A DNA stretch of 64,000 nt. Source: Guillardia theta CCMP2712. Lineage: Eukaryota; Protista; Cryptophyta. Shown here piece by piece: positions 1 to 64,000 of this stretch. The notes beneath the pieces are model-generated. The model made no database searches and was not told the origin of the DNA. It saw nothing but the letters and a program-made list of their open reading frames with translations. The translations under genes were made by a program, and so were the position numbers. The stretch spans positions 124,001 to 188,000 of the forward strand of contig NW_005434663.1 of assembly GCF_000315625.1 (NCBI RefSeq), written 5' to 3'. Numbering within the stretch: the first letter of the stretch is position 1; each line of letters begins with the position of its first letter.

Positions 1-831
<831 letters not shown>

Positions 832-1125
832 GGGGCAGAGAGGCAACACCGACAACCAGCTAGTCAACGAGAGCAACGGAGACAGAACGGAGAAAGATAA
901 TGAGACTAATGGAAGAGGAAAGAAGGGAAGAGGCGGGACGAAGGGAGGCGATGCAAGGGAAGAGGAGAGAGAAACGAGAAGATGAGACAAGGGGAGAGAA
1001 GCTAGCAGAGTAGAGCGTCCAACTTTGAAGAGAAAGAGCGTGGTTCTGCTTCGCTAATCAAAGATACATTACGGTTCTAGGTACTCCAAGTGAGGGCCAG
1101 TCAGAGACAACACCGTTCCGAAGAA

Positions 1126-4100
1126 ATGGCCATCAGCGTCTTGAAGAAGATGTCAAGGCGAAAAAATATGTCGGACAATGCTCTAGTGATTGATAAGCGT
1201 CATTTATGGCTATCAAAGAAGATAGCAAACGCACTCCAAGTAGATGATGTCGACCATGTTGAAAAGCAAGTCTCGAATCCATCCACATTGAAGACTGTGA
1301 ACATGTTCTTTCAAGCCAATGGATACAGGTATTTTGTGATCCTGCTGTCATTTACATTCTCAATTTCCTTTGTCAGGACTATCTTTTGCTGCTTCAACCA
1401 GCATCAAAACGAGTTGATGGTAACAAATGAGCTTGCTGATTTACAAAGCGTGCAAAACGAGAAGGTGTTGTATTTCCTCAGAAATATAGAGGACAATGTC
1501 GCAGTATCATCAGAATGCAATAAGGACATATCATTTGGGCTGTTTGGGAGCCATTCAATCAAGAACCTCAATGTCATGATACAGGAAGTATACGTCCCTT
1601 TGTTAGAGGCAAATCTGTTGAGAGGACACAGAGACAACACAGATAATTTCAGAAATCAGCTTTCAAGATTCTCTATGTCTTTACTTGACCTGGTCCAGAC
1701 GATTGACTCAAGGGTGAGGTTGGAAAAGCCAGGCGAGGAATTACTTTCTCGGCTCTCTACTCAACTGATGGATGCTCCAAACAACTCGGAAATGAAGATA
1801 CAAATACAACATCGACTTCAACATCTCCTTGGACATTGGTATAACTCAGCCAAGAAGGTTTTGCATTACGGACAAGAAGATTTGAATGATGACAAAGAGT
1901 CAGGACCGGATTCAACCCTCAAGTAAGATTTTCACCACTCGTTGTCTCCTCGTTTCTGAAGCATGATCGAACAGGTTTTGGAGGGAGCGCCTGGCCCGCC
2001 TTAACGCATTGCACGAACAACTAGAAGCAGACGATTCTCAAAAGATATTGAAAGCATTCAAAGACTTTGATAGCGAGGCAGGAAACAAATGGGATGACTT
2101 ATTCGTCGAGCTCCGCGAATCAATACAAGAATCTCACGAGAATGTGCGGCATCTGACTAGTCTCAACAGAAATTTCGAAGTTTTGTACTCTGGAAATCCT
2201 GCAAAGATTGTTGAAGAGCTCCCGTCTATGTTTTCAAAGATCAAGATGGTGCGTGTCATGTCGAAGTATCTGCAGAGTGGTCAGAGTATGACGGCTCTCT
2301 TCGTAAGAGTGACAAATCAGATGATACGTCGCTGTAAGGAGTACATACAGATGAATGGAGTGCTATGGAAGAATGATTCAAAAACGATATTTCACAGAAT
2401 CCAGGAATGTCTTAACCTCAATCGTCATTACCAAATTCAATTTAGAGCAGCCAAACGCGAAAAAGCAGGTGCGATGAAAGAGCTGCCATTCTCATTCAAC
2501 GAATCTTTAATATTCGCCAAGTATGAAAGATTTGCATTGCGCTTAGAAAAACTTTTAGAACTCTTCTCTATTCATGACATGTTTACTTTCCTGTCGACAC
2601 AAAGCTTGTCGGGACTTGGCCCAGTATGTGACCAATACTTCGCTGCAGTGAATATTATTAAGAGCCGTCACGTTGATCTAATGGATTTTTTTGACCAAAC
2701 TTTTGATCGCGACTTCACCTATTTTAAAGAGGTACGATTCTGTTTCTTAATTGTTTATCGTTGAAATTTCTTCAGATTGTTGAGGATTTGGAGGAAGGGC
2801 TGAGGGGAATTATTGAAGATGACTTCAAAGAAGCAGAAACAACTGAACAATCCTTAGAAATTCTCTCAAAGCATAAAGCCTTGATGAGACGGCAATCTCT
2901 GAAACCTTTTTTGAATCAAAAGCTGATGGAGATCTTCATCAACTTTTCTCAGGATCTAGATATCGTCACTGAAAGGTATGAATCACAAAAATATGAACCA
3001 CCTATGCCTCGAAATTTTCCTCCAGTCACAGGCAGAATTGTGTGGGCAAGACAAATGTTGAAGTTAATTGAAATTCCTATGCAAAAATTCCAAGAAAACA
3101 ACGCACTCATGATTACAAAAGAGTCAAAAGCAATAATTCGGAAATATAACAAAATCGCCAAAGTCTTGATGGAGTATGAAATCGTACTTGAACGTTCCTG
3201 GTTACAATCGGTTGAGACTATACACAACTGTTTGCAAGTAGCAGTCATTGCTTATGACGAATCGAATGGTGACTGTTTTGCGAACTTCGACTCAAACATA
3301 TTTTTGGTTCTACGAGAAGCCAAATTCATGAAGATGCTTGGTCTAAAAGTGCCTCGGGACATACACGAACTTATTCAACGGGAGTGGTTCCTTAAAATAT
3401 CTCTTGAAAAGCTTCAATTTGCCCTAAGTGATTACCGTTCTCTTAAGAAAATGATAAGCTCAATCTGGAGCGGAATATTTTATGGGCACTTGTCCCGAAT
3501 TGAACAACTTCTAAGTCGAGGAAAGACTGAGATAAAGTGGACAAATTTGGGGCTGGACTCGTATATATTGTCGATTCAAGACTACTTGAATTACTTTATG
3601 GTTGTGTTTAGAAAAGCCAAGGACATTTATGAAAACAGAATTCTGAGAAATTTGAAATTCATAACAACAATTCAGTTGGTTGATATGCCAAAGGAAATAA
3701 CAAGTGTCAGTGCATTTATCACGAAAGAACAAGAAATGATAAAAGAAAGAGTCAATTTCATTGATCAACGATGCTTAGAAATAGAGATCGCGATATTCGA
3801 CATTCTTGACATGATTCGTTACACTGTACAGAATGATGAAACTTTTACCAAAAAGTCGGAACAACAATTCTTTGAGGATGTGTGGGAAATGGCGTATCAT
3901 GCTATATTAGTCTGTGTCAAGACATCTTTTCATAATCTGAAGACAAGAATACGTGGGACTTTGAAAGATCATGTGCTCGGCGAGATGAATCCCATATTCA
4001 TGGTCAACTTAGAACTGATTCCTCCTCGACTACAGATAACGCCTGACCTGGCCACAATGCAACAGGCTGTGAATCGCATTGCTATGCATATGTTGAAATC

Positions 4101-7100
4101 AATCAAAATTTCTCCTTGGAGAATTTTTCTTGAGAAAGACGCTCAAAGGTCAGTCCGAGTGTACAAACTTCTTGAAAAAACATGATTGAATGCTGATTGT
4201 TCTTGTTTCAGGTATTCTATTTCAACACGAATTTTAAAAAGTATTGAGATTGTACGGTTGGTATTGATATTGACAGGTAGCATAGAGAGGGTCAACATAT
4301 CAATTCAAAGATACCTTGATTCATATCATGAGTTCGATTACATTTGGAATAAGGACAAACGGTCAGATCTATTAGAATTCTTGAGCACTGATCCAACGGT
4401 TGATGATTACATCCAGAGATTGCATGATTTTGATCTGCTCATCCAACGCATTTCAAACATTCAGAAAGCTTCGTTTTTCGGACCAATATGTGTTTCAAAC
4501 GTGAAGATGATTCAGAAAGTTGTGGGTATCGTTCGGGACTGGAAGTTCTTGTACACCAAACAATTATTTTTGTCAGCTGAAGAAGACTTCAATGTGAACA
4601 TGGAGTGGATTATTGACATGAACTCTAGATTGAAAACTCGAATTCGTGATCTAGACGAAGTTGTGTTGGCTCGGGACACTCTGTCAGAAATACACAAGGT
4701 TGAAGCTGATTTCGAACAGGTTCTCATTTCCATAGATTCCAGGTGTAGGGTTGCTGTTGAATTCGGTTACATCTCTGAAAAAAATCTGGATTTGCACACG
4801 AACATCAAGAATGCCTGGAATGAGTTGCTAGTGAATGCAAGGAAGACGTCTGACAGACTAAAACATACACAGCAAAATTTCAAGATTGATCTGCGAATTG
4901 CTATGAACAGTTTCATGAATGAGATTCGTGCTTTGCAGCAAGAGTACAAAGCAGCAGGGCCTTCAAATAAAGATTTGTCTCCGGAAGTTGCCCTTGAGAG
5001 AATTGCAAGGTTCCAAAAGCAGTTTGATGAGAAGCTGAAAAAATTGAATAGCTTGCATCAAGGTCAGGAACTATTTGGGCTTGAAAAGACAAAGTTCTCA
5101 GAATTCGAAGGAATTCGCAAAGAATTTGCCAAACTCTGCCAATTCTTTGCTTTATATTCTGCTGGAATCGACACTGTCGAGGGATTCAAGAATTTAAGGT
5201 GGACAAAAGTGTCTTCACGTCTTGGTCAAGTAGAAGAACGACTAAAGGACATTGAAAGAGATCTCCATCTACACTTTCCAACCTTCTCTGACTATAGAGC
5301 ATTTCAGAATTTGGAAAGCGAGCTCCAATTGACATCTCAGCTTTTACCTCTGATCAAAATGCTCCAAACATCATTTTTCTTACCCAGACACTGGCAGCAA
5401 CTGACAATGAGAATGAACATCTCTTTAGATTTCAAATCTTCCAACTTTATTGTAAAAGATGTTTTCGAGACGAACATCCTTGATTACACCAATATTGTTG
5501 AAGATATATACGCCTTAGCAGAGCAAGAATGCAGTGTTGAGAAGCAGATCAAAGAGCTGTATAAATTATGGGAGGAGTCCTCTGTTCCATTTGAAAAGTC
5601 ATCGAACTCCAACCAAGTAATGATAAGAGTCAATGCAGCTCAACATCTAATTGAACAATTTGAAGAAGCAATAATTACCCTACAATCTTTCATGAGAAAA
5701 TCGAAGCAGTTTATCACTGAAATCAACGACTTGATGGGAAAATTTTCTTCTTTCATCGACCTTGTTGATTCATGGCTTGGAATTCAGCATGTCTGGTGGA
5801 ATGTTAAAGTGGCATTTTCTGCAGATGGAGTGAAAAAGCAACTCCCACCAGAAGCGAAAAACTTTTTCCCCATAGACGCAGCCTATTTGAAAATAATGGA
5901 TGAATGCTTCAATTTGAAATATGTTCCTCTCATTAATTCTCGCTCAGAGGGATTCAAGTCTCAATTTTCTTCTTTGAAGACAGAATTTGAGTCCTGTCAG
6001 AAGTTTTTGGCGGGATATTTGAATCAGAAAAGACAAGATTTCCCTCGTCTTTACTTGTTGTCAGATTCTTTACTGCTTGAAGGGATGTCGTCGATAAGAG
6101 ATATCAACAATGTCCAAAAAGGAGCGGTTTTCACAATTTTTGATAATATTGCATTGTTTCATTTTTCCAATTCCGGTCTAGGAGATATTGTCAGTATTGA
6201 ATCACGTGAAGGAGAGGTATTGGAGTTTGAAACGCAAGTTTCGTCCAAGAACAGCATCGAGACAGTTCTGTGCCATGTGGAAATTGCAATCAAAGATTGT
6301 CTCAAGAAGTTGATGAAGGAGACAATGATCCTTGACCCGGAAGCGTTTGACTGGATCCTTGACGTGCCCTGTCAGATTGGAATTCTGTGGTTTCAAATCA
6401 CCTGGACATCTTTGGTCGAAGCCAAAGTTTCGAGTGATTTGGACGGTAAAGGGCTTGGAAACACTGTCAGTGGATACATATCCAAGTGGCAAATAGGAGT
6501 TTCTTCTCTATTTCAACATGATCTGACAGCTGCGGAATATCTCAAGGTGCAATCAACCTTGACGATTCTCTTTGGATTAAGAGACACAACCACAGAGCTT
6601 CTGAACAGGAAACTGAGAAGCAGCCAGGAATTTGATTGGCAAAAGCAGCTGAAATATCGATATGCTGCTGAAGAAAACCAGTCCTACATGGAAGTGATGG
6701 GGAGAAACATGAACTATGAGTATGAGTTCTCAGGTTGTAAACCAAGATTAGTTCAGCATCCGAATAGCAATCGCTTCTTCACATTTGCCATGTATACATT
6801 CATGAATGTGAATTACGTTCTTGTGAAAGGAGACATTGAAACTGAAAAGAATCAGACAATACATGAACTTTCCAGGATGGTAGGAAGGTTTACTGTCAGT
6901 TTCGAATGCCTTTCAGACCACAACTTGAATTTCCTATCAAACATTTTGAATGCTGTCTCAAAATCAACGTGCTGGGCGTATTTCAAATCTATGGACAGGA
7001 TTTCCCCTTCGTTGTTATCCGTTCTAACAACTCAACTTATACAGTTGGTGGAATTGCAGCGGGCTAAACCTAATTGTCAACATGCATGTTTGTTTGCAAG

Positions 7101-10100
7101 TTTAGACCATTCGACGACATCTGCAAAGTATCTCAGGATATTCCCGTCAAATTTAAGGTCGATGTTTAGAACCGTGAGCCTGCAGGGTATTGAAATTGGA
7201 ACCTTTGTTGAAACCAAGCTTCGAGTTGCTGGTTTCTTTTATTCCAAGGACATAGCAATGAAGTTTGCCTATCTGGAGAAATTAGTTCAAACTATGACGT
7301 TTACCATCAATCCAGCAGTACTGAGTTTGAGGAAAATAGCGATGATCATCGATTCTTCCATCAACGAGAAAGGTAACAATCCGGATTTCGATGAGTTCTC
7401 ATCAATTTCGAACAACATTGCGAGGGTTGTTTCTGTTCAAGTCAGTCCAGAAGCATTCAGAGAATTTGAAATATTTCTGTTTGAAATATTTCAACGCGGA
7501 GCTCATGATAGAAGCTCCCAGCTCACCAACAATTATTTCAAGGCCTCAGAATTGGAAGCTGTCTTGCTGAAAACATGTGAGATTACAGAGCTCTTGCCTA
7601 AAACATCTCAAATCTATGACTACTGCGATTCACATCCACAAACAATGTTGCTTGGAAGCTCTGGGACTGGCAAGACTTACTCCATGAATGCACTCATATC
7701 CGCGCTTGCAAGCATAGACGAGAAACATAAAGCTGTATATTTGAATCCTGCAAGCCTCAGCAACGAAATCATCTTCGGAAGGCACAAGGGAGGTGGTGAG
7801 TGGGCCGAAGGATTGTTTTCACTTATTGTGAAGAAGTTTCTGAAATATGAAGATAGAAATTTATGGGTAATTTTTGATGGTCCTTTCAATCCAGAATTCT
7901 TTGATCATTTTGCGAACAAGCATTATGTGCAGATATCGAATGGAGACATCTTTCCAGTGAAGAATGACGTCAGGATCATCTTTGAAACTTGTGATTCTGA
8001 ACACCTGTCACCATCCGTCTTGTCTCGTCTTCCGCTGGTTTACTTCGGTTCAAACTTGATCACATCGAAGTCGTTGATTTCTCTTCATTTTAAGAAGAAC
8101 GACTTCATTGGCTTTGAAAAGCTCTTGTATTACACTGAGAAAATCTTCCTTCCATGCTCAGAATTCTTTGACAGGACAAGTAAATCTCCACAAAAATTAC
8201 AGCAGTCAATACATTGCCACATCTTTTGCAATTTGTTGCTTTCAGTCCTGAAAAGTTTGATGAAAATGGGAAACAATGTGACCGACGCCATGATCGAGAG
8301 AATTGTTGTTTACAGCACTCTTTGGACGTATCTTCCGATTTCTGATGATACCGACAAAATGAAGTTGGAACGCAAGATCAGAGAGCTGTGTCCGATATCA
8401 CCCTCAGGTCGCAAGGGTTCCACGGAATCTACCATGTTGGAATTCGTTCTTCACGAAAAACCAGAGCATTTTGCAACGAAATGGGTGCCAGCATCTCAGT
8501 TGGTGGATGCCGATTACTTCCCATATGAATATGACACGTTGCAATTTGATGTCTTGGACGTCCCGACAAGTGAAAGCCTGGCCGTCAGTTACGTCAGCAG
8601 TTTCCTTTGCCACTGCGGTCTGGCAATGGTGATAGCTGGGCCTTCAAGAGTCGGTAAGAGTGCCATCGCTGAGCGATGCTTGAACTTCAACTCATCCCTT
8701 GGCAAACATGTCGGCAGCACACGGCTCTGCACAACCTCAAATTCAACTCATCTAGAAGACATGTTGGTCCTCATACACTCCAAGAACAGCCAAAAGTACA
8801 GAAACTTGCACGAGAGCTCATTATACTTTCTGATAGATGACATCAACATTCCTCGGTCGGACAAGTTCGGTCAAAGTGCATCCATGGAATGCCTCAAGGT
8901 ATTGCTGGAGCGTAATGGTAATTACAGTTATCAAAAACTGGGGGATTTTCATGATGTAACTGGGACAACATTTGTGGCTACAGCAATGCTCCTTTCACAT
9001 GATTGTATCATTCCCCCTCGACTGCAAAAATACTGTCTGCAAGTTATCCTTTCAGAGCCATCATCAGAGAAATTTCGCATGATATTTGAGCATTTGTGTA
9101 GAAAAGCCACCCAAAACAAATTTAGTTGGATATGGGATGTGAAGACTGCAATACATGCTTGTGCAGGCGCTGCTGCGGAGTTACTATCCAGTTTACGTGA
9201 GACGATGATGAGCAGTCAAAGCTCTTCTTACTTAAGGTTCGATATGAGCAATGGCTTCAAGATTTTTCAAAGGTTCTTAGGAATCATTCTTCGATCAGAC
9301 TCTGTTTCTGTGGCAAGAGATATTGCTTCCCTCTTTGCCTACGAGTGCAGCCGTGAGCTTAGAGATCAAATGGCAGAACGCAACAGAGTGATCTTTGATA
9401 ACTTCTTGGACCGAGCAGTCGCTCTTGTCCTCAACTCAAGTCGTCGGTCTGATTCTGGTCGAGCGGAGGCGATTGAACATGCGTACTGGTTACATAATGT
9501 TAAGCTTTCGAATGATCCATCGATGACCAGCCATGAATGGACTGTGAGCGCAATCGAGAATCTCATTCCTGCCTCACGTGACCCACAGATCAACCGATAT
9601 GTGCAGGATCTGTTCCATGCGTACAAGCAAGCTTGTGCTCAAGACTCGAATGAGTATCTCGATTTAGACTTCGTCGACTCCTTTCCCAAGAACCTTATAT
9701 GCATTCATCGCGCGCTCACCATGGACATGGGCAACCTGGTTGTAGTCGGGAGACCCAGTATTGGCATCCAGCTGTTCGTACGAATGGCATCATTTGTCGT
9801 ATCCGCACAGATTGTGAATATGCAGGTGAAATCTGAGGCAACCGCTTTGAGTGTATTGATGAAAATGAAAGCTGGTGTAAGAATGGCAGGATTCTTGAAT
9901 AAGAAGATTATTTTTCAAATCACGCTAGATATTGACAGACATGGTATTACTTTGGTGGAAGACATTTTTTCGAAAATCAAGACAGTTGATTTCCAATCTC
10001 TCTTTTCGGATCAAGAATTTGAGACAGAGTTTCTTTCCATCACAAAGAATCACACTGACAAATCGATCATCGAGACCAAAGAATCATTTCATCATCAAGT

Positions 10101-13100
10101 GCTACGGAATGTTCATTTTATTATCATCATCCCGAATCCCCTATCGAAGTTTTCACTCGTTTGTGAAAGCATCCCATCATCGTTCACTATCCTTCTGTGG
10201 GACACAGGTGCCAAATCTCCAGTGGAACAGTACGCAAAGGCTATCACAAAAGAATTGATTTTTGACATAGAAGCTCATGCTGCTGAAAGCATGGTCGATG
10301 TGAAGCAAGAAGTTATCAAGAGAATACAAGAAGAGGAGAACAGGTCTTCAAACTCCAACGCGATTGAAATATGGGACAAAGTAGACATTGAGAATGCTGT
10401 ACAAGAAGCAATTGATATCCAAACAGAGTCTATCAACAATTTGAAAACACGAATCAAGGCAACAATACCTAAGTTTATGGTTGAAATTCATTCTATTATG
10501 ATTGAACATTCTCAAAAATTGAATGATGAATTCAATTTGAAGTCAGATTTTTCCATGTACAATTTTCAAAAATTTTGCAAATCGTTTAAGCAACATTACT
10601 TGCAGTCGTACAAAAAGTTGTATGCTAGACAGTTAATGCTCAAAGATGCCGTACAAAAATTGATCAGTTGTGAAAACGACATCGAAAAATCGCAGATGAA
10701 AAACGTGCATGGCAATGAAATCCTGCAATCAAATACCGAGGATTGCGAAGCGATCATGAAGGATATTCAGATGAATACGACATTGTTGGCTCGATATCAG
10801 ACAGAGTTTGAAAATTTAGAAACATGGTCGCGCTCGCTCAATTCTGAGTTAGTTCAAGCAAAGAGCAAGCAAGATGTATATCAACGAGTACATGATGAAT
10901 TGAAGGAAATCCTTTTAAGCCAGACAGAATCAATTGACAGAGACTTTCTTGAAAACCTTTCAAACAATGATGAGGTACCTTTGGAGGTAAGACAGGTTTT
11001 CGATCTTTTCCTCATACTTTTCCTAAGGCCGTTGAATAAGATTGAAATATTCGAACAAAATGGTGTCCTGTACAGAAGTGCGAATTGGAGGGAAACTGTT
11101 CAGGTTCTAAAAACTCCGAGGAGGCTTCTGAAGACCTTGAAGAAAATTGATATCAGAGGGTTTAACGCTGAACAGCACGAATTGATCAGCGCCTACATTG
11201 AGAGCGATTCATTACTTCAGCAGGTTCAAAAGAGTACTTATTCCTCGCAGTTGCAACCGATATGGAATCTTTTCCAAAGTTTGCATGCCAGGTTTCAAGA
11301 GCTCAACCAAAACAAGATTGGACATGAACAATGTCTCAAGAAAGAGAAAATCTACGTATCGACTAACAATCAAATTGCTGAAATCAAAGACAAAATTTCT
11401 AGAGCTCAAGAACAGATCAGAATTCTACGACAAGCATATGATGTTGCAGTTGAAAAGAGACAGACCATGAATTATGAAAACGAGCGCAAGCAAAACGATA
11501 TTACAACAGCAGTGGATCTCATAAATGGTATTCGAGTTCAACAAAAACGTTGGTCATTGGAAATTTCGGAACATGAATTTGAAATCGGCAAAATAGCGGG
11601 CGATTGCTGCATTGCCGTCGCATTTCAGACGTACTGCAGTGGTTTCGATGCGGAGACAAGGAATGAAATCTTCAGGAGACGTCTGGTGAATGTCTGCAAA
11701 GATCTCGGCATCTCCATCACTTTGCCTGTGAACCCATTGAACGGGCTCGTGACCGACCATGACATCTTGCAGTGGAGGCGGCAGGGACTCTACCCGGAGG
11801 ATAGTTGTAGCGATGGAATCTTCTTCATCTGGCGAAGCAAACTGTGGCCTCTCTTCTACGACCCCTGCGACGTGGTAACGGGGTGGATCCGAGGGGTGAG
11901 CGAGGCTACTGCCGGAGAGTTGAAGTTGTTCCATGCCCGGGACGACAACCTCCTCGTGAAGACAAAAGAGTGCATGAAGTTTGGTATCCCTGCTCTCATC
12001 CAGGACTTCGACCCTGAAACTGCTCAAGAGTTTCAGTCAGTCACCTATGAAAATTTTATTCATTCTGTCCAAGAGACCACAGACAGCGGACCGCAACCAA
12101 CCTTTTTTGTTTACATGCGTACTTCTGAATTTGACTTCCAGAGGTATAGCGAAGAATTTCTCAGCACCATCACTGTTGTGAATTGTGCTCCTTCCGAAAG
12201 AATGTTAGAGATGAAAATTTTAAGTTCTGTCCTGTTGATTGAAGACAGCTACATCGAAAAAGAAAGAATGTCGACGTTGTCAAAAGAGCTGCAGGTAAAC
12301 CTGCAAGTCAAAGACATTCATCAGAGTCTCCTAAAGTCTTTATGCACCATGCAAGGAAATATCTGGGATTCACATCAAAAATTGCAAGAAATTCAAAGTC
12401 TAAAATTTGACTTGCAAAACACAATCAAGGAACGAAATGAGTTGAAACGTAAATGGAGTGCGGTATCCAGCAACACGGAGCCACATCTTCCGGTAGTAAA
12501 TTTAGCTAAGCAAGTTATCAAGGCCTTGTCCTACATGAAAAAGCTCGACTCGCTGTATTTCATCTCATTCCAACGCTTTGTTCATATCCTCGGTTCAATC
12601 ATCAATTCTTTCAAAACTCTCATGGAGCTTCCCAAACATTCAGAGGTGAACAAAATATCATTCTTTGAATTTGAGATGTATCGAACGTTTGGAGAGACCT
12701 ATGAACCATCCCACAAGTATGTCTGGTTGTTGTTGTTTGCCATGTTCAACGACTCAGAACTAGAGAATCATCATGCGTTTTACGTCGAATTGATAGGATC
12801 AAAACCCCTGGATGCAACTTCAAAGCATCAAAATGAGTTGCAGTTGGAACGACTCAAGAATTTGCAAATTTTCAGTGTTGAACAGGTTTCTGGAATGCTG
12901 CACTTGATGGAGAGTTCGCAAACGTTTAAAACGGTGTTAGAGGATATTGAAACAAATGAAACTGATTGGGTGAAATGGCTCCAAAGTGATACGCCAGAAA
13001 TGCTCATTTCTAGCAATCATAGAATCAAAATGATTCGATTTGAAAAGCTTTTGTTGGTGAGATTTTTGAGGTTTGATAGATTTCAACAAGCAGTCAGCAA

Positions 13101-14922
13101 GTATTGTAAGGCAGTGGTTCATTTCGACATAGATCAGCCAATTGTACTTGATCCTGAGAGCTGCTACAAGATGTCAAACATTCAAATGCCTGTGCTCTTG
13201 TTGATCGATGAAGGTTCCAACACCTGGTCCCTGCTCCACAACATGGCTCGTCGGAAGAAGATCCCGATACGAACAGTCTCCATGGGAGAAGGTCAGAGAG
13301 ACATTGCGCAGAAGTATCTGATATCAGGACCTTCCTCAGGCATATGGTTGATCCTTGAGAACGTCAACCATGACATCACTTTTCTCCACAGCATTCCATC
13401 GATCATCCAGAAATCAGAATCGTCGGCAGATACCTTTCGACTGTTCATCACTTGCCCACTGAAAGTGAATCTGCCTCGCAATCTGGTCGAGATCTCTCTG
13501 GTGAAATGTGCGATAGAACCAAGAAGCTTCAAGGAGAAGTTGTACGCGACCATCACTTGGGTCTCACAAGAGTTGTTGGATATTGACAAGGAGATGGAAC
13601 TGAAGTATGTTCTGCTCTCCACCTGCATACTGCACGCAATTGCGAGGGTTCGATCCAAGTATCGAGCCATTGGTTGGTGCTCGGCCTATTCTCTGAATCA
13701 ATCTGATTTCACATCCAGCATCCTTCAAATCAATCAAATCGTTCTGGACTCGATTGAGCACAACATGCACGGCAGGAGGATGATTCCATGGAGCCTTCTG
13801 AAATCTTTCATCCTAGAATTGTTGTTTGGTGCTGAAGTCGTGGGCGCAACAGATAGAACGATGATGGAGATCATCGCAAGCAGGTGTCTTTCCTCGAGGA
13901 TATTCTTACCAGAGTTCGAGTTCGCTCCAATATTAAGTTTGAGTCAAGGACAAGACGCGGCTGCAATTTTGCAATCATTCAGGGCGGTGACAGGATATGA
14001 CGACATGTCAGTAATAGATGTCGAATCATGGGCAGAAAACGAGTTCTGCTCCAACTCAAGCAAAGAATTGGTTGCAAACTTGCAAGATCTTTTGAGCATT
14101 GAACAAAGAGGTCAGCCTTCTTATGAAGACGACAGTATGCTCCCGCAGTTGGAGTTTTTGGAAGACAAGCTATTCTTTCAAAATTGGAATAACTTTGATT
14201 TTGATAGGTACTTGCAACACTTTGAGAGTAAACAAAAATCTCTCAAGGCTATCATCATGCAAGAAAGATTCATTATCAATCAAATGTTTGAGAGGCTTGA
14301 TGTACAGATTACAGCTTTGAAACAAAAGATAGCGACTGGGTCAAAGTTAAGTGCTCATGACAGAGAGGTTGTCAAGCTCATTCAAAGAGGCAAGATGCCG
14401 TGGGGGAATCCATGGCAAATTGAGTCCATTGCTAAGCTCTCAGCCCATTTAAATCATCATACAGAGCAAATGATCGAGTTGACCAAACGAAAACACTTTG
14501 GAAGAATCTGGATCTCGGGATTTTCAAATCCAACTTCAGTGGTCATGCATGCATTCTTTGAAGTATGTAAGAGGAAGAATCTTTCTTTCGATAGCTCCTC
14601 TATCTGCTTCGAGTTTTCTTGGGAGCATCTTTCTGTGCAAGATGATATCATAATTGATGGACTCATGATTCAAGGAGCTAGTTGGAACTCTAGAGCAGGT
14701 AAGCTTGTCAAGAAAGAGAGCGAAGATGTACTTGAAAGCATACCCTCCGTCTTACTTGCAGTAGAGACCAAGTCTTCATGGGAAGGCATGATGTTTGCTA
14801 CCCCATGCTATGTCTGTCCCTCCAGGAAGGATGACAACTTGCTCTTCTCGGTCTACCTCCCGACTGATCTTCCTCCGCAACGCCTTCAACTCAGCAGCTG
14901 TAGTTTATTCTTGCGTGACTGA
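1126..14922 (+). CDS. Axonemal dynein heavy chain-like protein (outer-arm gamma/DNAH5-8 type tail), ~4,529 aa, AAA1 and AAA4 P-loops degenerate
   Basis: Exons 1126-1328, 1377-1922, 1975-2731, 2776-4148, 4212-14922 join in frame. Tail motifs GPDSTLKFWRERLARLN and PPMPRNFPPVTGRIVWARQM; linker KRQDFPRLYLLSD and FDWQKQLKY; AAA2 GSSGTGKT and WVIFDGP; AAA3 GPSRVGKS and IDDINIP; stalk coiled coils; AAA6 VSMGEGQ and WLILEN; C-terminal GLMIQGASW and TPCY. Confidence 0.93.
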
Positions 14923-15381
14923 ATGAACGAACGTCGACCTCCTCCTGCTTGCTCGAGCATCATAGCATGCAGCTTATTCATGTCGACCTCATTCACTTTG
15001 CGAGTGCTCTTATCGTTTTGCCTCCTAGATTCCTGTTATCCATGTCATCTTGTTCTCTTTCAAGCTTGTATGTTGTATCTTTATCGCCTTCTCTTCTTTT
15101 TCCTGCTCATCTTGCTCTCTTCTCATCTTGCTCTCTTCTTGTGTTGCCGTCTTCGTTTCGTCATGTTCGCAATCTTCGCGCGATCATCGCATCTGCAAAA
15201 CCTGTTTACCATTACTCCAGTACCCCACCCAATGATTTACTGGGACTTGAGGGGTCCCATTTAATCCAGGGGTCCGATCCTCCGATTTTCGACTCTTGGA
15301 ATGGGGCGCCATGTCCGAGGACAGGGAGGATGAGGGAGAGGGCCGGGGAATGGCTGGAGCCTGAGGCTGTCAGGAGGTGAG

Positions 15382-18300
15382 ATGAAACTGCAGCAGCGGC
15401 TCGAACATCATCTCGCCCTTGTGTTCTTGCTGGCCCTGCTGCAGCTTGCTTCATCGGCGTTCTACACTGGCAGTGCTCAAGTTTCGCTTGCCTTGGACCC
15501 TCCCGCGGCAGGACGACCTGCCACCTTAACCTTCACTATCAAACCGACCGATCCGATCACAAGTGGAGATTCGCTGCGATTCTTGCTGTCTCGATTTCAG
15601 AAATGCGGGTATGACTGCACAGAGCAGGTGCAAGTGGAGCAAAATGATTACACATCTGATGTAGCCACTTGGTTCGAGGGCAACTACACTCTGGTGTTCA
15701 CATTCATCAACACCTTAGCCAGTTCCAGTTCGTTGTCTCTTAAGGTTTCATCCACACAAAACATCAAGATTCCAAATGGTGGGCTAACTCAAAATGATCC
15801 TCTTGTTCAATACTGTGTGGAACAGTCTTGCCCGTGCTCTGTGCCAGCTATTGGGTCGTTTTACAGCCCATTTCCCAATCAACCTCTTCAGCTTGTGTTG
15901 ACACATCGGTATGATATTGGTTCTCCTTTGAATGCCAAGCTCTCTTTCTTTAACGCAATGCCCCTGCAGCTCTCTGATATCATAACCGTCTCGTTGCCGT
16001 ACTTTTATGGAAGTTCGTCGCAGGGGACACCTGTAGCAGGGATTCCTTTTTCAATCTCATGGAACAATGAAACATTTGAGTTGTCCATGACGTACACTTC
16101 TTCTCAACCATACACTTCTGAATACCATGTTCTCAACAATCTCTTCGACACTCTCGAAATTTTCGCTCCTTCTATCGGTGTCGAAAACTCTTTCCCGGTC
16201 TTGACGATTCAGTCAGACGCAGCTCAAGGTCCAGTTCCTCCGACCGCGATACAAACTTCTTTCCTCCCCGGCAAAGTCAAGACCTCCAATGTTTCGTTTT
16301 GCAATTGCAGCTGCGTCTTCGACGGGTTTGAATGGATGTGTCATCGAGATACTCCAGCGCCCGGAGCAAGTGCAGAGATTGAGTTTGTCATGGAATTCAA
16401 CGTCAATCTATCATACGGCCAAACAATCTCAATGGTGATGTCGAACATCAGCGCCAACGATCAATCAAACATCCCCCTTTCACTTCATTCCATCAAAACT
16501 TTTGCTCCTGGATCAAAATCTGTTTTCTGGTTGGAAAGAAATCCCTATGGTTGTTTGACTCAAGCTCAGTGTTCTTCCTTGGAATACGCTTCAGGTTCAA
16601 TCTTCTCACAAGCGTCTTGGTCCAACAAGACCTCAACGCTAGAGTTTACCATGAATGCAGATATTCCCATGAACACATTGATCAGAGCAGTGATACCACA
16701 ATCTGCTGGATTTCAGATTCCTAAAGATGGTATTCCGGCTAGTTATCACGATGTATTCATGAAATCTTCAGGCTCCAAGTCTAGCATAGAGTTTGCCCCT
16801 TTCAAACACATCGAAGCAGTGTCGCTGTTTGATTTCTTTTCAGTTTCTTTCGATCCTCCAAGGCCTTTCCAGCAGGCTGATGTTTACATCACGTTTTCCA
16901 AGAGCACTGACATCTTCCCGGGAGACATCCTAGCTTTGTTTCTTCCGGGCTTTCATTTCAATATCTCTGAATTCAATGTGAGCGCAGGATCACAGTCATT
17001 TTGGAGAGGTGAAAGAAATTGTTTGTTTCTCTCGGCTGACATGCTTGTTTCGACAGGAAATTGGAGCCACAAAGACGAAATTTTGTATCTTGCCAGCGCA
17101 AATCTACTATCAGCAGGAGAGCTTCAAAGTGTATCTCTTCAACGTCTTGGAATTGTCTTACCACTGGCCGGAGTACCTGCACTGGAGATAAAGTCATGGA
17201 TGATTTCTCAATTGTTTCCTGTTGCCATAACCCCTGTCGTCAATACCCAGCGAGTTCCAGCAGCACTTTCAGATACCAATCTGACTTTCAACAAGAAGGA
17301 TGCAATTGGATTCTCAACTCTCTCATTTCAGTTCACGATCAATGTAATCATGTCAAGTCAGGATGTCATAAGGCTGAATCTTGTGGATTTTTCTGGAGTT
17401 GAGGTCCTTCACAAGGCAGTAACCATATACAGTGACGATCTCAAGCACTCTGCGCGTGCAAATGCTAGCTGGCTTCCCAGACAGTATCTGGAACTCATCG
17501 TACTTGATGCCTTGCCCGTCAATTCGAGTTGGCGTGTCGATCTCGATGAGGGATTTCATATTTCTCTTCCGTTATTCAAGATCTCCTCTCCTAATGTTGA
17601 TGTGTTCTTACAGAGCTATGGGAACCTGACTCACAGACCGTTTGATTTCATCAGCCCCATTTCTCCACTCCTCTCAGCTTCTTTCCACTACATCTCAGTC
17701 CAAGCTGGGCAAGTTTCCGCTTTTCGCTTGACGCTGCTTACTCTCGACTTTGTTCTAAAACGGGTAAAAGAGACGCGAGACGGTGGTTGAGACTGAGAGG
17801 TTTTGCAGGGAGATGAAGTTATCATAACCCTCAATGGTTTCTCCAAGGTCGGCGACGGGCTGCTGAATCAGAGTTCGCTGATAGGGCAGTATTTTGAAGC
17901 TGCTTTCTTCAATGCTTCGTCCAGTCGTTTGGTCCTTACCGTCAACCAAACCTTGTCCATGTACTTCGTCGAATTCTTACACGACGTTGGAATTGCATTT
18001 CCCCCGGGAGGGATCGAGATTGACAGTCGATTGGTCTCAATCGAACTCAACACGACCAACTATGGCATCATTCACAAATACTTCATACCAAACTTGCCTC
18101 CCCTGGGCGCCTTCTATCAACCGGTCAATCTTTCCTTCTCCAACCCCATCGCAAGTCAATTCACTTCTTTCCAATTGAACGTTAGCTACTTCAGAATGTT
18201 GCAGACAGGCGATGCCTTGATACTTTCGCTCTCGGAATTCGGACACAAAACTTCTTCTGCTTTCAACGTGATTTCGAGACCTCCAGGAGTCTTTTCATAT

Positions 18301-21300
18301 TGCAGCTTTGTGAATCAGACCTTCTCAATCTCCTGCGTCGTGACCTCTCAGCACAAGATTCCTCCCTTCCAACAGTTTTCAATCACGGCTGTTGACTCAG
18401 TCCTCCAACTTCCCACTCATGGAGTGCTTCTTCCGTCTTCGACTTGTGTCAACACATCCCAAGCGTGTCCGATGGCTATCGCTGTCTCTGCTCAACGAGG
18501 AAGCGTGTACGCAAATCCTCGCTACTTCATCAGGAATTATCGTCCGATCGGCACTTTCCGGTTCTCATCAGTGTCGTTTGATCCTGAGACTCCCGGCAAC
18601 GTGACGGAGATTCAACTCACCTTCACTCTGTCGTTCGACATGAAGGAGAAGGACAGGATGACGATGTTGATGCCTTACCTGGTCGCAAGAGACGCAAAGG
18701 GATCGTTCGATCTCGGTAACACCTCCGGGTTTCAGCAGGGGCAGTGGACCAGGGAGACCGGCGGCATCCTCTTCTCATTTGAAAGCACCCTCGCCGTTCC
18801 CTCGGGCAAGCAGCAAACGCTTCTCGTCCCTCGCATGAGCGGATTCTCGATTCCGCCTCAAGGGATCAGCTACGGCCTGAAGGCTGAAACCTTGTTGGCC
18901 TATGCTGGGGAGCAAGGCAACATTGTCAGCACACCTGTTGCATTCATAGTCTTGAAGGGAAAGTTTGAGAGTGTGCAGCTGATAGTCTCGCCCATGATCG
19001 CTGGCTCAGATGTCCATGTTCAAGTAAGTTTCCGGCCGTCGATGACGATCAGTGCCGGAAGCTACGTGCGACTTCGATTCCATCAGTTCCTAGTAACGGC
19101 TGGGGCAATGAGCACACAAGTCGGCATGACCGTGAACCCGGACTTACCGGCCCCTCAGAATCTCATGGAAAGAGGGAGCTTTGCTTCCGGGGAGCTCACG
19201 GTCTCCATCACTAGGGAGATTGCTTCTCGTTCTCTTGTGCTTGTTGACGTCCCTCCAAGCATGAACCTCAGCGTCCCGTTTGCCGGCATTTCAAACGCAA
19301 CTCCAGCTCTGTTTCTATCGACAGATACTGTGCAGGGCCCTGTAGACGGACAAGCTGTATATGTGAACGTGTATCCTTTCTTCATGCAGAATGCCATCAC
19401 CTTGAACTATGCCAGTCCTGTCACCGTCAACATTCAGCTGCAAGCAAGGTGAGATGTCATCCCTCGATGCTTGTGGTGACGAGGCTACCAGGAACAAGAT
19501 CAACAAGGGCTCCACCTTGGACTTGTACTTGAACTCGTTCTTGAAACGCTCTTGCTCGCCCACCGGCTGCCCCATCCAGCTTGACGTGAAGAGGATTGCA
19601 TACGCGTCAGCGTCCACGTCATCGGTGGGCTCATGCCAGTGTCAGAACCTTGCGTATCCTGCAGCAGGTGACTGGTGGCGACGATGAATTTAGATCACAG
19701 ACTTTGAGCAGGGCGCCAGTTTTTGTTCTTTGGTTCAACCTGCCTAGCCTGGAATCTCTATCTCCAGGTATCCTCATCTTTCAATCGATTGTCCTGAGAA
19801 TGTCTGTAGAACCCTTGCAATCAGCCTCACTGTTGTAGCAACTTTTGCTTCGTCAAACCGACTTGTCCGACCGCAACACCCTGGGACTACAACAACAATG
19901 TTTACGTATCCTATGAAAATTGTGCAAACAATCAGAGTCAGGTTTGCAGCTTGATGTACGTCCACGTTATGACTTGCTATACAGTACTGCCCGGTCACTT
20001 ACCAGGTCACAAGCCGTGAAGGAGGGTGTGTTTTTGCTTCTTCTGAAGGTGCTTGCTTATGTTTGACCCCTAGCACCTGGTATCCTGAGCTACAGAGGCT
20101 TTCTTTCAAGATTTCAGAGGACGTGTTGGCTTATTCCCCTCTTGTCCTGAGCATAGCTTCGGATCAAGGTTTTTACACCCGCCAGGTAATCTCTGTCAAC
20201 GACCTTGCTCTATAACTATAACTAAGGAGTTCCGTATGACTTGGTTGATCTTCTTCTAGGAGGGAATCCCTGGTTCTGATCCGTTCTTGATGTTTCAAGA
20301 TGGAATAATCGCAGGAAAACTACCTCTGATGTTTCAAAACCGTACGGGGGCGTTTGAAAACTCCTCTATGACCAGCTCCAAAGATTTGTCTGCTGGAGAG
20401 ACTTCAGAGTTTTCTCTCAAGTTCATCGCAAACATTGACATACTAAGCGGCGAACACGTCTTCGCGTACCTGCCTGGATTCTCATCGCCACGTCAGACCA
20501 TTCCGTTTGCTTTCCTATGCAACAGCTCGTCGTCAGCTTTCTCGCGAGGAGTCTGGTATCCTTCCAACTTCACGCTTGTCTTTCCCGTGGCAAACAACAT
20601 CACAAGGAATAGCTCGATCATCATCGTCATTCCTAAAGATGTTGTCTTCGTCCCGCTTCACGGATACAATGCTTCCCGTCCCCTCCGTCTCTTCACTGAC
20701 GCCAGTGTTTGGCCGACGTCTCCTGAGACTGGCGACCAGATTGAATTTCCGAGCATAGGCGCTCTTTGGAACACGATGGTCACTTTCCATCCGCCCCTGG
20801 TCGACGAACGTCTGCAGCTCAACTTTTCCTTCACTCCCATGGTCTCTCCCCGGCTCGGCGACCGAGTCTTCCTCTACTTGTCTGGGTTTGCTGGCCCCAG
20901 CCAGGAGGAGCAGGTGAGGGTTCTCCAGCAGGTGCCCGCAAACTCCTTCCGAGTGGGTTGGCAGCGAGTCAGCGCGTCTCAAGCAGCTCTTGTTCTTGTG
21001 TTCATCCGGGACGACCTCGCTGCTGGGACCGACTGCTTCATCTCCCTCCCCTCCTCCTGCACGTTCGTCCTCGCCGATGGCTCATGTCGCAACGACAGCG
21101 CCATCTCCCTGCCATCGAAGGTGCTCTAGACCTCCTCCTTGCCGCGTGCTGACTTGCCCTTGTCCTCCAGGCCCTCACGAGCTACAGCCCAGCTGCGTTG
21201 CAGTTCGCTGGTTCCTTCATCAACGGTCGAGTGCTCGCAACTTCTGTAGCCATGAGCAGCGCAATCTCAGCTGCTCCTGCCATGAACGCGCTGGCTGGGC

Positions 21301-22688
21301 ACTGGGAGGGAACGACCTTCCTGTCGGCAGGCGTCTACTCTGCCAACCGCCTCCTGCAATCAATGTCTTGTCTCAGCCAAGGGCTCCAGTGTCCCAGCTC
21401 CTCATCTTACTCATGCGATGTCTGGTCGCTTCCGACGAGCTTGGACGTGGAACGTGCGTCTGCTAGGTGAGGTCGACCTCTCCTCCTCCTCCTCCCTCAC
21501 TCCTCCACAGGCTTCAAGTCACCCCGACCACTCGAACGCCCTTGGGGTTCACCCACACGTTCTTCTCCGGGAGCTTCACGTCAGACCTGCTGCTGCTGCA
21601 GTACGACATGTACCACCTTGTGTGAGTAGCCGCGCGCGATCAAACTCCGGCGATGACTCTTGTTGATAGCATGACAAACATGACCGAGAAGAACCAGACA
21701 AACTTCATGCAAGCTGTCAACAGCTCGAACCTTTGCGCGTATGCTAGGCCGATGTATCTGGTCGACACGAACATGTCGTATCAACTTGCGATGGAGCTAG
21801 TGCTGGACTTCACATTCGAGACTCTCAGGTTGCAATTGACCTGTTGTCATCTTGTACTCATCGCATGTTATGTTGTTTTGTACTCATCGCATATCATGTT
21901 ATGTTGTTGTAATTTTGCACTCATTGATGTGTCAGGTTCGACCGCCTCTATCTCATCTGCCGCGTCAACGTCTCTGGCTCCTCTCAGTTCAACCCCTTGG
22001 GCTTGCAACTTGCGGATCCCAACCGTCTGCTGGCCCTCCAGCTCGCCCTGGCTACCCTAGCCCAAGTGTCCCCCATCAACGTTGTCTTCGCCTCCTCCGC
22101 CAACTTCTCCAACGGCAGCACCTGCTCTGACAGCCTCTCCTGCCTCCTTCAGTTCTATGTCTTTGCCGAGCACGAGTGGCAGCAGCTCGACCTGCGGCTG
22201 TGGGTCTCCAAGTTCCAGGCTGCGGTGGAGAGTCAGCAGTTGACGCAGGAGACGCTCAAGGGGCATGTCAACGTGTCTCTCTCCCTCGCCGAGCCCTTCA
22301 GTTGGTCCCCCCGCCTCGTCCCCAGCCCTTCCTGTCCTCCCCCGCCGCAGGTGACCCCCGAGCACGTCCGCTCCTCTCCTTACCTCTTGCAACTTCAGTA
22401 TCGAGCAAGCCGGCGGTTGTCTTGGGCGCTAGGAGGAGGAATGCCGGTGGGAGCAGCAGCCTCAGGCTTCGCCACTGCAAGTTCTGCTTCCTGCACATCA
22501 AAGTAAAGGAGGAGGAGGAGGAGGAGCTACCGGGGCCTCTGACTTGCTTTATTAGGCGAGGAGCCCAGGACGGGCAAGCGATCTTGTACTCTCCTTCCTC
22601 CTCCTCGCTTGGGTTTCGGCTGGTGGGAGTGATGACGAGAAGAGGAGCAGGGAAGTTGACGGTAACAGGTGAGACTGTGATGGGATGA
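15382..22688 (+). CDS. Large secreted protein with tandem ~130-150 aa beta-rich repeats (multi-exon; 3' end approximate)
   Basis: Signal peptide (LALVFLLALLQLASSA). Consecutive ORFs 15382-17790, 17803-19452, 20287-21129 and later ones are linked by short introns. Recurring motif like VSFxPPxxGxxxxLxFxFxxxxxLxxGDxLxLxLPGF; many N-x-S/T sequons. Confidence 0.75.
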
Positions 22689-22860
22689 CGGCATACAAGT
22701 GATGGGATGCAGTGGATACAGTTGCCGCCACTCCAGGAGGAGCTGCGAGGATTCCTTGGTTCTCAGAGACAATGATAGCAGGAGCAGCTGCGCTCGTGAT
22801 GTTTCATATATATTTCTTGTAAATAGACAGACAAGCTCAAAGAATAAAGACACAAAGGTT

Positions 22861-25713
22861 CTATGTACACGCGGAGTCGTCGGGGAAGAGGGGCAGGCTC
22901 ATGAGCTTCTTGTAGGAGACCTGCTTCGAGCCAGGCACTCTGACAGCCTCCAACACGTCGATCTCAGCGATCTCCATCTCAATCTCCGGCACAAGACTTT
23001 CCTTCCCTCCCTCCACCACCAGACTGTCGAACAGCTCCGAGTTCAGTTCCCCCATCCTCCGCTCTCGCGTTCGATGTCTCCGTGTCTTTTGCATCCATGA
23101 CCGATGCCTCTTCGCACCTCTCCCACTCGTCATCGCCCTCGCCTCCTGCTTCGCCGAGTTCCTCGACTGTCCGTTACGATTCGTTTCCTCCAAGAGGCTC
23201 TGCAATGCAGTCGATCGCTGCGTGTCCTGAATCCACTTGCCGAAGGCCCTCAAGCTCCGCCGCTCGTTGGAGTTCAGGTTGCCCTTGGTCCGACTCTTCC
23301 CTAGGGTGATGTGAGCGCAGAAGGGCCGCGGGTCCACAAGACTCTTTGCTGCGCACGAGCGGCGGAGAGCATCGTGCAGCTCGACGAGCTGCGGCAGACT
23401 CTGATCGTCCAGGCCCAGCCAGATCACTCGGGGAATTCTTCCCCATCCGGACCCAGCCGCGTGCCAGAAACATCCGAGTTCACCTGTGGCGACCTTGAAA
23501 GGACTGATGTTTGCCGTCCGCACTGCCTCTTGTACAGACTGCAGAACCTCGTCCATGGACTCTCCAGGAACGTCAAACGTTTGAATCGTAATATGCATCG
23601 TATTCGGATCAATCCATCGCACCAGACTGTCGAGCAACTTTGAGTCAAGAGGAAATTCCCGTCGAATGGTGTCGAGCAGTTTTGTCAGCTGAACCTTGGA
23701 ATGCTCGGACAAGGATATTGTTGCGAATATTCTCTTCGTGGCAACCTGTGATTGAAGGAGTCATCAGCAAAGCTAACATAGCATGCACTTTCTTCTCACC
23801 TGCGTTTCATAGACAGCACCCACTTTTCGTTGAATCTCATACGCGCTGCTCTCGACTATCTCGTCGTCCTCTTGCACACTTTCTTCATTCTGACTCAGAT
23901 CTTCGAATGCTTCAGATTCCTCCTTCTCGTCTTCGTCGGGGACGTCAAACAGGCCCAAATTCTCCTCCATGAGACGTTTCCTCATCAACTTTGTGGGCTT
24001 TCCGATGGTAGGAGGAGCAAACACAGACCGAATATCCGTAATGCCCTTGGCTGGAGAAGTAGAAATGACATGATCTCCTTTACGGCAAACTCTTATCGTT
24101 GCCCGTGGGGGGTTGTCACCAGGAGGATCATAGATTTGTTCATCAAGTCCTTCCGAGGTGATGGAGTAGCAAACAATTCGAACAGAGTACCTGAAACAAC
24201 GGGTCACGATCACAACCATCGCAATCGTGCACGTACAGATGTGCAGAGGCCATGAAAAGGTCATCTCGAGCGGCCGGAACGTTCCACCATGCTTTCGAAA
24301 AGTATCGTTTGAACTCCTGTGCACTGAGTTTCCAGCCCGCTATTCCATTCAGTTTATCAATCTGCATCACATTCAGTTTGTGCACATTTCTTTCAAGAAG
24401 TTGACCTGTGATGACAACAAAGATAAGACATCCTGTCTTGCGCGCTTAGCAGCAAATGGATATTGCTTCCCGCTCCCCATAACCTGAATCATAAGATTAC
24501 GGTCAGATCTCGGCAAAGGCTTCTCTGCTCAATAATCACTGACCGTCTGTTCTCTAAAATCGTAGCCGCGAGGCCTAAGCCCAGCACATTGTAACCCTTT
24601 CATGAGCGACAGGAAGTAGCTGTCCTTGTGCGGAGGTACCTGTGTGTTTAGATTACACCTCCTTCTTGACCTCGAAGACAATGAGAACCGTCTCAGGGCG
24701 CAATCCGAGGTCGTTCAGTCTCAAAATCATCTCCCTCAAAGCCTCATTTTCTGGCTCATTCCACAGGTTTCCACTGATATCTGAGAATTGAATCCTTGCA
24801 TGCCGAAATTTTTGCTCCTTCATAGCATATGAGGAAGCATTCTCCCTTAAGTCGAAGTCCTTGACGTCATCTTCTGAGATTTCAGTGTCCTGGTCTGTGA
24901 ATTGTCTACCTTCAAAGTTATTGGGTGCTTTGTCATCGCTTTCCAAGCTCGATATTTTTCTTTCCAACACTAGGATTCTATCTTTGAGCATGAGCTTCCT
25001 CTTCTTGAGCGCAGATATTTGTGCGTATGAGTGCACAGCAGGCTGCATTAGCTCAGTAGAGAGCTTGTCCGATATCTGTAAAATGCAGCTCAGCGCAACA
25101 ACCAGAATTTCTCTCATGCAGCTCAAAAGAACATTTCAAGACTCACCTCGTTTATATCCCGATGTTCTGCCTTGAGCTTGTCCAGCTCCGTTTTCAGCCG
25201 CTTGATTTCAGACTGCACGGAATCCATTTCTTGCGGCCGATCATCAACTTGCGGAGTGTCTCCAAGAAAGGCCTCGGTAGATTGGGAGGGATTGTTGACC
25301 GTATGCTCTAGCTTGAAGCCTAATTTAGAGAAATTATAATACACAGCTGGTTTCAAGACATTTGCAGGAAAATCAGTATTCACATCTGCATGGGGTTTTC
25401 GCGAACTCCTGCTATGAGCGTCTGGCTGAAACAATGAAGGTTGCCTCTGAATCCTACTTCCTTCACCGACGTCCATTCTCAGGCTGGATGCATGGCAAAT
25501 CTTTCGGAAACGCGATGATGTGATCGATCCCGTCTTCCTGTGGAAGTTTACATGATAGAAAGAAGGAGAAAATGCCAAGTTTCGTCCCGAATCTGTACTT
25601 ATAGCGAAGGCAACATGCCTCCCATCGTCAAGCTGAAGGGTGTTGCTGCATGTCTTTCCAGGCCATACGGCCCCAAAATATAGAAGAAACAGAAAGAAGA
25701 CTCCTCGGTACAT
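22861..25713 (-). CDS. Signal peptide + coiled coil + OTU-like domain (Cys>Ser) + 2H phosphoesterase (LigT/ThpR-like) fusion protein
   Basis: Phase-compatible GT-AG introns (25076-25146, 24640-24688, 23746-23799 and others) join ORFs 25123-25713, 24653-25126, 23773-24324 and 22861-23712. The 2H domain starts RIFATISL and has both HxT motifs (HITI 23584-23595, HITL 23302-23313). Confidence 0.75.
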
Positions 25714-26429
25714 GAGTCCAATGCGTGTTTGAGAAATCGAGATGCTTCAGGATTGATTCATTCTACAGATATCTGTTGATCACCCAACTCGGAACTTCTG
25801 CAAAGAGCAACATAAGAAGGAATCAGGATAAAGCGATATCTGTGATGAATAGGTTCGAAGATCCTTGCATCCAAGAACCATGAATCTGTCTGCAGAATAT
25901 TTTCCGCCCCTAAACCATTCGCTTTCGTACACTTTCCCCTTGGTTCCCTCCCTGCGCTGCTCATCTCGTTCCGTTTTATCTTCCATTCTTTGCCTGCTTC
26001 CTCTCTATACTCATCCCGTCGTTTCATCTCTCCTAGTCCCGCTTCTCATTGCTTCTTTCCTCAGCTCGCTCATCCTCCTCCTCCAATGCCCTTGCCGCAC
26101 CATAGCCCTCCTTACCCTCGATTCATTCATCTTCTCTTTGACGCCTACCCTCCTTGCTACTCGTCTCAATTCTCTTCCCCTTCTCCATTTCCCCATTTCA
26201 TGTGGTACTTTCCCTTTATCAACTTCAGCTCCTGCTTCTTCCCCCTGTAAGGCACCTTTTTCCGTCACTGTTGTCGCTTTCCTCCTCCTCCCATCTTCAA
26301 TCTCTAGCCTTTGCTTCATCTCGCTCCTGTTCCTCGCTCCTTCCTCTCTTTCCCTCTTCTGCTCCCTCACGTTCGTCGCCGTCGGCTACGTCTCCTCTGT
26401 ACTCCACTGCATTTCCTTGTCACTATCGC

Positions 26430-28130
26430 CCTAGCAGTGATGTTGCAGGGCGGGAGAGGTGCCAGCCCACAAAGGGTGGGTTATCTGATAGAGGTAGGGG
26501 TACTTGTTCAAAAACATCTGAGACTACCCGTATATTTAACGATATATGACAGGGTCATACCAAGGTAAGGTATTTTAAAAGGGGGTACTTGAAAATTTGG
26601 TAAGGTACTGAATGGAGGTGGTCCTTCCAAAAACCGATAACAGGACACAGCAGACATTTCAGATATTTTTCGAACATTTACTCTTAATTTCAAAATTCAT
26701 GGACAAAATATAAACACTCTCTGCCAAATTTGCTCTACACCGACTCCTAGGACTCCGGGACATACCAGTTTCATGAGTCGCATGCGTATCCTCTGGGATA
26801 CTTGACTATTGACACTCGGGAGTCAGCCGGCACCTTGGCCGGAGGCCCGGCCCGGCACTGAAAATCACCTCCATCCTACTCAAAGTTAGTTTAAAACCCT
26901 TCCCGGCGACCGTGGTTCAAAGGGCCCCGGACCCGAAGATGCCCAATTAAATATTTATAAAATGTTTATATTTAGATACATTTTGCAGCCCCAATTTTTA
27001 TTAAGAATCTAAATTATGACTCAAGATTTCAAATTTTGGCACAAATATTATAGTATTAATAACAGAATCGCTTTTTAGCGTTCTTTATTTCAAATTTAAA
27101 TCCCGCACGAGGCAAGTAAAGATCCCCTACCCCCTGTACTACCCTCTGAAGCACGCAACTGCAAGGGAATATGGTGGGGTAGTCCCTGCATGTGGTACCT
27201 TTACAGTTGGAGGAAAGAAACACTACCCCCATGTTCCCTGATAAATGGATATGAATGAGGGGGTTCTTTCCCATTAACTCCATTTTGTAGCTGAGGGGGA
27301 TTCGAGCCCTCTATGCGACCCCGGGTCGGAGCTCCCCTACCCCTGGTAGTTCTTTCTGACCCCACCCCCTGACCACTAAAACCTTCTCTACCCCCTTTTG
27401 GATAGACAACAGCACCCGTCAAAGTCATACCTGAGAACCCTCCACCCTACTCACAACAACCACCCCTGATGAACGTCCTCAATGGAAATTTTAAAAGTAC
27501 CCCTACCCCCAAATATTTTTGATCCACCCCTGTGAATAAACATGCTCACACTTCTAAGACCCCCCACCTCCCAAAAGACCTCGAAGTACCCACCTATTCC
27601 CAACGCTTTCGTCCTATCCACCCCTTGTGGAATGGTGGGGTACCGAGGATCCGGAGGCTGCCTGCTGTAAGGGAAGGGTGGGGTCCTCTAAGTGTGTGAT
27701 GTCTACTATCAGGGGTATTGTTTACTCCGTATTTGAGGGTAGGGGTGGTTGAATATAAGCTTTGAGAGGTTGCATCGGCAATAAGGGGTGTTTCGGACGA
27801 TGGGGGGTAGGGGTAGTCACTTACCATTGGACAATCCCAGGTGGGTGGTAAGTCGCAACAGACCAAATTGGGTTATAGGGTGGTACAAACTCTCAAGCAG
27901 GGGTTCTTATCGACATAACCTCATCAAAGTGTAAAAAGGTGGGTATTTTGACAGACAAAAGAAGGGGTGAAGTTTGAAATCGTATTTTTGAGAGAGTAGG
28001 GTCATACCCCTAAAACTTCACCAGGGGGTGGAGTTCACACGAGTGGTGTGGGTCTGGGAGAGAGGTGGGGTAGGGACACGTCAGGGTAGTTCAGATATGT
28101 ACTGGGGGTAGGGGTAGGGTGGACTCGTGC
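26430..28130. repeat. Non-coding intergenic block rich in TACCCC/GGGGTA and CCGG motifs
   Basis: No credible ORF. Many CCCCTACCC/GGGTAGGGG words, AT-rich spacers and a CCGG-rich patch at ~26750-26940. Similar sequence at 36330-37070 and 63780-64000. Confidence 0.55.
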
Positions 28131-28515
28131 GGCGGCCGCGGCAGTCATGCAGGAGATCGGGGCGCTCAAAGTCACAAAGGTGAGGGAGAAGAGAAGAAGA
28201 GGAGGGATTGTTCGTGTTGGTTGTCTTGTCAGAGCAAGGGCGATGGATCCTCTGTTGTGCATCGCTCTTGCCTGATCATGATAAGGCACAAGTGAAGTTT
28301 GTTCGCGCGATTTTGGGGGCCGCTTTTTGATTTGTGCATTGTGTGCTCTCGTGGATAGCTAGAGGATGGTTTGCTAATGACGTTGGTTATCGAAGCGTGG
28401 CATGAATCGAGATGTAGACAACATGATGAATCTGTCTTGATTGTGCGAACATCTGCACCTTATTGAAATTGGATTTGCCAGTAAGCTAATGGTTGTTTGT
28501 TTGCAGAGCTTTTCC

Positions 28516-30290
28516 ATGATTTGCGGTGTCTCTCGCCGTACCGCTCTATGCTTCATCTTTGCCGTTTCTCTGTGCATGAGAACAGCACAAGCGTTCGTAC
28601 AGGCGCCTATACTGGCCCGCTCTTCAATGTCAAAGAACCCTTTGCTGTCCAAGGCTGGAGGGAGGTCTGTCAGAACAGCTGCCTGTTCAACACGCATGGT
28701 CTACATGCCACCCAGAATCACAACTGATATCGACGACGAGTCTGATGCGGCTGCCGCGTTGAAGCAAAGCCTGGATAGACTGCTTGAAATGCCCTCTACT
28801 TCAATTGACTCAAAATCGACTGTGAGTTTTTTTTCATCACTCGGTTTGAGATCTGACTTCGTCTTCAGCTTCCCCGCACTCCATGCACGTCTCTCTATGG
28901 AAATTGGAGGCCAACTAGTGAGTCAGAACCACTTGTTGCCAATCCAAGGGCTACGAAACCGAGGAAAACTTTCGTAGCTGAAGACAAACCAAAGAGCGCG
29001 CGCAGTCGTGGCAGGCCCGCTATGGAGCCTCGGCCAGCTGTGAGGGAGGACATGTTGCCAGAATTTGTCTCCAGAGCTGCCAGTGTCCTGAAGATCAATG
29101 ATGGAAAGATGGACTCTAATCTATTTGGGCAGCAATGGAAGACCTCACACCCGAATTCACCTATTTACATCTTTAAGAGCATCAAGGGTGTAACCATCCA
29201 TCAAATGCTTCGTGAACACTCCAAGTTTTTCACCGTCTCAGAAACTGACAGACAGAAAGTGAAAATGTTCGAACTCAATGAGGAAGCAGTAAAGCAGTAC
29301 TTGGAGGAATGTCAAAGCAACGGAAGCCTCAAGCCAGAGCAGATACCCAAAGCAACCTCAGAAATGATGGCACAACGTGCTTCGCTTGATTTTTCTCTCA
29401 AGGAAGTGCTTCCTGTGCAGGACCAATCTCTTCCTTCGGTCGCCACTCCGGTAACTAAGGCTGTGCAGCCCATGATTGCTCCAAATAGCGAGGAAGAAGA
29501 AGCGGTCTTCCACAATGAAGTGCCAATGCAGGGTAGAGCAAGAGTTTCTGGAACTTTCGATCGCAGGAAGGTCAAGCGCAACATTGCGATCAAGAGATCC
29601 CAGGATACCTTTGTAGAAGAGCATGTCGAACCTCCCAAAGCTCATGAGAACGATGCCGTCAAGCGTCCTGTCACTGCTTTGTACAACTCATGGGCTGCAG
29701 ATGGACGAGATATTGTGATGGAGCTTACTCACTCGGCTACGTTTGAAGAGATGTGGGAGTTTATCTTGGAAACCAAGGGTTCTTCCAAAAAGAAGTTCTC
29801 AGTGATCGATGCTGGATGCGGGAACGGTTGGGCAGTTCGGAAGATGGCTGAACATCCCCAATGCTCTGAGGTTCACGGAGTGGATGGCGCAGCCTTGATG
29901 ATCGAAAAAGCTCAGTCCCTAGACGAAGATAATGAGAAGACCTCGTACTCCATTCAAGACATCCAATACTGGACACCTGAGCAATCTGTTGACGTCGTGA
30001 CGCTAGTCGAAGTTCTGTACTTTCTCGACAATCCTGAGAGAACAGTGAAGCACATTTCAGAATCTTGGTTGAAGAAAGGGGGCCGATTTATTGCAAGCTT
30101 GGACTGCTATCGTGAGAATAAGTTGTCACATTCGTGGGAGGATGATCTCGGCATTCAGATGCACTGCATGTCTGAGAAAGCATGGGACAGAGTCTTGAAA
30201 GCAGCGGGACTGACTGACGTGAAGGTCTGGCGTGCAAAACCAACAGGACCATGGCAAGGAACTTTAATCGTAACAGGTGTGAAAAGATGA
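28516..30290 (+). CDS. Plastid-targeted class I SAM-dependent methyltransferase with N-terminal LOTUS/OST-HTH-like domain
   Basis: Signal peptide ending AQA-FVQ plus a Ser/Arg-rich transit peptide. One intron (28822-28868) joins in frame to ORF 29022-30290. Motifs VIDAGCGNG, GVDGAALMIEKA, VEVLYFL and LKKGG. Confidence 0.85.
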
Positions 30291-30452
30291 AAGATATCGG
30301 TTATTTCACCACAAGGAATAGACTTGTGATCTAGGTTTGAGAGATGGCCTCTCAAAATGTTTCTATAGAATTATTTGCTTATCAAAATTCTGTTGGAGGA
30401 AGTGGAGATGCATGGGAATGAATGTAAAACTTTGAATCTCATTGCGGTTGTG

Positions 30453-32065
30453 TTATTCATCACATTCCATCAACCCACTCATAGTAGTGTTGAGAGTCTC
30501 ATTCGCGATGTTCTGAAATCTCTTCAGCGATCTCAAGGCTTCCTTTCTCGTTACCTCAAGAGGCAGCCCTCGCATGAGGCATGAGAGGATTTCAATGCTC
30601 TCCACTTCATCTGTCTCATCTTGCCAACTTGTCAACTCAACAACATCCACAAGTTTCAAACTCACTCGCCCACTCCAGCGCTCTCCACCCTCGCGCACAC
30701 CTCTGGTTAGGGTCAGCCCCTAGCTGACACCTGTAGAAGGTCAAAAGGGTCCAGATACGCAGCCCACGTACAGCAGCAGGATGCAACGGCCTTGGCCCCT
30801 CATAGCGCTGTACATCAAGGGCGTCAACCCCCCGCTCTTGGTCGCCGCGTTCACTTGAGCGCCTGCACATCTTCATCGTCCGCTCGGACCTCCTCGAGCT
30901 CCACCTGCACTGACGAGGTCTTTGATCAGAGCCTCTCCTCCTTCGCGGGCTGCGAGGTGCAGCGGCGTGTTGCCCTGCAGCCAGTCAGCGTTCAGCTGGC
31001 CAAGTCTCTGCTTACCTCTACATCAACTTCGTCCACTGCAGCACCGGCAGCGAGGAGCGTGCGGCCGATCAAGCTCAAACCTGCGGCTGCACGCTAAAGG
31101 AGGATGATTGGCAGTGAGTCCAAGAACCTCGGAAGCTTGCTAGATGGAGCGGGGTGAGCAAATTACAATTCTTGACGTTCACATCAGCGCCGAGTTCGAT
31201 TAGAGCACACACTGAAGTCTGTGAGCTTGTCAAGGCAGACGAGCGAGATGCAACGCAAGGGTAGCAAGAGACGCACGTGCTCCTCGTAGAAACAAGCGGC
31301 AAGCAGCGGATTCTCCTCGCCCCTCACAGTAAACGCGTCGAGTTCGATTCCTTGTGCTGCCAGTCGTCTGATCTCACTGTCCTGCCCTTGTATGACTGCA
31401 GCCAACAGCCTGGCCGACAACATGACTAATGCACCCCTCTCTCCCTCCCTCCCTCCCTCCCTCCCTCTCTCCCTCCCTCCCTCCCTCCCTCTCTCCCCCC
31501 CTCCCTCTCTCCCTCCGTCCCTCCCTCGCTCCCTCGCTCCCTCATCCTTCTTACCCTTGCCTCTCCTCTGTTTGCTCGCCTTCGGGCTCATCTGACGAGA
31601 GGCTCTCCATTACTTTCTGCAATCTCCGTGAGGAAGTTGGAAGCTAAGACGTTGCCTCACCCATTCCGGGCATGCAGGCTGCAGATGGCCAAGCGTGTGA
31701 CACAAGGAGCATCTTAAAGAGCAGACGTGAGGGAAGGGGGGAACGATGGAAGCAGCAGTTATATCTTTACATCTTGACAAGCTTCACTTCATCAGGACCT
31801 TCAAGAAAGGGATAAAGCGGAATGGTGGGCGGCATTTCTCCCACCATCTCGTCTTCTTCCTGCAAGGCAAGAGTTTCAATGCAGACCATTCTGAGCGCAG
31901 CGGTCGAACCTGCCCTCCTCTCAGCTTCAGCCTGGCGCTTGAGAGGAGGAAGAAGCATGGGAGAGGACGGAGATCTGGTCTCGAACTTGATCGAGATCCG
32001 AGAAGAACGGAAAGAGCGACAAGGATAACAAGAAGAGCTTTCCTTGATATCGCACTGGTGCACAT
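30453..32065 (-). CDS. Signal peptide-RLKLRGG-CCHC zinc knuckle-ankyrin repeat protein (3' end approximate)
   Basis: Hand-spliced: MCTSAISRKALLVILVALSVLLG...RLKLRGGQ|EEDEM...KI|CSLCHTLGHLQPACPEW|KVMES...QG|LLAAVIQGQ... followed by ankyrin repeats (GADVNVKN...TPLHLAS, GNTPLHLAAREG, GLTPLMYSA). Junction phases are compatible. Confidence 0.72.
31438..31545. repeat. (CTCC)n microsatellite inside an intron of the ankyrin gene
   Basis: Directly visible tandem CTCC/CCCT repeats. Confidence 0.9.
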
Positions 32066-32454
32066 GCTTGCATTCTCTACGGATTCAACAAGAGACAAGC
32101 CCGAGGGTCGACTATGGCGACTGCAACTTGCCGTTTGTCGTCATAGCCATTCCTCCTCTTGTCCTCCTCTTGTCCTCCTCTTGTCCTCCCCTTCCCCTCC
32201 TCTTGCCATGGATCAATTTACCGGCCCGCCTCAGAGGCATCCTCAAAGACTTGTGGTCCGCGCATGTCTCTGGGAGGAGCGTCTCCGTGTGCCGCTTTAG
32301 AGGAGGCGGGAGGGAGGCAACAGAGTTGTATTGGTAGAAGTCTTCTTGCTTCCTCTACCTCCCTCAAGCTCCTCCCTCCTCTCCCTCTACCTCCCACAAG
32401 CTCCTCCCTCCTCTTCCCCTAACTTGGAGGCTCGCCGCTTCGATCCCGCGACTT

Positions 32455-35400
32455 CTACGTCTTGGAGGCCAAGTTCCACTGCTTCTCCATCTCCTTCCAG
32501 TGGTCGCAGTTTGCCTGCACACCTGCCAAGGGCTCAGGCAGGTCGCAAGAGAGTCCAACACACTCACGATTGACAAGGACCTGACACTTGGGGAAGCACG
32601 CGGCCCACGTCTCAAACAGCGGCATGACGACGAAATCAACGAAGCCGGGCTGAAGTTCAGGTCACTCAAGCGAAGAACTTCCAACAAGGTTTCTTGCCTG
32701 GGATCTGGTGACGCCAGGCTTCTCTCGGTCCATGAGGAAGGAAACCTGTAGCAGAGTCAAAACCCTCGTCCCCTTCCCCTTCCTCCTGCCATGTCATACC
32801 TTCAAGTCCCTGTGCTTCTCCAGGTCACCCTGACGCCACATCTCCTCTTCGAGTCTTTCTGCCCATCGGATGTGAACGTCGCGATCGGCGTACACATGCC
32901 CGATGTCCGCCACCTTGATCGCTCCCTGCAGGCTTTAAGTCCAAGCAGACACGAGCGACCTACTCGAACCTGAAGCACAAGAATCCTCAGGCTGTCAGGA
33001 GGCTCGTCCTCGATCTGATCGTCCGGATTTTCCATTCTCTTGAGCAGGTTTGTCTTCAGCTTTGACACGATGGCCTGTGTTGTGGTCAGACTCAAACGAC
33101 ATGCGGGGCAACAGAACCATGTGCTCTCCCATATCCGTCGCCAGCACCAGCTCAATCACTATCTTGCGGAATTGATTTCGTTGTGCTTCGGGCATGCGAT
33201 GAAGGAAGTTGAAGTCATCTTGTCGCAAGATTCGGAAACTAGAAACAATCGTTTAGTTGAAAATGGTGGGCAACAAGTTCAGCGACTCACGCTGAGATGA
33301 GATGATGATTCTCGTTCGGGGACTTGTCATTGGAATCGATCGCCCAGTCATGTTGCGTCTTGATCAGAAAGTCGTTGTTGAAACCTGGAACAAGCCTCAG
33401 TGTTGCGCAGAGCGATGGAATGTTCTACCGATGTGTTCAAAATCATGAATGCATGCCGAGAACAATCCTGCGAGTATCTCCATTTTCCCCACAAACTGAT
33501 TCAATCCTCCCTTTAGCAGCTGCACCAAGTTAGATTTTTTTAATTGCTCTTCGAAATAAGATTTACCAGACAGTGCATGGATTGTACCACATCCGCAACG
33601 TGCGTTGCATTGTGGTAGGGATTGTCTTGCATGCCACTCTCGATCGCTCGGAAAAAATTCATGAGCTTGACTTGATCCAGTTTGAACTCTTCTATCAAAT
33701 TGTGCTTCGTGAACACGTGCCAGCAAATGACCTGTTCGTACGTCAACCTTCTGCCATTTGTCAAGAGACCAGCATACTTGTAGAGGCAATCCATCAGCCT
33801 CTCTTTCTAGATCAAATACCTGTACAAGTTCCACCATAGTCATGTGCAAACTACCTCAGCCCTCCAAATTCTCACATTGAAATGCCAATCGTCGGCGGTG
33901 TCCAATACAGCACGTAGCCCTTGCAGCTGACACAAAGAAATTCAGAGAGATACGAGAATGAAAGCCTTCGCCAGCTGAGGGCGGGCGGGGGCAGAGAGGG
34001 AGTGCAGCACCTGATCTGCAATCAAGGAAGAGCTTCCGTAATCCGCAGACACTGCGCTAAGAAGGGATCGAGGACTTGAAGACCCTTCTGAACTCTTGTG
34101 CACAGATAGAGCACTTTCTCGACCTGGTTGGGCGTGAGAAGCTGAGAGTTGGCGTTCAACATTATCCACCAGGATTGTCGTAAACAAATTTCCAGTCTTC
34201 ACCAAGAAGTACAGCAAGTGAACCCGCAACATCACTAACAACAGAGAGTGAGTCTACTTCCACCAAGCGCTGACTCACCTATCATGTTGAATCAAATCCT
34301 TTTGGGTCAAGGCGGACAATTCCATTCTCCCCAACTCGCCCTCCACCTGAGGTTCGAGGATGAATGAGTGTTGATGCACATTGTGATAAGAAGGGAAGAG
34401 CAAGGTGAAGACCTTTCTCAAATCCGTGACATTCTTGTGTGAGACCATGATGATTGGTTCGCCTGAATTCATGCAGTAAGCACAGCACATATCTTCAGCC
34501 AGACAGATACCAGTGAAGGGATCTTTCTGTCTTTGTGCAAAGACCCTGCAATACCTATTTCTGACAGTCAATATGAAGAAAATGCATCCCTACTCTATCG
34601 ATGCATAGCTTTAAAACCAACCAAGTCTCTTCGGTCTGGTCATCAAGCTTCTTCTTGAGCGGGATATCCACCTGCGTCATTAGTTAGAGACTGGACCACG
34701 TTGCCACGAGTGTCTCCAACACCGACCTCGTATGTAGAACCGTCTTCGACGAGAGCTTCCATCTGCGTCAACGAACATTAGCATGTTTCTAATCTGACCC
34801 TGAGGAAGGAACCATCTTCATGTAGGCAGTCCTTCGCTCAGTCTGCGGATGAGCCTGAATCATCGTCAGATGATCATAGTGGATACAATGTCAACCACCT
34901 TGTTACTCTGGTGATTGCACTTCTCCGGGTCTGCCAGTCCATGCCTACAATTTAGGTCAGCTCTCTTGTTGTTGAAGGGTTATCGTAAAGACGAAGCTTG
35001 CACCTCTCATGCGCATCTTTCATACCAAAAATATCACTTTGAAGCCAAATAGTCTGCGTGTGAGTCAGTTGACAAAGTATCGACCAAAGTGCAAAATTTA
35101 CATCTCCAAACGCTGCAACGGCGGCAGGGTTGCTAGTGATCAGGTGACCATCAAAAGTGAAAAAGCCCATGGGGTATGGGGAACATTCCAGGAGAAAGGT
35201 CATGTATCTGAATAATAACAAACAAACAATGCATCAGCGCTTTGTAAAACAGGAACATTCATCATCTAGTGTCAGCACCTCATATGCGAGTCAAGCTGCC
35301 TTTGCAAGTCTTGTGGCAATCGCGTTATCATGACAGCCTTCTCACCCTCCTGTGGTCAGGAAAAAACATCAATTTGGAAGTCAAAATGAATGAATCAACA

Positions 35401-36033
35401 ATGATTACATCAGAAGTGGTAGAGCTCTTGAAAATGATCGGACTGCAGATCACTTCTCCGTGAGACTTGGTTTTTTCATTGTGACTCCTCTCAACAACCT
35501 GGTGAATCGCTTCAACAAGAGCACATTCCGCTTCAGAATGACCCACCACGTTGTTTTCTACTTGGACGAGTTGATAAACGTCGTCCTGTTTACACTTCAC
35601 CTCAGGAGTGTCCTGGCACGGATCCTGAGGACATATTTCAGCCGCATGACGCGGAAGAGTCAACGGTCACCTTAGCAATGAAGGCTTGGAGATCTAATCC
35701 TTTCTCTTTCAGATATCTCGAATTTGCCCATAAATTTCTTGGGGGATGACCAAAGTTGACAATTGAGATCAGCAATGGTGCCTGTTTACGCATTAGTTTT
35801 CTACAATAATTCCACCAATATAGGAATACAGCGTCCAATGCATTCAACTTGTCGATTTCAAGACAACCGGGCTGCTGCACTATCCCCGTCTTAGCTAGGA
35901 CGGTTTCTGCCATCTGTTGATGCAATGCTCGCTTGCTCTCCCTCTCTCTCCAGCTTGCCCCTTGCACCAACTCGACCTGCTCACGGCTGCGTGTGACTGG
36001 AAACAGCAGAGAAACAATCTTGGTCGCGAGCAT
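32455..36033 (-). CDS. PAS-domain class I cyclic-nucleotide phosphodiesterase (start approximate)
   Basis: PDE motifs [48 protein letters not shown] and SQ|[12 protein letters not shown]; stop TAG at 32455-32457. Upstream PAS-like segments (LWANSRYL; [29 protein letters not shown]). Confidence 0.9.
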
Positions 36034-36329
36034 ATGATTTACAGTTTGGTATAAGAACCAGGATGAAGACGATGAGAGAGCATTGGATTCTCACCTTTAG
36101 CTGCGCGTACGACTCTGTAGCTGACCGGGGAATAAGGCAGCTCTCGCAAGCAACTGGATGTCTGGTCCGAGCCCTGGCCTCTCACTTTGGGCTCATCGTC
36201 AAGGAAACGATGCACACTCTTCTCGGGTCAGTCTGTTGTTTGTCTTGTGCTCACAACTCCTCTCTTTCGCCTCTTGACATGTCCTCTTCAGTTGTCCACG
36301 ATGCCTACACAGCCGCCATTGCGGCTTAC

Positions 36330-37070
36330 CCCACCCCTACCCTATACCCCCATCCTTTTTGTGATCACTCTTCTCAGAACCCCCTACCCCCCCTTTCACC
36401 TTGAACAAGACCCATAATTCAGTGCTTTTCACGGAATAACCCCACCCCTAGACATGGGACAAAAAATAGAAGGGACCCCTACCCTCATCCCCTTGCTCCC
36501 TTTTTACCCCTGCATACTACCCACCCAACCCCCTAAAATCCCTGAAGGGTCCTTTCGACTACCCTTACTAGGAAGAAACCTTTTCCTCGCCCCCTGGTGG
36601 TAACCTCGCGTATTAAAAATAATTTAGATACTAATTTTAGATTTTTTTCTGTCATCTTTTATACATAAAACTTTATTAAACATATATCTTTGTTTCACTT
36701 GGTACAGTCAACCAGTTTCGGCACAATTCACACAATACTTTTATTTTTCAAAGATACATCCGGGGATATTTCAAATTATCAGTGACTTTGTTTTTTCTAT
36801 GTTCAAAAACTCGTCAGCTACCCCACCATAGTAAATATCAAGCGACCACCCACCTCTTTTAGAGGATCCGGCTAACTCCGATATCTACCACCCCCTTTTC
36901 CAGACCCCTGTCTATAACAACGAAAGGACCCCATCTTACACACCCCTATCTCGGGATCTCGGGGGGTCCTCCACAAACTTGTTTGGGAAGGTCGAACATG
37001 GTGAAGGTGACTGGTGGGAGTAGCTCGAGCTACAACCGCAATGAAGGAGGGCGATGCACTCATTGTCTGA
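36330..37070. repeat. Second TACCCC-rich intergenic block
   Basis: CCCCTACCC/CCCACCCC words, AT-rich core, and GAGGATCCGG shared with the 27.6-kb block. Confidence 0.5.
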
Positions 37071-37881
37071 ATCCCCGTAGATCATGTGAACTGAATCTCA
37101 GACCATCGTATCTTGAATACTCGCCACACCTTGAGAACAAAGAATAACAGTTTGTATCTTATATTCATACTCTGAACACAAGGAGCGCAAGTGATTTGTT
37201 GATGCACGGTTGGTTCTCAAGACCAGTTACAAAACACAAGAATTCTCGTGCTTCGGAAAGAGAATGGCTCGAATTTGAGCCTCCAGCCCCATTCCTCTTG
37301 TGTGAAGGCGGCCAACGACAGAGGAACAGCACTGAGGTTCTCTGGGGTCCTCATTCAGAAGACATGAGGATCATGAGTGACAGAATGATCATTAAAACAT
37401 CATGCAGGAATGTTGCCAGTGTGTTTCTTGTGCTCAAATACATCTTAAAGATTCGTCGATGCCGATCTCGCGTTTGCCTGCCATTGTGAATCTGCCTGCA
37501 TTTATAATCACCTCTCGCCAACATGAATCCATTTGAGTCTAGTGCACTAATAGCAAGTATGATTCCTTCTCGCAATATGAGCCGAATGCTTGCTATCATG
37601 CAGGTACTGATTCTGATGTTTGTGATTCTACACACAGCATGGGAACTAGGGATCGAGGAGAAGCCACTGAGCCGAGCAAGGTCCCACCTGAGAAGCTCTC
37701 CGACCTCCAGCCGGTGGATAGGATGCGTCATGAAACCTTCAGGTGAGGGGCCACGGTGAGCTCGAGGAGAGGCTTCCTGTCTGCGTCAGCGGTACAAGAG
37801 GTGTGTGCCGCCGTTTTGCTGCATGCCATATATTGGCGGTTACGTTTGTAACTGCCAAAACATTGGAAACATGCAAGGCGG

Positions 37882-39497
37882 ATGAAGCGGAGGCAACGAG
37901 AAGGCAAGGTGAGGGGAGGAGAGAGGAAAGTGAAGAGAGAGGAGAGGGAATGGTCAGAAGACACGCGAGGAAGACGACGGGGAGCGAGGGGAGATCAAAA
38001 AGTTGCCAAGTCGAAGGAAGATCATGAGGGTGAGGACAAAAACAGCAGGACCAGGTCGAGCAGCGATGTTCAGATTGAGGTTGATAATATAGCTTTATGA
38101 TATTTAAAAGGCCTTGAAGTGTGCTGACAGCAACCTGAAACTTTGTATGTTTTCCCCAGACACCTGACAAGACTTCTAGCAAGCTACTCAGAACTGAAAC
38201 TGTGAGTCTTGCGGTTGTGCGGTGAAATCTGACCCCTTCCTAAAGGGTTCGTCGTTTGGTGATTGTCCCGTGTGTTCGAAGAGAGGTACTCTAGCTCCTG
38301 GTACATTGACGGATGATGTTGGAGCGGCAGTCCCGTTGTCCCTGCTCTACACGGATCACCTCTTTTCCTCCGCGTGCAAGAATGAAGAGGTGAGGAACGT
38401 TGGGTCTGGACGGGTGAGCATGAAAGAGTCTGCTGAGGTCGATTCTTCTCCCGCCCAACGTAAGGATTCTGCGGAGAAGGAAGAGCGGATTCCTGCAGTC
38501 AGAGGAGTTGTTTGCTTGCAGTCTGGTAGACCTGCCGTTCTGATCTGAAGCTCTCACCGCATCCTCAGACTTGCCCGGGCTCATGAAGCCGAAAGCGATC
38601 CGCGACGTCCCGGGGCTCTTCCAGTTTCCTGACTTCATCACAGAAGATGAGGAAGGGTTGCTGCTGCAGAGCTTGGACACAGGGAACAAGTTAGATGTCT
38701 CTCCCCTCCCTCCGTTGGACTGAAGCAGCAGCAGGTGGCAACTGTCGTCCTTCAATGGGGAGTGCATGACGCAGCGGTGGGGAGTAGTCACAGACCTGAA
38801 GCGGAGGAGCGTCCGCCCTTGCAGCATCGAGCGAGGGGAGGAGGACCTCCCGAGTTTCTTGAGAGCGATCATCGAGAAATGGATCAACAGGTCGGGTAGC
38901 AGCAAGGTCGACCGAGGTTGATTCCCTTCAAGGTGCGAGGTGATCGCTCAGTTCCATCCTAACGAGGCCAACGCCAACTCCTACGAGAAGCACAAGGTAA
39001 TGCCGCTGGGAAAAACGTCGAGAGAGATTGAGCGCCATGCAGGGGCATTCGCTAGCAGCGCACTTTGACGACCGGTTCCTTTCAGGAGACATCCTAGTTA
39101 ACCTCTCCTTGGGAGCAGGCAATCTTGAATCCTCCTCCTCCTCCTTTTCCTCGTCCTCGTCCTCGTCCTCGTCCCATTCCTCACCACCACCTCCTCTTCC
39201 TCCCTCTCCTACACCTCTGCCTCGTCCCCTTCCCATCCATGAAATTTCTGCTAGATTGCCACATGACATTCGCAAGGAAAGACAAAATCAAGGTAGATTA
39301 TCACTTCTCCTCCCGTCCCTCCCGTCCCATCCCACCTTTCTCCTCACCCTCCGCAGGTCCTGGTGCCCAGGAGAAGCCTCCAAGTAGTGACGGGCAGGGC
39401 GAGGTTTGAGCACACGCACGGCATCGACCTGGACGACTTCCATGGCCCACGACGCGTGTCCATCACCTTCAGGAGAGCAAAACTCACTTGCACCTGA
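37882..39497 (+). CDS. AlkB-family 2OG-Fe(II) dioxygenase (ALKBH4-like) with N-terminal UBZ-like zinc finger (start approximate)
   Basis: Spliced: CPVCSKR|VPLSLLYTDHLFSSAC ... VPGLFQFPDFITEDEE ... NEANANSY ... GHSLAAHFDDRFLSG ... PRRSLQVVTGRARFEHTHGI ... RRVSITFRR. HxD...H metal ligands and terminal Arg residues are intact; stop at 39495-39497. Confidence 0.85.
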
Positions 39498-39785
39498 CAT
39501 GCCATGAGCGCTGTTTCATCTAGATTAAAGTTGTCCGATGTCATGACGGACATGTCTCCTCACCGCCCATCTTCTCCTGCTCCTCCTCCCTCTCCCCCTC
39601 CACTCGCTGCCGCCTCCCCCACACCCCCGTTCCCCATTTTACTTACTAGGGCTCTAGAGGGGCGGAAAGGAGGGAAAGGGGGGGAAGGAAGAGGGAAATA
39701 GTCAGGGCGGATCGGGGAGGGCGGGAGGAGGAGGGGAAGCGAGGGAGAGGACAGAGGAGAGGAGGAGAGAAAGGAGGATCAACGG

Positions 39786-40051
39786 ATGGGCAAGAAAGCA
39801 GGGAACAGAGGCGCGCGTGGGAAGCAGAAAGAGGACGGGAGCAAGCTGGAGGAGGGCAAGGCTAGGACGATCAAAGATTTCTTTGGAAGCAAGGCATCGT
39901 CGGAGAGCACTGAGAGCCCGAGAACGAGGACGTCGCATGAGATCTGCATCGAAGATGAGGAAGGAGGAGGAGCAGGAGGAGCAGGAGGAGCAGGAGGAGC
40001 AGGAGGAGCAGGAGGAGCAGGAGGAGGAGGAGGAGGAGCAGGAGGAGGAGG

Positions 40052-40093
<42 letters not shown>

Positions 40094-40449
40094 AGTGAAG
40101 GAAGAAAGGAAGCACCAGGAGGTAAGAGAAGTGATCTGCATCGATTCAGAGGGCGATCAGAACGAGGATGGTGGCGAGGAGGAGTTTCGTTTCATCTCAG
40201 AACGACCAGTACACCCACGCAAGAAGCAGAGCTACGGCAACTTCGGCGCTCTCGTCACCCTCAAGGAGCAGGAGCGCTACTGCCTGCTGTCTCCTGACGG
40301 CTGCTGCCTCCTGCCATGGTGGAGCCGAAGCTTTCGCATCGGGTACAGGAACGTGTTCTCAGATAGAAGACCCCCAGGCATTGGCGTTCATGCTCACACA
40401 TGGGGGAAGTGCTCTAGTTTGGACGTCCCTTCCTTCCGTAGCATGGTAT

Positions 40450-40517
<68 letters not shown>

Positions 40518-43500
40518 TGCTCCTGCTAATCTTCTTCTTCTCCTCTCAATGCTCGCAGCTCTTCGGAGGAGGGTCACCATCCTGCGAGAAGCTGGCGGTT
40601 CCGATCTGGAGAAGCTCTCGATCCCCAGCCGTGGACGGAAGGCGAGCGAGGTTGCTGAAACGTCAGACGGCTGAGGGCACTTGCCACAGGCATCTGTCCA
40701 ACTTGAAGTGCTTGCTCCGACGACGACATGTCCACCAGCACTCGCTCAGCTCCGAGGACCTCGAGGCCTTCAACAAGTTGAAGAGCATGAGTGAGAGTGC
40801 GCAGGTGAAGTGGTTCTAAAGCTTGTTCCCGATGGTCATAAGACCAGCCTCTTCCATTCCTCATCTTCTTCATCCGCACCTCACATCCATTCTCCTTCTG
40901 ACCTGCTCGCCCTGCTCTCTCCTCCAGCTCCTCTTCGCCTTCCTACGCAACTCTGCTCACCAAGCCTGTGGAGGAATCCCTGCGTCTGCTTGTCGCTGGT
41001 TTTCTTGCGATGATCCGGAAGTATTTGACAGGGAGGGAAGACATGGAATCTGATTCTTGTTGGGCAGGTCAGAGGAGCAGCCAACGAACTCTGTGAGAAT
41101 GGTTTTGCGCGTCGTCTTCAACATGTACCTTGTCTCACCTGCTACGATGATGGTGACTTGTATGTACAACCAGGTTTGCGATCTCCCTCAGCCGCTCCAC
41201 TGCATCCTTCCGGTTCTTGACGACGCGAAATTGAAGAAGCTGTACTACGAGCGGTAAGACCACAGCAATGAGTCCAAAGATGACGCGCAAACAGACTGGG
41301 AGGGCATGTTTCAGGCTTGAAAGATAGAGAAACAATCACAAAGGAGATCTGCAAGGTCCTGACGAAGAGTGGAGACGACAAGTCAAGAGATAAGCAATTG
41401 GACCGTAAGAGGAGTGTACAAACTCTCATCGGACAGAAAGGCAACGTCACCAATGTTTACTCCAACGCCATTCTTGACATTCTTGGAATCTCTTCGAACA
41501 ATATAGCGAGGAGGTTGACGTCGCCAACCGCAGGAATCAGATCGCCGCTAATCATCAGCATCGCCGACGGCATCGAGCAATCCTTTCATCGTCTTGAGAT
41601 CTTGTTCTTTACCTCCGCTGGTTTCTCACCGGAAGACGCTGCGGCCTTGATGATGTGCGACCTTCAAACTTTCTTCTCCTCCGAAACTCCAAGGAGTGAA
41701 AGCGAACCGTCCTCGCAAGCGCAAGGCAAGAAGATGTCAGATCTCCCACAGCTTGAAGCAGCGATCAAGCTGTCCGATGAGTTGGTCCGTGTTCCATTCC
41801 TTTCTGCCTCTGACTGAGCGTTGATGATCGTGATCCTGTTTCTTCTGCTCCACGTTTCTGTCGTCTCAACCTCTCCTTGCATCCTTCTCCTCCTGCTCTT
41901 CCTCTGTCTCCTTACCTCCCCTTCAATCTCACCCTCTTGTTGATCTCAGGAAGCCTCAGTGAGAGTTGGAGACGCACTTGCGGCATACAAGAGCGTCGAG
42001 CGGGCGGCAAACATCTTCCAGTCTGCTCTGCGAGCCAAGACCGACGTGCTCGCCTTCAGGTCAAACCCCTGCCACGCTGTCATCGCCCGCATCTTGTACT
42101 GCGGTGTGGGGCTGCTGGAAAGAGACAAGAGATACAAAGAAGCAATCCGAGTCATCGGTGGGCTGACTTGCTTCTTGCTCCTCTTGGATGATTCCTGTCA
42201 CCCCGACAGATCTCCTGCTCAGCGCTGACTTGCCGCTCAAAGTTCACTTCTCCTCCCCTCAGCTTCTCCTGCGGAAAGTGATGGACCTGCAGCATACGGG
42301 TAGTTGCGTTCGCCCTCCCCTCCCTCTCCATGATCTTCCGCCAGGTTCTCTTGAATCAGCACTTTCGCTCTGTGAAGCATACCTAGAGAAGTCGAGCATT
42401 CAAGGTCACCCCCCTCCCCCAATCCCCTCATCTTCTCCCCCTCATCTTCTCCCCCTCATCTGCTCCCCCCCATCTCCTCCCCCTCATCTTCTCCCCCTCA
42501 TCTCCTCCCCCTCATCTCCTCGCCTCTCTCCTCGCCTCTCTCCTCGCCTCTCTCCTCGCCTCTCCCCTCGCGCTGCTGTGCTGCTGTCGCTGCCTCCTCC
42601 CTATCCTGCTCTCTCACCCTCACCCTCTCCTTCTCTCTTTCCCTGTCCGCTCCATCGACAGGAGAGTTCCGCATCGCCATGGAAGCACGCTGCTCAAAGC
42701 TCTCAGGTACTGATGCCTGCTGGCACGAGAAGCCTCTCACCGAGACCCTCCGGTCCTGGCAGTCCCTCCCCGCCGATGGAAGCCGGCAGCCTTGCCCACG
42801 AGGAGGACAGCAACACAGCGGCAAATCGTCTCCGACATCCCATACGTGCTCGCCATCATCCCTTGACCCCACCTGACGCTGCTCCAGGTCGAGAACGCAG
42901 CTCTGCAGCATTACGCGAGCGAGGAGGGAGGGGGCTGGAAGTGCGGCATGCATACAGAGAACGGCATCTGGCACATGCTGTTTGGGGTCCTCCTAGCTGA
43001 CGTCCTCCTGGACCCTTGCGACCTTTTCGTTCCCGAAGATTTGATGGAAGTGAAGCACCTGCCCTCTGCCTTTCACATGCTCCCCTCACTCTGCATTGCC
43101 GCAGAGTCCGCTGGATTTTGGGGGTTCAGCTTTCTTCGAGAGGAGGAGGTAGGGCAGAATGACGTGCAGCCCTATCATGACGTCTGGGGCAGACTTGAGA
43201 TCTCACAACGACTGAGCTCTATCAGTGACGTGGCAGAGGGAGAAGGAGTTTGCCCCCTGGTCGATCGTCTGACGAAGAACTGGGATTGCTACAAGAACAG
43301 AATGTGCATCGGTGTGCAGTGGAACAGACACAGTCTGCAAGAGTTGATCGCCATCGCGCGGGTGGGTTCAGCACAAATACTCACATCAGCGTGATTGCTT
43401 CTTCGTGCAACGTGACAAATTTGACAGTGTATTGGAAAGGAAGTCATTGCATGCGTGTGCAACCTGTGAGACTCTTTGCGCGTCCCCGTCAAACTTTGAC

Positions 43501-44001
43501 AAGCAGGGCAGGTTTGCAAGGGACTTTCAGACTTGGCGCCATGGTCTACCAGACCTTATCTTCTGGGACGAAGCGAAGGTGAGGGAGGGAATGAAGGAGA
43601 AGAGGAGGGGAGAAGAGGAGAAAAGAGGGGAGGGAAGGGAAGGAGGAGACAAGGTGAGGGGAGGCTCGAAGGGTCTTGTGTCGTCTTTAACGAAGGATCA
43701 GGATGCAAAATGTTCGTCGCTGCTAGTGGAGGTCAAGGGGCCAGGAGATAGTTTGAGCAACGCACAGGTACCTTAAACTGCCTGCGCGGGCGATTCTGAC
43801 TGTCCTCTTCCTCGCTGCCACTTTCTCCCCTCCTTCTTCCCTCCGTCTTCTGTTTCACTTGCCTCCTCCTCCTCCTCCTCCTCCTCCCCAACCTCGGCCA
43901 CGCCCGCTCTCTGCCTGTCGTCGGCTCAGATCGCGTGGATCCACGAGCTCCTGGAGGCAGGAGCACACGTCGAAGTTTGCCATGTTGAGCGATCACAATG
44001 A
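39786..44001 (+). CDS. FAN1: Fanconi-associated nuclease 1 homolog (VRR-NUC domain)
   Basis: HTENGIWHMLFGVLL, GLPDLIFW and LVEVKGPGDSLSNAQ|IAWIHELLEAGAHVEVCHV form the PD-(D/E)xK VRR-NUC signature; many short introns; stop at 43999-44001. Confidence 0.85.
39961..40095 (+). repeat. GGA/GCA microsatellite encoding a Gly/Ala tract in the FAN1 N-terminus
   Basis: Visible tandem repeat, in frame with ORF 39786. Confidence 0.8.
40450..40525. repeat. (CTCCTG)n intronic microsatellite
   Basis: Visible tandem repeat directly after a GT donor. Confidence 0.85.
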
Positions 44002-44018
44002 GGCTCCTCCTACCTCCT

Positions 44019-45041
44019 TCACTCTAGAAGCAAGTCGATCCCTGCCGGCAGACCCCTGGGCTTCTCCCTCCTGCTCGGAACGAACGCAAGCAGCTCCTTG
44101 CTCCTTGCCACGGCAGCGCAAGACTGGAACCCTTGCGAGCTGAATGCTGAACAACTTGAACGGTCGGGTTGAAAGGGGTCGACCAAACATCGTTCATCCA
44201 GCAGCAGTGTCATGCTACACTCCTCGGTGCCGCCAGGATTAGGGAAGGGAGAGGTGGTTGGTGCCTCCTGCAGACGGAGACTTCGTGACTTAGATATGCT
44301 GTCTTGCAGCTGCTTCACATGCTGCTGAACCTTCTGTATGTTGTGACACCTTTCTTCAACCTCCATAAGATCTTTCACGTAACCTGTTGTAGAACACGAC
44401 TGTTCCGCAACATCAAACGTTCTTTCGACAACAACAACGGACTTATGAGCGTCTTGTGTTCTTGCCTTCCATTCCCTCAAAGCAAACTGAGCAGCTCCCT
44501 TCCATCGTGAGCGCGTCACTTGCTGCTCCACCTGCTGCAACTTCGACGACCTGATTCGGAGTCTCCTCCATTCCTGTAAAGGGAGCTGTAACCTCCTCGT
44601 CCTCAGGCGGATCTCCAAGGTCCTGAAGAGCTTCTGCTGGCACTGAGCGAGAGATTTCTGACACGTGCTCCATCTCAATCGAGCAAAGGCTTCGTTCACT
44701 TGAGGTTCATCCCCGTCTGGGTCGAACTCGTCCTCCCCCGAAGATTCTGCTCTCGCTCGTCTCCTTGACCTTCCATTCGTCCTCGCAAGCCTTGATCGAC
44801 TGATAGCACGCCATCCTTGAAGTGTGAGCCGAACAAAGAGACGCTCTCGATGTCGCTCTGCCCATTTCTGACGGAAGCTGAGGACATTTTCATACTCGAG
44901 GAATTTTCGCAGTGCCCACGAGTTCGCGTACACAGCGAGTTGATCGCAGGTCGTCTTGTTGTTCACATCATGCTTCGCACATGGAAGGAAGTTCTCTTCA
45001 ACGTCCTCCAGCATCTTCTCTCTCATCTCCTTCACCTTCAC
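44019..45041 (-). CDS. Coiled-coil protein with Sfi1-like Trp repeats (hypothetical)
   Basis: Open 340-codon frame, basic and helical, with LQGWR, FARLRW, LQEWR and LREWK motifs. Confidence 0.6.
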   Translation of the reverse strand: MKVKEMREKMLEDVEENFLPCAKHDVNNKTTCDQLAVYANSWALRKFLEYENVLSFRQKWAERHRERLFVRLTLQGWRAISRSRLARTNGRSRRRARAESSGEDEFDPDGDEPQVNEAFARLRWSTCQKSLAQCQQKLFRTLEIRLRTRRLQLPLQEWRRLRIRSSKLQQVEQQVTRSRWKGAAQFALREWKARTQDAHKSVVVVERTFDVAEQSCSTTGYVKDLMEVEERCHNIQKVQQHVKQLQDSISKSRSLRLQEAPTTSPFPNPGGTEECSMTLLLDERCLVDPFQPDRSSCSAFSSQGFQSCAAVARSKELLAFVPSRREKPRGLPAGIDLLLE

Positions 45042-45316
45042 CTCATGACTTCATCGCGATTCTTACTGACTGCTTAGCATTGCTTCGTGTCAACGGAAGT
45101 CAAATATCCTCTGAAGTTACCACCCTTCTCTCCCTTCAAGTTACCTCCCTGACCCCACCCTCCTTCTCCCTATGCACCCTACCCTACCTTCACCAGACAC
45201 CACCCACATTTACAGGTCAAAACCACCCGTACTCCGCCATAACTTGTTGCGACTCCCTCCCCTTGTGCTGTGCTGCCTCCCATTCCGTTCCTCCCTGGCC
45301 CCCCGCACCCCCCTCC

Positions 45317-45363
45317 CTCCTCCTCCTCCTCCTCCTCCTCCTCCTCCTCCTCCTCCTCCTCCT
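45317..45363. repeat. (CCT)n microsatellite in divergent intergenic region
   Basis: Visible tandem repeat. Confidence 0.9.
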
Positions 45364-45574
45364 GAGTCTATCTACCCTCTTGTTCTCTCACTCTTCTGCT
45401 CCTCAGCTGCCTTGCTCTCATTCTCCTGCCCCTCTCCTCTCACTGTTTTCCCTCAAGCAGAGGGGGACAAAAGCTATCAAGAAGGTCCAAGTTGTGTCAG
45501 GAGGAGATGAGAAGTGACAGCTGAGACAATCAAGCTCTAAGACAACAGCTGCACTAGCATCAGAGGTTGACGTC

Positions 45575-48500
45575 ATGCCAGCCTTCTTCAAGCTCTTCCT
45601 GCATGTGTGCAGTTTTGTCTTGTCGTGCCAATCGCTTGGCACCAGGCAGGCTGCTAACGCAAGAGTCAGTCACAGAGGTGCATTCGTGCCTGCCGGCAAC
45701 TTGCTCCTCTTACACAAGTCCGTGAGTCTGCAAAGAACTTTCGACTCAGCCTGCCGTGATGACACTATCAAGGGAGCAAAGATACGAACACGGTCACAGA
45801 AACCCTCAACACTCATGCAGGCGCCTGCGCTCTCCAAGAGTGATAGTTCCGCTGGGGACTCGAGTGGCCTTCAAGTCATCCCACAACTATTCCAGAGCTT
45901 GCTTTCGATTCGTGATAATCAGCACGTGAACGAATTGCCTGCAAAGTTGATTGTCGACACCGCAAACAAATTGAACTACACAGACTTCAGCAGCGGGTCA
46001 GGTGGATGGTCCCGCTGCTTTAGAACGACGAGAATCTCTCTGATGGAGAGCTCGTTCTGCAGTGTTTCCTTGGTGCTCCTTCCTGAAAAGTCGTCAATCC
46101 CTCCTCATGATAGGCCAGGGGCTGAATGGACTGTACACAAAGTGATTCAAGGAGATGTCAGGACCCGGCTGTTGCAAATCACTTTCTGTGCTGAAGATGA
46201 GAGCTTCATTGCAAGGATCATGCAGGATACCAAAGAAACGGTGGGTTGACACTAGCTCAACAATTGAGGCTGACCTGTTTCGTAGGGATTCCATGATTCC
46301 TTGAAGGCTTTCGAATGGAACAGGGCAAACGACGAGGAAGACTGTGTCTGCAGGGGAGGACGCTGCCCAAGAAGAGAAGGATGCAAGTTCTGGGTAGAGC
46401 TGATGAAAGACAGGTTCAGCAGGAGAAAATCTAGGTACTCGTGGTGGGAGGGTGGAATATTTCTTATCCTTGGTTTTCAAGAACTGCTTCCTGCTTGGAG
46501 GACGTTCTTCTAGACGTGTCTAAAGACGCGCAAGTGTTCGAAGCCGGCCGAGGTCAACTGTTGCAGGTGAAAATTCTTTGTCTTGATCCCATTAAGTATT
46601 CTTGTGTCAGTTGTCGAATGAAGGTCCTGGTGTGGCGTGTGTCCTGGAGATTTCCTATGGCGGTGGCCTGACAGGGAACGGGACTGTCGAAAGCCCAAGG
46701 TTGAATGTGTTAGAATCAGAGAACTTCTGCAACTGTTGAGCTTCTGACAGATCAACTCGTTATTTCCGTGAGAGGAATGAGGTACACGCTCGATCCCTCG
46801 ATTTCAGACTCTGGTTCTCAAACCTTGAGCAGCCGATTGGAAAACCTCCAGGAGGCTCCGACGGACCTGGAGAACAGCCGATTGTTGTCTCTGAGTTGCA
46901 AGATTATCCCGCGGATGCTCCGAGTGAAGGTGAATGTTTCGTGCTGTTCTCTTTGAATGTCGACACTCTACTTGCGCAGGCTACTGGAGTGGAGAGAGCC
47001 TTAAGATGCTGGAGAAGCCGCAAGAAGTCTCTCAGAGCAGTGAGTTCCCATCTTGCTGGTCTCCTTGTTGTCTTTCTTGTTGTCGGTGGATTATTGTGAT
47101 AGTGCTGTACACAGCAGCAAAAATGCTCGAGGGAAGTCACGGAGTGAAAAAAACCCACAGATTGCTCAACCTGATTCGAAGTGCAAGATCTCGTCTGGGT
47201 TTGCTTGAAAGGCCTGATCAGAAAGGAGATCAGATTGCGAGGAAGGAAAAAGCTGCTGAAGATCTGCATGGAAAGGCATCAAACACCGCAAAGAAGCTTG
47301 CCTTGGGCTGTACAAAGGACTTCGATTTCGCCGCTTACACTCTCCCTGGTTTCCGAGGGGAGAGCACGAAATTGAATCAGGACGGCTATCTCTGCTCCGC
47401 CAACTGCAACAGAGGGGACGCTCAGGTTGGCATCTTTGGTGTCTTGGACGGACATGGAGCAAGAGGACATTTTGTGCGAGACTATCTTGAAGCAGGTGAT
47501 CCCTTGTGAGTCTCAGCCCATCTCAACATCTTCACAGAACTACTGCCAACCCTTCAAAACTTGTGCTTGATGGAGGACGAGAAGAGGGAGCCGGAGACGG
47601 AAGGATCCAGTTCGAGCTCTGTCGTCCAACGTCATATGCTCGAAGCCGAAATCATCGCGAGGTTTCTCAATGTGAACAGGTCTTTACAATCCTGCTTTCA
47701 TGTTGAGAGGGAGTGATTTCTTATTTCCCGGCAGAGCTCTTCTCAACCAAGTGGATTGTACCATGAGTGGCTCAACGTGTACCCTTGCTCTCGTCCTGCC
47801 CGATGGGAGCGGGAACAAGACGATGGTGTTTGCAAACCTGGGTGACTCGAGAGCTGTCATCGGAGCTCGGCGAAGCGAGAACTCGCCCTTGGTATCCATT
47901 GATGCCACCATCGATCACAAACCAGGCATCCCGGCAGAGAGGAAACGGATCACAGACTCGGGAGGTTGGGTAGGCGTCATTGACCAAATGCAGAAGAGGT
48001 GCGGGAGGGTTTGGAAAACCCTCTGGGCTGACTCCTTGTGGGTGTAGGATCATGCTGCTTGAAGATTCGGTTGACGAAGGTTACGACGGTCAGAACATTC
48101 ACTTCAACGCTGAATTTATCGACTCCGACAGCAACCCCAGGTGCGTCTCTTCGCCTCGCCTCCTCCGACTCACCTCTCTACAGCTTTGCATATCACAATG
48201 ACATCTTGAGGAAGACGGCGAGAGTCTTCATCCCCGGCTCAAACTTGCCTGGCCTCGCTGTCAGTCGCTCCTTCGGCGATGAAGCCGTTGGTCACCTCGG
48301 CGTCACATCAAGCCCCGAAGTCACTTTCCTCAGCTGCTCGCCTGCTCATAAGTTCATCATTCTGGCTACTGACGGGCTCTGGGAGGTACAGCTCGAGTCT
48401 CTCGAGCTTCAAGGGTGATGATCGGATGTCGCCAGGTCCTGACCAGCCAGGAAAGCGTCGAGATTGTCGGGCAACATGCGGATGCGGACGGAGGGGCACG

Positions 48501-48638
48501 AGCTCTGCTTGACGTCGCTTCTCACAGGTGCTCTCTCATCCTCACAGCAAGTCACTGACCGTCTTGACAAGGTGGCAAAATCGCCCTCCCTATGTTTATC
48601 GCGATGACATCACTGTGATGATCGTTCAACTTCCATGA
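45575..48638 (+). CDS. PP2C (PPM) protein phosphatase with presequence and N-terminal degenerate PCO/ADO-like cupin
   Basis: PP2C motifs NQD, FGVLDGHG, SGSTC, ANLGDSRAV, DHKP, GLAVSRSFGD, LATDGLWE and DDITV; stop at 48636-48638. Upstream exons appear to join in phase and carry a signal peptide and SVSLVLLPEKSSIPPHDRPG. Confidence 0.8.
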
Positions 48639-49094
48639 TCCTTGAAGATCGAGCTACTACCTGGCAAGATCGAGCTACTACCAACTTAACTTTGAGTAAA
48701 GAACCTGGCATCACAGGAAGTAAAATCTCATCTGGCATTGTTTCTAGTTTGGGGGACAGCAGTCGGCAGGTTTAGGTTTGGTTCTCGCTGTCTTTTCTCT
48801 TCTCGCCGTTTGGCCTGTGCGACAGTGTCAGGGTCAAGCCTCCTCGACTCTCCTGATTGTCCTCGTACTGATTTTTAACTTAACTTCGAGTAAAGTTTCT
48901 AGTAAAAGACTCTGATGTGACTGCTCGGCTTCAAAACATCCCATGGGCCCGGGCCATGGCGGCAGTGCCGCTACCCGCCGGAGCCGTCCGGGCCCCGGAG
49001 GTTTGAAATCTTCACGTGCGGTGTGAACTGGGGGAATAGAGTGGGGGAGACAACAAAGCGCGAACAATGTGAGCATGAGCGAAGGTGATCCTCG

Positions 49095-49238
49095 TCCTCC
49101 TCCTCCTCCTCCTCCTGCTCCTCCTGCTCATCCTCCTCCTGCTCCTCCTCCTGATCCTCCTCCTGCTCCTCCTCCTGCTCCTCCTCCTGCTCCTCCTCCT
49201 GCTCCTCCTCCTGCTCCTCCTCCTGCTCCTCCTCCTCT
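49095..49238. repeat. CCT/CCTGCT compound microsatellite
   Basis: Visible tandem repeat. Confidence 0.9.
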
Positions 49239-49820
49239 CCACCACCACCTCCTCCCCATTCCTCTCTACTACTCCTTCCGTTGGTTCACTTGCGTCCTCT
49301 GTGTTGGCATCATCGATGTCGATGAATGCGTGTCTAATGGACGCGATACTGTGGTGTTTGAAGATGCGCGGCTATCACACGAATGGGATTCGCGTATAGA
49401 TCTCACCAACATATGTGTCCAGCCAGTTCTCTGCCCTTCTCTCTCTCACTACCCTGTCCTCTTACCTCGCCTCTGTCTGCCTCACTTGCTGCTGTACCGG
49501 CTCCTCCTCTTCTGATCTTGCACTGCAGATGCTTCACCCCTGCGTCGCCTGAGTATCCGACGGATTGTGATTTATGTTTGTATGCGTTGTAATGAGTAAA
49601 TGAAAGTGTAACAGCAAAGAAGTAGATTGATTGACAATGACAACAACAACGATCATGACAAAACATGATGATGTTCTTGATCTCAAGGCCAACGTTCTTC
49701 ATGCCAAGGTCTGTCACGCGTGTCCCTGATATCCATTGCGAACTATTTCCAAGTGATTTTTGTCTCGGGAGAAGAGAACCTGAAGAGTCAAGGTCAGAGC
49801 ATGCATGGTAACTTGACATG

Positions 49821-52800
49821 TCAACAAAGTCTGCCGCTGTCGAACTGTCGTGAGTCTGCCCGCACGGTCAGTCGAAGTTTCTCATGCGCGCTGAGTACCT
49901 TGATCCTCTGATCCGAGTGGTTTCTGCCCTGAACAAACTCGTCGAGCTCTTTCACGAACATGTTGCTGGCAATGAAGAGTTGTGAGGAGGAGGAGGAGGA
50001 GGAGGTGGTGGTGGTGGTGGAGGAGGAGGAGGAGGAAGTGGTGGTGGAGGAGGAGGAGGAGGAAGCAGCATCAGTCTCACATCTTCCCTTGCCCCGCGTT
50101 CTGTCCTCCTTCCTCCCCTTCTTGCCTGCGTCCACCATTCGCTTCCTCGCTTGACTGGCTGTGAGCGTGCGAGGCTCGAGGGAAGAGCTTCTCGTTGGTA
50201 AAGTCTGACCCTCTCCTCCTCCTCGTGCCTGCCTTCACCTGCCTGCCGCTGGAATTCCTCAAGCTGCCGGCGCTCACGAACGAATCCTCGTGCGGTGAAA
50301 ATGCTGAGATGTCGCCCGATGAAAAATCTGGAAAGGGTGGAGCTGCAGAAGAATCTACTCCCCCTCGCCTGTTGCTTCTGTTTGCATCTCTTGCCTGCAT
50401 GGCTGACTTGCTGTCTTGCCCCTTGAGACGTTCTGGTTTCTGTCCCTTGCTCCTGATTTGATTGAAGTCCAGCGCCGGCACATCTCTCCTATCCCTCACA
50501 TCTCTCTCATTCTCTTCGTGTCTCTCTTGTGCGTCTTCTGTTTCTTGTCTGCGATCCCTCGGATCCCTTGGCAACGATGAGAAGTCAAATGCTGGTGATA
50601 AGTCGACTGCATGGCTGGTGAGTGATGAGTTTTGAAGCGAAGCTTGCTCAAAGTTTAGCTTGTCATCGAGCAGTGAAGCATTTCTTGCATCGCGATGCAA
50701 AGAGTCTTGCAGCTCATTGAACCTGCATGTCCAAATGATCCCCTCCCTCCCCTCCCTCCCCNNNNNNNNNNNNNNNNNNNNNNNNNNNNNNNNNNNNNNN
50801 NNNNNNNNNNNNNNNNNNNNNNNNNNNNNNNNNNNNNNNNNNNNNNNNNNNNNNNNNNNNNTCCCTTCGCTCCCCTCGCTTCCCTCGCTCCCCTCGCTCC
50901 CCTCGCTCCCCTCGCTCCCCTCGCTCCCCTCGCTCCCCTCTCTCCCCTCCCTTTTCTCTCTCCCTCGCCTCCTTTCGCGCGTATTCCCTGCCCCCTTCTT
51001 GATGCCGTCCCTTCATCGATCCTCTGCTTTCGTCTCCTTCTTCCTCCACCTCGGCATCCTCGTCTCTCTTCCCCTCCGCTCCCCCGCTCTCACCTCTTGA
51101 CCCAGGTTTCATTGAGCCGCCTCGTGTACTCCATGTTGTGTATCATCATATCCTTCAGTTCCTCCATCGTCTTTCTGGTCGATGAGCACTCCTTGCACGC
51201 ATGCTGGCACAAGTTACTTGCTATGTCCCTCTCAAGGCGACCGTCTTACATCGTTTGACGAGGATGACGACTTGAAGTCTTGTGAGCTAGATGGCTTCAC
51301 ATCCAGCACGTTGGGTAGAGAAGAGCTCCTGAAAACCTTCTTGCTGTTTGCAACATTCGATGCCATTTGTGTGGACTTACACGTTGAGTTAGTCTCCCAC
51401 GTCTGCCCGAGGATGATTTTGATCGCAAACGTCATGATGCCCATGTGCAGGTCGTCCTTGACGATCGAAGGGATCGAGTTCGCCAGGTTCCGCTCGGCGT
51501 ACGCGAACAGCTGTATTCTCAGCAGCCTGTCGAACGCATGCTTGTCTAGCTCACCCTCGTCGTTGCAGAGGGTCTGCTGGAGGGTAATGTTGTTGAACTC
51601 GTCCTCAGTGAAGTTGATCTTCGGCTTCACGTTCATCTTCCTCAGTCCCTCGCTCATTTCCTGCCAGCTCAGCGCCCCCGACCGATCTACGTCCATCCTG
51701 TCGAAGAGGTCGGACGCCCTCCTTGTAAGCTCCTCCGACGAGCGGCAGGTCATGAGGGTGGCCAGCAGCGGGTCGATGGAGCTGGTGACGCCCTCGGCGT
51801 TCTTGGACTCGAGCTGCTTCCTCTCGTTCTTGTCCTTCTCCCTCCTGGTCGCTGTTGTGAAGTGATCCAGGAGGACGGCGATGACGACGGGGAGGAGGGT
51901 GAAGGGGACGATAAGGATGAAGGAGATGAAGAAGAGAGTCGGGCCTGCGTCCATGGTGCCGTCGCTGCCAAACAGCGAGCGAGAGATTGACGCCCAGTCG
52001 TCGAAAGTGGCGACCTGAAGTGAAATAAGGAGAGAAAGGAGAGGGAGGTAAGGAGGAGGAGAGTGAGTGACCAGGTTGAGGGGAGATAGGAGAGGAGGAG
52101 AAAGAAGGTAAAAGTGAGGAGGGAAGAGCGAACAGGGAAGAGGAGGAAGAGGGGAGGAAAGTCAGAGGATGAACCTGAAACATCGTGAAGAAACTCTGAA
52201 GGAAAGTCAGAGACAGCAAGTGAAACATGTTCTCACCAGCGAGAAGTTGCTGAAATGCTCCAAGTTCTTATCCTTGAAAAAATTGACTCCAAGGACCTGA
52301 CGGTAACAGTGAGGACTATCAACGAGGAAGTCGAGGCGAGGAGAGGCGAGGAGGGGGCACGGGAAGGAATATCACCGCGTAGATTGAGATGATGAGGAAC
52401 ACGATGAACATGGCGTTGATGACGGGCCTGGAGAAGATAAGCCGTCAAGAAGAACGCCGGTGGGGCTGGGAAGAGACGCACAGCAGGGAAGTTGTGAGGG
52501 AGTTGATGAGCATGCGGAGGGATCTGAGCCTGAGACGAGAGGGTCAGAGGTAAGAGAACGACTTGACGACATAGGTTGCTCTGACTTACCTCGAGAAGAT
52601 TCTGAGAACTCGGAAGGCGCGGATGAGTCGAAGCGTCTTGATGAATGGAATGTCGACTGACAGGAATTCAGGCAGAATGCTCCTCTCTCTCCTCTCCTCT
52701 CTCCTCCTCCTCCTCCTCCTCCTCCTCCTCCTCCTCCTCCTCCTCCTCCTCCTCCTCCTCCTCCTCTTCACCTGGACCCAACGAAACAATTGAAACCGAA

Positions 52801-53108
52801 ACGACGAAGAAGTCGAAGACGTGCCAGCCATTTTCCAGAACGCGTGAAACCAGTGGGCCGCCATGTTGATAGCAAGCTCAACGGCGAAGATGATAGTGAA
52901 AGTCTGAAGACGTGGCGACAAGATTTCAGAAGAGAACAAGAAGGAAAATGACTCACGATGTCAAGAATCTTGAATGTATCAGCAGCTTTCGTTCCATCCT
53001 CCGGAAGAAGCTGCATTGTAGTTCATCATCATCACCACCACCACCTCCACCACCTCCACCACCGTCACCATCTTTATCATCATCTCCATCATGATCATCG
53101 TCGTCATT

Positions 53109-53167
<59 letters not shown>

Positions 53168-54552
53168 TAGCGACAGCAACCTGAAGCTCAGTTGCAGTAC
53201 AAATGAAGTTTGCAGCAATGAGAACAGCGAAGAAAGTCTGCACGAGAGCGCGATCGTAGAAGCGCGAGAGGGAGGCCTGCATCCCAGCGCGATCATTGTG
53301 AAGTTAGACTGAGTCGTCGACTAGACCTGAAGTTTGTTGATCCTGTTGAGTTTCTTCCACTTCTTCTTCGCACTGAGAGAAAGACTGTCAGACTCTCCTC
53401 ATCTAGAGGGGAGGGGGAGAAGCTTTCCTGATAGCCTCGTGCTCGATCCTCGATATCCACTCTTCTATCTCCTGCATTGGATCTCAAACAAGTAGGACAG
53501 GCAGCAAACTCAACCTTCTCCTTCTCTGCCTGGCTGACATGCTTGTTCGAGAAATGTCTCAACGTGTACGTCCGGCCTGAGACGTCAAAGTTGTCAACGA
53601 ACGCCTCGTAAGCATAAGGGCATGACATCACCCGAGTTGTATCCCTTGGGATTCGTTCTGATCAGGATGACGCTCTGCTCCCGCACGTCAGGGACTTACA
53701 TGTCCCCCAGTTCCTTCACCTTCCCCTCTGACGCGAGCACTGGCATGATGTATTGTTGGAACTCGTCATACGACAAGTCACCTTCACACTGCGTCAGCAC
53801 AACCCGCACACACACCCGTCCTCTACCATCCAGGTTCACGTCCGCGTCCTGACGGGGCAGAGGAGGAAGGCAGAGCAGTATCAGTCGCAGGAGGGAGGCG
53901 AGAAGATCAGGGCACCTCGAAGATGGCAGTGATCTTGTTCGCTCTGAAGCCGTACTTGGACAGGGCGACCGTCAGCTGAGGGAAGGACGTCAGCTAGCGG
54001 ACTCCCTCCGCTCCTCTACCTCCGATCGGCTGATCAGCCCGTTGCCGTCAAGGTCCATGTCCTCAAAGTGCTTGTGGACGTCCATGTGCGCGTTCTGAAC
54101 GCTCTCAATCTCCAGTACGAGTCAGCTCAAGGAGGCAGGCGCAGGGCCTGACCTCGTTGAGAGGGATGCAGTCCAGTATCTTGTTGCTGTCCTCGAGCGA
54201 CAGGATGAGCAGGTTGTGCGTCAAGCTGATCTGTTGGGTGAAGGAGAGTGAGAGAGCAACCGGGGAAACAGTTGGTTCCTTCGACCTTTCTGACTTGTTC
54301 CCCGGCACCATAGTAGAAGAGCGCTGTGGTAGAGATCAGCAGAATGCTTGATGGTCTGCGGAGGTCAAGAACCTGTCTTGAGGATGAGACTTTCGTCAGG
54401 GAGAGTCGTTTCCCCTGATTCATCCAGTAGCAGACTTCAACGGAACAAGGTCAGCGTTCTCGAGGCAAGGCAAGAGCAACAAAGATCAACCTTCCTTTCA
54501 CTTTCTGCCGTCGAGATCGCCCAGAGGCTGCGATGCTCGCGACAAAAGCCAT
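49821..54552 (-). CDS. Single-domain (6TM) voltage-gated cation channel, EukCat/BacNav/CatSper-like, with EF-hands (ends approximate)
   Basis: S1 VQTFFAVLIAANF, S2 FTIIFAVELAIN, S3 NGWHVFDFFVV, S4 KTLRLIRAFRVLRIFSR, pore SFFTMFQ|VATFDDW, S6 VVIAVLLDHF. EF-hands DLDGNGLISRSE (N-terminal) and DVDRSGALSWQE (C-terminal). Confidence 0.87.
50762..50861. other. Assembly gap (100 N) inside an intronic CCCT/GCTCCCCTC repeat
   Basis: Run of n flanked by simple repeats. Confidence 0.98.
52703..52766. repeat. (CCT)n intronic microsatellite
   Basis: Visible repeat inside the S3-S4 intron of the channel gene. Confidence 0.9.
53020..53166. repeat. (CAC)/(CAT)n intronic microsatellite
   Basis: Visible repeat in the intron after the S1 exon. 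Confidence 0.9.
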
Positions 54553-55311
54553 GGAAGAGTCGCCTGCTGGACTAGATGTTCAATCTCACAGTCTTATCGG
54601 TCATTCTTGCTTCATCTCCCTTGCTAGCTTTCATTGTACCCACCCCACCTCGTCTTCCTCCAACCTATCCCATCCCTCTCAGCTGATCACGAGGATCGTA
54701 TGTTAGCTTTAGCTGCTCTTTACTCAACATCTCAGCCTTGTCCTCTGGTTATCGTCTCTGACAGCGTCGCTCCTTAGCCTCTATCGTCCACGTTCTCGTG
54801 GCATATCTTCTTTCTCTATATCCTCGTACTTCCTTCTCCTCGACCTGCTGTTGTTCTACTCCCTCTCTTCCTGCTTCTCATCATCCTTGTCTTCATCATG
54901 AGCATCGTCATATCCTCCTCCTCCTCAAGTCAGGCCCACTCTACTTCATTCTCCTTCTCAACCTGATTTCGAACTTCCTCAGTCTTGCACAACTGCTCGC
55001 CCTCTCCTCCCGCCTGCTTCACCTGATCCCCTTCTCTGCTGAGCCCTACATCTTACTGCCTGTCATCCAAACTCTTCCTCCCTCGCCCTCTCCCCATCTC
55101 TCTTCTGGTACATTCTTGACAGTGATGGTGCATGAGGCGAAATGAAATAAAAAATGACCGCACGGTATTACAATATTCATTACGAAATATTTCGGTCGTA
55201 GTTTGCCTATTTACCCGTTTAATTTGAAATATTGAGAATCAGGAGATAAATGAGATTAATAGATCCTTGAAACTTGGGACACGGCGATGAAAATCATCAA
55301 GAAGTTGACTA

Positions 55312-56409
55312 GGTGGGTCCGGTATACTGTTAACAGTTAGGTCTCTGGTACAAATTTTAACTGTTAACAGTTAACCGTTTTTCAACGGTTTTCGTCTTCC
55401 TGTAATAACAGTTAATGGTTAAGTCTTAAACTTCAAATCCGATCAAATTAAGCACCGCGATTGTTTCATCGCGGTTAGTTAAATTTAAAAGTCAGATTTT
55501 TAAACTCCCCTGGTGAGCCCCCCCCCCGACCCGCCTTGGCTCCATGCTGCCCCTCCCGCACTGCGGCGGCACAAGTCGCCCCCAACGCGCTGATCATCAA
55601 GAGCAATGCTCCTCTTACTGGGTTATGCTATGATACACATCGATAGCATCCAATCCACCGTAAAGTGCACTTTCTCAATGCATCACGTTGAAAGATTTCA
55701 CGTCAAGAGCCGATGTATTGCTGCTGTCAATCGACTTGGATCATAGCTATCCAAGTTTATTCAGAAGCTAGCACTGATGATTCCAGGGATAGCAACAGGT
55801 CTCTCAGACACTCAGAAATACGCAACCAAGACGGACTCTGTCATGAGGAGGGTCGCAACGAAGACTGACTGTCATGACTCAAACATGAGGTGATAGCGAT
55901 GTCCTTCCGAGTTCGGAAATGTCGGCTCAAGGTGAACACCATTTCGCAGATGTGAAGCTGATGATGTCGCAAATTCTAATTTCCCAGTCGGTGTATTCAA
56001 ACTTGGTATGTTTGTCTGACTTTACATCGTCAACGATGTGCATTGGTCATGGTTTTGAAAGCTATAGTTTGTCTGTAATAAAGTCATTCTTACCGAGCTC
56101 TTATCATCGTTTAAGCCCATGCCAGCTCACTTGTTTCAACTTAGAGATCTGTTCTGGTTGCCCTTGTGTTTGACATTGGCATCGGAAGCACCTTGATCTG
56201 CGTTCGGAAGCATAGCATCTTGCACACAATTTTTTCATGGACCGCCATTAAAATTTCACACTTTTGGAGGCATATTTTAAAAATTGACGACGAAAACGAA
56301 AATTTGCTGGAATACTGTTAACAGTATACCGGAACACTTTTCATGCTAACTGTTAACAGTAAAATAAGGCCCGAAAGAATTTAACTGTTAACAGTATACC
56401 GGACCCACC
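55312..56409. mobile_element. Non-autonomous TIR DNA transposon (MITE-like), 1,098 bp, probable TA target-site duplication
   Basis: Perfect 28-bp TIRs GGTGGGTCCGGTATACTGTTAACAGTTA (55312-55339 and 56382-56409), TA on both sides (55310-55311, 56410-56411), five ACTGTTAACAGT palindromes near the ends, no transposase ORF. Confidence 0.85.
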
Positions 56410-56794
56410 TACTGGGTTGACGGCAGCAGTGACGGCAGTGACTCGGATGGGATTGAGTGGGGAGGAGGGTCCGGGGGATGAGCGGGGATGAGGGTTCATC
56501 GGCGCCGCGGCCACAATGGAGTGGGCAGGAGCGATGCTGGGAGGGACAGGGAGGAAGAGGAAGAAGGAGAGGAGAGGGGAAGAGTAGAGAGGAAACGGAA
56601 TGAAGGGTAGGGAAGAAAACTGGAGAAGGAAGAAGGAAGCAAGGTTAAGGGCTGGAGAGGTGATGGATTGAGTTTCAGAAGCGATGGTATTCGGGATGGT
56701 TGAAATGGGGAGGAGCTTGCTGGAAGAGTGCAGAAGAAAACTCCTTGTGCTCTTGACAAGATGCTGAAGTTTGTTCCTCAGCACCTGGGCAAGA

Positions 56795-58050
56795 ATGCCT
56801 CCGAAGCACCGAGATACATGCTTTCCGACGGGTCGGATCAAACGGATTATGCAGCAGGACGAGGAGGTAGGGAAGATCTCCAAAGCTGCGCCTGTGCTGG
56901 TGTCCAAGTGTCTTGAGCTGCTCATCGGCGACCTGGTGAACAAAGCATCGCAAGTGACTAGGTCAAAGAATGCGAGCACTGTCAACGTGAACCACCTGAG
57001 GGAAGCCGTTGCCAAAGAAAGCACGTTCGACTTCCTGCAAGATGTAAGAAACAGGAGGAGGCGGGGGGAAGGAGGGGGCGGGGGAAGGAGGGGAAGGAGG
57101 AGGCGAGGGGAAGGAGGGGAAGGAGGAGGCGGGGGGCAGGGAAGTGGGAGTGTTGTTGACGGTAAATTGACTTGAACATGAAGGTGGTTGGAAAGTTCGT
57201 ACCCTCCAGCGAGAATGAGGATAAAGTAGTCGGGTGAGTCTTCAATGCAGGAGGAGGAGGAGGAAGAAGAAAAAGGCTGAGATTGAGTCTCAAGGTCGGA
57301 CGTGGAGGAAGCTACTCATCCAGGCGACGATGACAGCGGGTCAGATAGCGACGAGAATGCGCCGAGCTCATCAACGGGGAGAGGAAGGGGCAGGGGGAGA
57401 GGAAGAGGTGAAGGAAGAGGGAGAGGGAGGGGCAGAGGAAGGGGACGGGGAAAGGAGGCAGGGGAGAACGAAGATGGCGCCCCTCCGAAGAAGCAGCGAA
57501 CACAGGACGGAGAGAAGACTGGTCGAGGACGAGGAAGGGGCAGGTCTGCTCGCTGCTGCTGAACTTCCCTCTCGTTGACGTGTAGAGGAAGAGGAAGAGG
57601 ACGCGGGGCGAAGGCTGCTGGGGGGACAGCTGGCGATGGAGAAGAGGAGAGCAAGGGCATGGAAGTGGAGGAGAAACCAGCGGCGAAGGAGGAGGTGAAG
57701 TATCAGGATACTCCGTGGTGACCTGACATGTGAAGCAGACTGCCGCGGAGGCGAATGAGTAAGCAGAGAGAGAGAAGGGGTTGAAAGAGGGGAAGGGAGG
57801 AAGAGGATGGGGCAAGGGAGGGGAGAGGAAGGGAGAGGAACAAGAAAAGATGTATGCTGGATGGACAGAGGGAAGGGGAGGTACAGCTGATGTACTTGCT
57901 GCAGATCGAAAACTGCGACTTCGTTCGAGCATCGCAAGGTTGACGATGACTATGACGATGACGAGGTTGTCTTTCCCCTCCCCTGCTCCTCAACTCACCT
58001 CTGAACCCTCCTTCCTCTCCCGCTGTCACTGACGCATCCTGTTGCAGTGA
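56795..58050 (+). CDS. DRAP1: NC2-alpha (DRAP1/Bur6) histone-fold transcription cofactor with RG-rich tail
   Basis: FPTGRIKRIMQQDEEVGKISKAAPVLVSKCLELLI...FDFLQD is the NC2-alpha signature. Later exons encode GRGRGR tracts and an acidic DDDYDDDE end. Confidence 0.85.
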
Positions 58051-58169
58051 AGGCAAGATGGTGATGGGATGAAAGCAGATCCGAGAACTTTCTCGACAAG
58101 CAGAACACTACCTCTAGCACTTCCTGTTCTTTGCTTGCATTCTTTAGGAAAACTTTAAATATGACAAAA

Positions 58170-63282
<5,113 letters not shown>

Positions 63283-63779
63283 TTCCCTACAATGCATCCA
63301 TGAGAAAACATTACTGAGCGAGACGGATCGCTCGAAAGCAATCTCTGCTTTTCCATCATGCTGCATCAACACATCTCTCGGTGTGTGTGTGTCTGTGCCT
63401 CCCTCGACTCTTCCGCCAGTTCTTCTCGTTTGTCTTCATTCTTTCACATCGCCCCATTCAAACATCGGTTTCTCTTCTACTCCCTTTCCCTCCTAATAGT
63501 TACTAACTCACATTCAACCACACATTCCACGCTGTACACCTACTTTCTTATGAGTCTCTCACTCTTTTTCTCCTTTTTCTGCTCAGCTAGTAGAACTTCT
63601 CATTATTGCTTGCTGTTGTTTAGCTCGAAGAAGCTCTGTATGTCCCAATTTCAAGAGATCTTCCTTGCTCTTTAGCTTCAGCTTCTACTCCTATGACGGC
63701 TCATTCATCGCCACCTCCCTCGTCTCCCTCCTCCTCATCCACCCGCCCATCCGTTCCTAGCTTGCGCACTTTTGCGGCA

Positions 63780-64000
63780 TTCCCCTCCACCACCCCACCC
63801 TCTCCGTGGAACCTCACTGGTGGTGGTTAGTAGAACCACCACCCCATTTCTTAATTTCACCCCTCATTTCAGTATTGCACAAGGGGGTAGGGTGCCCCGG
63901 GCCTAGGAAAAGGCCCACGAACTTCCGACCGGCCCGGGTCACCGGGCCCAGTGGTGAGCCGCCGGCGGGCCCCGGGCGCCGGGAACTTCCGAAGGCTCGG
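63780..64000. repeat. Start of another C-rich/CCGG-rich intergenic block
   Basis: CCACCCC words, GGGGGTAGGG, dense CCGG/GGCCC and a duplicated GAACTTCCGA. Confidence 0.5.

What the first reader, a model, noticed from the sequence alone, without database searches (positions are those of the whole stretch)
6810..7010. Full-length dynein heavy chain with a dead AAA1 site: a candidate pseudo-motor
Seen: the AAA1 Walker A reads GDIETEKNQT (from 6829) instead of GPAGTGKTET, and Walker B reads WAYFKSMDRI (~6973-7002) instead of WxCFDEFNRI. The HYDFGLR motif has become PAVLSLR and the AAA4 P-loop reads GRPSIGIQ instead of GxGGSGKQ. AAA2 (GSSGTGKT) and AAA3 (GPSRVGKS) remain. Known: AAA1 hydrolysis is essential for dynein motility. 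Inference: the ~4,530-codon frame is intact with a conserved gamma-type (DNAH5/8) tail, so this is probably a retained non-motile dynein acting as a scaffold, brake or docking subunit. That would parallel the degenerate animal DNHD1 but may have arisen independently.
Basis: partly seen in the sequence, partly recalled or inferred. Interest (0 to 1): 0.8.

Follow-up and report, generated by a model that had tools for sequence, protein, structure and literature searches.

The report
Motor-dead outer-arm-type dynein heavy chain
This is a full-length, expressed flagellar dynein gene whose main ATP-burning site has been erased, so the protein probably works as a structural or regulatory part and not as a motor; "dead" dyneins are known in animals, and this one arose separately in a protist.

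Summary
Window 1126-14922 (+) encodes a 4,529-residue dynein heavy chain once four tiny GT..AG introns (44-63 nt) are removed. It is not one raw open frame.

A 14.1-kb transcript contig from one study lacks exactly these introns, spliced contigs from a second study agree, and a DNA run keeps the introns. The gene is therefore expressed and is not a pseudogene.

- **AAA1:** every catalytic element I could align is lost: Walker A GDIETEKN, Walker B FKSMDR, sensor I N to S, and the AAA2 arginine finger NGDRI to NGDIF.
- **Other sites:** the AAA4 P-loop is lost too. The AAA2 and AAA3 P-loops are the only ones left in the protein.
- **Origin:** tail and motor both derive from the outer-arm gamma (DNAH5/8) class.
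- **Conservation profile:** it is inverted. The tail keeps 72% of gamma-invariant positions and AAA1 keeps 36%.
- **Nearest kin:** these are known only from environmental contigs (30% identity overall). They keep the AAA1 Walker A; all but one (L002, FDD) also keep the Walker B glutamate.
- **Known dead dyneins:** the gene belongs to neither DNHD1 nor animal DNAHX. The tail tree and an AU test (p 0.003) separate it from DNAHX.

Its role as scaffold, tether or assembly partner is inferred, not shown. The scan holds seven other unverified notes of dead-AAA1 dyneins elsewhere in this genome.

The parts
1126..14922 (+). Dynein heavy chain gene, ATG to stop. Five coding exons: 1126-1328, 1377-1922, 1975-2731, 2776-4148 and 4212-14922. 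Together they give 13,590 nt, 4,529 codons plus the stop.
   Evidence: Spliced translation has no internal stop. The Pfam architecture runs DHC_N1, DHC_N2, AAA_6, AAA_lid, AAA_7, AAA_8, MT (weak), AAA_9, Dynein_heavy, AAA_lid_11, Dynein_C.
1329..1376 (+). Intron 1, 48 nt, GT..AG, in frame
   Evidence: Skipped in the 14,118-nt transcript contig of run X1.
1923..1974 (+). Intron 2, 52 nt, GT..AG. Its removal restores the conserved tail motif KFWRERLARL.
   Evidence: Skipped in X1 and X2 contigs and kept in the X8 DNA contig; sequence.
2732..2775 (+). Intron 3, 44 nt, GT..AG. It joins DHC_N1 profile positions 48-294 and 291-562.
4149..4211 (+). Intron 4, 63 nt, GT..AG. It holds the in-frame TGA at 4183-4185.
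1126..5112 (+). Tail (aa 1-1260), outer-arm gamma type and the best-conserved part of the protein
   Evidence: PDB phmmer: Chlamydomonas gamma 225 bits, Tetrahymena Dyh3 187, DNAH5 177, against 92 and 64 for other classes. It keeps 72% of gamma-invariant positions. It is collinear with canonical gamma chains from about residue 15.
5113..6717 (+). Linker (aa 1261-1795)
   Evidence: DHC_N2 scores 231 bits, against 354 in a canonical gamma chain.
6718..7632 (+). AAA1 module (aa 1796-2100), with the fold predicted to be retained and the catalytic motifs erased
   Evidence: AAA_6 scores 100 bits, against 447 in a canonical gamma chain and 195 in the kin. AlphaFold2 model of AAA1-AAA2: pLDDT 84.5, TM 0.83-0.86 to dynein motors.
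6829..6858 (+). AAA1 Walker A position: GDIETEKNQT in place of GPAGTGKTET
6973..7002 (+). AAA1 Walker B position: WAYFKSMDRI in place of WxCFDEFNRI (D to K, E to S)
7114..7131 (+). AAA1 sensor I position: TTSAKY in place of TMNPGY (N to S)
7312..7332 (+). AAA1 sensor II region: PAVLSLR in place of HYDFGLR, with the Arg kept
7654..7677 (+). AAA2 Walker A GSSGTGKT, intact
7939..7953 (+). AAA2 arginine finger that completes the AAA1 site: NGDIF in place of NGDRI/L (Arg lost)
   Evidence: The assignment of this Arg as the AAA1 finger comes from my own knowledge of dynein structures.
8638..8661 (+). AAA3 Walker A GPSRVGKS, intact. Its Walker B LIDDINIP lies at 8830-8853 and has DD, as in canonical outer-arm chains.
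9748..9771 (+). AAA4 P-loop position: GRPSIGIQ in place of GVGGSGKQ (Lys lost)
10297..10470 (+). [quoted passage not shown] The environmental kin share it (about 66 aa there). It is absent from the five gamma chains and the beta chain; the cytoplasmic dynein has a shorter insert at this place.
10663..11742 (+). Stalk and microtubule-binding domain (aa 3111-3470). The fold is predicted to be retained, but the conserved junction prolines and the helix-6 Trp are replaced.
   Evidence: Pfam MT scores 19 bits, below the 24-bit cut-off, against 133 in a canonical gamma chain. AlphaFold2 pLDDT 95.6. The best compact match is the gamma MTBD of the LC1 complex, 6l4p_B, TM 0.84. Column counts.
11743..14919 (+). 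AAA5, AAA6 and C-terminal domain
   Evidence: AAA_9, Dynein_heavy, AAA_lid_11 and Dynein_C all score above their Pfam cut-offs.

Best explanation
The gene encodes a real, expressed dynein heavy chain that descends from the outer-arm gamma (DNAH5/8-type, class 3) heavy chain and can no longer work as an ATP-driven motor.

Shown:
- The coding sequence is intact after splicing, and full-length spliced mRNA exists.
- AAA1 has lost the P-loop glycine and threonine, both Walker B acids, the sensor I asparagine and the arginine finger supplied by AAA2.
- AAA4 has lost its P-loop lysine. AAA2 and AAA3 keep theirs.
- The gamma-type tail is the best-conserved part, and AAA1 is among the least conserved. 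This is the reverse of normal dyneins.
- The AAA1-AAA2 module and the stalk with its microtubule-binding domain are still predicted to fold like dynein.

Inferred:
- AAA1, with three acidic residues in its P-loop and a lysine in place of the Walker B aspartate, binds no nucleotide.
- The protein still assembles through its gamma-type tail with intermediate and light chains and a partner heavy chain, at or beside outer-arm sites on the doublets.
- Its ring and stalk then act as a passive or regulated head. My first choice is a static tether or spacer between doublets, because an empty AAA1 in canonical dynein is the tight-binding, post-stroke state. An assembly or transport partner for active heavy chains is second.
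- The copy arose in a gamma-derived side lineage. The other known members, all environmental, keep the AAA1 Walker A, and all but one keep the Walker B glutamate.
For: - Gene model and intact 4,529-codon reading frame.
- Expression and exact splicing: one 14,118-nt contig at depth 149 in X1 and spliced contigs in X2 from another study. Introns are kept in the X8 DNA contigs, and a true RNA run gives a few reads.
- Motif losses in an alignment with seven canonical chains and two kin. No other P-loop anywhere.
- Gamma ancestry: tail, motor, and trees with the window plus kin inside the gamma clade (100* motor).
- Inverted conservation: 29-32% identity to canonical gamma chains in the tail against 20-23% in AAA1, whereas canonical pairs have 41-64% and 48-66%. 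Gamma-invariant positions kept: tail 72%, AAA1 36%, AAA2 44%. Pfam bits kept relative to a canonical gamma chain: DHC_N1 about 60%, linker 65%, AAA_6 22%, AAA_8 17%, MT 14%.
- Motor-specific acceleration: end branch 2.73 against a median of 0.46. The motor/tail path ratio is 1.65, the highest of the 13 sequences compared.
- AT-driven amino-acid drift: FYMINK 0.31 and GARP 0.16.
- Fold retention.
- Kin keep GxSGxGKSE, NGDRI and the AAA4 GK; all keep FDE except L002, which has FDD.
Against: - There is no biochemical, localisation or proteomic evidence, so non-motility rests on sequence alone.
- No close orthologue exists, so dN/dS could not be computed. Constraint on the motor is argued only from the intact frame, expression and predicted fold.
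- AlphaFold2 models built from alignments of canonical dyneins will tend to return the canonical fold.
- The stalk junction prolines are lost and the Pfam MT score is below threshold, so microtubule binding is uncertain, and with it the tether idea.
- The raw RNA run gave only 13 reads, so expression may be low or stage-dependent there.
- I could not see whether the genome also has a canonical gamma chain.
Confidence: 0.72

Rival explanations
1. It is a decaying pseudogene: a duplicated gamma heavy chain that lost function and is drifting, with transcription as mere read-out of a still-active promoter.
For: The motor branch is very long at 2.73 changes per site. Amino-acid composition is AT-skewed and GC3 is low compared with neighbours. 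Catalytic motifs are lost at two sites. Reads are few in the one raw RNA run.
Against: 4,529 codons have no stop or frameshift in 41% GC DNA, where a random frame meets a stop about every 16 codons (my arithmetic). All four introns keep GT..AG and are removed precisely in two studies. The tail keeps 72% of gamma-invariant positions. Both modelled parts give confident dynein folds. This much divergence without a single disabling change is not neutral decay.
Confidence: 0.05
2. It is still a working motor. It would use a non-canonical nucleotide site in AAA1 or be driven from AAA3, and would simply be a fast-evolving gamma heavy chain.
For: The AAA2 and AAA3 P-loops are intact, and the AAA3 Walker B has DD as in canonical outer-arm chains. 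The P-loop lysine and the sensor II arginine of AAA1 remain. Linker, stalk, microtubule-binding domain and C-terminal domain are all present.
Against: Walker A Gly and Thr, Walker B Asp and Glu, sensor I Asn and the arginine finger are all replaced. From established dynein work (my own knowledge), AAA1 hydrolysis is indispensable for motility and AAA3 only gates it. DD at AAA3 lacks the catalytic glutamate. The stalk junction prolines that are conserved in 96-100% of 47 canonical chains are replaced.
Confidence: 0.06
3. It is a cytoplasmic assembly or transport partner, not an axonemal fixture. Like the model proposed for sea-urchin DNAHX, it would pair with an active heavy chain, hold it inhibited during delivery into the flagellum and then be recycled.
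For: It has the same parent class as DNAHX (gamma, called alpha in sea urchin). It shows the same paired loss of AAA1 function and the AAA4 P-loop lysine (DNAHX-like rows read GTVGSHLR). [quoted passage not shown] The AAA1-AAA2 model fits closed or phi-state dyneins (TM 0.84-0.85) better than microtubule-bound apo states (0.63-0.73), which is weak evidence.
Against: DNAHX keeps ATP bound in AAA1 and is locked pre-stroke (PMC11785096). Here the P-loop cannot plausibly hold nucleotide. This protein has only the one insertion in AAA4, none in the stalk or microtubule-binding domain, and normal length. The insertion lies one helix away from the DNAHX site and is not alignable with it. The tail tree and AU test separate the two lineages.
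Confidence: 0.2

Closest known systems
Outer-arm dynein gamma heavy chain (Chlamydomonas ODA2/gamma, Tetrahymena Dyh3, human DNAH5/DNAH8; class 3 of Kollmar 2016)
   Same: The parent family. The tail is collinear from the N-terminus and scores far above other classes. The motor scores best with DNAH8, DNAH5 and gamma. AAA3 has DD in its Walker B as in outer-arm chains. The predicted microtubule-binding domain is closest to the gamma MTBD of the LC1 complex. Length is the same, with no large rearrangement.
   Different: AAA1 and AAA4 nucleotide motifs are erased. AAA1 has dropped from the best-conserved to one of the least-conserved domains. [quoted passage not shown] The stalk junction prolines are lost. 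Identity to canonical gamma chains is only 21-25% overall.
DNAHX, the non-motile heavy chain of sea-urchin sperm and other externally fertilising animals (Chai et al. 2025, PMC11785096)
   Same: It is a heavy chain derived from the same outer-arm parent class, with a non-catalytic AAA1, a lost AAA4 P-loop lysine and an extra element in the AAA4 small domain. It is expressed and full length.
   Different: DNAHX has more than 5,200 aa with many insertions, including in the stalk and microtubule-binding domain. It keeps Walker A GK (GDHGVGKT) and a Walker B aspartate, and holds ATP. It was reported as absent from protists. The window protein has 4,529 aa, one insertion at a different helix boundary and no usable P-loop. 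The tail tree places it elsewhere, and the AU test rejects a joint clade (p 0.0026). The motor tree joins them at 97% SH-aLRT, which I take for long-branch attraction.
DNHD1 (class 11, animals)
   Same: A full-length heavy chain lacking the AAA1 Walker B acids. It was long called an orphan or ghost gene and is now linked to sperm and nodal cilia (as summarised in PMC11785096).
   Different: DNHD1 keeps Walker A (GPCGTGKS in the Mobula sequence). Sequence similarity to the window protein is marginal (E 1.7e-9 over 12% of the query). The parent lineage and the taxa differ.
Orphan and lineage-restricted dynein classes of Kollmar 2016 (PMC5100056): tails of a canonical class joined to divergent motors
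   Same: [quoted passage not shown] The paper argues that such genes are bona fide genes and not ghost genes, and that their tails predict axonemal sites.
   Different: That study states that ATP hydrolysis sites were not analysed. I could not match this gene to any of its classes or orphans, because the organism is hidden and no labelled sequences were available.

Membership tests
Dynein heavy chain superfamily | Tail (DHC_N1), linker (DHC_N2), six AAA modules with stalk between AAA4 and AAA5, and a C-terminal domain, in that order | tested here: met
   All Pfam domains are found in order. Only MT falls below its cut-off, at 19 against 24 bits. The gene is collinear with canonical chains over 4,500 residues.
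Outer-arm gamma / DNAH5-8 class (class 3) | Gamma-type tail | tested here: met
   Chlamydomonas gamma scores 225 bits, against 92 (IAD-f alpha) and 64 (outer-arm beta). The tail tree places it inside the gamma group.
Outer-arm gamma / DNAH5-8 class (class 3) | Motor domain groups with class 3 in phylogeny | tested here: met
   It lies inside the 33-row gamma-type clade at 100% SH-aLRT. The branch is very long, so the exact position within the clade is unsure.
Outer-arm gamma / DNAH5-8 class (class 3) | Catalytic AAA1 (GPAGTGKT, DEFNR, sensor I Asn, Arg finger) | tested here: not met
   The four elements read GDIETEKN, FKSMDR, TTSAKY and NGDIF. The gene is a derived offshoot and not a working gamma orthologue.
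DNAHX | Length above about 5,000 aa with multiple insertions, including in the stalk and microtubule-binding domain | tested here: not met
   The protein has 4,529 aa and a single insertion of 8 aa or more inside the motor, none of it in the stalk.
DNAHX | Monophyly with animal DNAHX sequences | tested here: not met
   In the tail tree DNAHX-like rows sit elsewhere, and the AU test rejects a joint clade with p 0.0026. The motor tree joins them at 97% among long branches, so some doubt remains. The DNAHX label of rows P0007, P0192, P0105 and P0217 is my inference from GDHGVGKT, length and host.
DNAHX | AAA1 keeps the P-loop GK and holds ATP (locked pre-stroke) | tested here: not met
   The P-loop is GDIETEKN and Walker B is KS. 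Nucleotide binding itself cannot be tested here.
DNHD1 (class 11) | Sequence kinship with DNHD1 | tested here: not met
   The only DNHD1 hit has E 1.7e-9, 25% identity and 12% coverage, the weakest of 72 hits.
Oomycete-specific classes 14-16 / other Kollmar orphans | Grouping with labelled members of those classes | not testable with these tools
   No labelled class 14-16 sequences were at hand. The one named Phytophthora hit behaves as a canonical gamma chain.
Processed or unprocessed pseudogene | Disabling stops or frameshifts, loss of splice sites, no transcript | tested here: not met
   The frame is intact after splicing. Splicing is exact and a full-length transcript contig exists.

The most novel reading that the evidence does not exclude
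This gene is one of a whole family of expressed, AAA1-dead dynein heavy chains in this protist. The scan holds seven other unverified notes of this kind, one 58 kb upstream. On this reading a sizeable share of dynein positions in its flagella would be filled by non-motor heads. These would act as fixed inter-doublet bridges or tuning elements, evolved independently of the animal DNAHX and DNHD1 lineages. This particular copy would be a nucleotide-free, rigor-type counterpart to the ATP-locked DNAHX.
Probability: 0.25. Interest if true: 0.75.

Novelty: new variant of a known kind. Interest (0 to 1): 0.5.

Why it matters
Non-motile dynein heavy chains have only just been recognised as working proteins, through DNHD1 genetics and the DNAHX cryo-EM work, and only in animals. 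The DNAHX study reported none in protists.

This gene shows that the same parent, the outer-arm gamma chain, gave rise to a dead-motor derivative a second time in a protist. The end state differs: the AAA1 site is fully erased and not ATP-locked.

The gene has living relatives that mostly keep the catalytic motifs. That gives a natural series for asking what a dynein ring is selected for once it stops hydrolysing ATP at AAA1. It also gives a candidate for unidentified fixed links in axonemes.

The organism is grown in the laboratory: the runs span 2011-2026 and several studies. Tagging, proteomics and cryo-ET are therefore feasible.

Tried and rejected
- **Organism identity** could not be established.
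  - An exact look-up of a neighbouring methyltransferase found nothing.
  - The neighbouring SNF2/RING helicase has only 36-40% identical unnamed environmental hits. Its best named hit is Nannochloropsis at 49% identity over 14% of the query.
  - Run and organism names are coded.
  - A paper search for the assembly accession that carries the nearest canonical tail (GCA_027487435.1) found nothing.
  - I can only say it is a flagellate, probably within Diaphoretickes. Canonical gamma tails of the stramenopiles Cantina and Phytophthora and of Percolomonas score highest. I considered a cryptophyte or a labyrinthulomycete and could confirm neither.
- **Orthologue search:**
  - The exhaustive search of 1.84 billion representatives with AAA1-AAA3 found no orthologue above 26-27% identity. 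The organism's own proteins seem absent from the databases, so this is not proof that no orthologue exists.
  - The search for related loci with a tail alignment picked poor patterns and found nothing.
  - A hand-made, clade-specific pattern then found five loci.
- **Blank or busy tools:** the sequence look-up in earlier findings was blank, and the protein atlas was busy.
- **dN/dS** could not be computed. There is no close orthologue, and the runs laid showed no polymorphism.
- **Further introns in exon 5** are unlikely. A splice-motif scan gave no convincing candidate, and the transcript contig length (14,118 nt) fits an unspliced exon 5 with UTRs of about 225 and 300 nt (my arithmetic).
Full report
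**The gene**

The finding lies inside a large gene on the + strand. The raw DNA is not one open frame. The reading switches from frame 1 to frame 2 near 1926 and back near 2761, and there is an in-frame TGA at 4183. At each break there is a tiny GT..AG intron: 1329-1376 (48 nt), 1923-1974 (52 nt), 2732-2775 (44 nt) and 4149-4211 (63 nt).

Removing them gives a 13,590-nt coding sequence of 4,529 codons with no internal stop. It also restores the conserved tail motif KFWRERLARL and joins Pfam DHC_N1 positions 48-294 and 291-562 seamlessly. The Pfam architecture is that of a complete dynein heavy chain.

**Expression**

I laid public runs on 1101-7100.

- Run X1 (2014) holds a single 14,118-nt contig at depth 149 that lacks exactly these four introns.
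- Run X2 (2018, another study) holds several spliced contigs at depth 8-17.
- Run X8 (2011) holds contigs that keep the introns, so it is genomic DNA.
- A raw RNA-seq run (X13, 2026) gave 13 reads from about 6% of the run.

None of the runs shows a base difference from the window. The dead motifs are therefore real in DNA and in RNA, and no editing repairs them. The contig length fits a transcript from about 901 to about 15,225 with no further intron (my arithmetic).

**The motifs**

I aligned the protein with five canonical gamma chains, an outer-arm beta chain, a cytoplasmic dynein and two kin.

| Site | Canonical | Window |
|---|---|---|
| AAA1 Walker A | GPAGTGKT | GDIETEKN |
| AAA1 Walker B | FDEFNR | FKSMDR |
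| AAA1 sensor I | TMNPGY | TTSAKY |
| AAA1 sensor II | DFGLR | VLSLR (Arg kept) |
| AAA2 arginine finger | NGDRI/L | NGDIF |
| AAA2 P-loop | GxxxxGK[ST] | GSSGTGKT (intact) |
| AAA3 P-loop | GxxGxGKT | GPSRVGKS (intact) |
| AAA3 Walker B | DD in outer-arm chains | LIDDIN |
| AAA4 P-loop | GVGGSGKQ | GRPSIGIQ |

Only two GxxxxGK[ST] loops exist in the whole protein, and there is no DEFNR-like motif.

**Ancestry**

- A tail exon scores 225 bits with Chlamydomonas gamma, 187 with Tetrahymena Dyh3 and 177 with DNAH5. The next classes score 92 and 64.
- The AAA1-AAA3 piece scores best with a DNAH8-like chain (235), DNAH5 (215) and gamma (200), ahead of beta-type chains at 158-181.
- In a tree of linker-AAA2 (51 rows) the protein lies inside the gamma-type clade at 100% SH-aLRT. 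Its end branch is 2.73 changes per site, against a median of 0.46.
- In a tail tree (30 rows) its branch is ordinary at 0.97.

**Relatives**

The word search found nothing above 23% identity. The exhaustive search of 1.84 billion representatives found nothing above 26-27% in the motor. Nearly all of the best 40 hits keep GPAGTGKT and DEFNR.

The tail revealed closer kin. This is a cluster of 2,539-2,560-aa predicted proteins (P0082, P0243) that scores 866 bits, against 601 for the best canonical gamma chain.

- The 26-kb environmental contig L001 holds a full-length, collinear gene at 24-30% identity to the window protein.
- A tail pattern specific to this clade (MPRxxPPVxGRIVW) found five more environmental loci, L002-L006.
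- With P0073 these kin are 57-83% identical to each other (L004 matches the L001 protein at 99.5% and may be the same organism) and about 30% identical to the window protein.
- All of them that reach AAA1 keep GxSGxGKSE and FDE (FDD in L002). L001 and P0073 also keep NGDRI and the AAA4 GK.
- The window protein groups with them at 99-100% in both trees.

Its dead AAA1 is thus a further step inside an already divergent gamma-derived lineage. Whether it is their orthologue or a paralogue is open.

**Conservation profile**

Between canonical gamma chains, AAA1 is the best-conserved domain (48-66% identity) and the tail reaches 41-64%.

- The window protein is 29-32% identical to them in the tail and only 20-23% in AAA1. 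Against L001 it is 40% identical in the tail and 23% in AAA1.
- It keeps 72% of gamma-invariant positions in the tail, 57% in the linker, 36% in AAA1, 44% in AAA2 and 29% in the stalk region.
- Pfam scores tell the same story when set against a canonical gamma chain.
- The ratio of motor to tail path length to canonical gamma chains is 1.65, the highest of the 13 sequences compared.
- The coding sequence is an AT-rich island: GC 0.41 and GC3 0.46, against GC3 of 0.51-0.79 in most neighbouring ORFs.
- The protein has the most AT-driven composition of the aligned set.

I read this as strong constraint on the tail and relaxed, but not absent, constraint on the ring.

**Fold**

- An AlphaFold2 model of AAA1-AAA2 (48-row alignment) has pLDDT 84.5 and pTM 0.81. 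It matches dynein motors at TM 0.83-0.86.
- The stalk and microtubule-binding domain model has pLDDT 95.6. Its best compact match is the gamma microtubule-binding domain of the LC1 complex (6l4p_B, TM 0.84, rmsd 2.2 A).
- These models lean on alignments of canonical dyneins, so they show compatibility with the fold, not function.
- At the sequence level the prolines at the coiled-coil/MTBD junctions, conserved in 96-100% of 47 canonical chains, are replaced in the window protein. Two of the three sites are also replaced in its kin, which keep the second proline of the PP pair, as the window does. A helix-6 tryptophan (91%) is lost only in the window protein.
- From my own knowledge of dynein structures, these prolines belong to the device that couples the ring to microtubule affinity. 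Coupling is therefore probably lost in the whole clade.

**A clade-specific insertion**

[quoted passage not shown] DNAHX has a folded insert in the same subdomain, one helix further on. The two are not alignable (PMC11785096).

**Comparison with known dead dyneins**

Chai et al. 2025 (PMC11785096) describe DNAHX as an animal-only derivative of the same outer-arm parent. It has more than 5,200 aa and many insertions, and its AAA1 holds ATP and is locked pre-stroke. They note that DNHD1 lacks the Walker B acids.

In my set, rows with GDHGVGKT from amphibians fit their description of DNAHX. That label is my inference. The motor tree joins them to the window clade at 97% among long branches. The tail tree does not, and an AU test rejects a joint clade (p 0.0026). 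I named that group after seeing the tree.

Kollmar 2016 (PMC5100056) catalogued lineage-restricted classes and 75 orphans with canonical tails and divergent motors. That paper argued they are real genes and did not analyse their ATP sites. Among 246 heavy chains fetched here, 26 have non-canonical AAA1 motifs, and only a handful have lost Walker A.

The phenomenon is therefore recurrent and partly known. This case is an independent protist instance with the most complete erasure of AAA1 among the sequences examined here.

**Mechanism**

Shown: an intact, expressed gene, a dead AAA1 and AAA4 by sequence, a gamma-type tail under the strongest constraint, and retained predicted folds.

Inferred: AAA1 is empty. 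The protein assembles through its tail like a gamma chain, and its head is a passive or regulated structural element. I favour a fixed tether or spacer, because an empty AAA1 corresponds to the tight-binding state. The degraded stalk junctions make microtubule binding uncertain. An assembly or transport partner role, as proposed for DNAHX, is the main rival.

**Context from the scan**

Seven other first-reader notes describe dead-AAA1 heavy chains elsewhere in this genome, one of them 58 kb upstream of this window. I could not read those loci, so they are leads only. If they hold, the interest rises.

Noticed in passing
window 10297-10470; L001 about 18400-18600: [quoted passage not shown] It lies one helix upstream of the pre-sensor-II insert described for DNAHX. 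The shared location may be convergent.
   Followed up: partly
window 10663-11742: The prolines at the stalk/MTBD junctions, conserved in 96-100% of 47 canonical dyneins, are replaced in the window protein and at two of three sites in its kin, which still have AAA1 Walker motifs. The whole clade may therefore have lost ring-to-microtubule coupling.
   Followed up: partly
window 2000-14900: The dynein coding sequence is an AT-rich island: GC 0.38-0.44 and GC3 0.46, in a region where neighbours have GC 0.50-0.61 and GC3 up to 0.79. Its protein is FYMINK-rich at 0.31.
   Followed up: partly
window 15382-17790 and 17803-19452 (+): Two long ORFs (802 and 549 aa) lie directly downstream on the same strand. 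The first is also rather AT-rich. Neither has a Pfam family above threshold.
   Followed up: no
window 433-990 (-): The N-terminal part of a RibD-type riboflavin deaminase (CMP/dCMP deaminase zinc motif visible in the translation) lies divergently upstream of the dynein gene and appears split by introns.
   Followed up: no
window 58689-61475 (-): An SNF2 / RING / Helicase_C protein (Rad5/HLTF-like) has closest database relatives that are only 36-40% identical and all environmental. This shows how poorly sampled the lineage is.
   Followed up: partly
window 51235-52161 (-): An ion-transport domain piece is followed by an EF-hand. Another first-reader note covers this spot as a single-domain voltage-gated channel.
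   Followed up: no
L001 (ENA ERZ1764451, 26.3 kb) 8513-23831; L002-L006 (JGI metagenome contigs): These loci hold full-length or partial genes of an apparently unnamed gamma-derived dynein clade with an unusual AAA1 P-loop (GxSGCGKSE). The clade is known only from environmental assemblies and has at least four lineages 57-83% identical to each other.
   Followed up: partly
proteins P0222, P0067, P0071, P0066, P0100, P0090 (database hits): Other heavy chains from unrelated eukaryotes also have degenerate AAA1 motifs, among them a Hanusia phi sequence (GPRGIGKQ) and a Nyctotherus-like ciliate sequence (FDQFNL). Loss of AAA1 catalysis looks recurrent across eukaryotes.
   Followed up: no

What the first reader, a model, noticed from the sequence alone, without database searches (positions are those of the whole stretch)
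22861..25713. Undescribed fusion: targeting peptide + Cys>Ser OTU-like domain + intact 2H phosphoesterase
Seen after splicing: LGLRPET|VPPHKDSYFLSL aligns with the OTU Cys box (VPGDGNCLFRAL) with Ser at the catalytic Cys position. MASAHLYSVRIVCYS and IRVCRKGDHVIST match the later OTU helix and His box (His at 24070-24072 retained). A phase-0 intron (23746-23799) joins this through an acidic linker to a LigT/ThpR-like domain with both HxT motifs. The N-terminus is a signal peptide followed by a Ser/Arg-rich stretch. Known: 2H enzymes act on 2',3'-cyclic phosphates, 2'-5' linkages or cyclic nucleotides, and complex red plastids use a ubiquitin-dependent SELMA import system. Inference: an organelle-targeted protein coupling a ubiquitin-binding pseudo-DUB (or a Ser-His variant) to RNA-end or cyclic-nucleotide processing. 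The ORF track hides it as four unrelated ORFs.
Basis: partly seen in the sequence, partly recalled or inferred. Interest (0 to 1): 0.8.

Follow-up and report, generated by a model that had tools for sequence, protein, structure and literature searches.

The report
Ubiquitin-protease look-alike fused to RNA-end enzyme
This is one real, expressed gene of the cryptophyte alga Guillardia theta whose protein joins an organelle-import leader, a strongly conserved deubiquitinase-shaped domain that has serine where the catalytic cysteine should be, and an intact RNA 2',3'-cyclic phosphodiesterase; no paper describes this combination, and it gives a testable candidate for the ubiquitin machinery around the cryptophyte plastid.

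Summary
Spliced transcript contigs show a single seven-exon minus-strand gene (25713..22861, 842 aa). From Met80 the protein is identical to GenBank GUITHDRAFT_102667, a "hypothetical protein" of Guillardia theta; that model omits the 79-residue leader.

- **C-terminal domain:** a complete ThpR/LigT-type 2H phosphoesterase. It scores above the TIGR02258 cut-off, has both HxT motifs, and its model matches the ThpR fold.
- **Middle domain:** invisible to the Pfam OTU model and to PDB sequence profiles, but the AlphaFold model matches only OTU deubiquitinases. The top 33 of 48,161 PDB representatives are OTU, Z 9.5 to 4.5, and unrelated folds score 3.4 or less.
- **Active site:** Ser325 sits where Otu2 has Cys178. 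His458 is kept. The third triad position is Ile.
- **Conservation:** the PPHKDS[FY]F motif is invariant wherever that stretch is present, and this domain is the best-conserved part of the protein.
- **Leader:** the hydrophobic start plus basic stretch recurs in relatives.

Localisation, ubiquitin binding and enzyme activity remain inferred. The scan had not reported this gene before. Unchecked scan notes on other pieces of this genome describe periplastid leaders ending in ubiquitin's tail (LRLRGG).

Verdict: a new variant of known kinds, of moderate to high interest.

The parts
22861..25713 (-). Whole coding region: 7 exons, 2529 nt, 842 aa plus stop. From Met80 it equals GUITHDRAFT_102667.
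   Evidence: Spliced contigs; frame and identity checks
25147..25713 (-). Exon 1 (aa 1-189): leader, variable N-region, start of the coiled coil
25477..25713 (-). Leader (aa 1-79): hydrophobic stretch GVFFLFLLYFGAV (mean Kyte-Doolittle 2.4), then 63 residues with 24% Ser+Thr, 9 Arg/Lys and 3 Asp/Glu, ending ..SSLR before Met80
   Evidence: the same layout in relatives
24689..25075 (-). Exon 2 (aa 190-318): DUF465/YdcH-like coiled coil (ALKKRKLMLKDRI), acidic spacer, first helix of the OTU-like domain
   Evidence: PF04325 above its cut-off in P0002 and P0161; 24.4 against 25 bits here
24544..24639 (-). Exon 3 (aa 319-350): Cys-box equivalent VPPHKDSYF
24619..24621 (-). Ser325 (AGC) at the position of the OTU nucleophile Cys, at the N-terminus of model helix 38-49
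24406..24483 (-).
   Evidence: joints 24481->24542 and 24361->24406
24237..24361 (-). Exon 5 (aa 377-418, last codon split): the FSKAWW..PAARDDLFMASAHL helix region
23800..24190 (-). Exon 6 (aa 418-548): OTU beta-sheet with the His box CRKGDHVIS, then the acidic linker (aa 467-548, 23800-24045)
24070..24072 (-). His458, the catalytic-His equivalent, at the start of model strand 171-177. Ile460 (24064-24066) sits where Otu2 has Asn302.
22861..23745 (-). Exon 7 (aa 549-842 plus stop): ThpR/LigT-type 2H phosphoesterase. HxT motifs at 23587-23595 and 23305-23313. A helical basic insertion of roughly 90-100 residues (about 22975-23280) lies between the second HxT strand and the last strands.
25714..25799 (-). 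5' untranslated region as far as the X2 contig reaches. It holds a 4-codon upstream ORF (ATG 25759-25761, stop 25747-25749) in the frame of the main ORF.
22742..22860 (-). Probable 3' untranslated region, overlapping the 3' end of a convergent plus-strand gene
   Evidence: raw-read depth by strand (low depth)

Best explanation
One nuclear gene of Guillardia theta encodes an 842-residue protein with five parts, in this order. (1) A signal-peptide-like hydrophobic start followed by a net-positive, Ser/Thr-rich stretch of about 60 residues, that is, a bipartite plastid-type leader. (2) A DUF465-like coiled coil. (3) An OTU-fold domain whose catalytic triad reads Ser/His/Ile instead of Cys/His/Asn-Asp. 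(4) An acidic linker. (5) A ThpR/LigT-type 2H phosphoesterase carrying a basic helical insertion.

Shown here: the gene model and its expression as one spliced message, both folds, the residue substitutions, and the conservation of the whole layout in relatives.

Inferred: the 2H domain is the working enzyme and opens 2',3'-cyclic phosphate ends of RNA (or a related cyclic or 2'-5' phosphodiester). The OTU-like domain no longer cuts isopeptide bonds but still recognises ubiquitin, a ubiquitin-like protein or a ubiquitin-tail-like peptide, and so brings or restricts the phosphodiesterase to ubiquitin-marked targets. The site of action is the complex plastid, most likely the periplastid compartment, which holds the nucleomorph, 80S ribosomes and the ubiquitin-dependent SELMA importer.
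For: - Gene model: spliced contigs from two runs carry all six introns with no mismatches, and a third run spans the last junction. The frame is continuous and equals GUITHDRAFT_102667 from Met80.
- 2H domain: PF13563 at E 1.5e-11. TIGR02258 'RNA 2',3'-cyclic phosphodiesterase' scores 67.6 bits against a cut-off of 65.7, and 76.3 in orthologue P0002. H, T, H, T are invariant in a 36-sequence alignment. The AlphaFold model has pLDDT 82, and its best PDB matches are ThpR/LigT (1vdx, 5h7e, 5ldm), TM by target 0.77-0.82.
- OTU fold: model pLDDT 76.8, pTM 0.75. All 50 top Foldseek hits are OTU enzymes. VIA-align gives DUBA Z 9.7 over 140 residues, OTUD1 9.5, OTUD3 9.4 and Otu2 9.2. In the exhaustive search, ranks 1-33 of 48,161 representatives are OTU and the next fold scores Z 3.4. 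ESM Atlas features and its own independent model also point to OTU, OTUD6B and otubain clusters.
- Residue mapping: model 8..179 aligns to Otu2 148..307. By simple offset, assuming no gaps, Ser38 (Ser325) falls on residue 178 and His171 (His458) on 299. Otu2's triad is Cys178/His300/Asn302, and the C178S mutant is inactive yet still sits on ubiquitinated 40S (PMC10175282).
- Constraint: PPHKDS[FY]F and C[RK]xxxHVIS are invariant wherever those stretches are present. Identity to three orthologues is 65-71% in the OTU-like domain against 45-51% in the 2H core.
- Leader: a hydrophobic start, then 61-93 net-positive residues, then a conserved M-D-x-G-[ED], in at least six lineages.
- Context: cryptophytes lack the SELMA deubiquitinase ptDUP and 'an alternative enzyme' has been postulated (PMC12412216). 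An OTU enzyme works at the apicoplast of Toxoplasma (PMC10795397).
Against: - No sequence or profile method links the middle domain to OTU. The assignment rests on predicted structures built from a shallow alignment of 11 sequences, and rmsd to real OTUs is 4-5 Å.
- I had no model coordinates, so the Ser-His distance and the ubiquitin-binding surfaces were not inspected.
- An invariant His-Lys-Asp-Ser motif in the most conserved part of the protein looks more like a working active site than a dead one.
- Nothing here shows ubiquitin binding.
- No signal-peptide predictor was available and the cleavage site is unclear. One relative (locus L002) has ..THSA|FS.., which could put an aromatic residue first and send it to the stroma, where there is no ubiquitin.
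- Met80 is conserved and is GenBank's start, so a leaderless cytosolic form cannot be excluded.
- Raw RNA reads cover only the 3' end, at low depth.
Confidence: 0.5

Rival explanations
1. The OTU-like domain is an active hydrolase with a Ser-His (or His-Lys-Asp-Ser) centre. It could be a ubiquitin esterase or deubiquitinase that stands in for the missing ptDUP of cryptophytes. It could also be the peptidase that trims periplastid leaders at ubiquitin-tail-like sites. In either case the 2H domain would be a second, independent activity.
For: H322-K323-D324-S325 and His458 are invariant, and this is the best-conserved domain. ptDUP is absent from cryptophytes. Ubiquitin esterase activity survives loss of the Cys in OTULINL and in Cys-to-Ala mutants (bioRxiv 10.64898/2026.10.20.760496). 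OTU-fold viral proteases that cut linear polyproteins appear among the structural matches (TYMV proteinase 4a5u Z 6.2, MRFV protease 7mia Z 5.0). Unchecked notes of this scan report about 160-200 G. theta leaders ending in LRLRGG.
Against: Cys-to-Ser is the standard way to kill an OTU enzyme (Otu2 C178S). The natural Ser variants Otu and CG3251 were inactive on ubiquitin chains, even after Cys was put back (PMC4654579). The third triad residue is Ile. No serine-type deubiquitinase is known. This protein's own leader ends LRMD, not LRGG.
Confidence: 0.2
2. The OTU-like domain has left ubiquitin biology altogether. It is a structural or RNA/protein-binding module that regulates or positions the phosphodiesterase, and the protein is simply an organellar RNA-end repair or processing enzyme, for example for tRNA splicing or snRNA ends in the nucleomorph compartment or the stroma.
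For: Two of the three catalytic positions are non-canonical. There is no sequence-level OTU signal. The only enzymatic signature that passes a curated threshold is ThpR. The basic helical insertion and the KRHR...RRHRTRERR stretch look like nucleic-acid-binding or nuclear-targeting elements. One relative may have a stromal-type cleavage site.
Against: The fold is kept over its whole length and His458 is invariant. Conservation of 65-71% is higher than in the catalytic 2H core, which suggests a very conserved partner such as ubiquitin.
Confidence: 0.2
3. The protein is not plastid-directed. The hydrophobic start is an ER signal or membrane anchor, or translation starts at Met80. It then works in the host cytoplasm or at the ER as an Otu2/OTUD6-like ribosome-associated factor that reads ubiquitinated ribosomes and heals cyclic-phosphate RNA ends left by quality-control nucleases.
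For: Otu2 and OTUD6B are among the best structural matches. Like Otu2, the protein has a helical N-terminal region ahead of the OTU domain. Met80 is conserved and is the annotated start. The pseudo-deubiquitinase OTULINL is reported to sit at the ER (from memory; only confirms its pseudo-DUB status).
Against: A net-positive stretch of 60-90 residues between the hydrophobic segment and the conserved M-D-x-G-E is typical of bipartite plastid leaders, not of secretory signals, and it recurs in at least six lineages. All named members come from plastid-bearing cryptophytes (Guillardia, Hanusia).
Confidence: 0.1
4. The fusion is an artefact: two neighbouring genes merged by contig assembly or read-through.
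For: The X1 and X2 contigs are chimeric with the convergent neighbour, so contigs alone do not prove single molecules.
Against: The intron between the halves is precisely spliced in three runs, in phase 0, with no stop codon. The same order of domains is found in intronless genomic ORFs of relatives (P0165 on a 59-kb contig) and in an independent transcriptome (P0002).
Confidence: 0.01

Closest known systems
OTU deubiquitinases of the OTUD1/OTUD3/OTUD5(DUBA)/Otu2-OTUD6 type
   Same: Same fold over the whole domain (Z 9.2-9.7, 133-144 residues aligned). There is an extra N-terminal helix as in OTUD1, OTUD3 and Otu2. The nucleophile position lies at a helix N-terminus and His at the start of the last strand. 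As in Otu2, a helical region lies upstream.
   Different: Ser instead of Cys and Ile instead of Asn/Asp. His-Lys-Asp precedes the Ser where canonical enzymes have Asp-Gly-Asn (from memory). Neither Pfam PF02338 nor PDB profiles match. It is fused to a 2H enzyme and carries an import leader.
Drosophila Otu and CG3251 (OTUD4 homologues), natural Cys-to-Ser OTU proteins (PMC4654579)
   Same: The catalytic Cys is replaced by Ser in a conserved OTU domain. Those proteins are inactive on ubiquitin chains, which suggests non-proteolytic roles.
   Different: A different OTU subfamily and lineage. The Ser change is sporadic there, whereas here it is invariant across the family. The partner domains are different.
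OTULINL/FAM105A, a pseudo-deubiquitinase
   Same: OTU fold (6drm Z 7.6) without the catalytic Cys. Weak ubiquitin esterase activity was recently reported.
   Different: Asp rather than Ser at the Cys site. It is an animal protein with no phosphodiesterase attached.
ThpR/LigT RNA 2',3'-cyclic phosphodiesterase (TIGR02258; PDB 1vdx, 5h7e, 5ldm)
   Same: Two HxT motifs, a score above the curated cut-off, and the same fold (TM by target about 0.8).
   Different: Bacterial and archaeal ThpR is a free-standing protein of about 180 residues. Here it is the C-terminal domain of a eukaryotic protein and has a helical, basic insertion of roughly 90-100 residues before the last strands.
Sts-1/Sts-2 (UBASH3A/B)
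   Same: The known case of a ubiquitin-binding domain (UBA) on the same chain as a 2H phosphoesterase domain (PMC10218301).
   Different: UBA, not OTU. They also carry SH3 and histidine-phosphatase domains. They are animal signalling proteins, unrelated in sequence.
ptDUP (SELMA deubiquitinase of diatoms and haptophytes) and TgOTU7 (apicoplast OTU)
   Same: Leader-bearing ubiquitin proteases of red complex plastids. TgOTU7 is an OTU.
   Different: Both keep a catalytic Cys. ptDUP is a USP-type enzyme related to yeast Ubp15 and is absent from cryptophytes. Neither has a 2H domain.

Membership tests
OTU deubiquitinase family (Pfam PF02338, peptidase clan CA) | OTU fold: helical lobe plus C-terminal beta-sheet | tested here: met
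   only OTU structures match. Ranks 1-33 of 48,161 score Z 9.5-4.5, and the next fold scores 3.4. Searches agree, using an independent model.
OTU deubiquitinase family (Pfam PF02338, peptidase clan CA) | Match to the family's sequence model | tested here: not met
   No PF02338 hit up to E=10 on the exons, on P0002 or on its middle region. No OTU chain was found by phmmer or by a family profile against the PDB.
OTU deubiquitinase family (Pfam PF02338, peptidase clan CA) | Catalytic Cys at the N-terminus of the central helix | tested here: not met
   Ser325 (AGC) is invariant wherever the motif is present. It maps onto Otu2 Cys178 by alignment ranges.
OTU deubiquitinase family (Pfam PF02338, peptidase clan CA) | Catalytic His on the last beta-hairpin | tested here: met
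   His458 is invariant and lies at the start of strand 171-177. It maps to within one residue of Otu2 His300.
OTU deubiquitinase family (Pfam PF02338, peptidase clan CA) | Acidic or amide third residue (Asp/Asn two residues after His, or Asp three residues before Cys) | tested here: not met
   His+2 is Ile460 and the position three before the nucleophile is His322. Mapped by register only, not by coordinates.
OTU deubiquitinase family (Pfam PF02338, peptidase clan CA) | Ubiquitin binding and isopeptidase activity | not testable with these tools
   Needs purified protein.
2H phosphoesterase, ThpR/LigT branch (TIGR02258, PF13563/PF02834) | Two H-x-T/S motifs | tested here: met
   H599-I-T601 and H693-I-T695. 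They are invariant columns in a 36-sequence alignment.
2H phosphoesterase, ThpR/LigT branch (TIGR02258, PF13563/PF02834) | Score above the curated family cut-offs | tested here: met
   TIGR02258 67.6 against 65.7 bits. PF13563 45 against 27 bits and PF02834 30.6 against 23.3 bits. AKAP7_NLS is below its cut-off.
2H phosphoesterase, ThpR/LigT branch (TIGR02258, PF13563/PF02834) | Complete two-lobed 2H fold | tested here: met
   Model pLDDT 82. The last strands are present after the insertion. The best matches are ThpR/LigT structures.
2H phosphoesterase, ThpR/LigT branch (TIGR02258, PF13563/PF02834) | Cyclic phosphodiesterase activity | not testable with these tools
   Needs an enzyme assay.
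Cryptophyte bipartite plastid/periplastid targeting leader | N-terminal signal peptide | tested here: inconclusive
   There is a 13-residue hydrophobic core after MYR (Kyte-Doolittle 2.4), and relatives have the same (2.2-3.0). No signal-peptide predictor was available.
Cryptophyte bipartite plastid/periplastid targeting leader | Transit-peptide-like stretch: net positive, hydroxylated, few acidic residues | tested here: met
   63 residues, 24% Ser+Thr, 9 basic against 3 acidic. The same pattern (61-93 residues) is seen in relatives.
Cryptophyte bipartite plastid/periplastid targeting leader | The first residue after signal cleavage decides the compartment: aromatic or Leu for stroma, otherwise periplastid (PMC4494062) | tested here: inconclusive
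   The cleavage site is not predictable here. The only site I could find by eye that fits the -3/-1 rule (..TCS|N..) gives a non-aromatic residue. Locus L002 may read ..HSA|F...
Cryptophyte bipartite plastid/periplastid targeting leader | Observed localisation | not testable with these tools
   Needs a GFP fusion or immunolocalisation.

The most novel reading that the evidence does not exclude
The Ser-type OTU domain is the missing ubiquitin-tail reader or cutter of the cryptophyte periplastid compartment. It would either replace ptDUP in SELMA import or recognise (or trim) the LRLRGG-type endings reported on periplastid leaders. It would be physically coupled to an RNA-end phosphodiesterase, linking ubiquitin-type marks to RNA repair in the relict endosymbiont cytoplasm. 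A bolder form of this reading is that the pair acts on ester-linked ubiquitin at RNA ends.
Probability: 0.12. Interest if true: 0.85.

Novelty: new variant of a known kind. Interest (0 to 1): 0.55.

Why it matters
Both folds are known. Three things are not: their combination, a whole OTU subfamily fixed on Ser/His/Ile, and its placement behind a plastid-type leader.

A 2025 phylogeny of the SELMA importer noted that cryptophytes lack the deubiquitinase ptDUP and proposed an unknown substitute (PMC12412216). This gene is a concrete candidate that can be cloned for that role, or for a ubiquitin receptor in the same compartment.

It is also a natural test of whether an OTU fold can work with a serine. 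That question is timely because ubiquitin esterase activity was recently found in enzymes lacking the cysteine. If instead the domain is only a binding module, the protein would be a second, independent case, after Sts/UBASH3, of ubiquitin recognition tied to a 2H phosphoesterase.

There is a practical gain too. The GenBank model should start 79 codons earlier, and the middle domain can now be annotated.

Tried and rejected
- **First gene model:** it joined 24540 to 24405 and skipped the 78-nt exon. The transcript joints refuted it.
- **Alternative donor:** a 19-nt intron with donor at 24658 (after ..KKE) also keeps the frame, but the contigs do not use it.
- **Sequence searches for OTU:** Pfam on single exons and on orthologue P0002 gave no OTU hit. 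phmmer and profile searches of the PDB gave nothing relevant.
- **Word-index search with the domain alignment:** it found only fragments of the same family, no bridge to canonical OTUs and no free-standing version.
- **P0008:** a 1859-aa hit with 17 stretches is a leucine-rich-repeat protein, so the match is spurious.
- **Literature searches:** OTU with 2H or LigT, and the locus tag, returned nothing on this architecture. 'SELMA + OTU' returned papers where OTU means operational taxonomic unit.
- **Taxonomic labels:** cluster members and contigs gave almost no organism names for the metagenomic relatives.
- **Limits of the tools:** the spliced protein was never typed into a tool. The identical database protein P0152 was used by reference instead. 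Model coordinates are not exposed, so I could not measure the Ser-His distance or model a ubiquitin complex.
Full report
**Gene model.** The region holds one minus-strand gene. The mechanical ORF list breaks it into pieces. Laying public runs on 22500-26100 showed spliced contigs in two runs (X1, X2), with no mismatches and six joints. After the tool's stated cut shifts, these are GT..AG introns on the minus strand at 25076-25146, 24640-24688, 24484-24543, 24362-24405, 24191-24236 and 23746-23799 (checked). A third run (X12) independently spans the last junction.

The exons are 25713-25147, 25075-24689, 24639-24544, 24483-24406, 24361-24237, 24190-23800 and 23745-22861. Together they make 2529 nt, or 842 codons plus a stop.

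ATG 25713 follows an in-frame stop at 25747-25749. The X2 contig runs to about 25799, so the message includes this ATG. The few raw RNA reads (X22) cover only the 3' ends of this gene and of a convergent plus-strand neighbour, on opposite strands.

**Identity.** A search of 1.84 billion representatives with the last exon, followed by a word-index search with orthologue P0002, found P0152. This is 'hypothetical protein GUITHDRAFT_102667 [Guillardia theta CCMP2712]', 763 aa. My transcript-based protein is identical to it from Met80 to the end. The window is therefore G. theta nuclear DNA. The fused protein is already in GenBank, but without its first 79 residues and with only the 2H domain recognised. 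I found no paper naming the locus or the architecture.

**2H domain (aa 549-842).**
- Pfam gives 2_5_RNA_ligase2 at E 1.5e-11 and LigT_PEase at 3.9e-7. AKAP7_NLS falls below its cut-off.
- NCBIfam TIGR02258, the ThpR-type 'RNA 2',3'-cyclic phosphodiesterase' equivalog, scores 67.6 bits against a cut-off of 65.7, and 76.3 in P0002.
- H599-I-T601 and H693-I-T695 fall in invariant columns of a 36-sequence alignment with bacterial ThpR proteins.
- The AlphaFold model (pLDDT 82) has a complete 2H fold. Its best PDB neighbours are Pyrococcus 1vdx, Deinococcus CPDase 5h7e and E. coli LigT 5ldm, with TM by target 0.77-0.82. AKAP18, plant CPDase, Usb1 and ASCC1 score lower.
- A helical, basic insertion of roughly 90-100 residues (pLDDT 52-65) lies between the second HxT strand and the last strands. 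It is partly conserved in relatives.

**OTU-like domain (about aa 296-466).** Sequence methods see nothing. There is no PF02338 hit up to E=10, no PDB hit by phmmer, none with a profile of 11 family members, and no bridge to canonical OTUs in the word-index search.

Structure methods agree with one another:
- The AlphaFold model of P0152:209-393 has pLDDT 76.8 and pTM 0.75, and four of the five models scored similarly (pLDDT 73.6-76.8).
- All 50 best Foldseek matches in the PDB are OTU enzymes.
- VIA-align gives DUBA Z 9.7 (140 aligned residues, rmsd 4.2), OTUD1 9.5, OTUD3 9.4 and yeast Otu2 9.2.
- The exhaustive alignment against 48,161 representatives, which does not depend on Foldseek, puts OTU-family chains at ranks 1-33 (Z 9.5 to 4.5). 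MINDY follows at 3.4 and unrelated folds score below 3.3.
- The ESM Atlas, with its own model and language-model features, also returns OTU, OTUD6B and otubain clusters.

*Register.* Ser325 is model residue 38, the first residue of helix 38-49. His458 is residue 171, the first residue of strand 171-177. The Otu2 alignment (model 8..179 to chain 148..307) places them, by simple offset assuming no gaps, at Otu2 residues 178 and 299. The published Otu2 triad is Cys178, His300, Asn302, and C178S is inactive but still binds ubiquitinated 40S (PMC10175282). The residue two after His is Ile460. So the fold and the His are kept, the nucleophile is Ser, and the third residue is lost. This mapping uses alignment ranges, not coordinates.

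**Conservation.** Relatives with the same order of domains include:
- P0002, from an MMETSP transcriptome (723 aa);
- P0153/P0162 (953-969 aa) and P0154/P0174 (986-1062 aa), from metagenomes, including intronless ORFs on contigs of 52-59 kb;
- P0161;
- a Hanusia phi fragment (P0001, 87% identical over the last-exon query);
- many other fragments.

PPHKDS[FY]F and C[RK]xxxHVIS are invariant wherever those stretches are present. Identity of the G. theta protein to three full-length relatives is 65-71% in the OTU-like domain, 45-51% in the 2H core, 42-44% in the coiled coil and 27-35% in the linker. The coiled coil matches DUF465/YdcH above the Pfam cut-off in P0002 and P0161, and just below it here.

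**Leader.** Residues 4-16 form a hydrophobic core. Residues 17-79 are 24% Ser+Thr, with 9 basic and 3 acidic residues. Relatives have the same plan: a hydrophobic start (Kyte-Doolittle 2.2-3.0), then 61-93 net-positive residues, then a conserved M-D-[VAG]-G-[ED] that aligns with Met80.

Two relatives that seemed to lack a leader turned out not to. P0159, a longer cluster member of P0002's cluster, runs with no stop for 18 residues upstream of P0002's Met, through ..GLRGLRMDGEE. The locus of P0161 has an in-frame upstream ORF starting MPTMDRVGRVVGLVVCCLLAPTHSAFS...

In cryptophytes, a signal peptide plus a transit-peptide-like stretch sends a protein to the plastid. An aromatic residue or Leu at the start of that stretch sends it on to the stroma, and otherwise it stays in the periplastid compartment (PMC4494062). 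I could not run a cleavage predictor. The only site I could find by eye that fits the -3/-1 rule (..TCS|N..) gives a non-aromatic first residue, but this is weak, and L002 may differ. The conserved Met80 leaves room for a second, leaderless isoform.

**Context from papers.**
- ptDUP, the SELMA deubiquitinase, is present in haptophytes, stramenopiles and Vitrella but not in cryptophytes. The authors suggest an alternative enzyme. G. theta also has a nuclear, leader-bearing ubiquitin homologue (PMC12412216).
- Toxoplasma has an apicoplast OTU enzyme with a normal triad (PMC10795397).
- Natural Cys-to-Ser OTUs exist in OTUD4 homologues of Drosophila and were inactive, even after Cys was restored (PMC4654579).
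- A 2026 preprint reports ubiquitin esterase activity in OTULINL, which lacks the Cys, and in OTUD6B.
- Sts/UBASH3 proteins combine a UBA domain with a 2H domain (PMC10218301).

**Earlier notes of this scan.** These are AI notes and remain unchecked. Several findings on other pieces of this genome say that about 160-200 periplastid leaders end in ubiquitin's tail LRLRGG and propose a ubiquitin-type protease as the leader peptidase. I verified only one such case, in this window: a minus-strand ORF at 31784-32098 with a hydrophobic start and ..ARLKLRGGQ... The leader of the present protein ends ..SSLRMD.., and relatives end ..GRLRMD..LRIRMD and ..LRGLRMD. This resembles LRLRGG with Met-Asp in place of Gly-Gly. 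I treat this as a lead only. It raises the value of testing this domain on such peptides.

**Mechanism.**
- *Shown:* one message, two folds, the substitutions, the conservation and the leader layout.
- *Inferred, most likely:* the 2H domain is the catalytic part and acts on 2',3'-cyclic phosphate RNA ends or a related substrate. The OTU-like domain is a non-isopeptidase recognition module for ubiquitin or a ubiquitin-like tail. The protein works in the complex plastid, probably the periplastid compartment.
- *Rivals:* an active Ser-His hydrolase (esterase, deubiquitinase or leader peptidase); a domain that has left ubiquitin biology; a non-plastid, Otu2-like ribosome-associated factor; and an assembly artefact, which is practically excluded.

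**Verdict.** The finding is a new variant of known kinds: a Ser-type OTU subfamily fused to ThpR behind a plastid-type leader. So far it is seen only in cryptophytes (Guillardia, Hanusia) and in unassigned environmental sequences.

Noticed in passing
window 25474-25713: The GenBank model GUITHDRAFT_102667 starts at Met80 (25474-25476). The transcript and the relatives support Met1 (25711-25713), which adds a 79-residue leader missing from the public protein.
   Followed up: yes
window 25747-25761: A four-codon upstream ORF (ATG AAT CAA TCC TGA) lies in the 5' untranslated region, in the same frame as the main ORF.
   Followed up: partly
window 22556-22862: A convergent plus-strand gene ends next to this gene's stop. 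It has a 44-nt GT..AG intron (22666-22709). Its 3' end overlaps this gene's 3' untranslated region, so the transcript contigs of X1 (10 kb) and X2 (6.3 kb) merge several genes.
   Followed up: partly
window 31784-32098 (minus strand): An ORF with a hydrophobic start followed by ..SSARLKLRGGQ.., a copy of a ubiquitin-tail-like LRGG ending. It matches the leader motif described in earlier notes of this scan.
   Followed up: partly
P0168 and P0169 (NCBI MGB1600320.1, MGB1601216.1): Two partial proteins filed in GenBank under a Promethearchaeia (Asgard) archaeon MAG sit in the 90%-identity cluster of the eukaryotic orthologue P0154. P0168 carries PPHKDSFF and the HVIS box. They come from contigs of about 1.4 kb, so this is most likely eukaryotic contamination of the MAG.
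   Followed up: partly
L002 1-2790: The gene call for P0161 starts at an internal Met, but the frame is open upstream and encodes a leader. Near the 3' end the 2H domain continues in another frame (ORF 2507-2776), which points to a frameshift or an unspliced intron in that contig.
   Followed up: partly
window 25310-25340 and the relatives: A short conserved motif Y-N-[WF]-S-x-x-G-[LF] (YYNFSKLGF here) lies between the leader and the coiled coil. Its meaning is unknown.
   Followed up: no
P0008: A 1859-aa leucine-rich-repeat protein scored E 7e-21 against the 2H exon through 17 short repeated stretches. This is a repeat-driven false positive of the representative search.
   Followed up: yes
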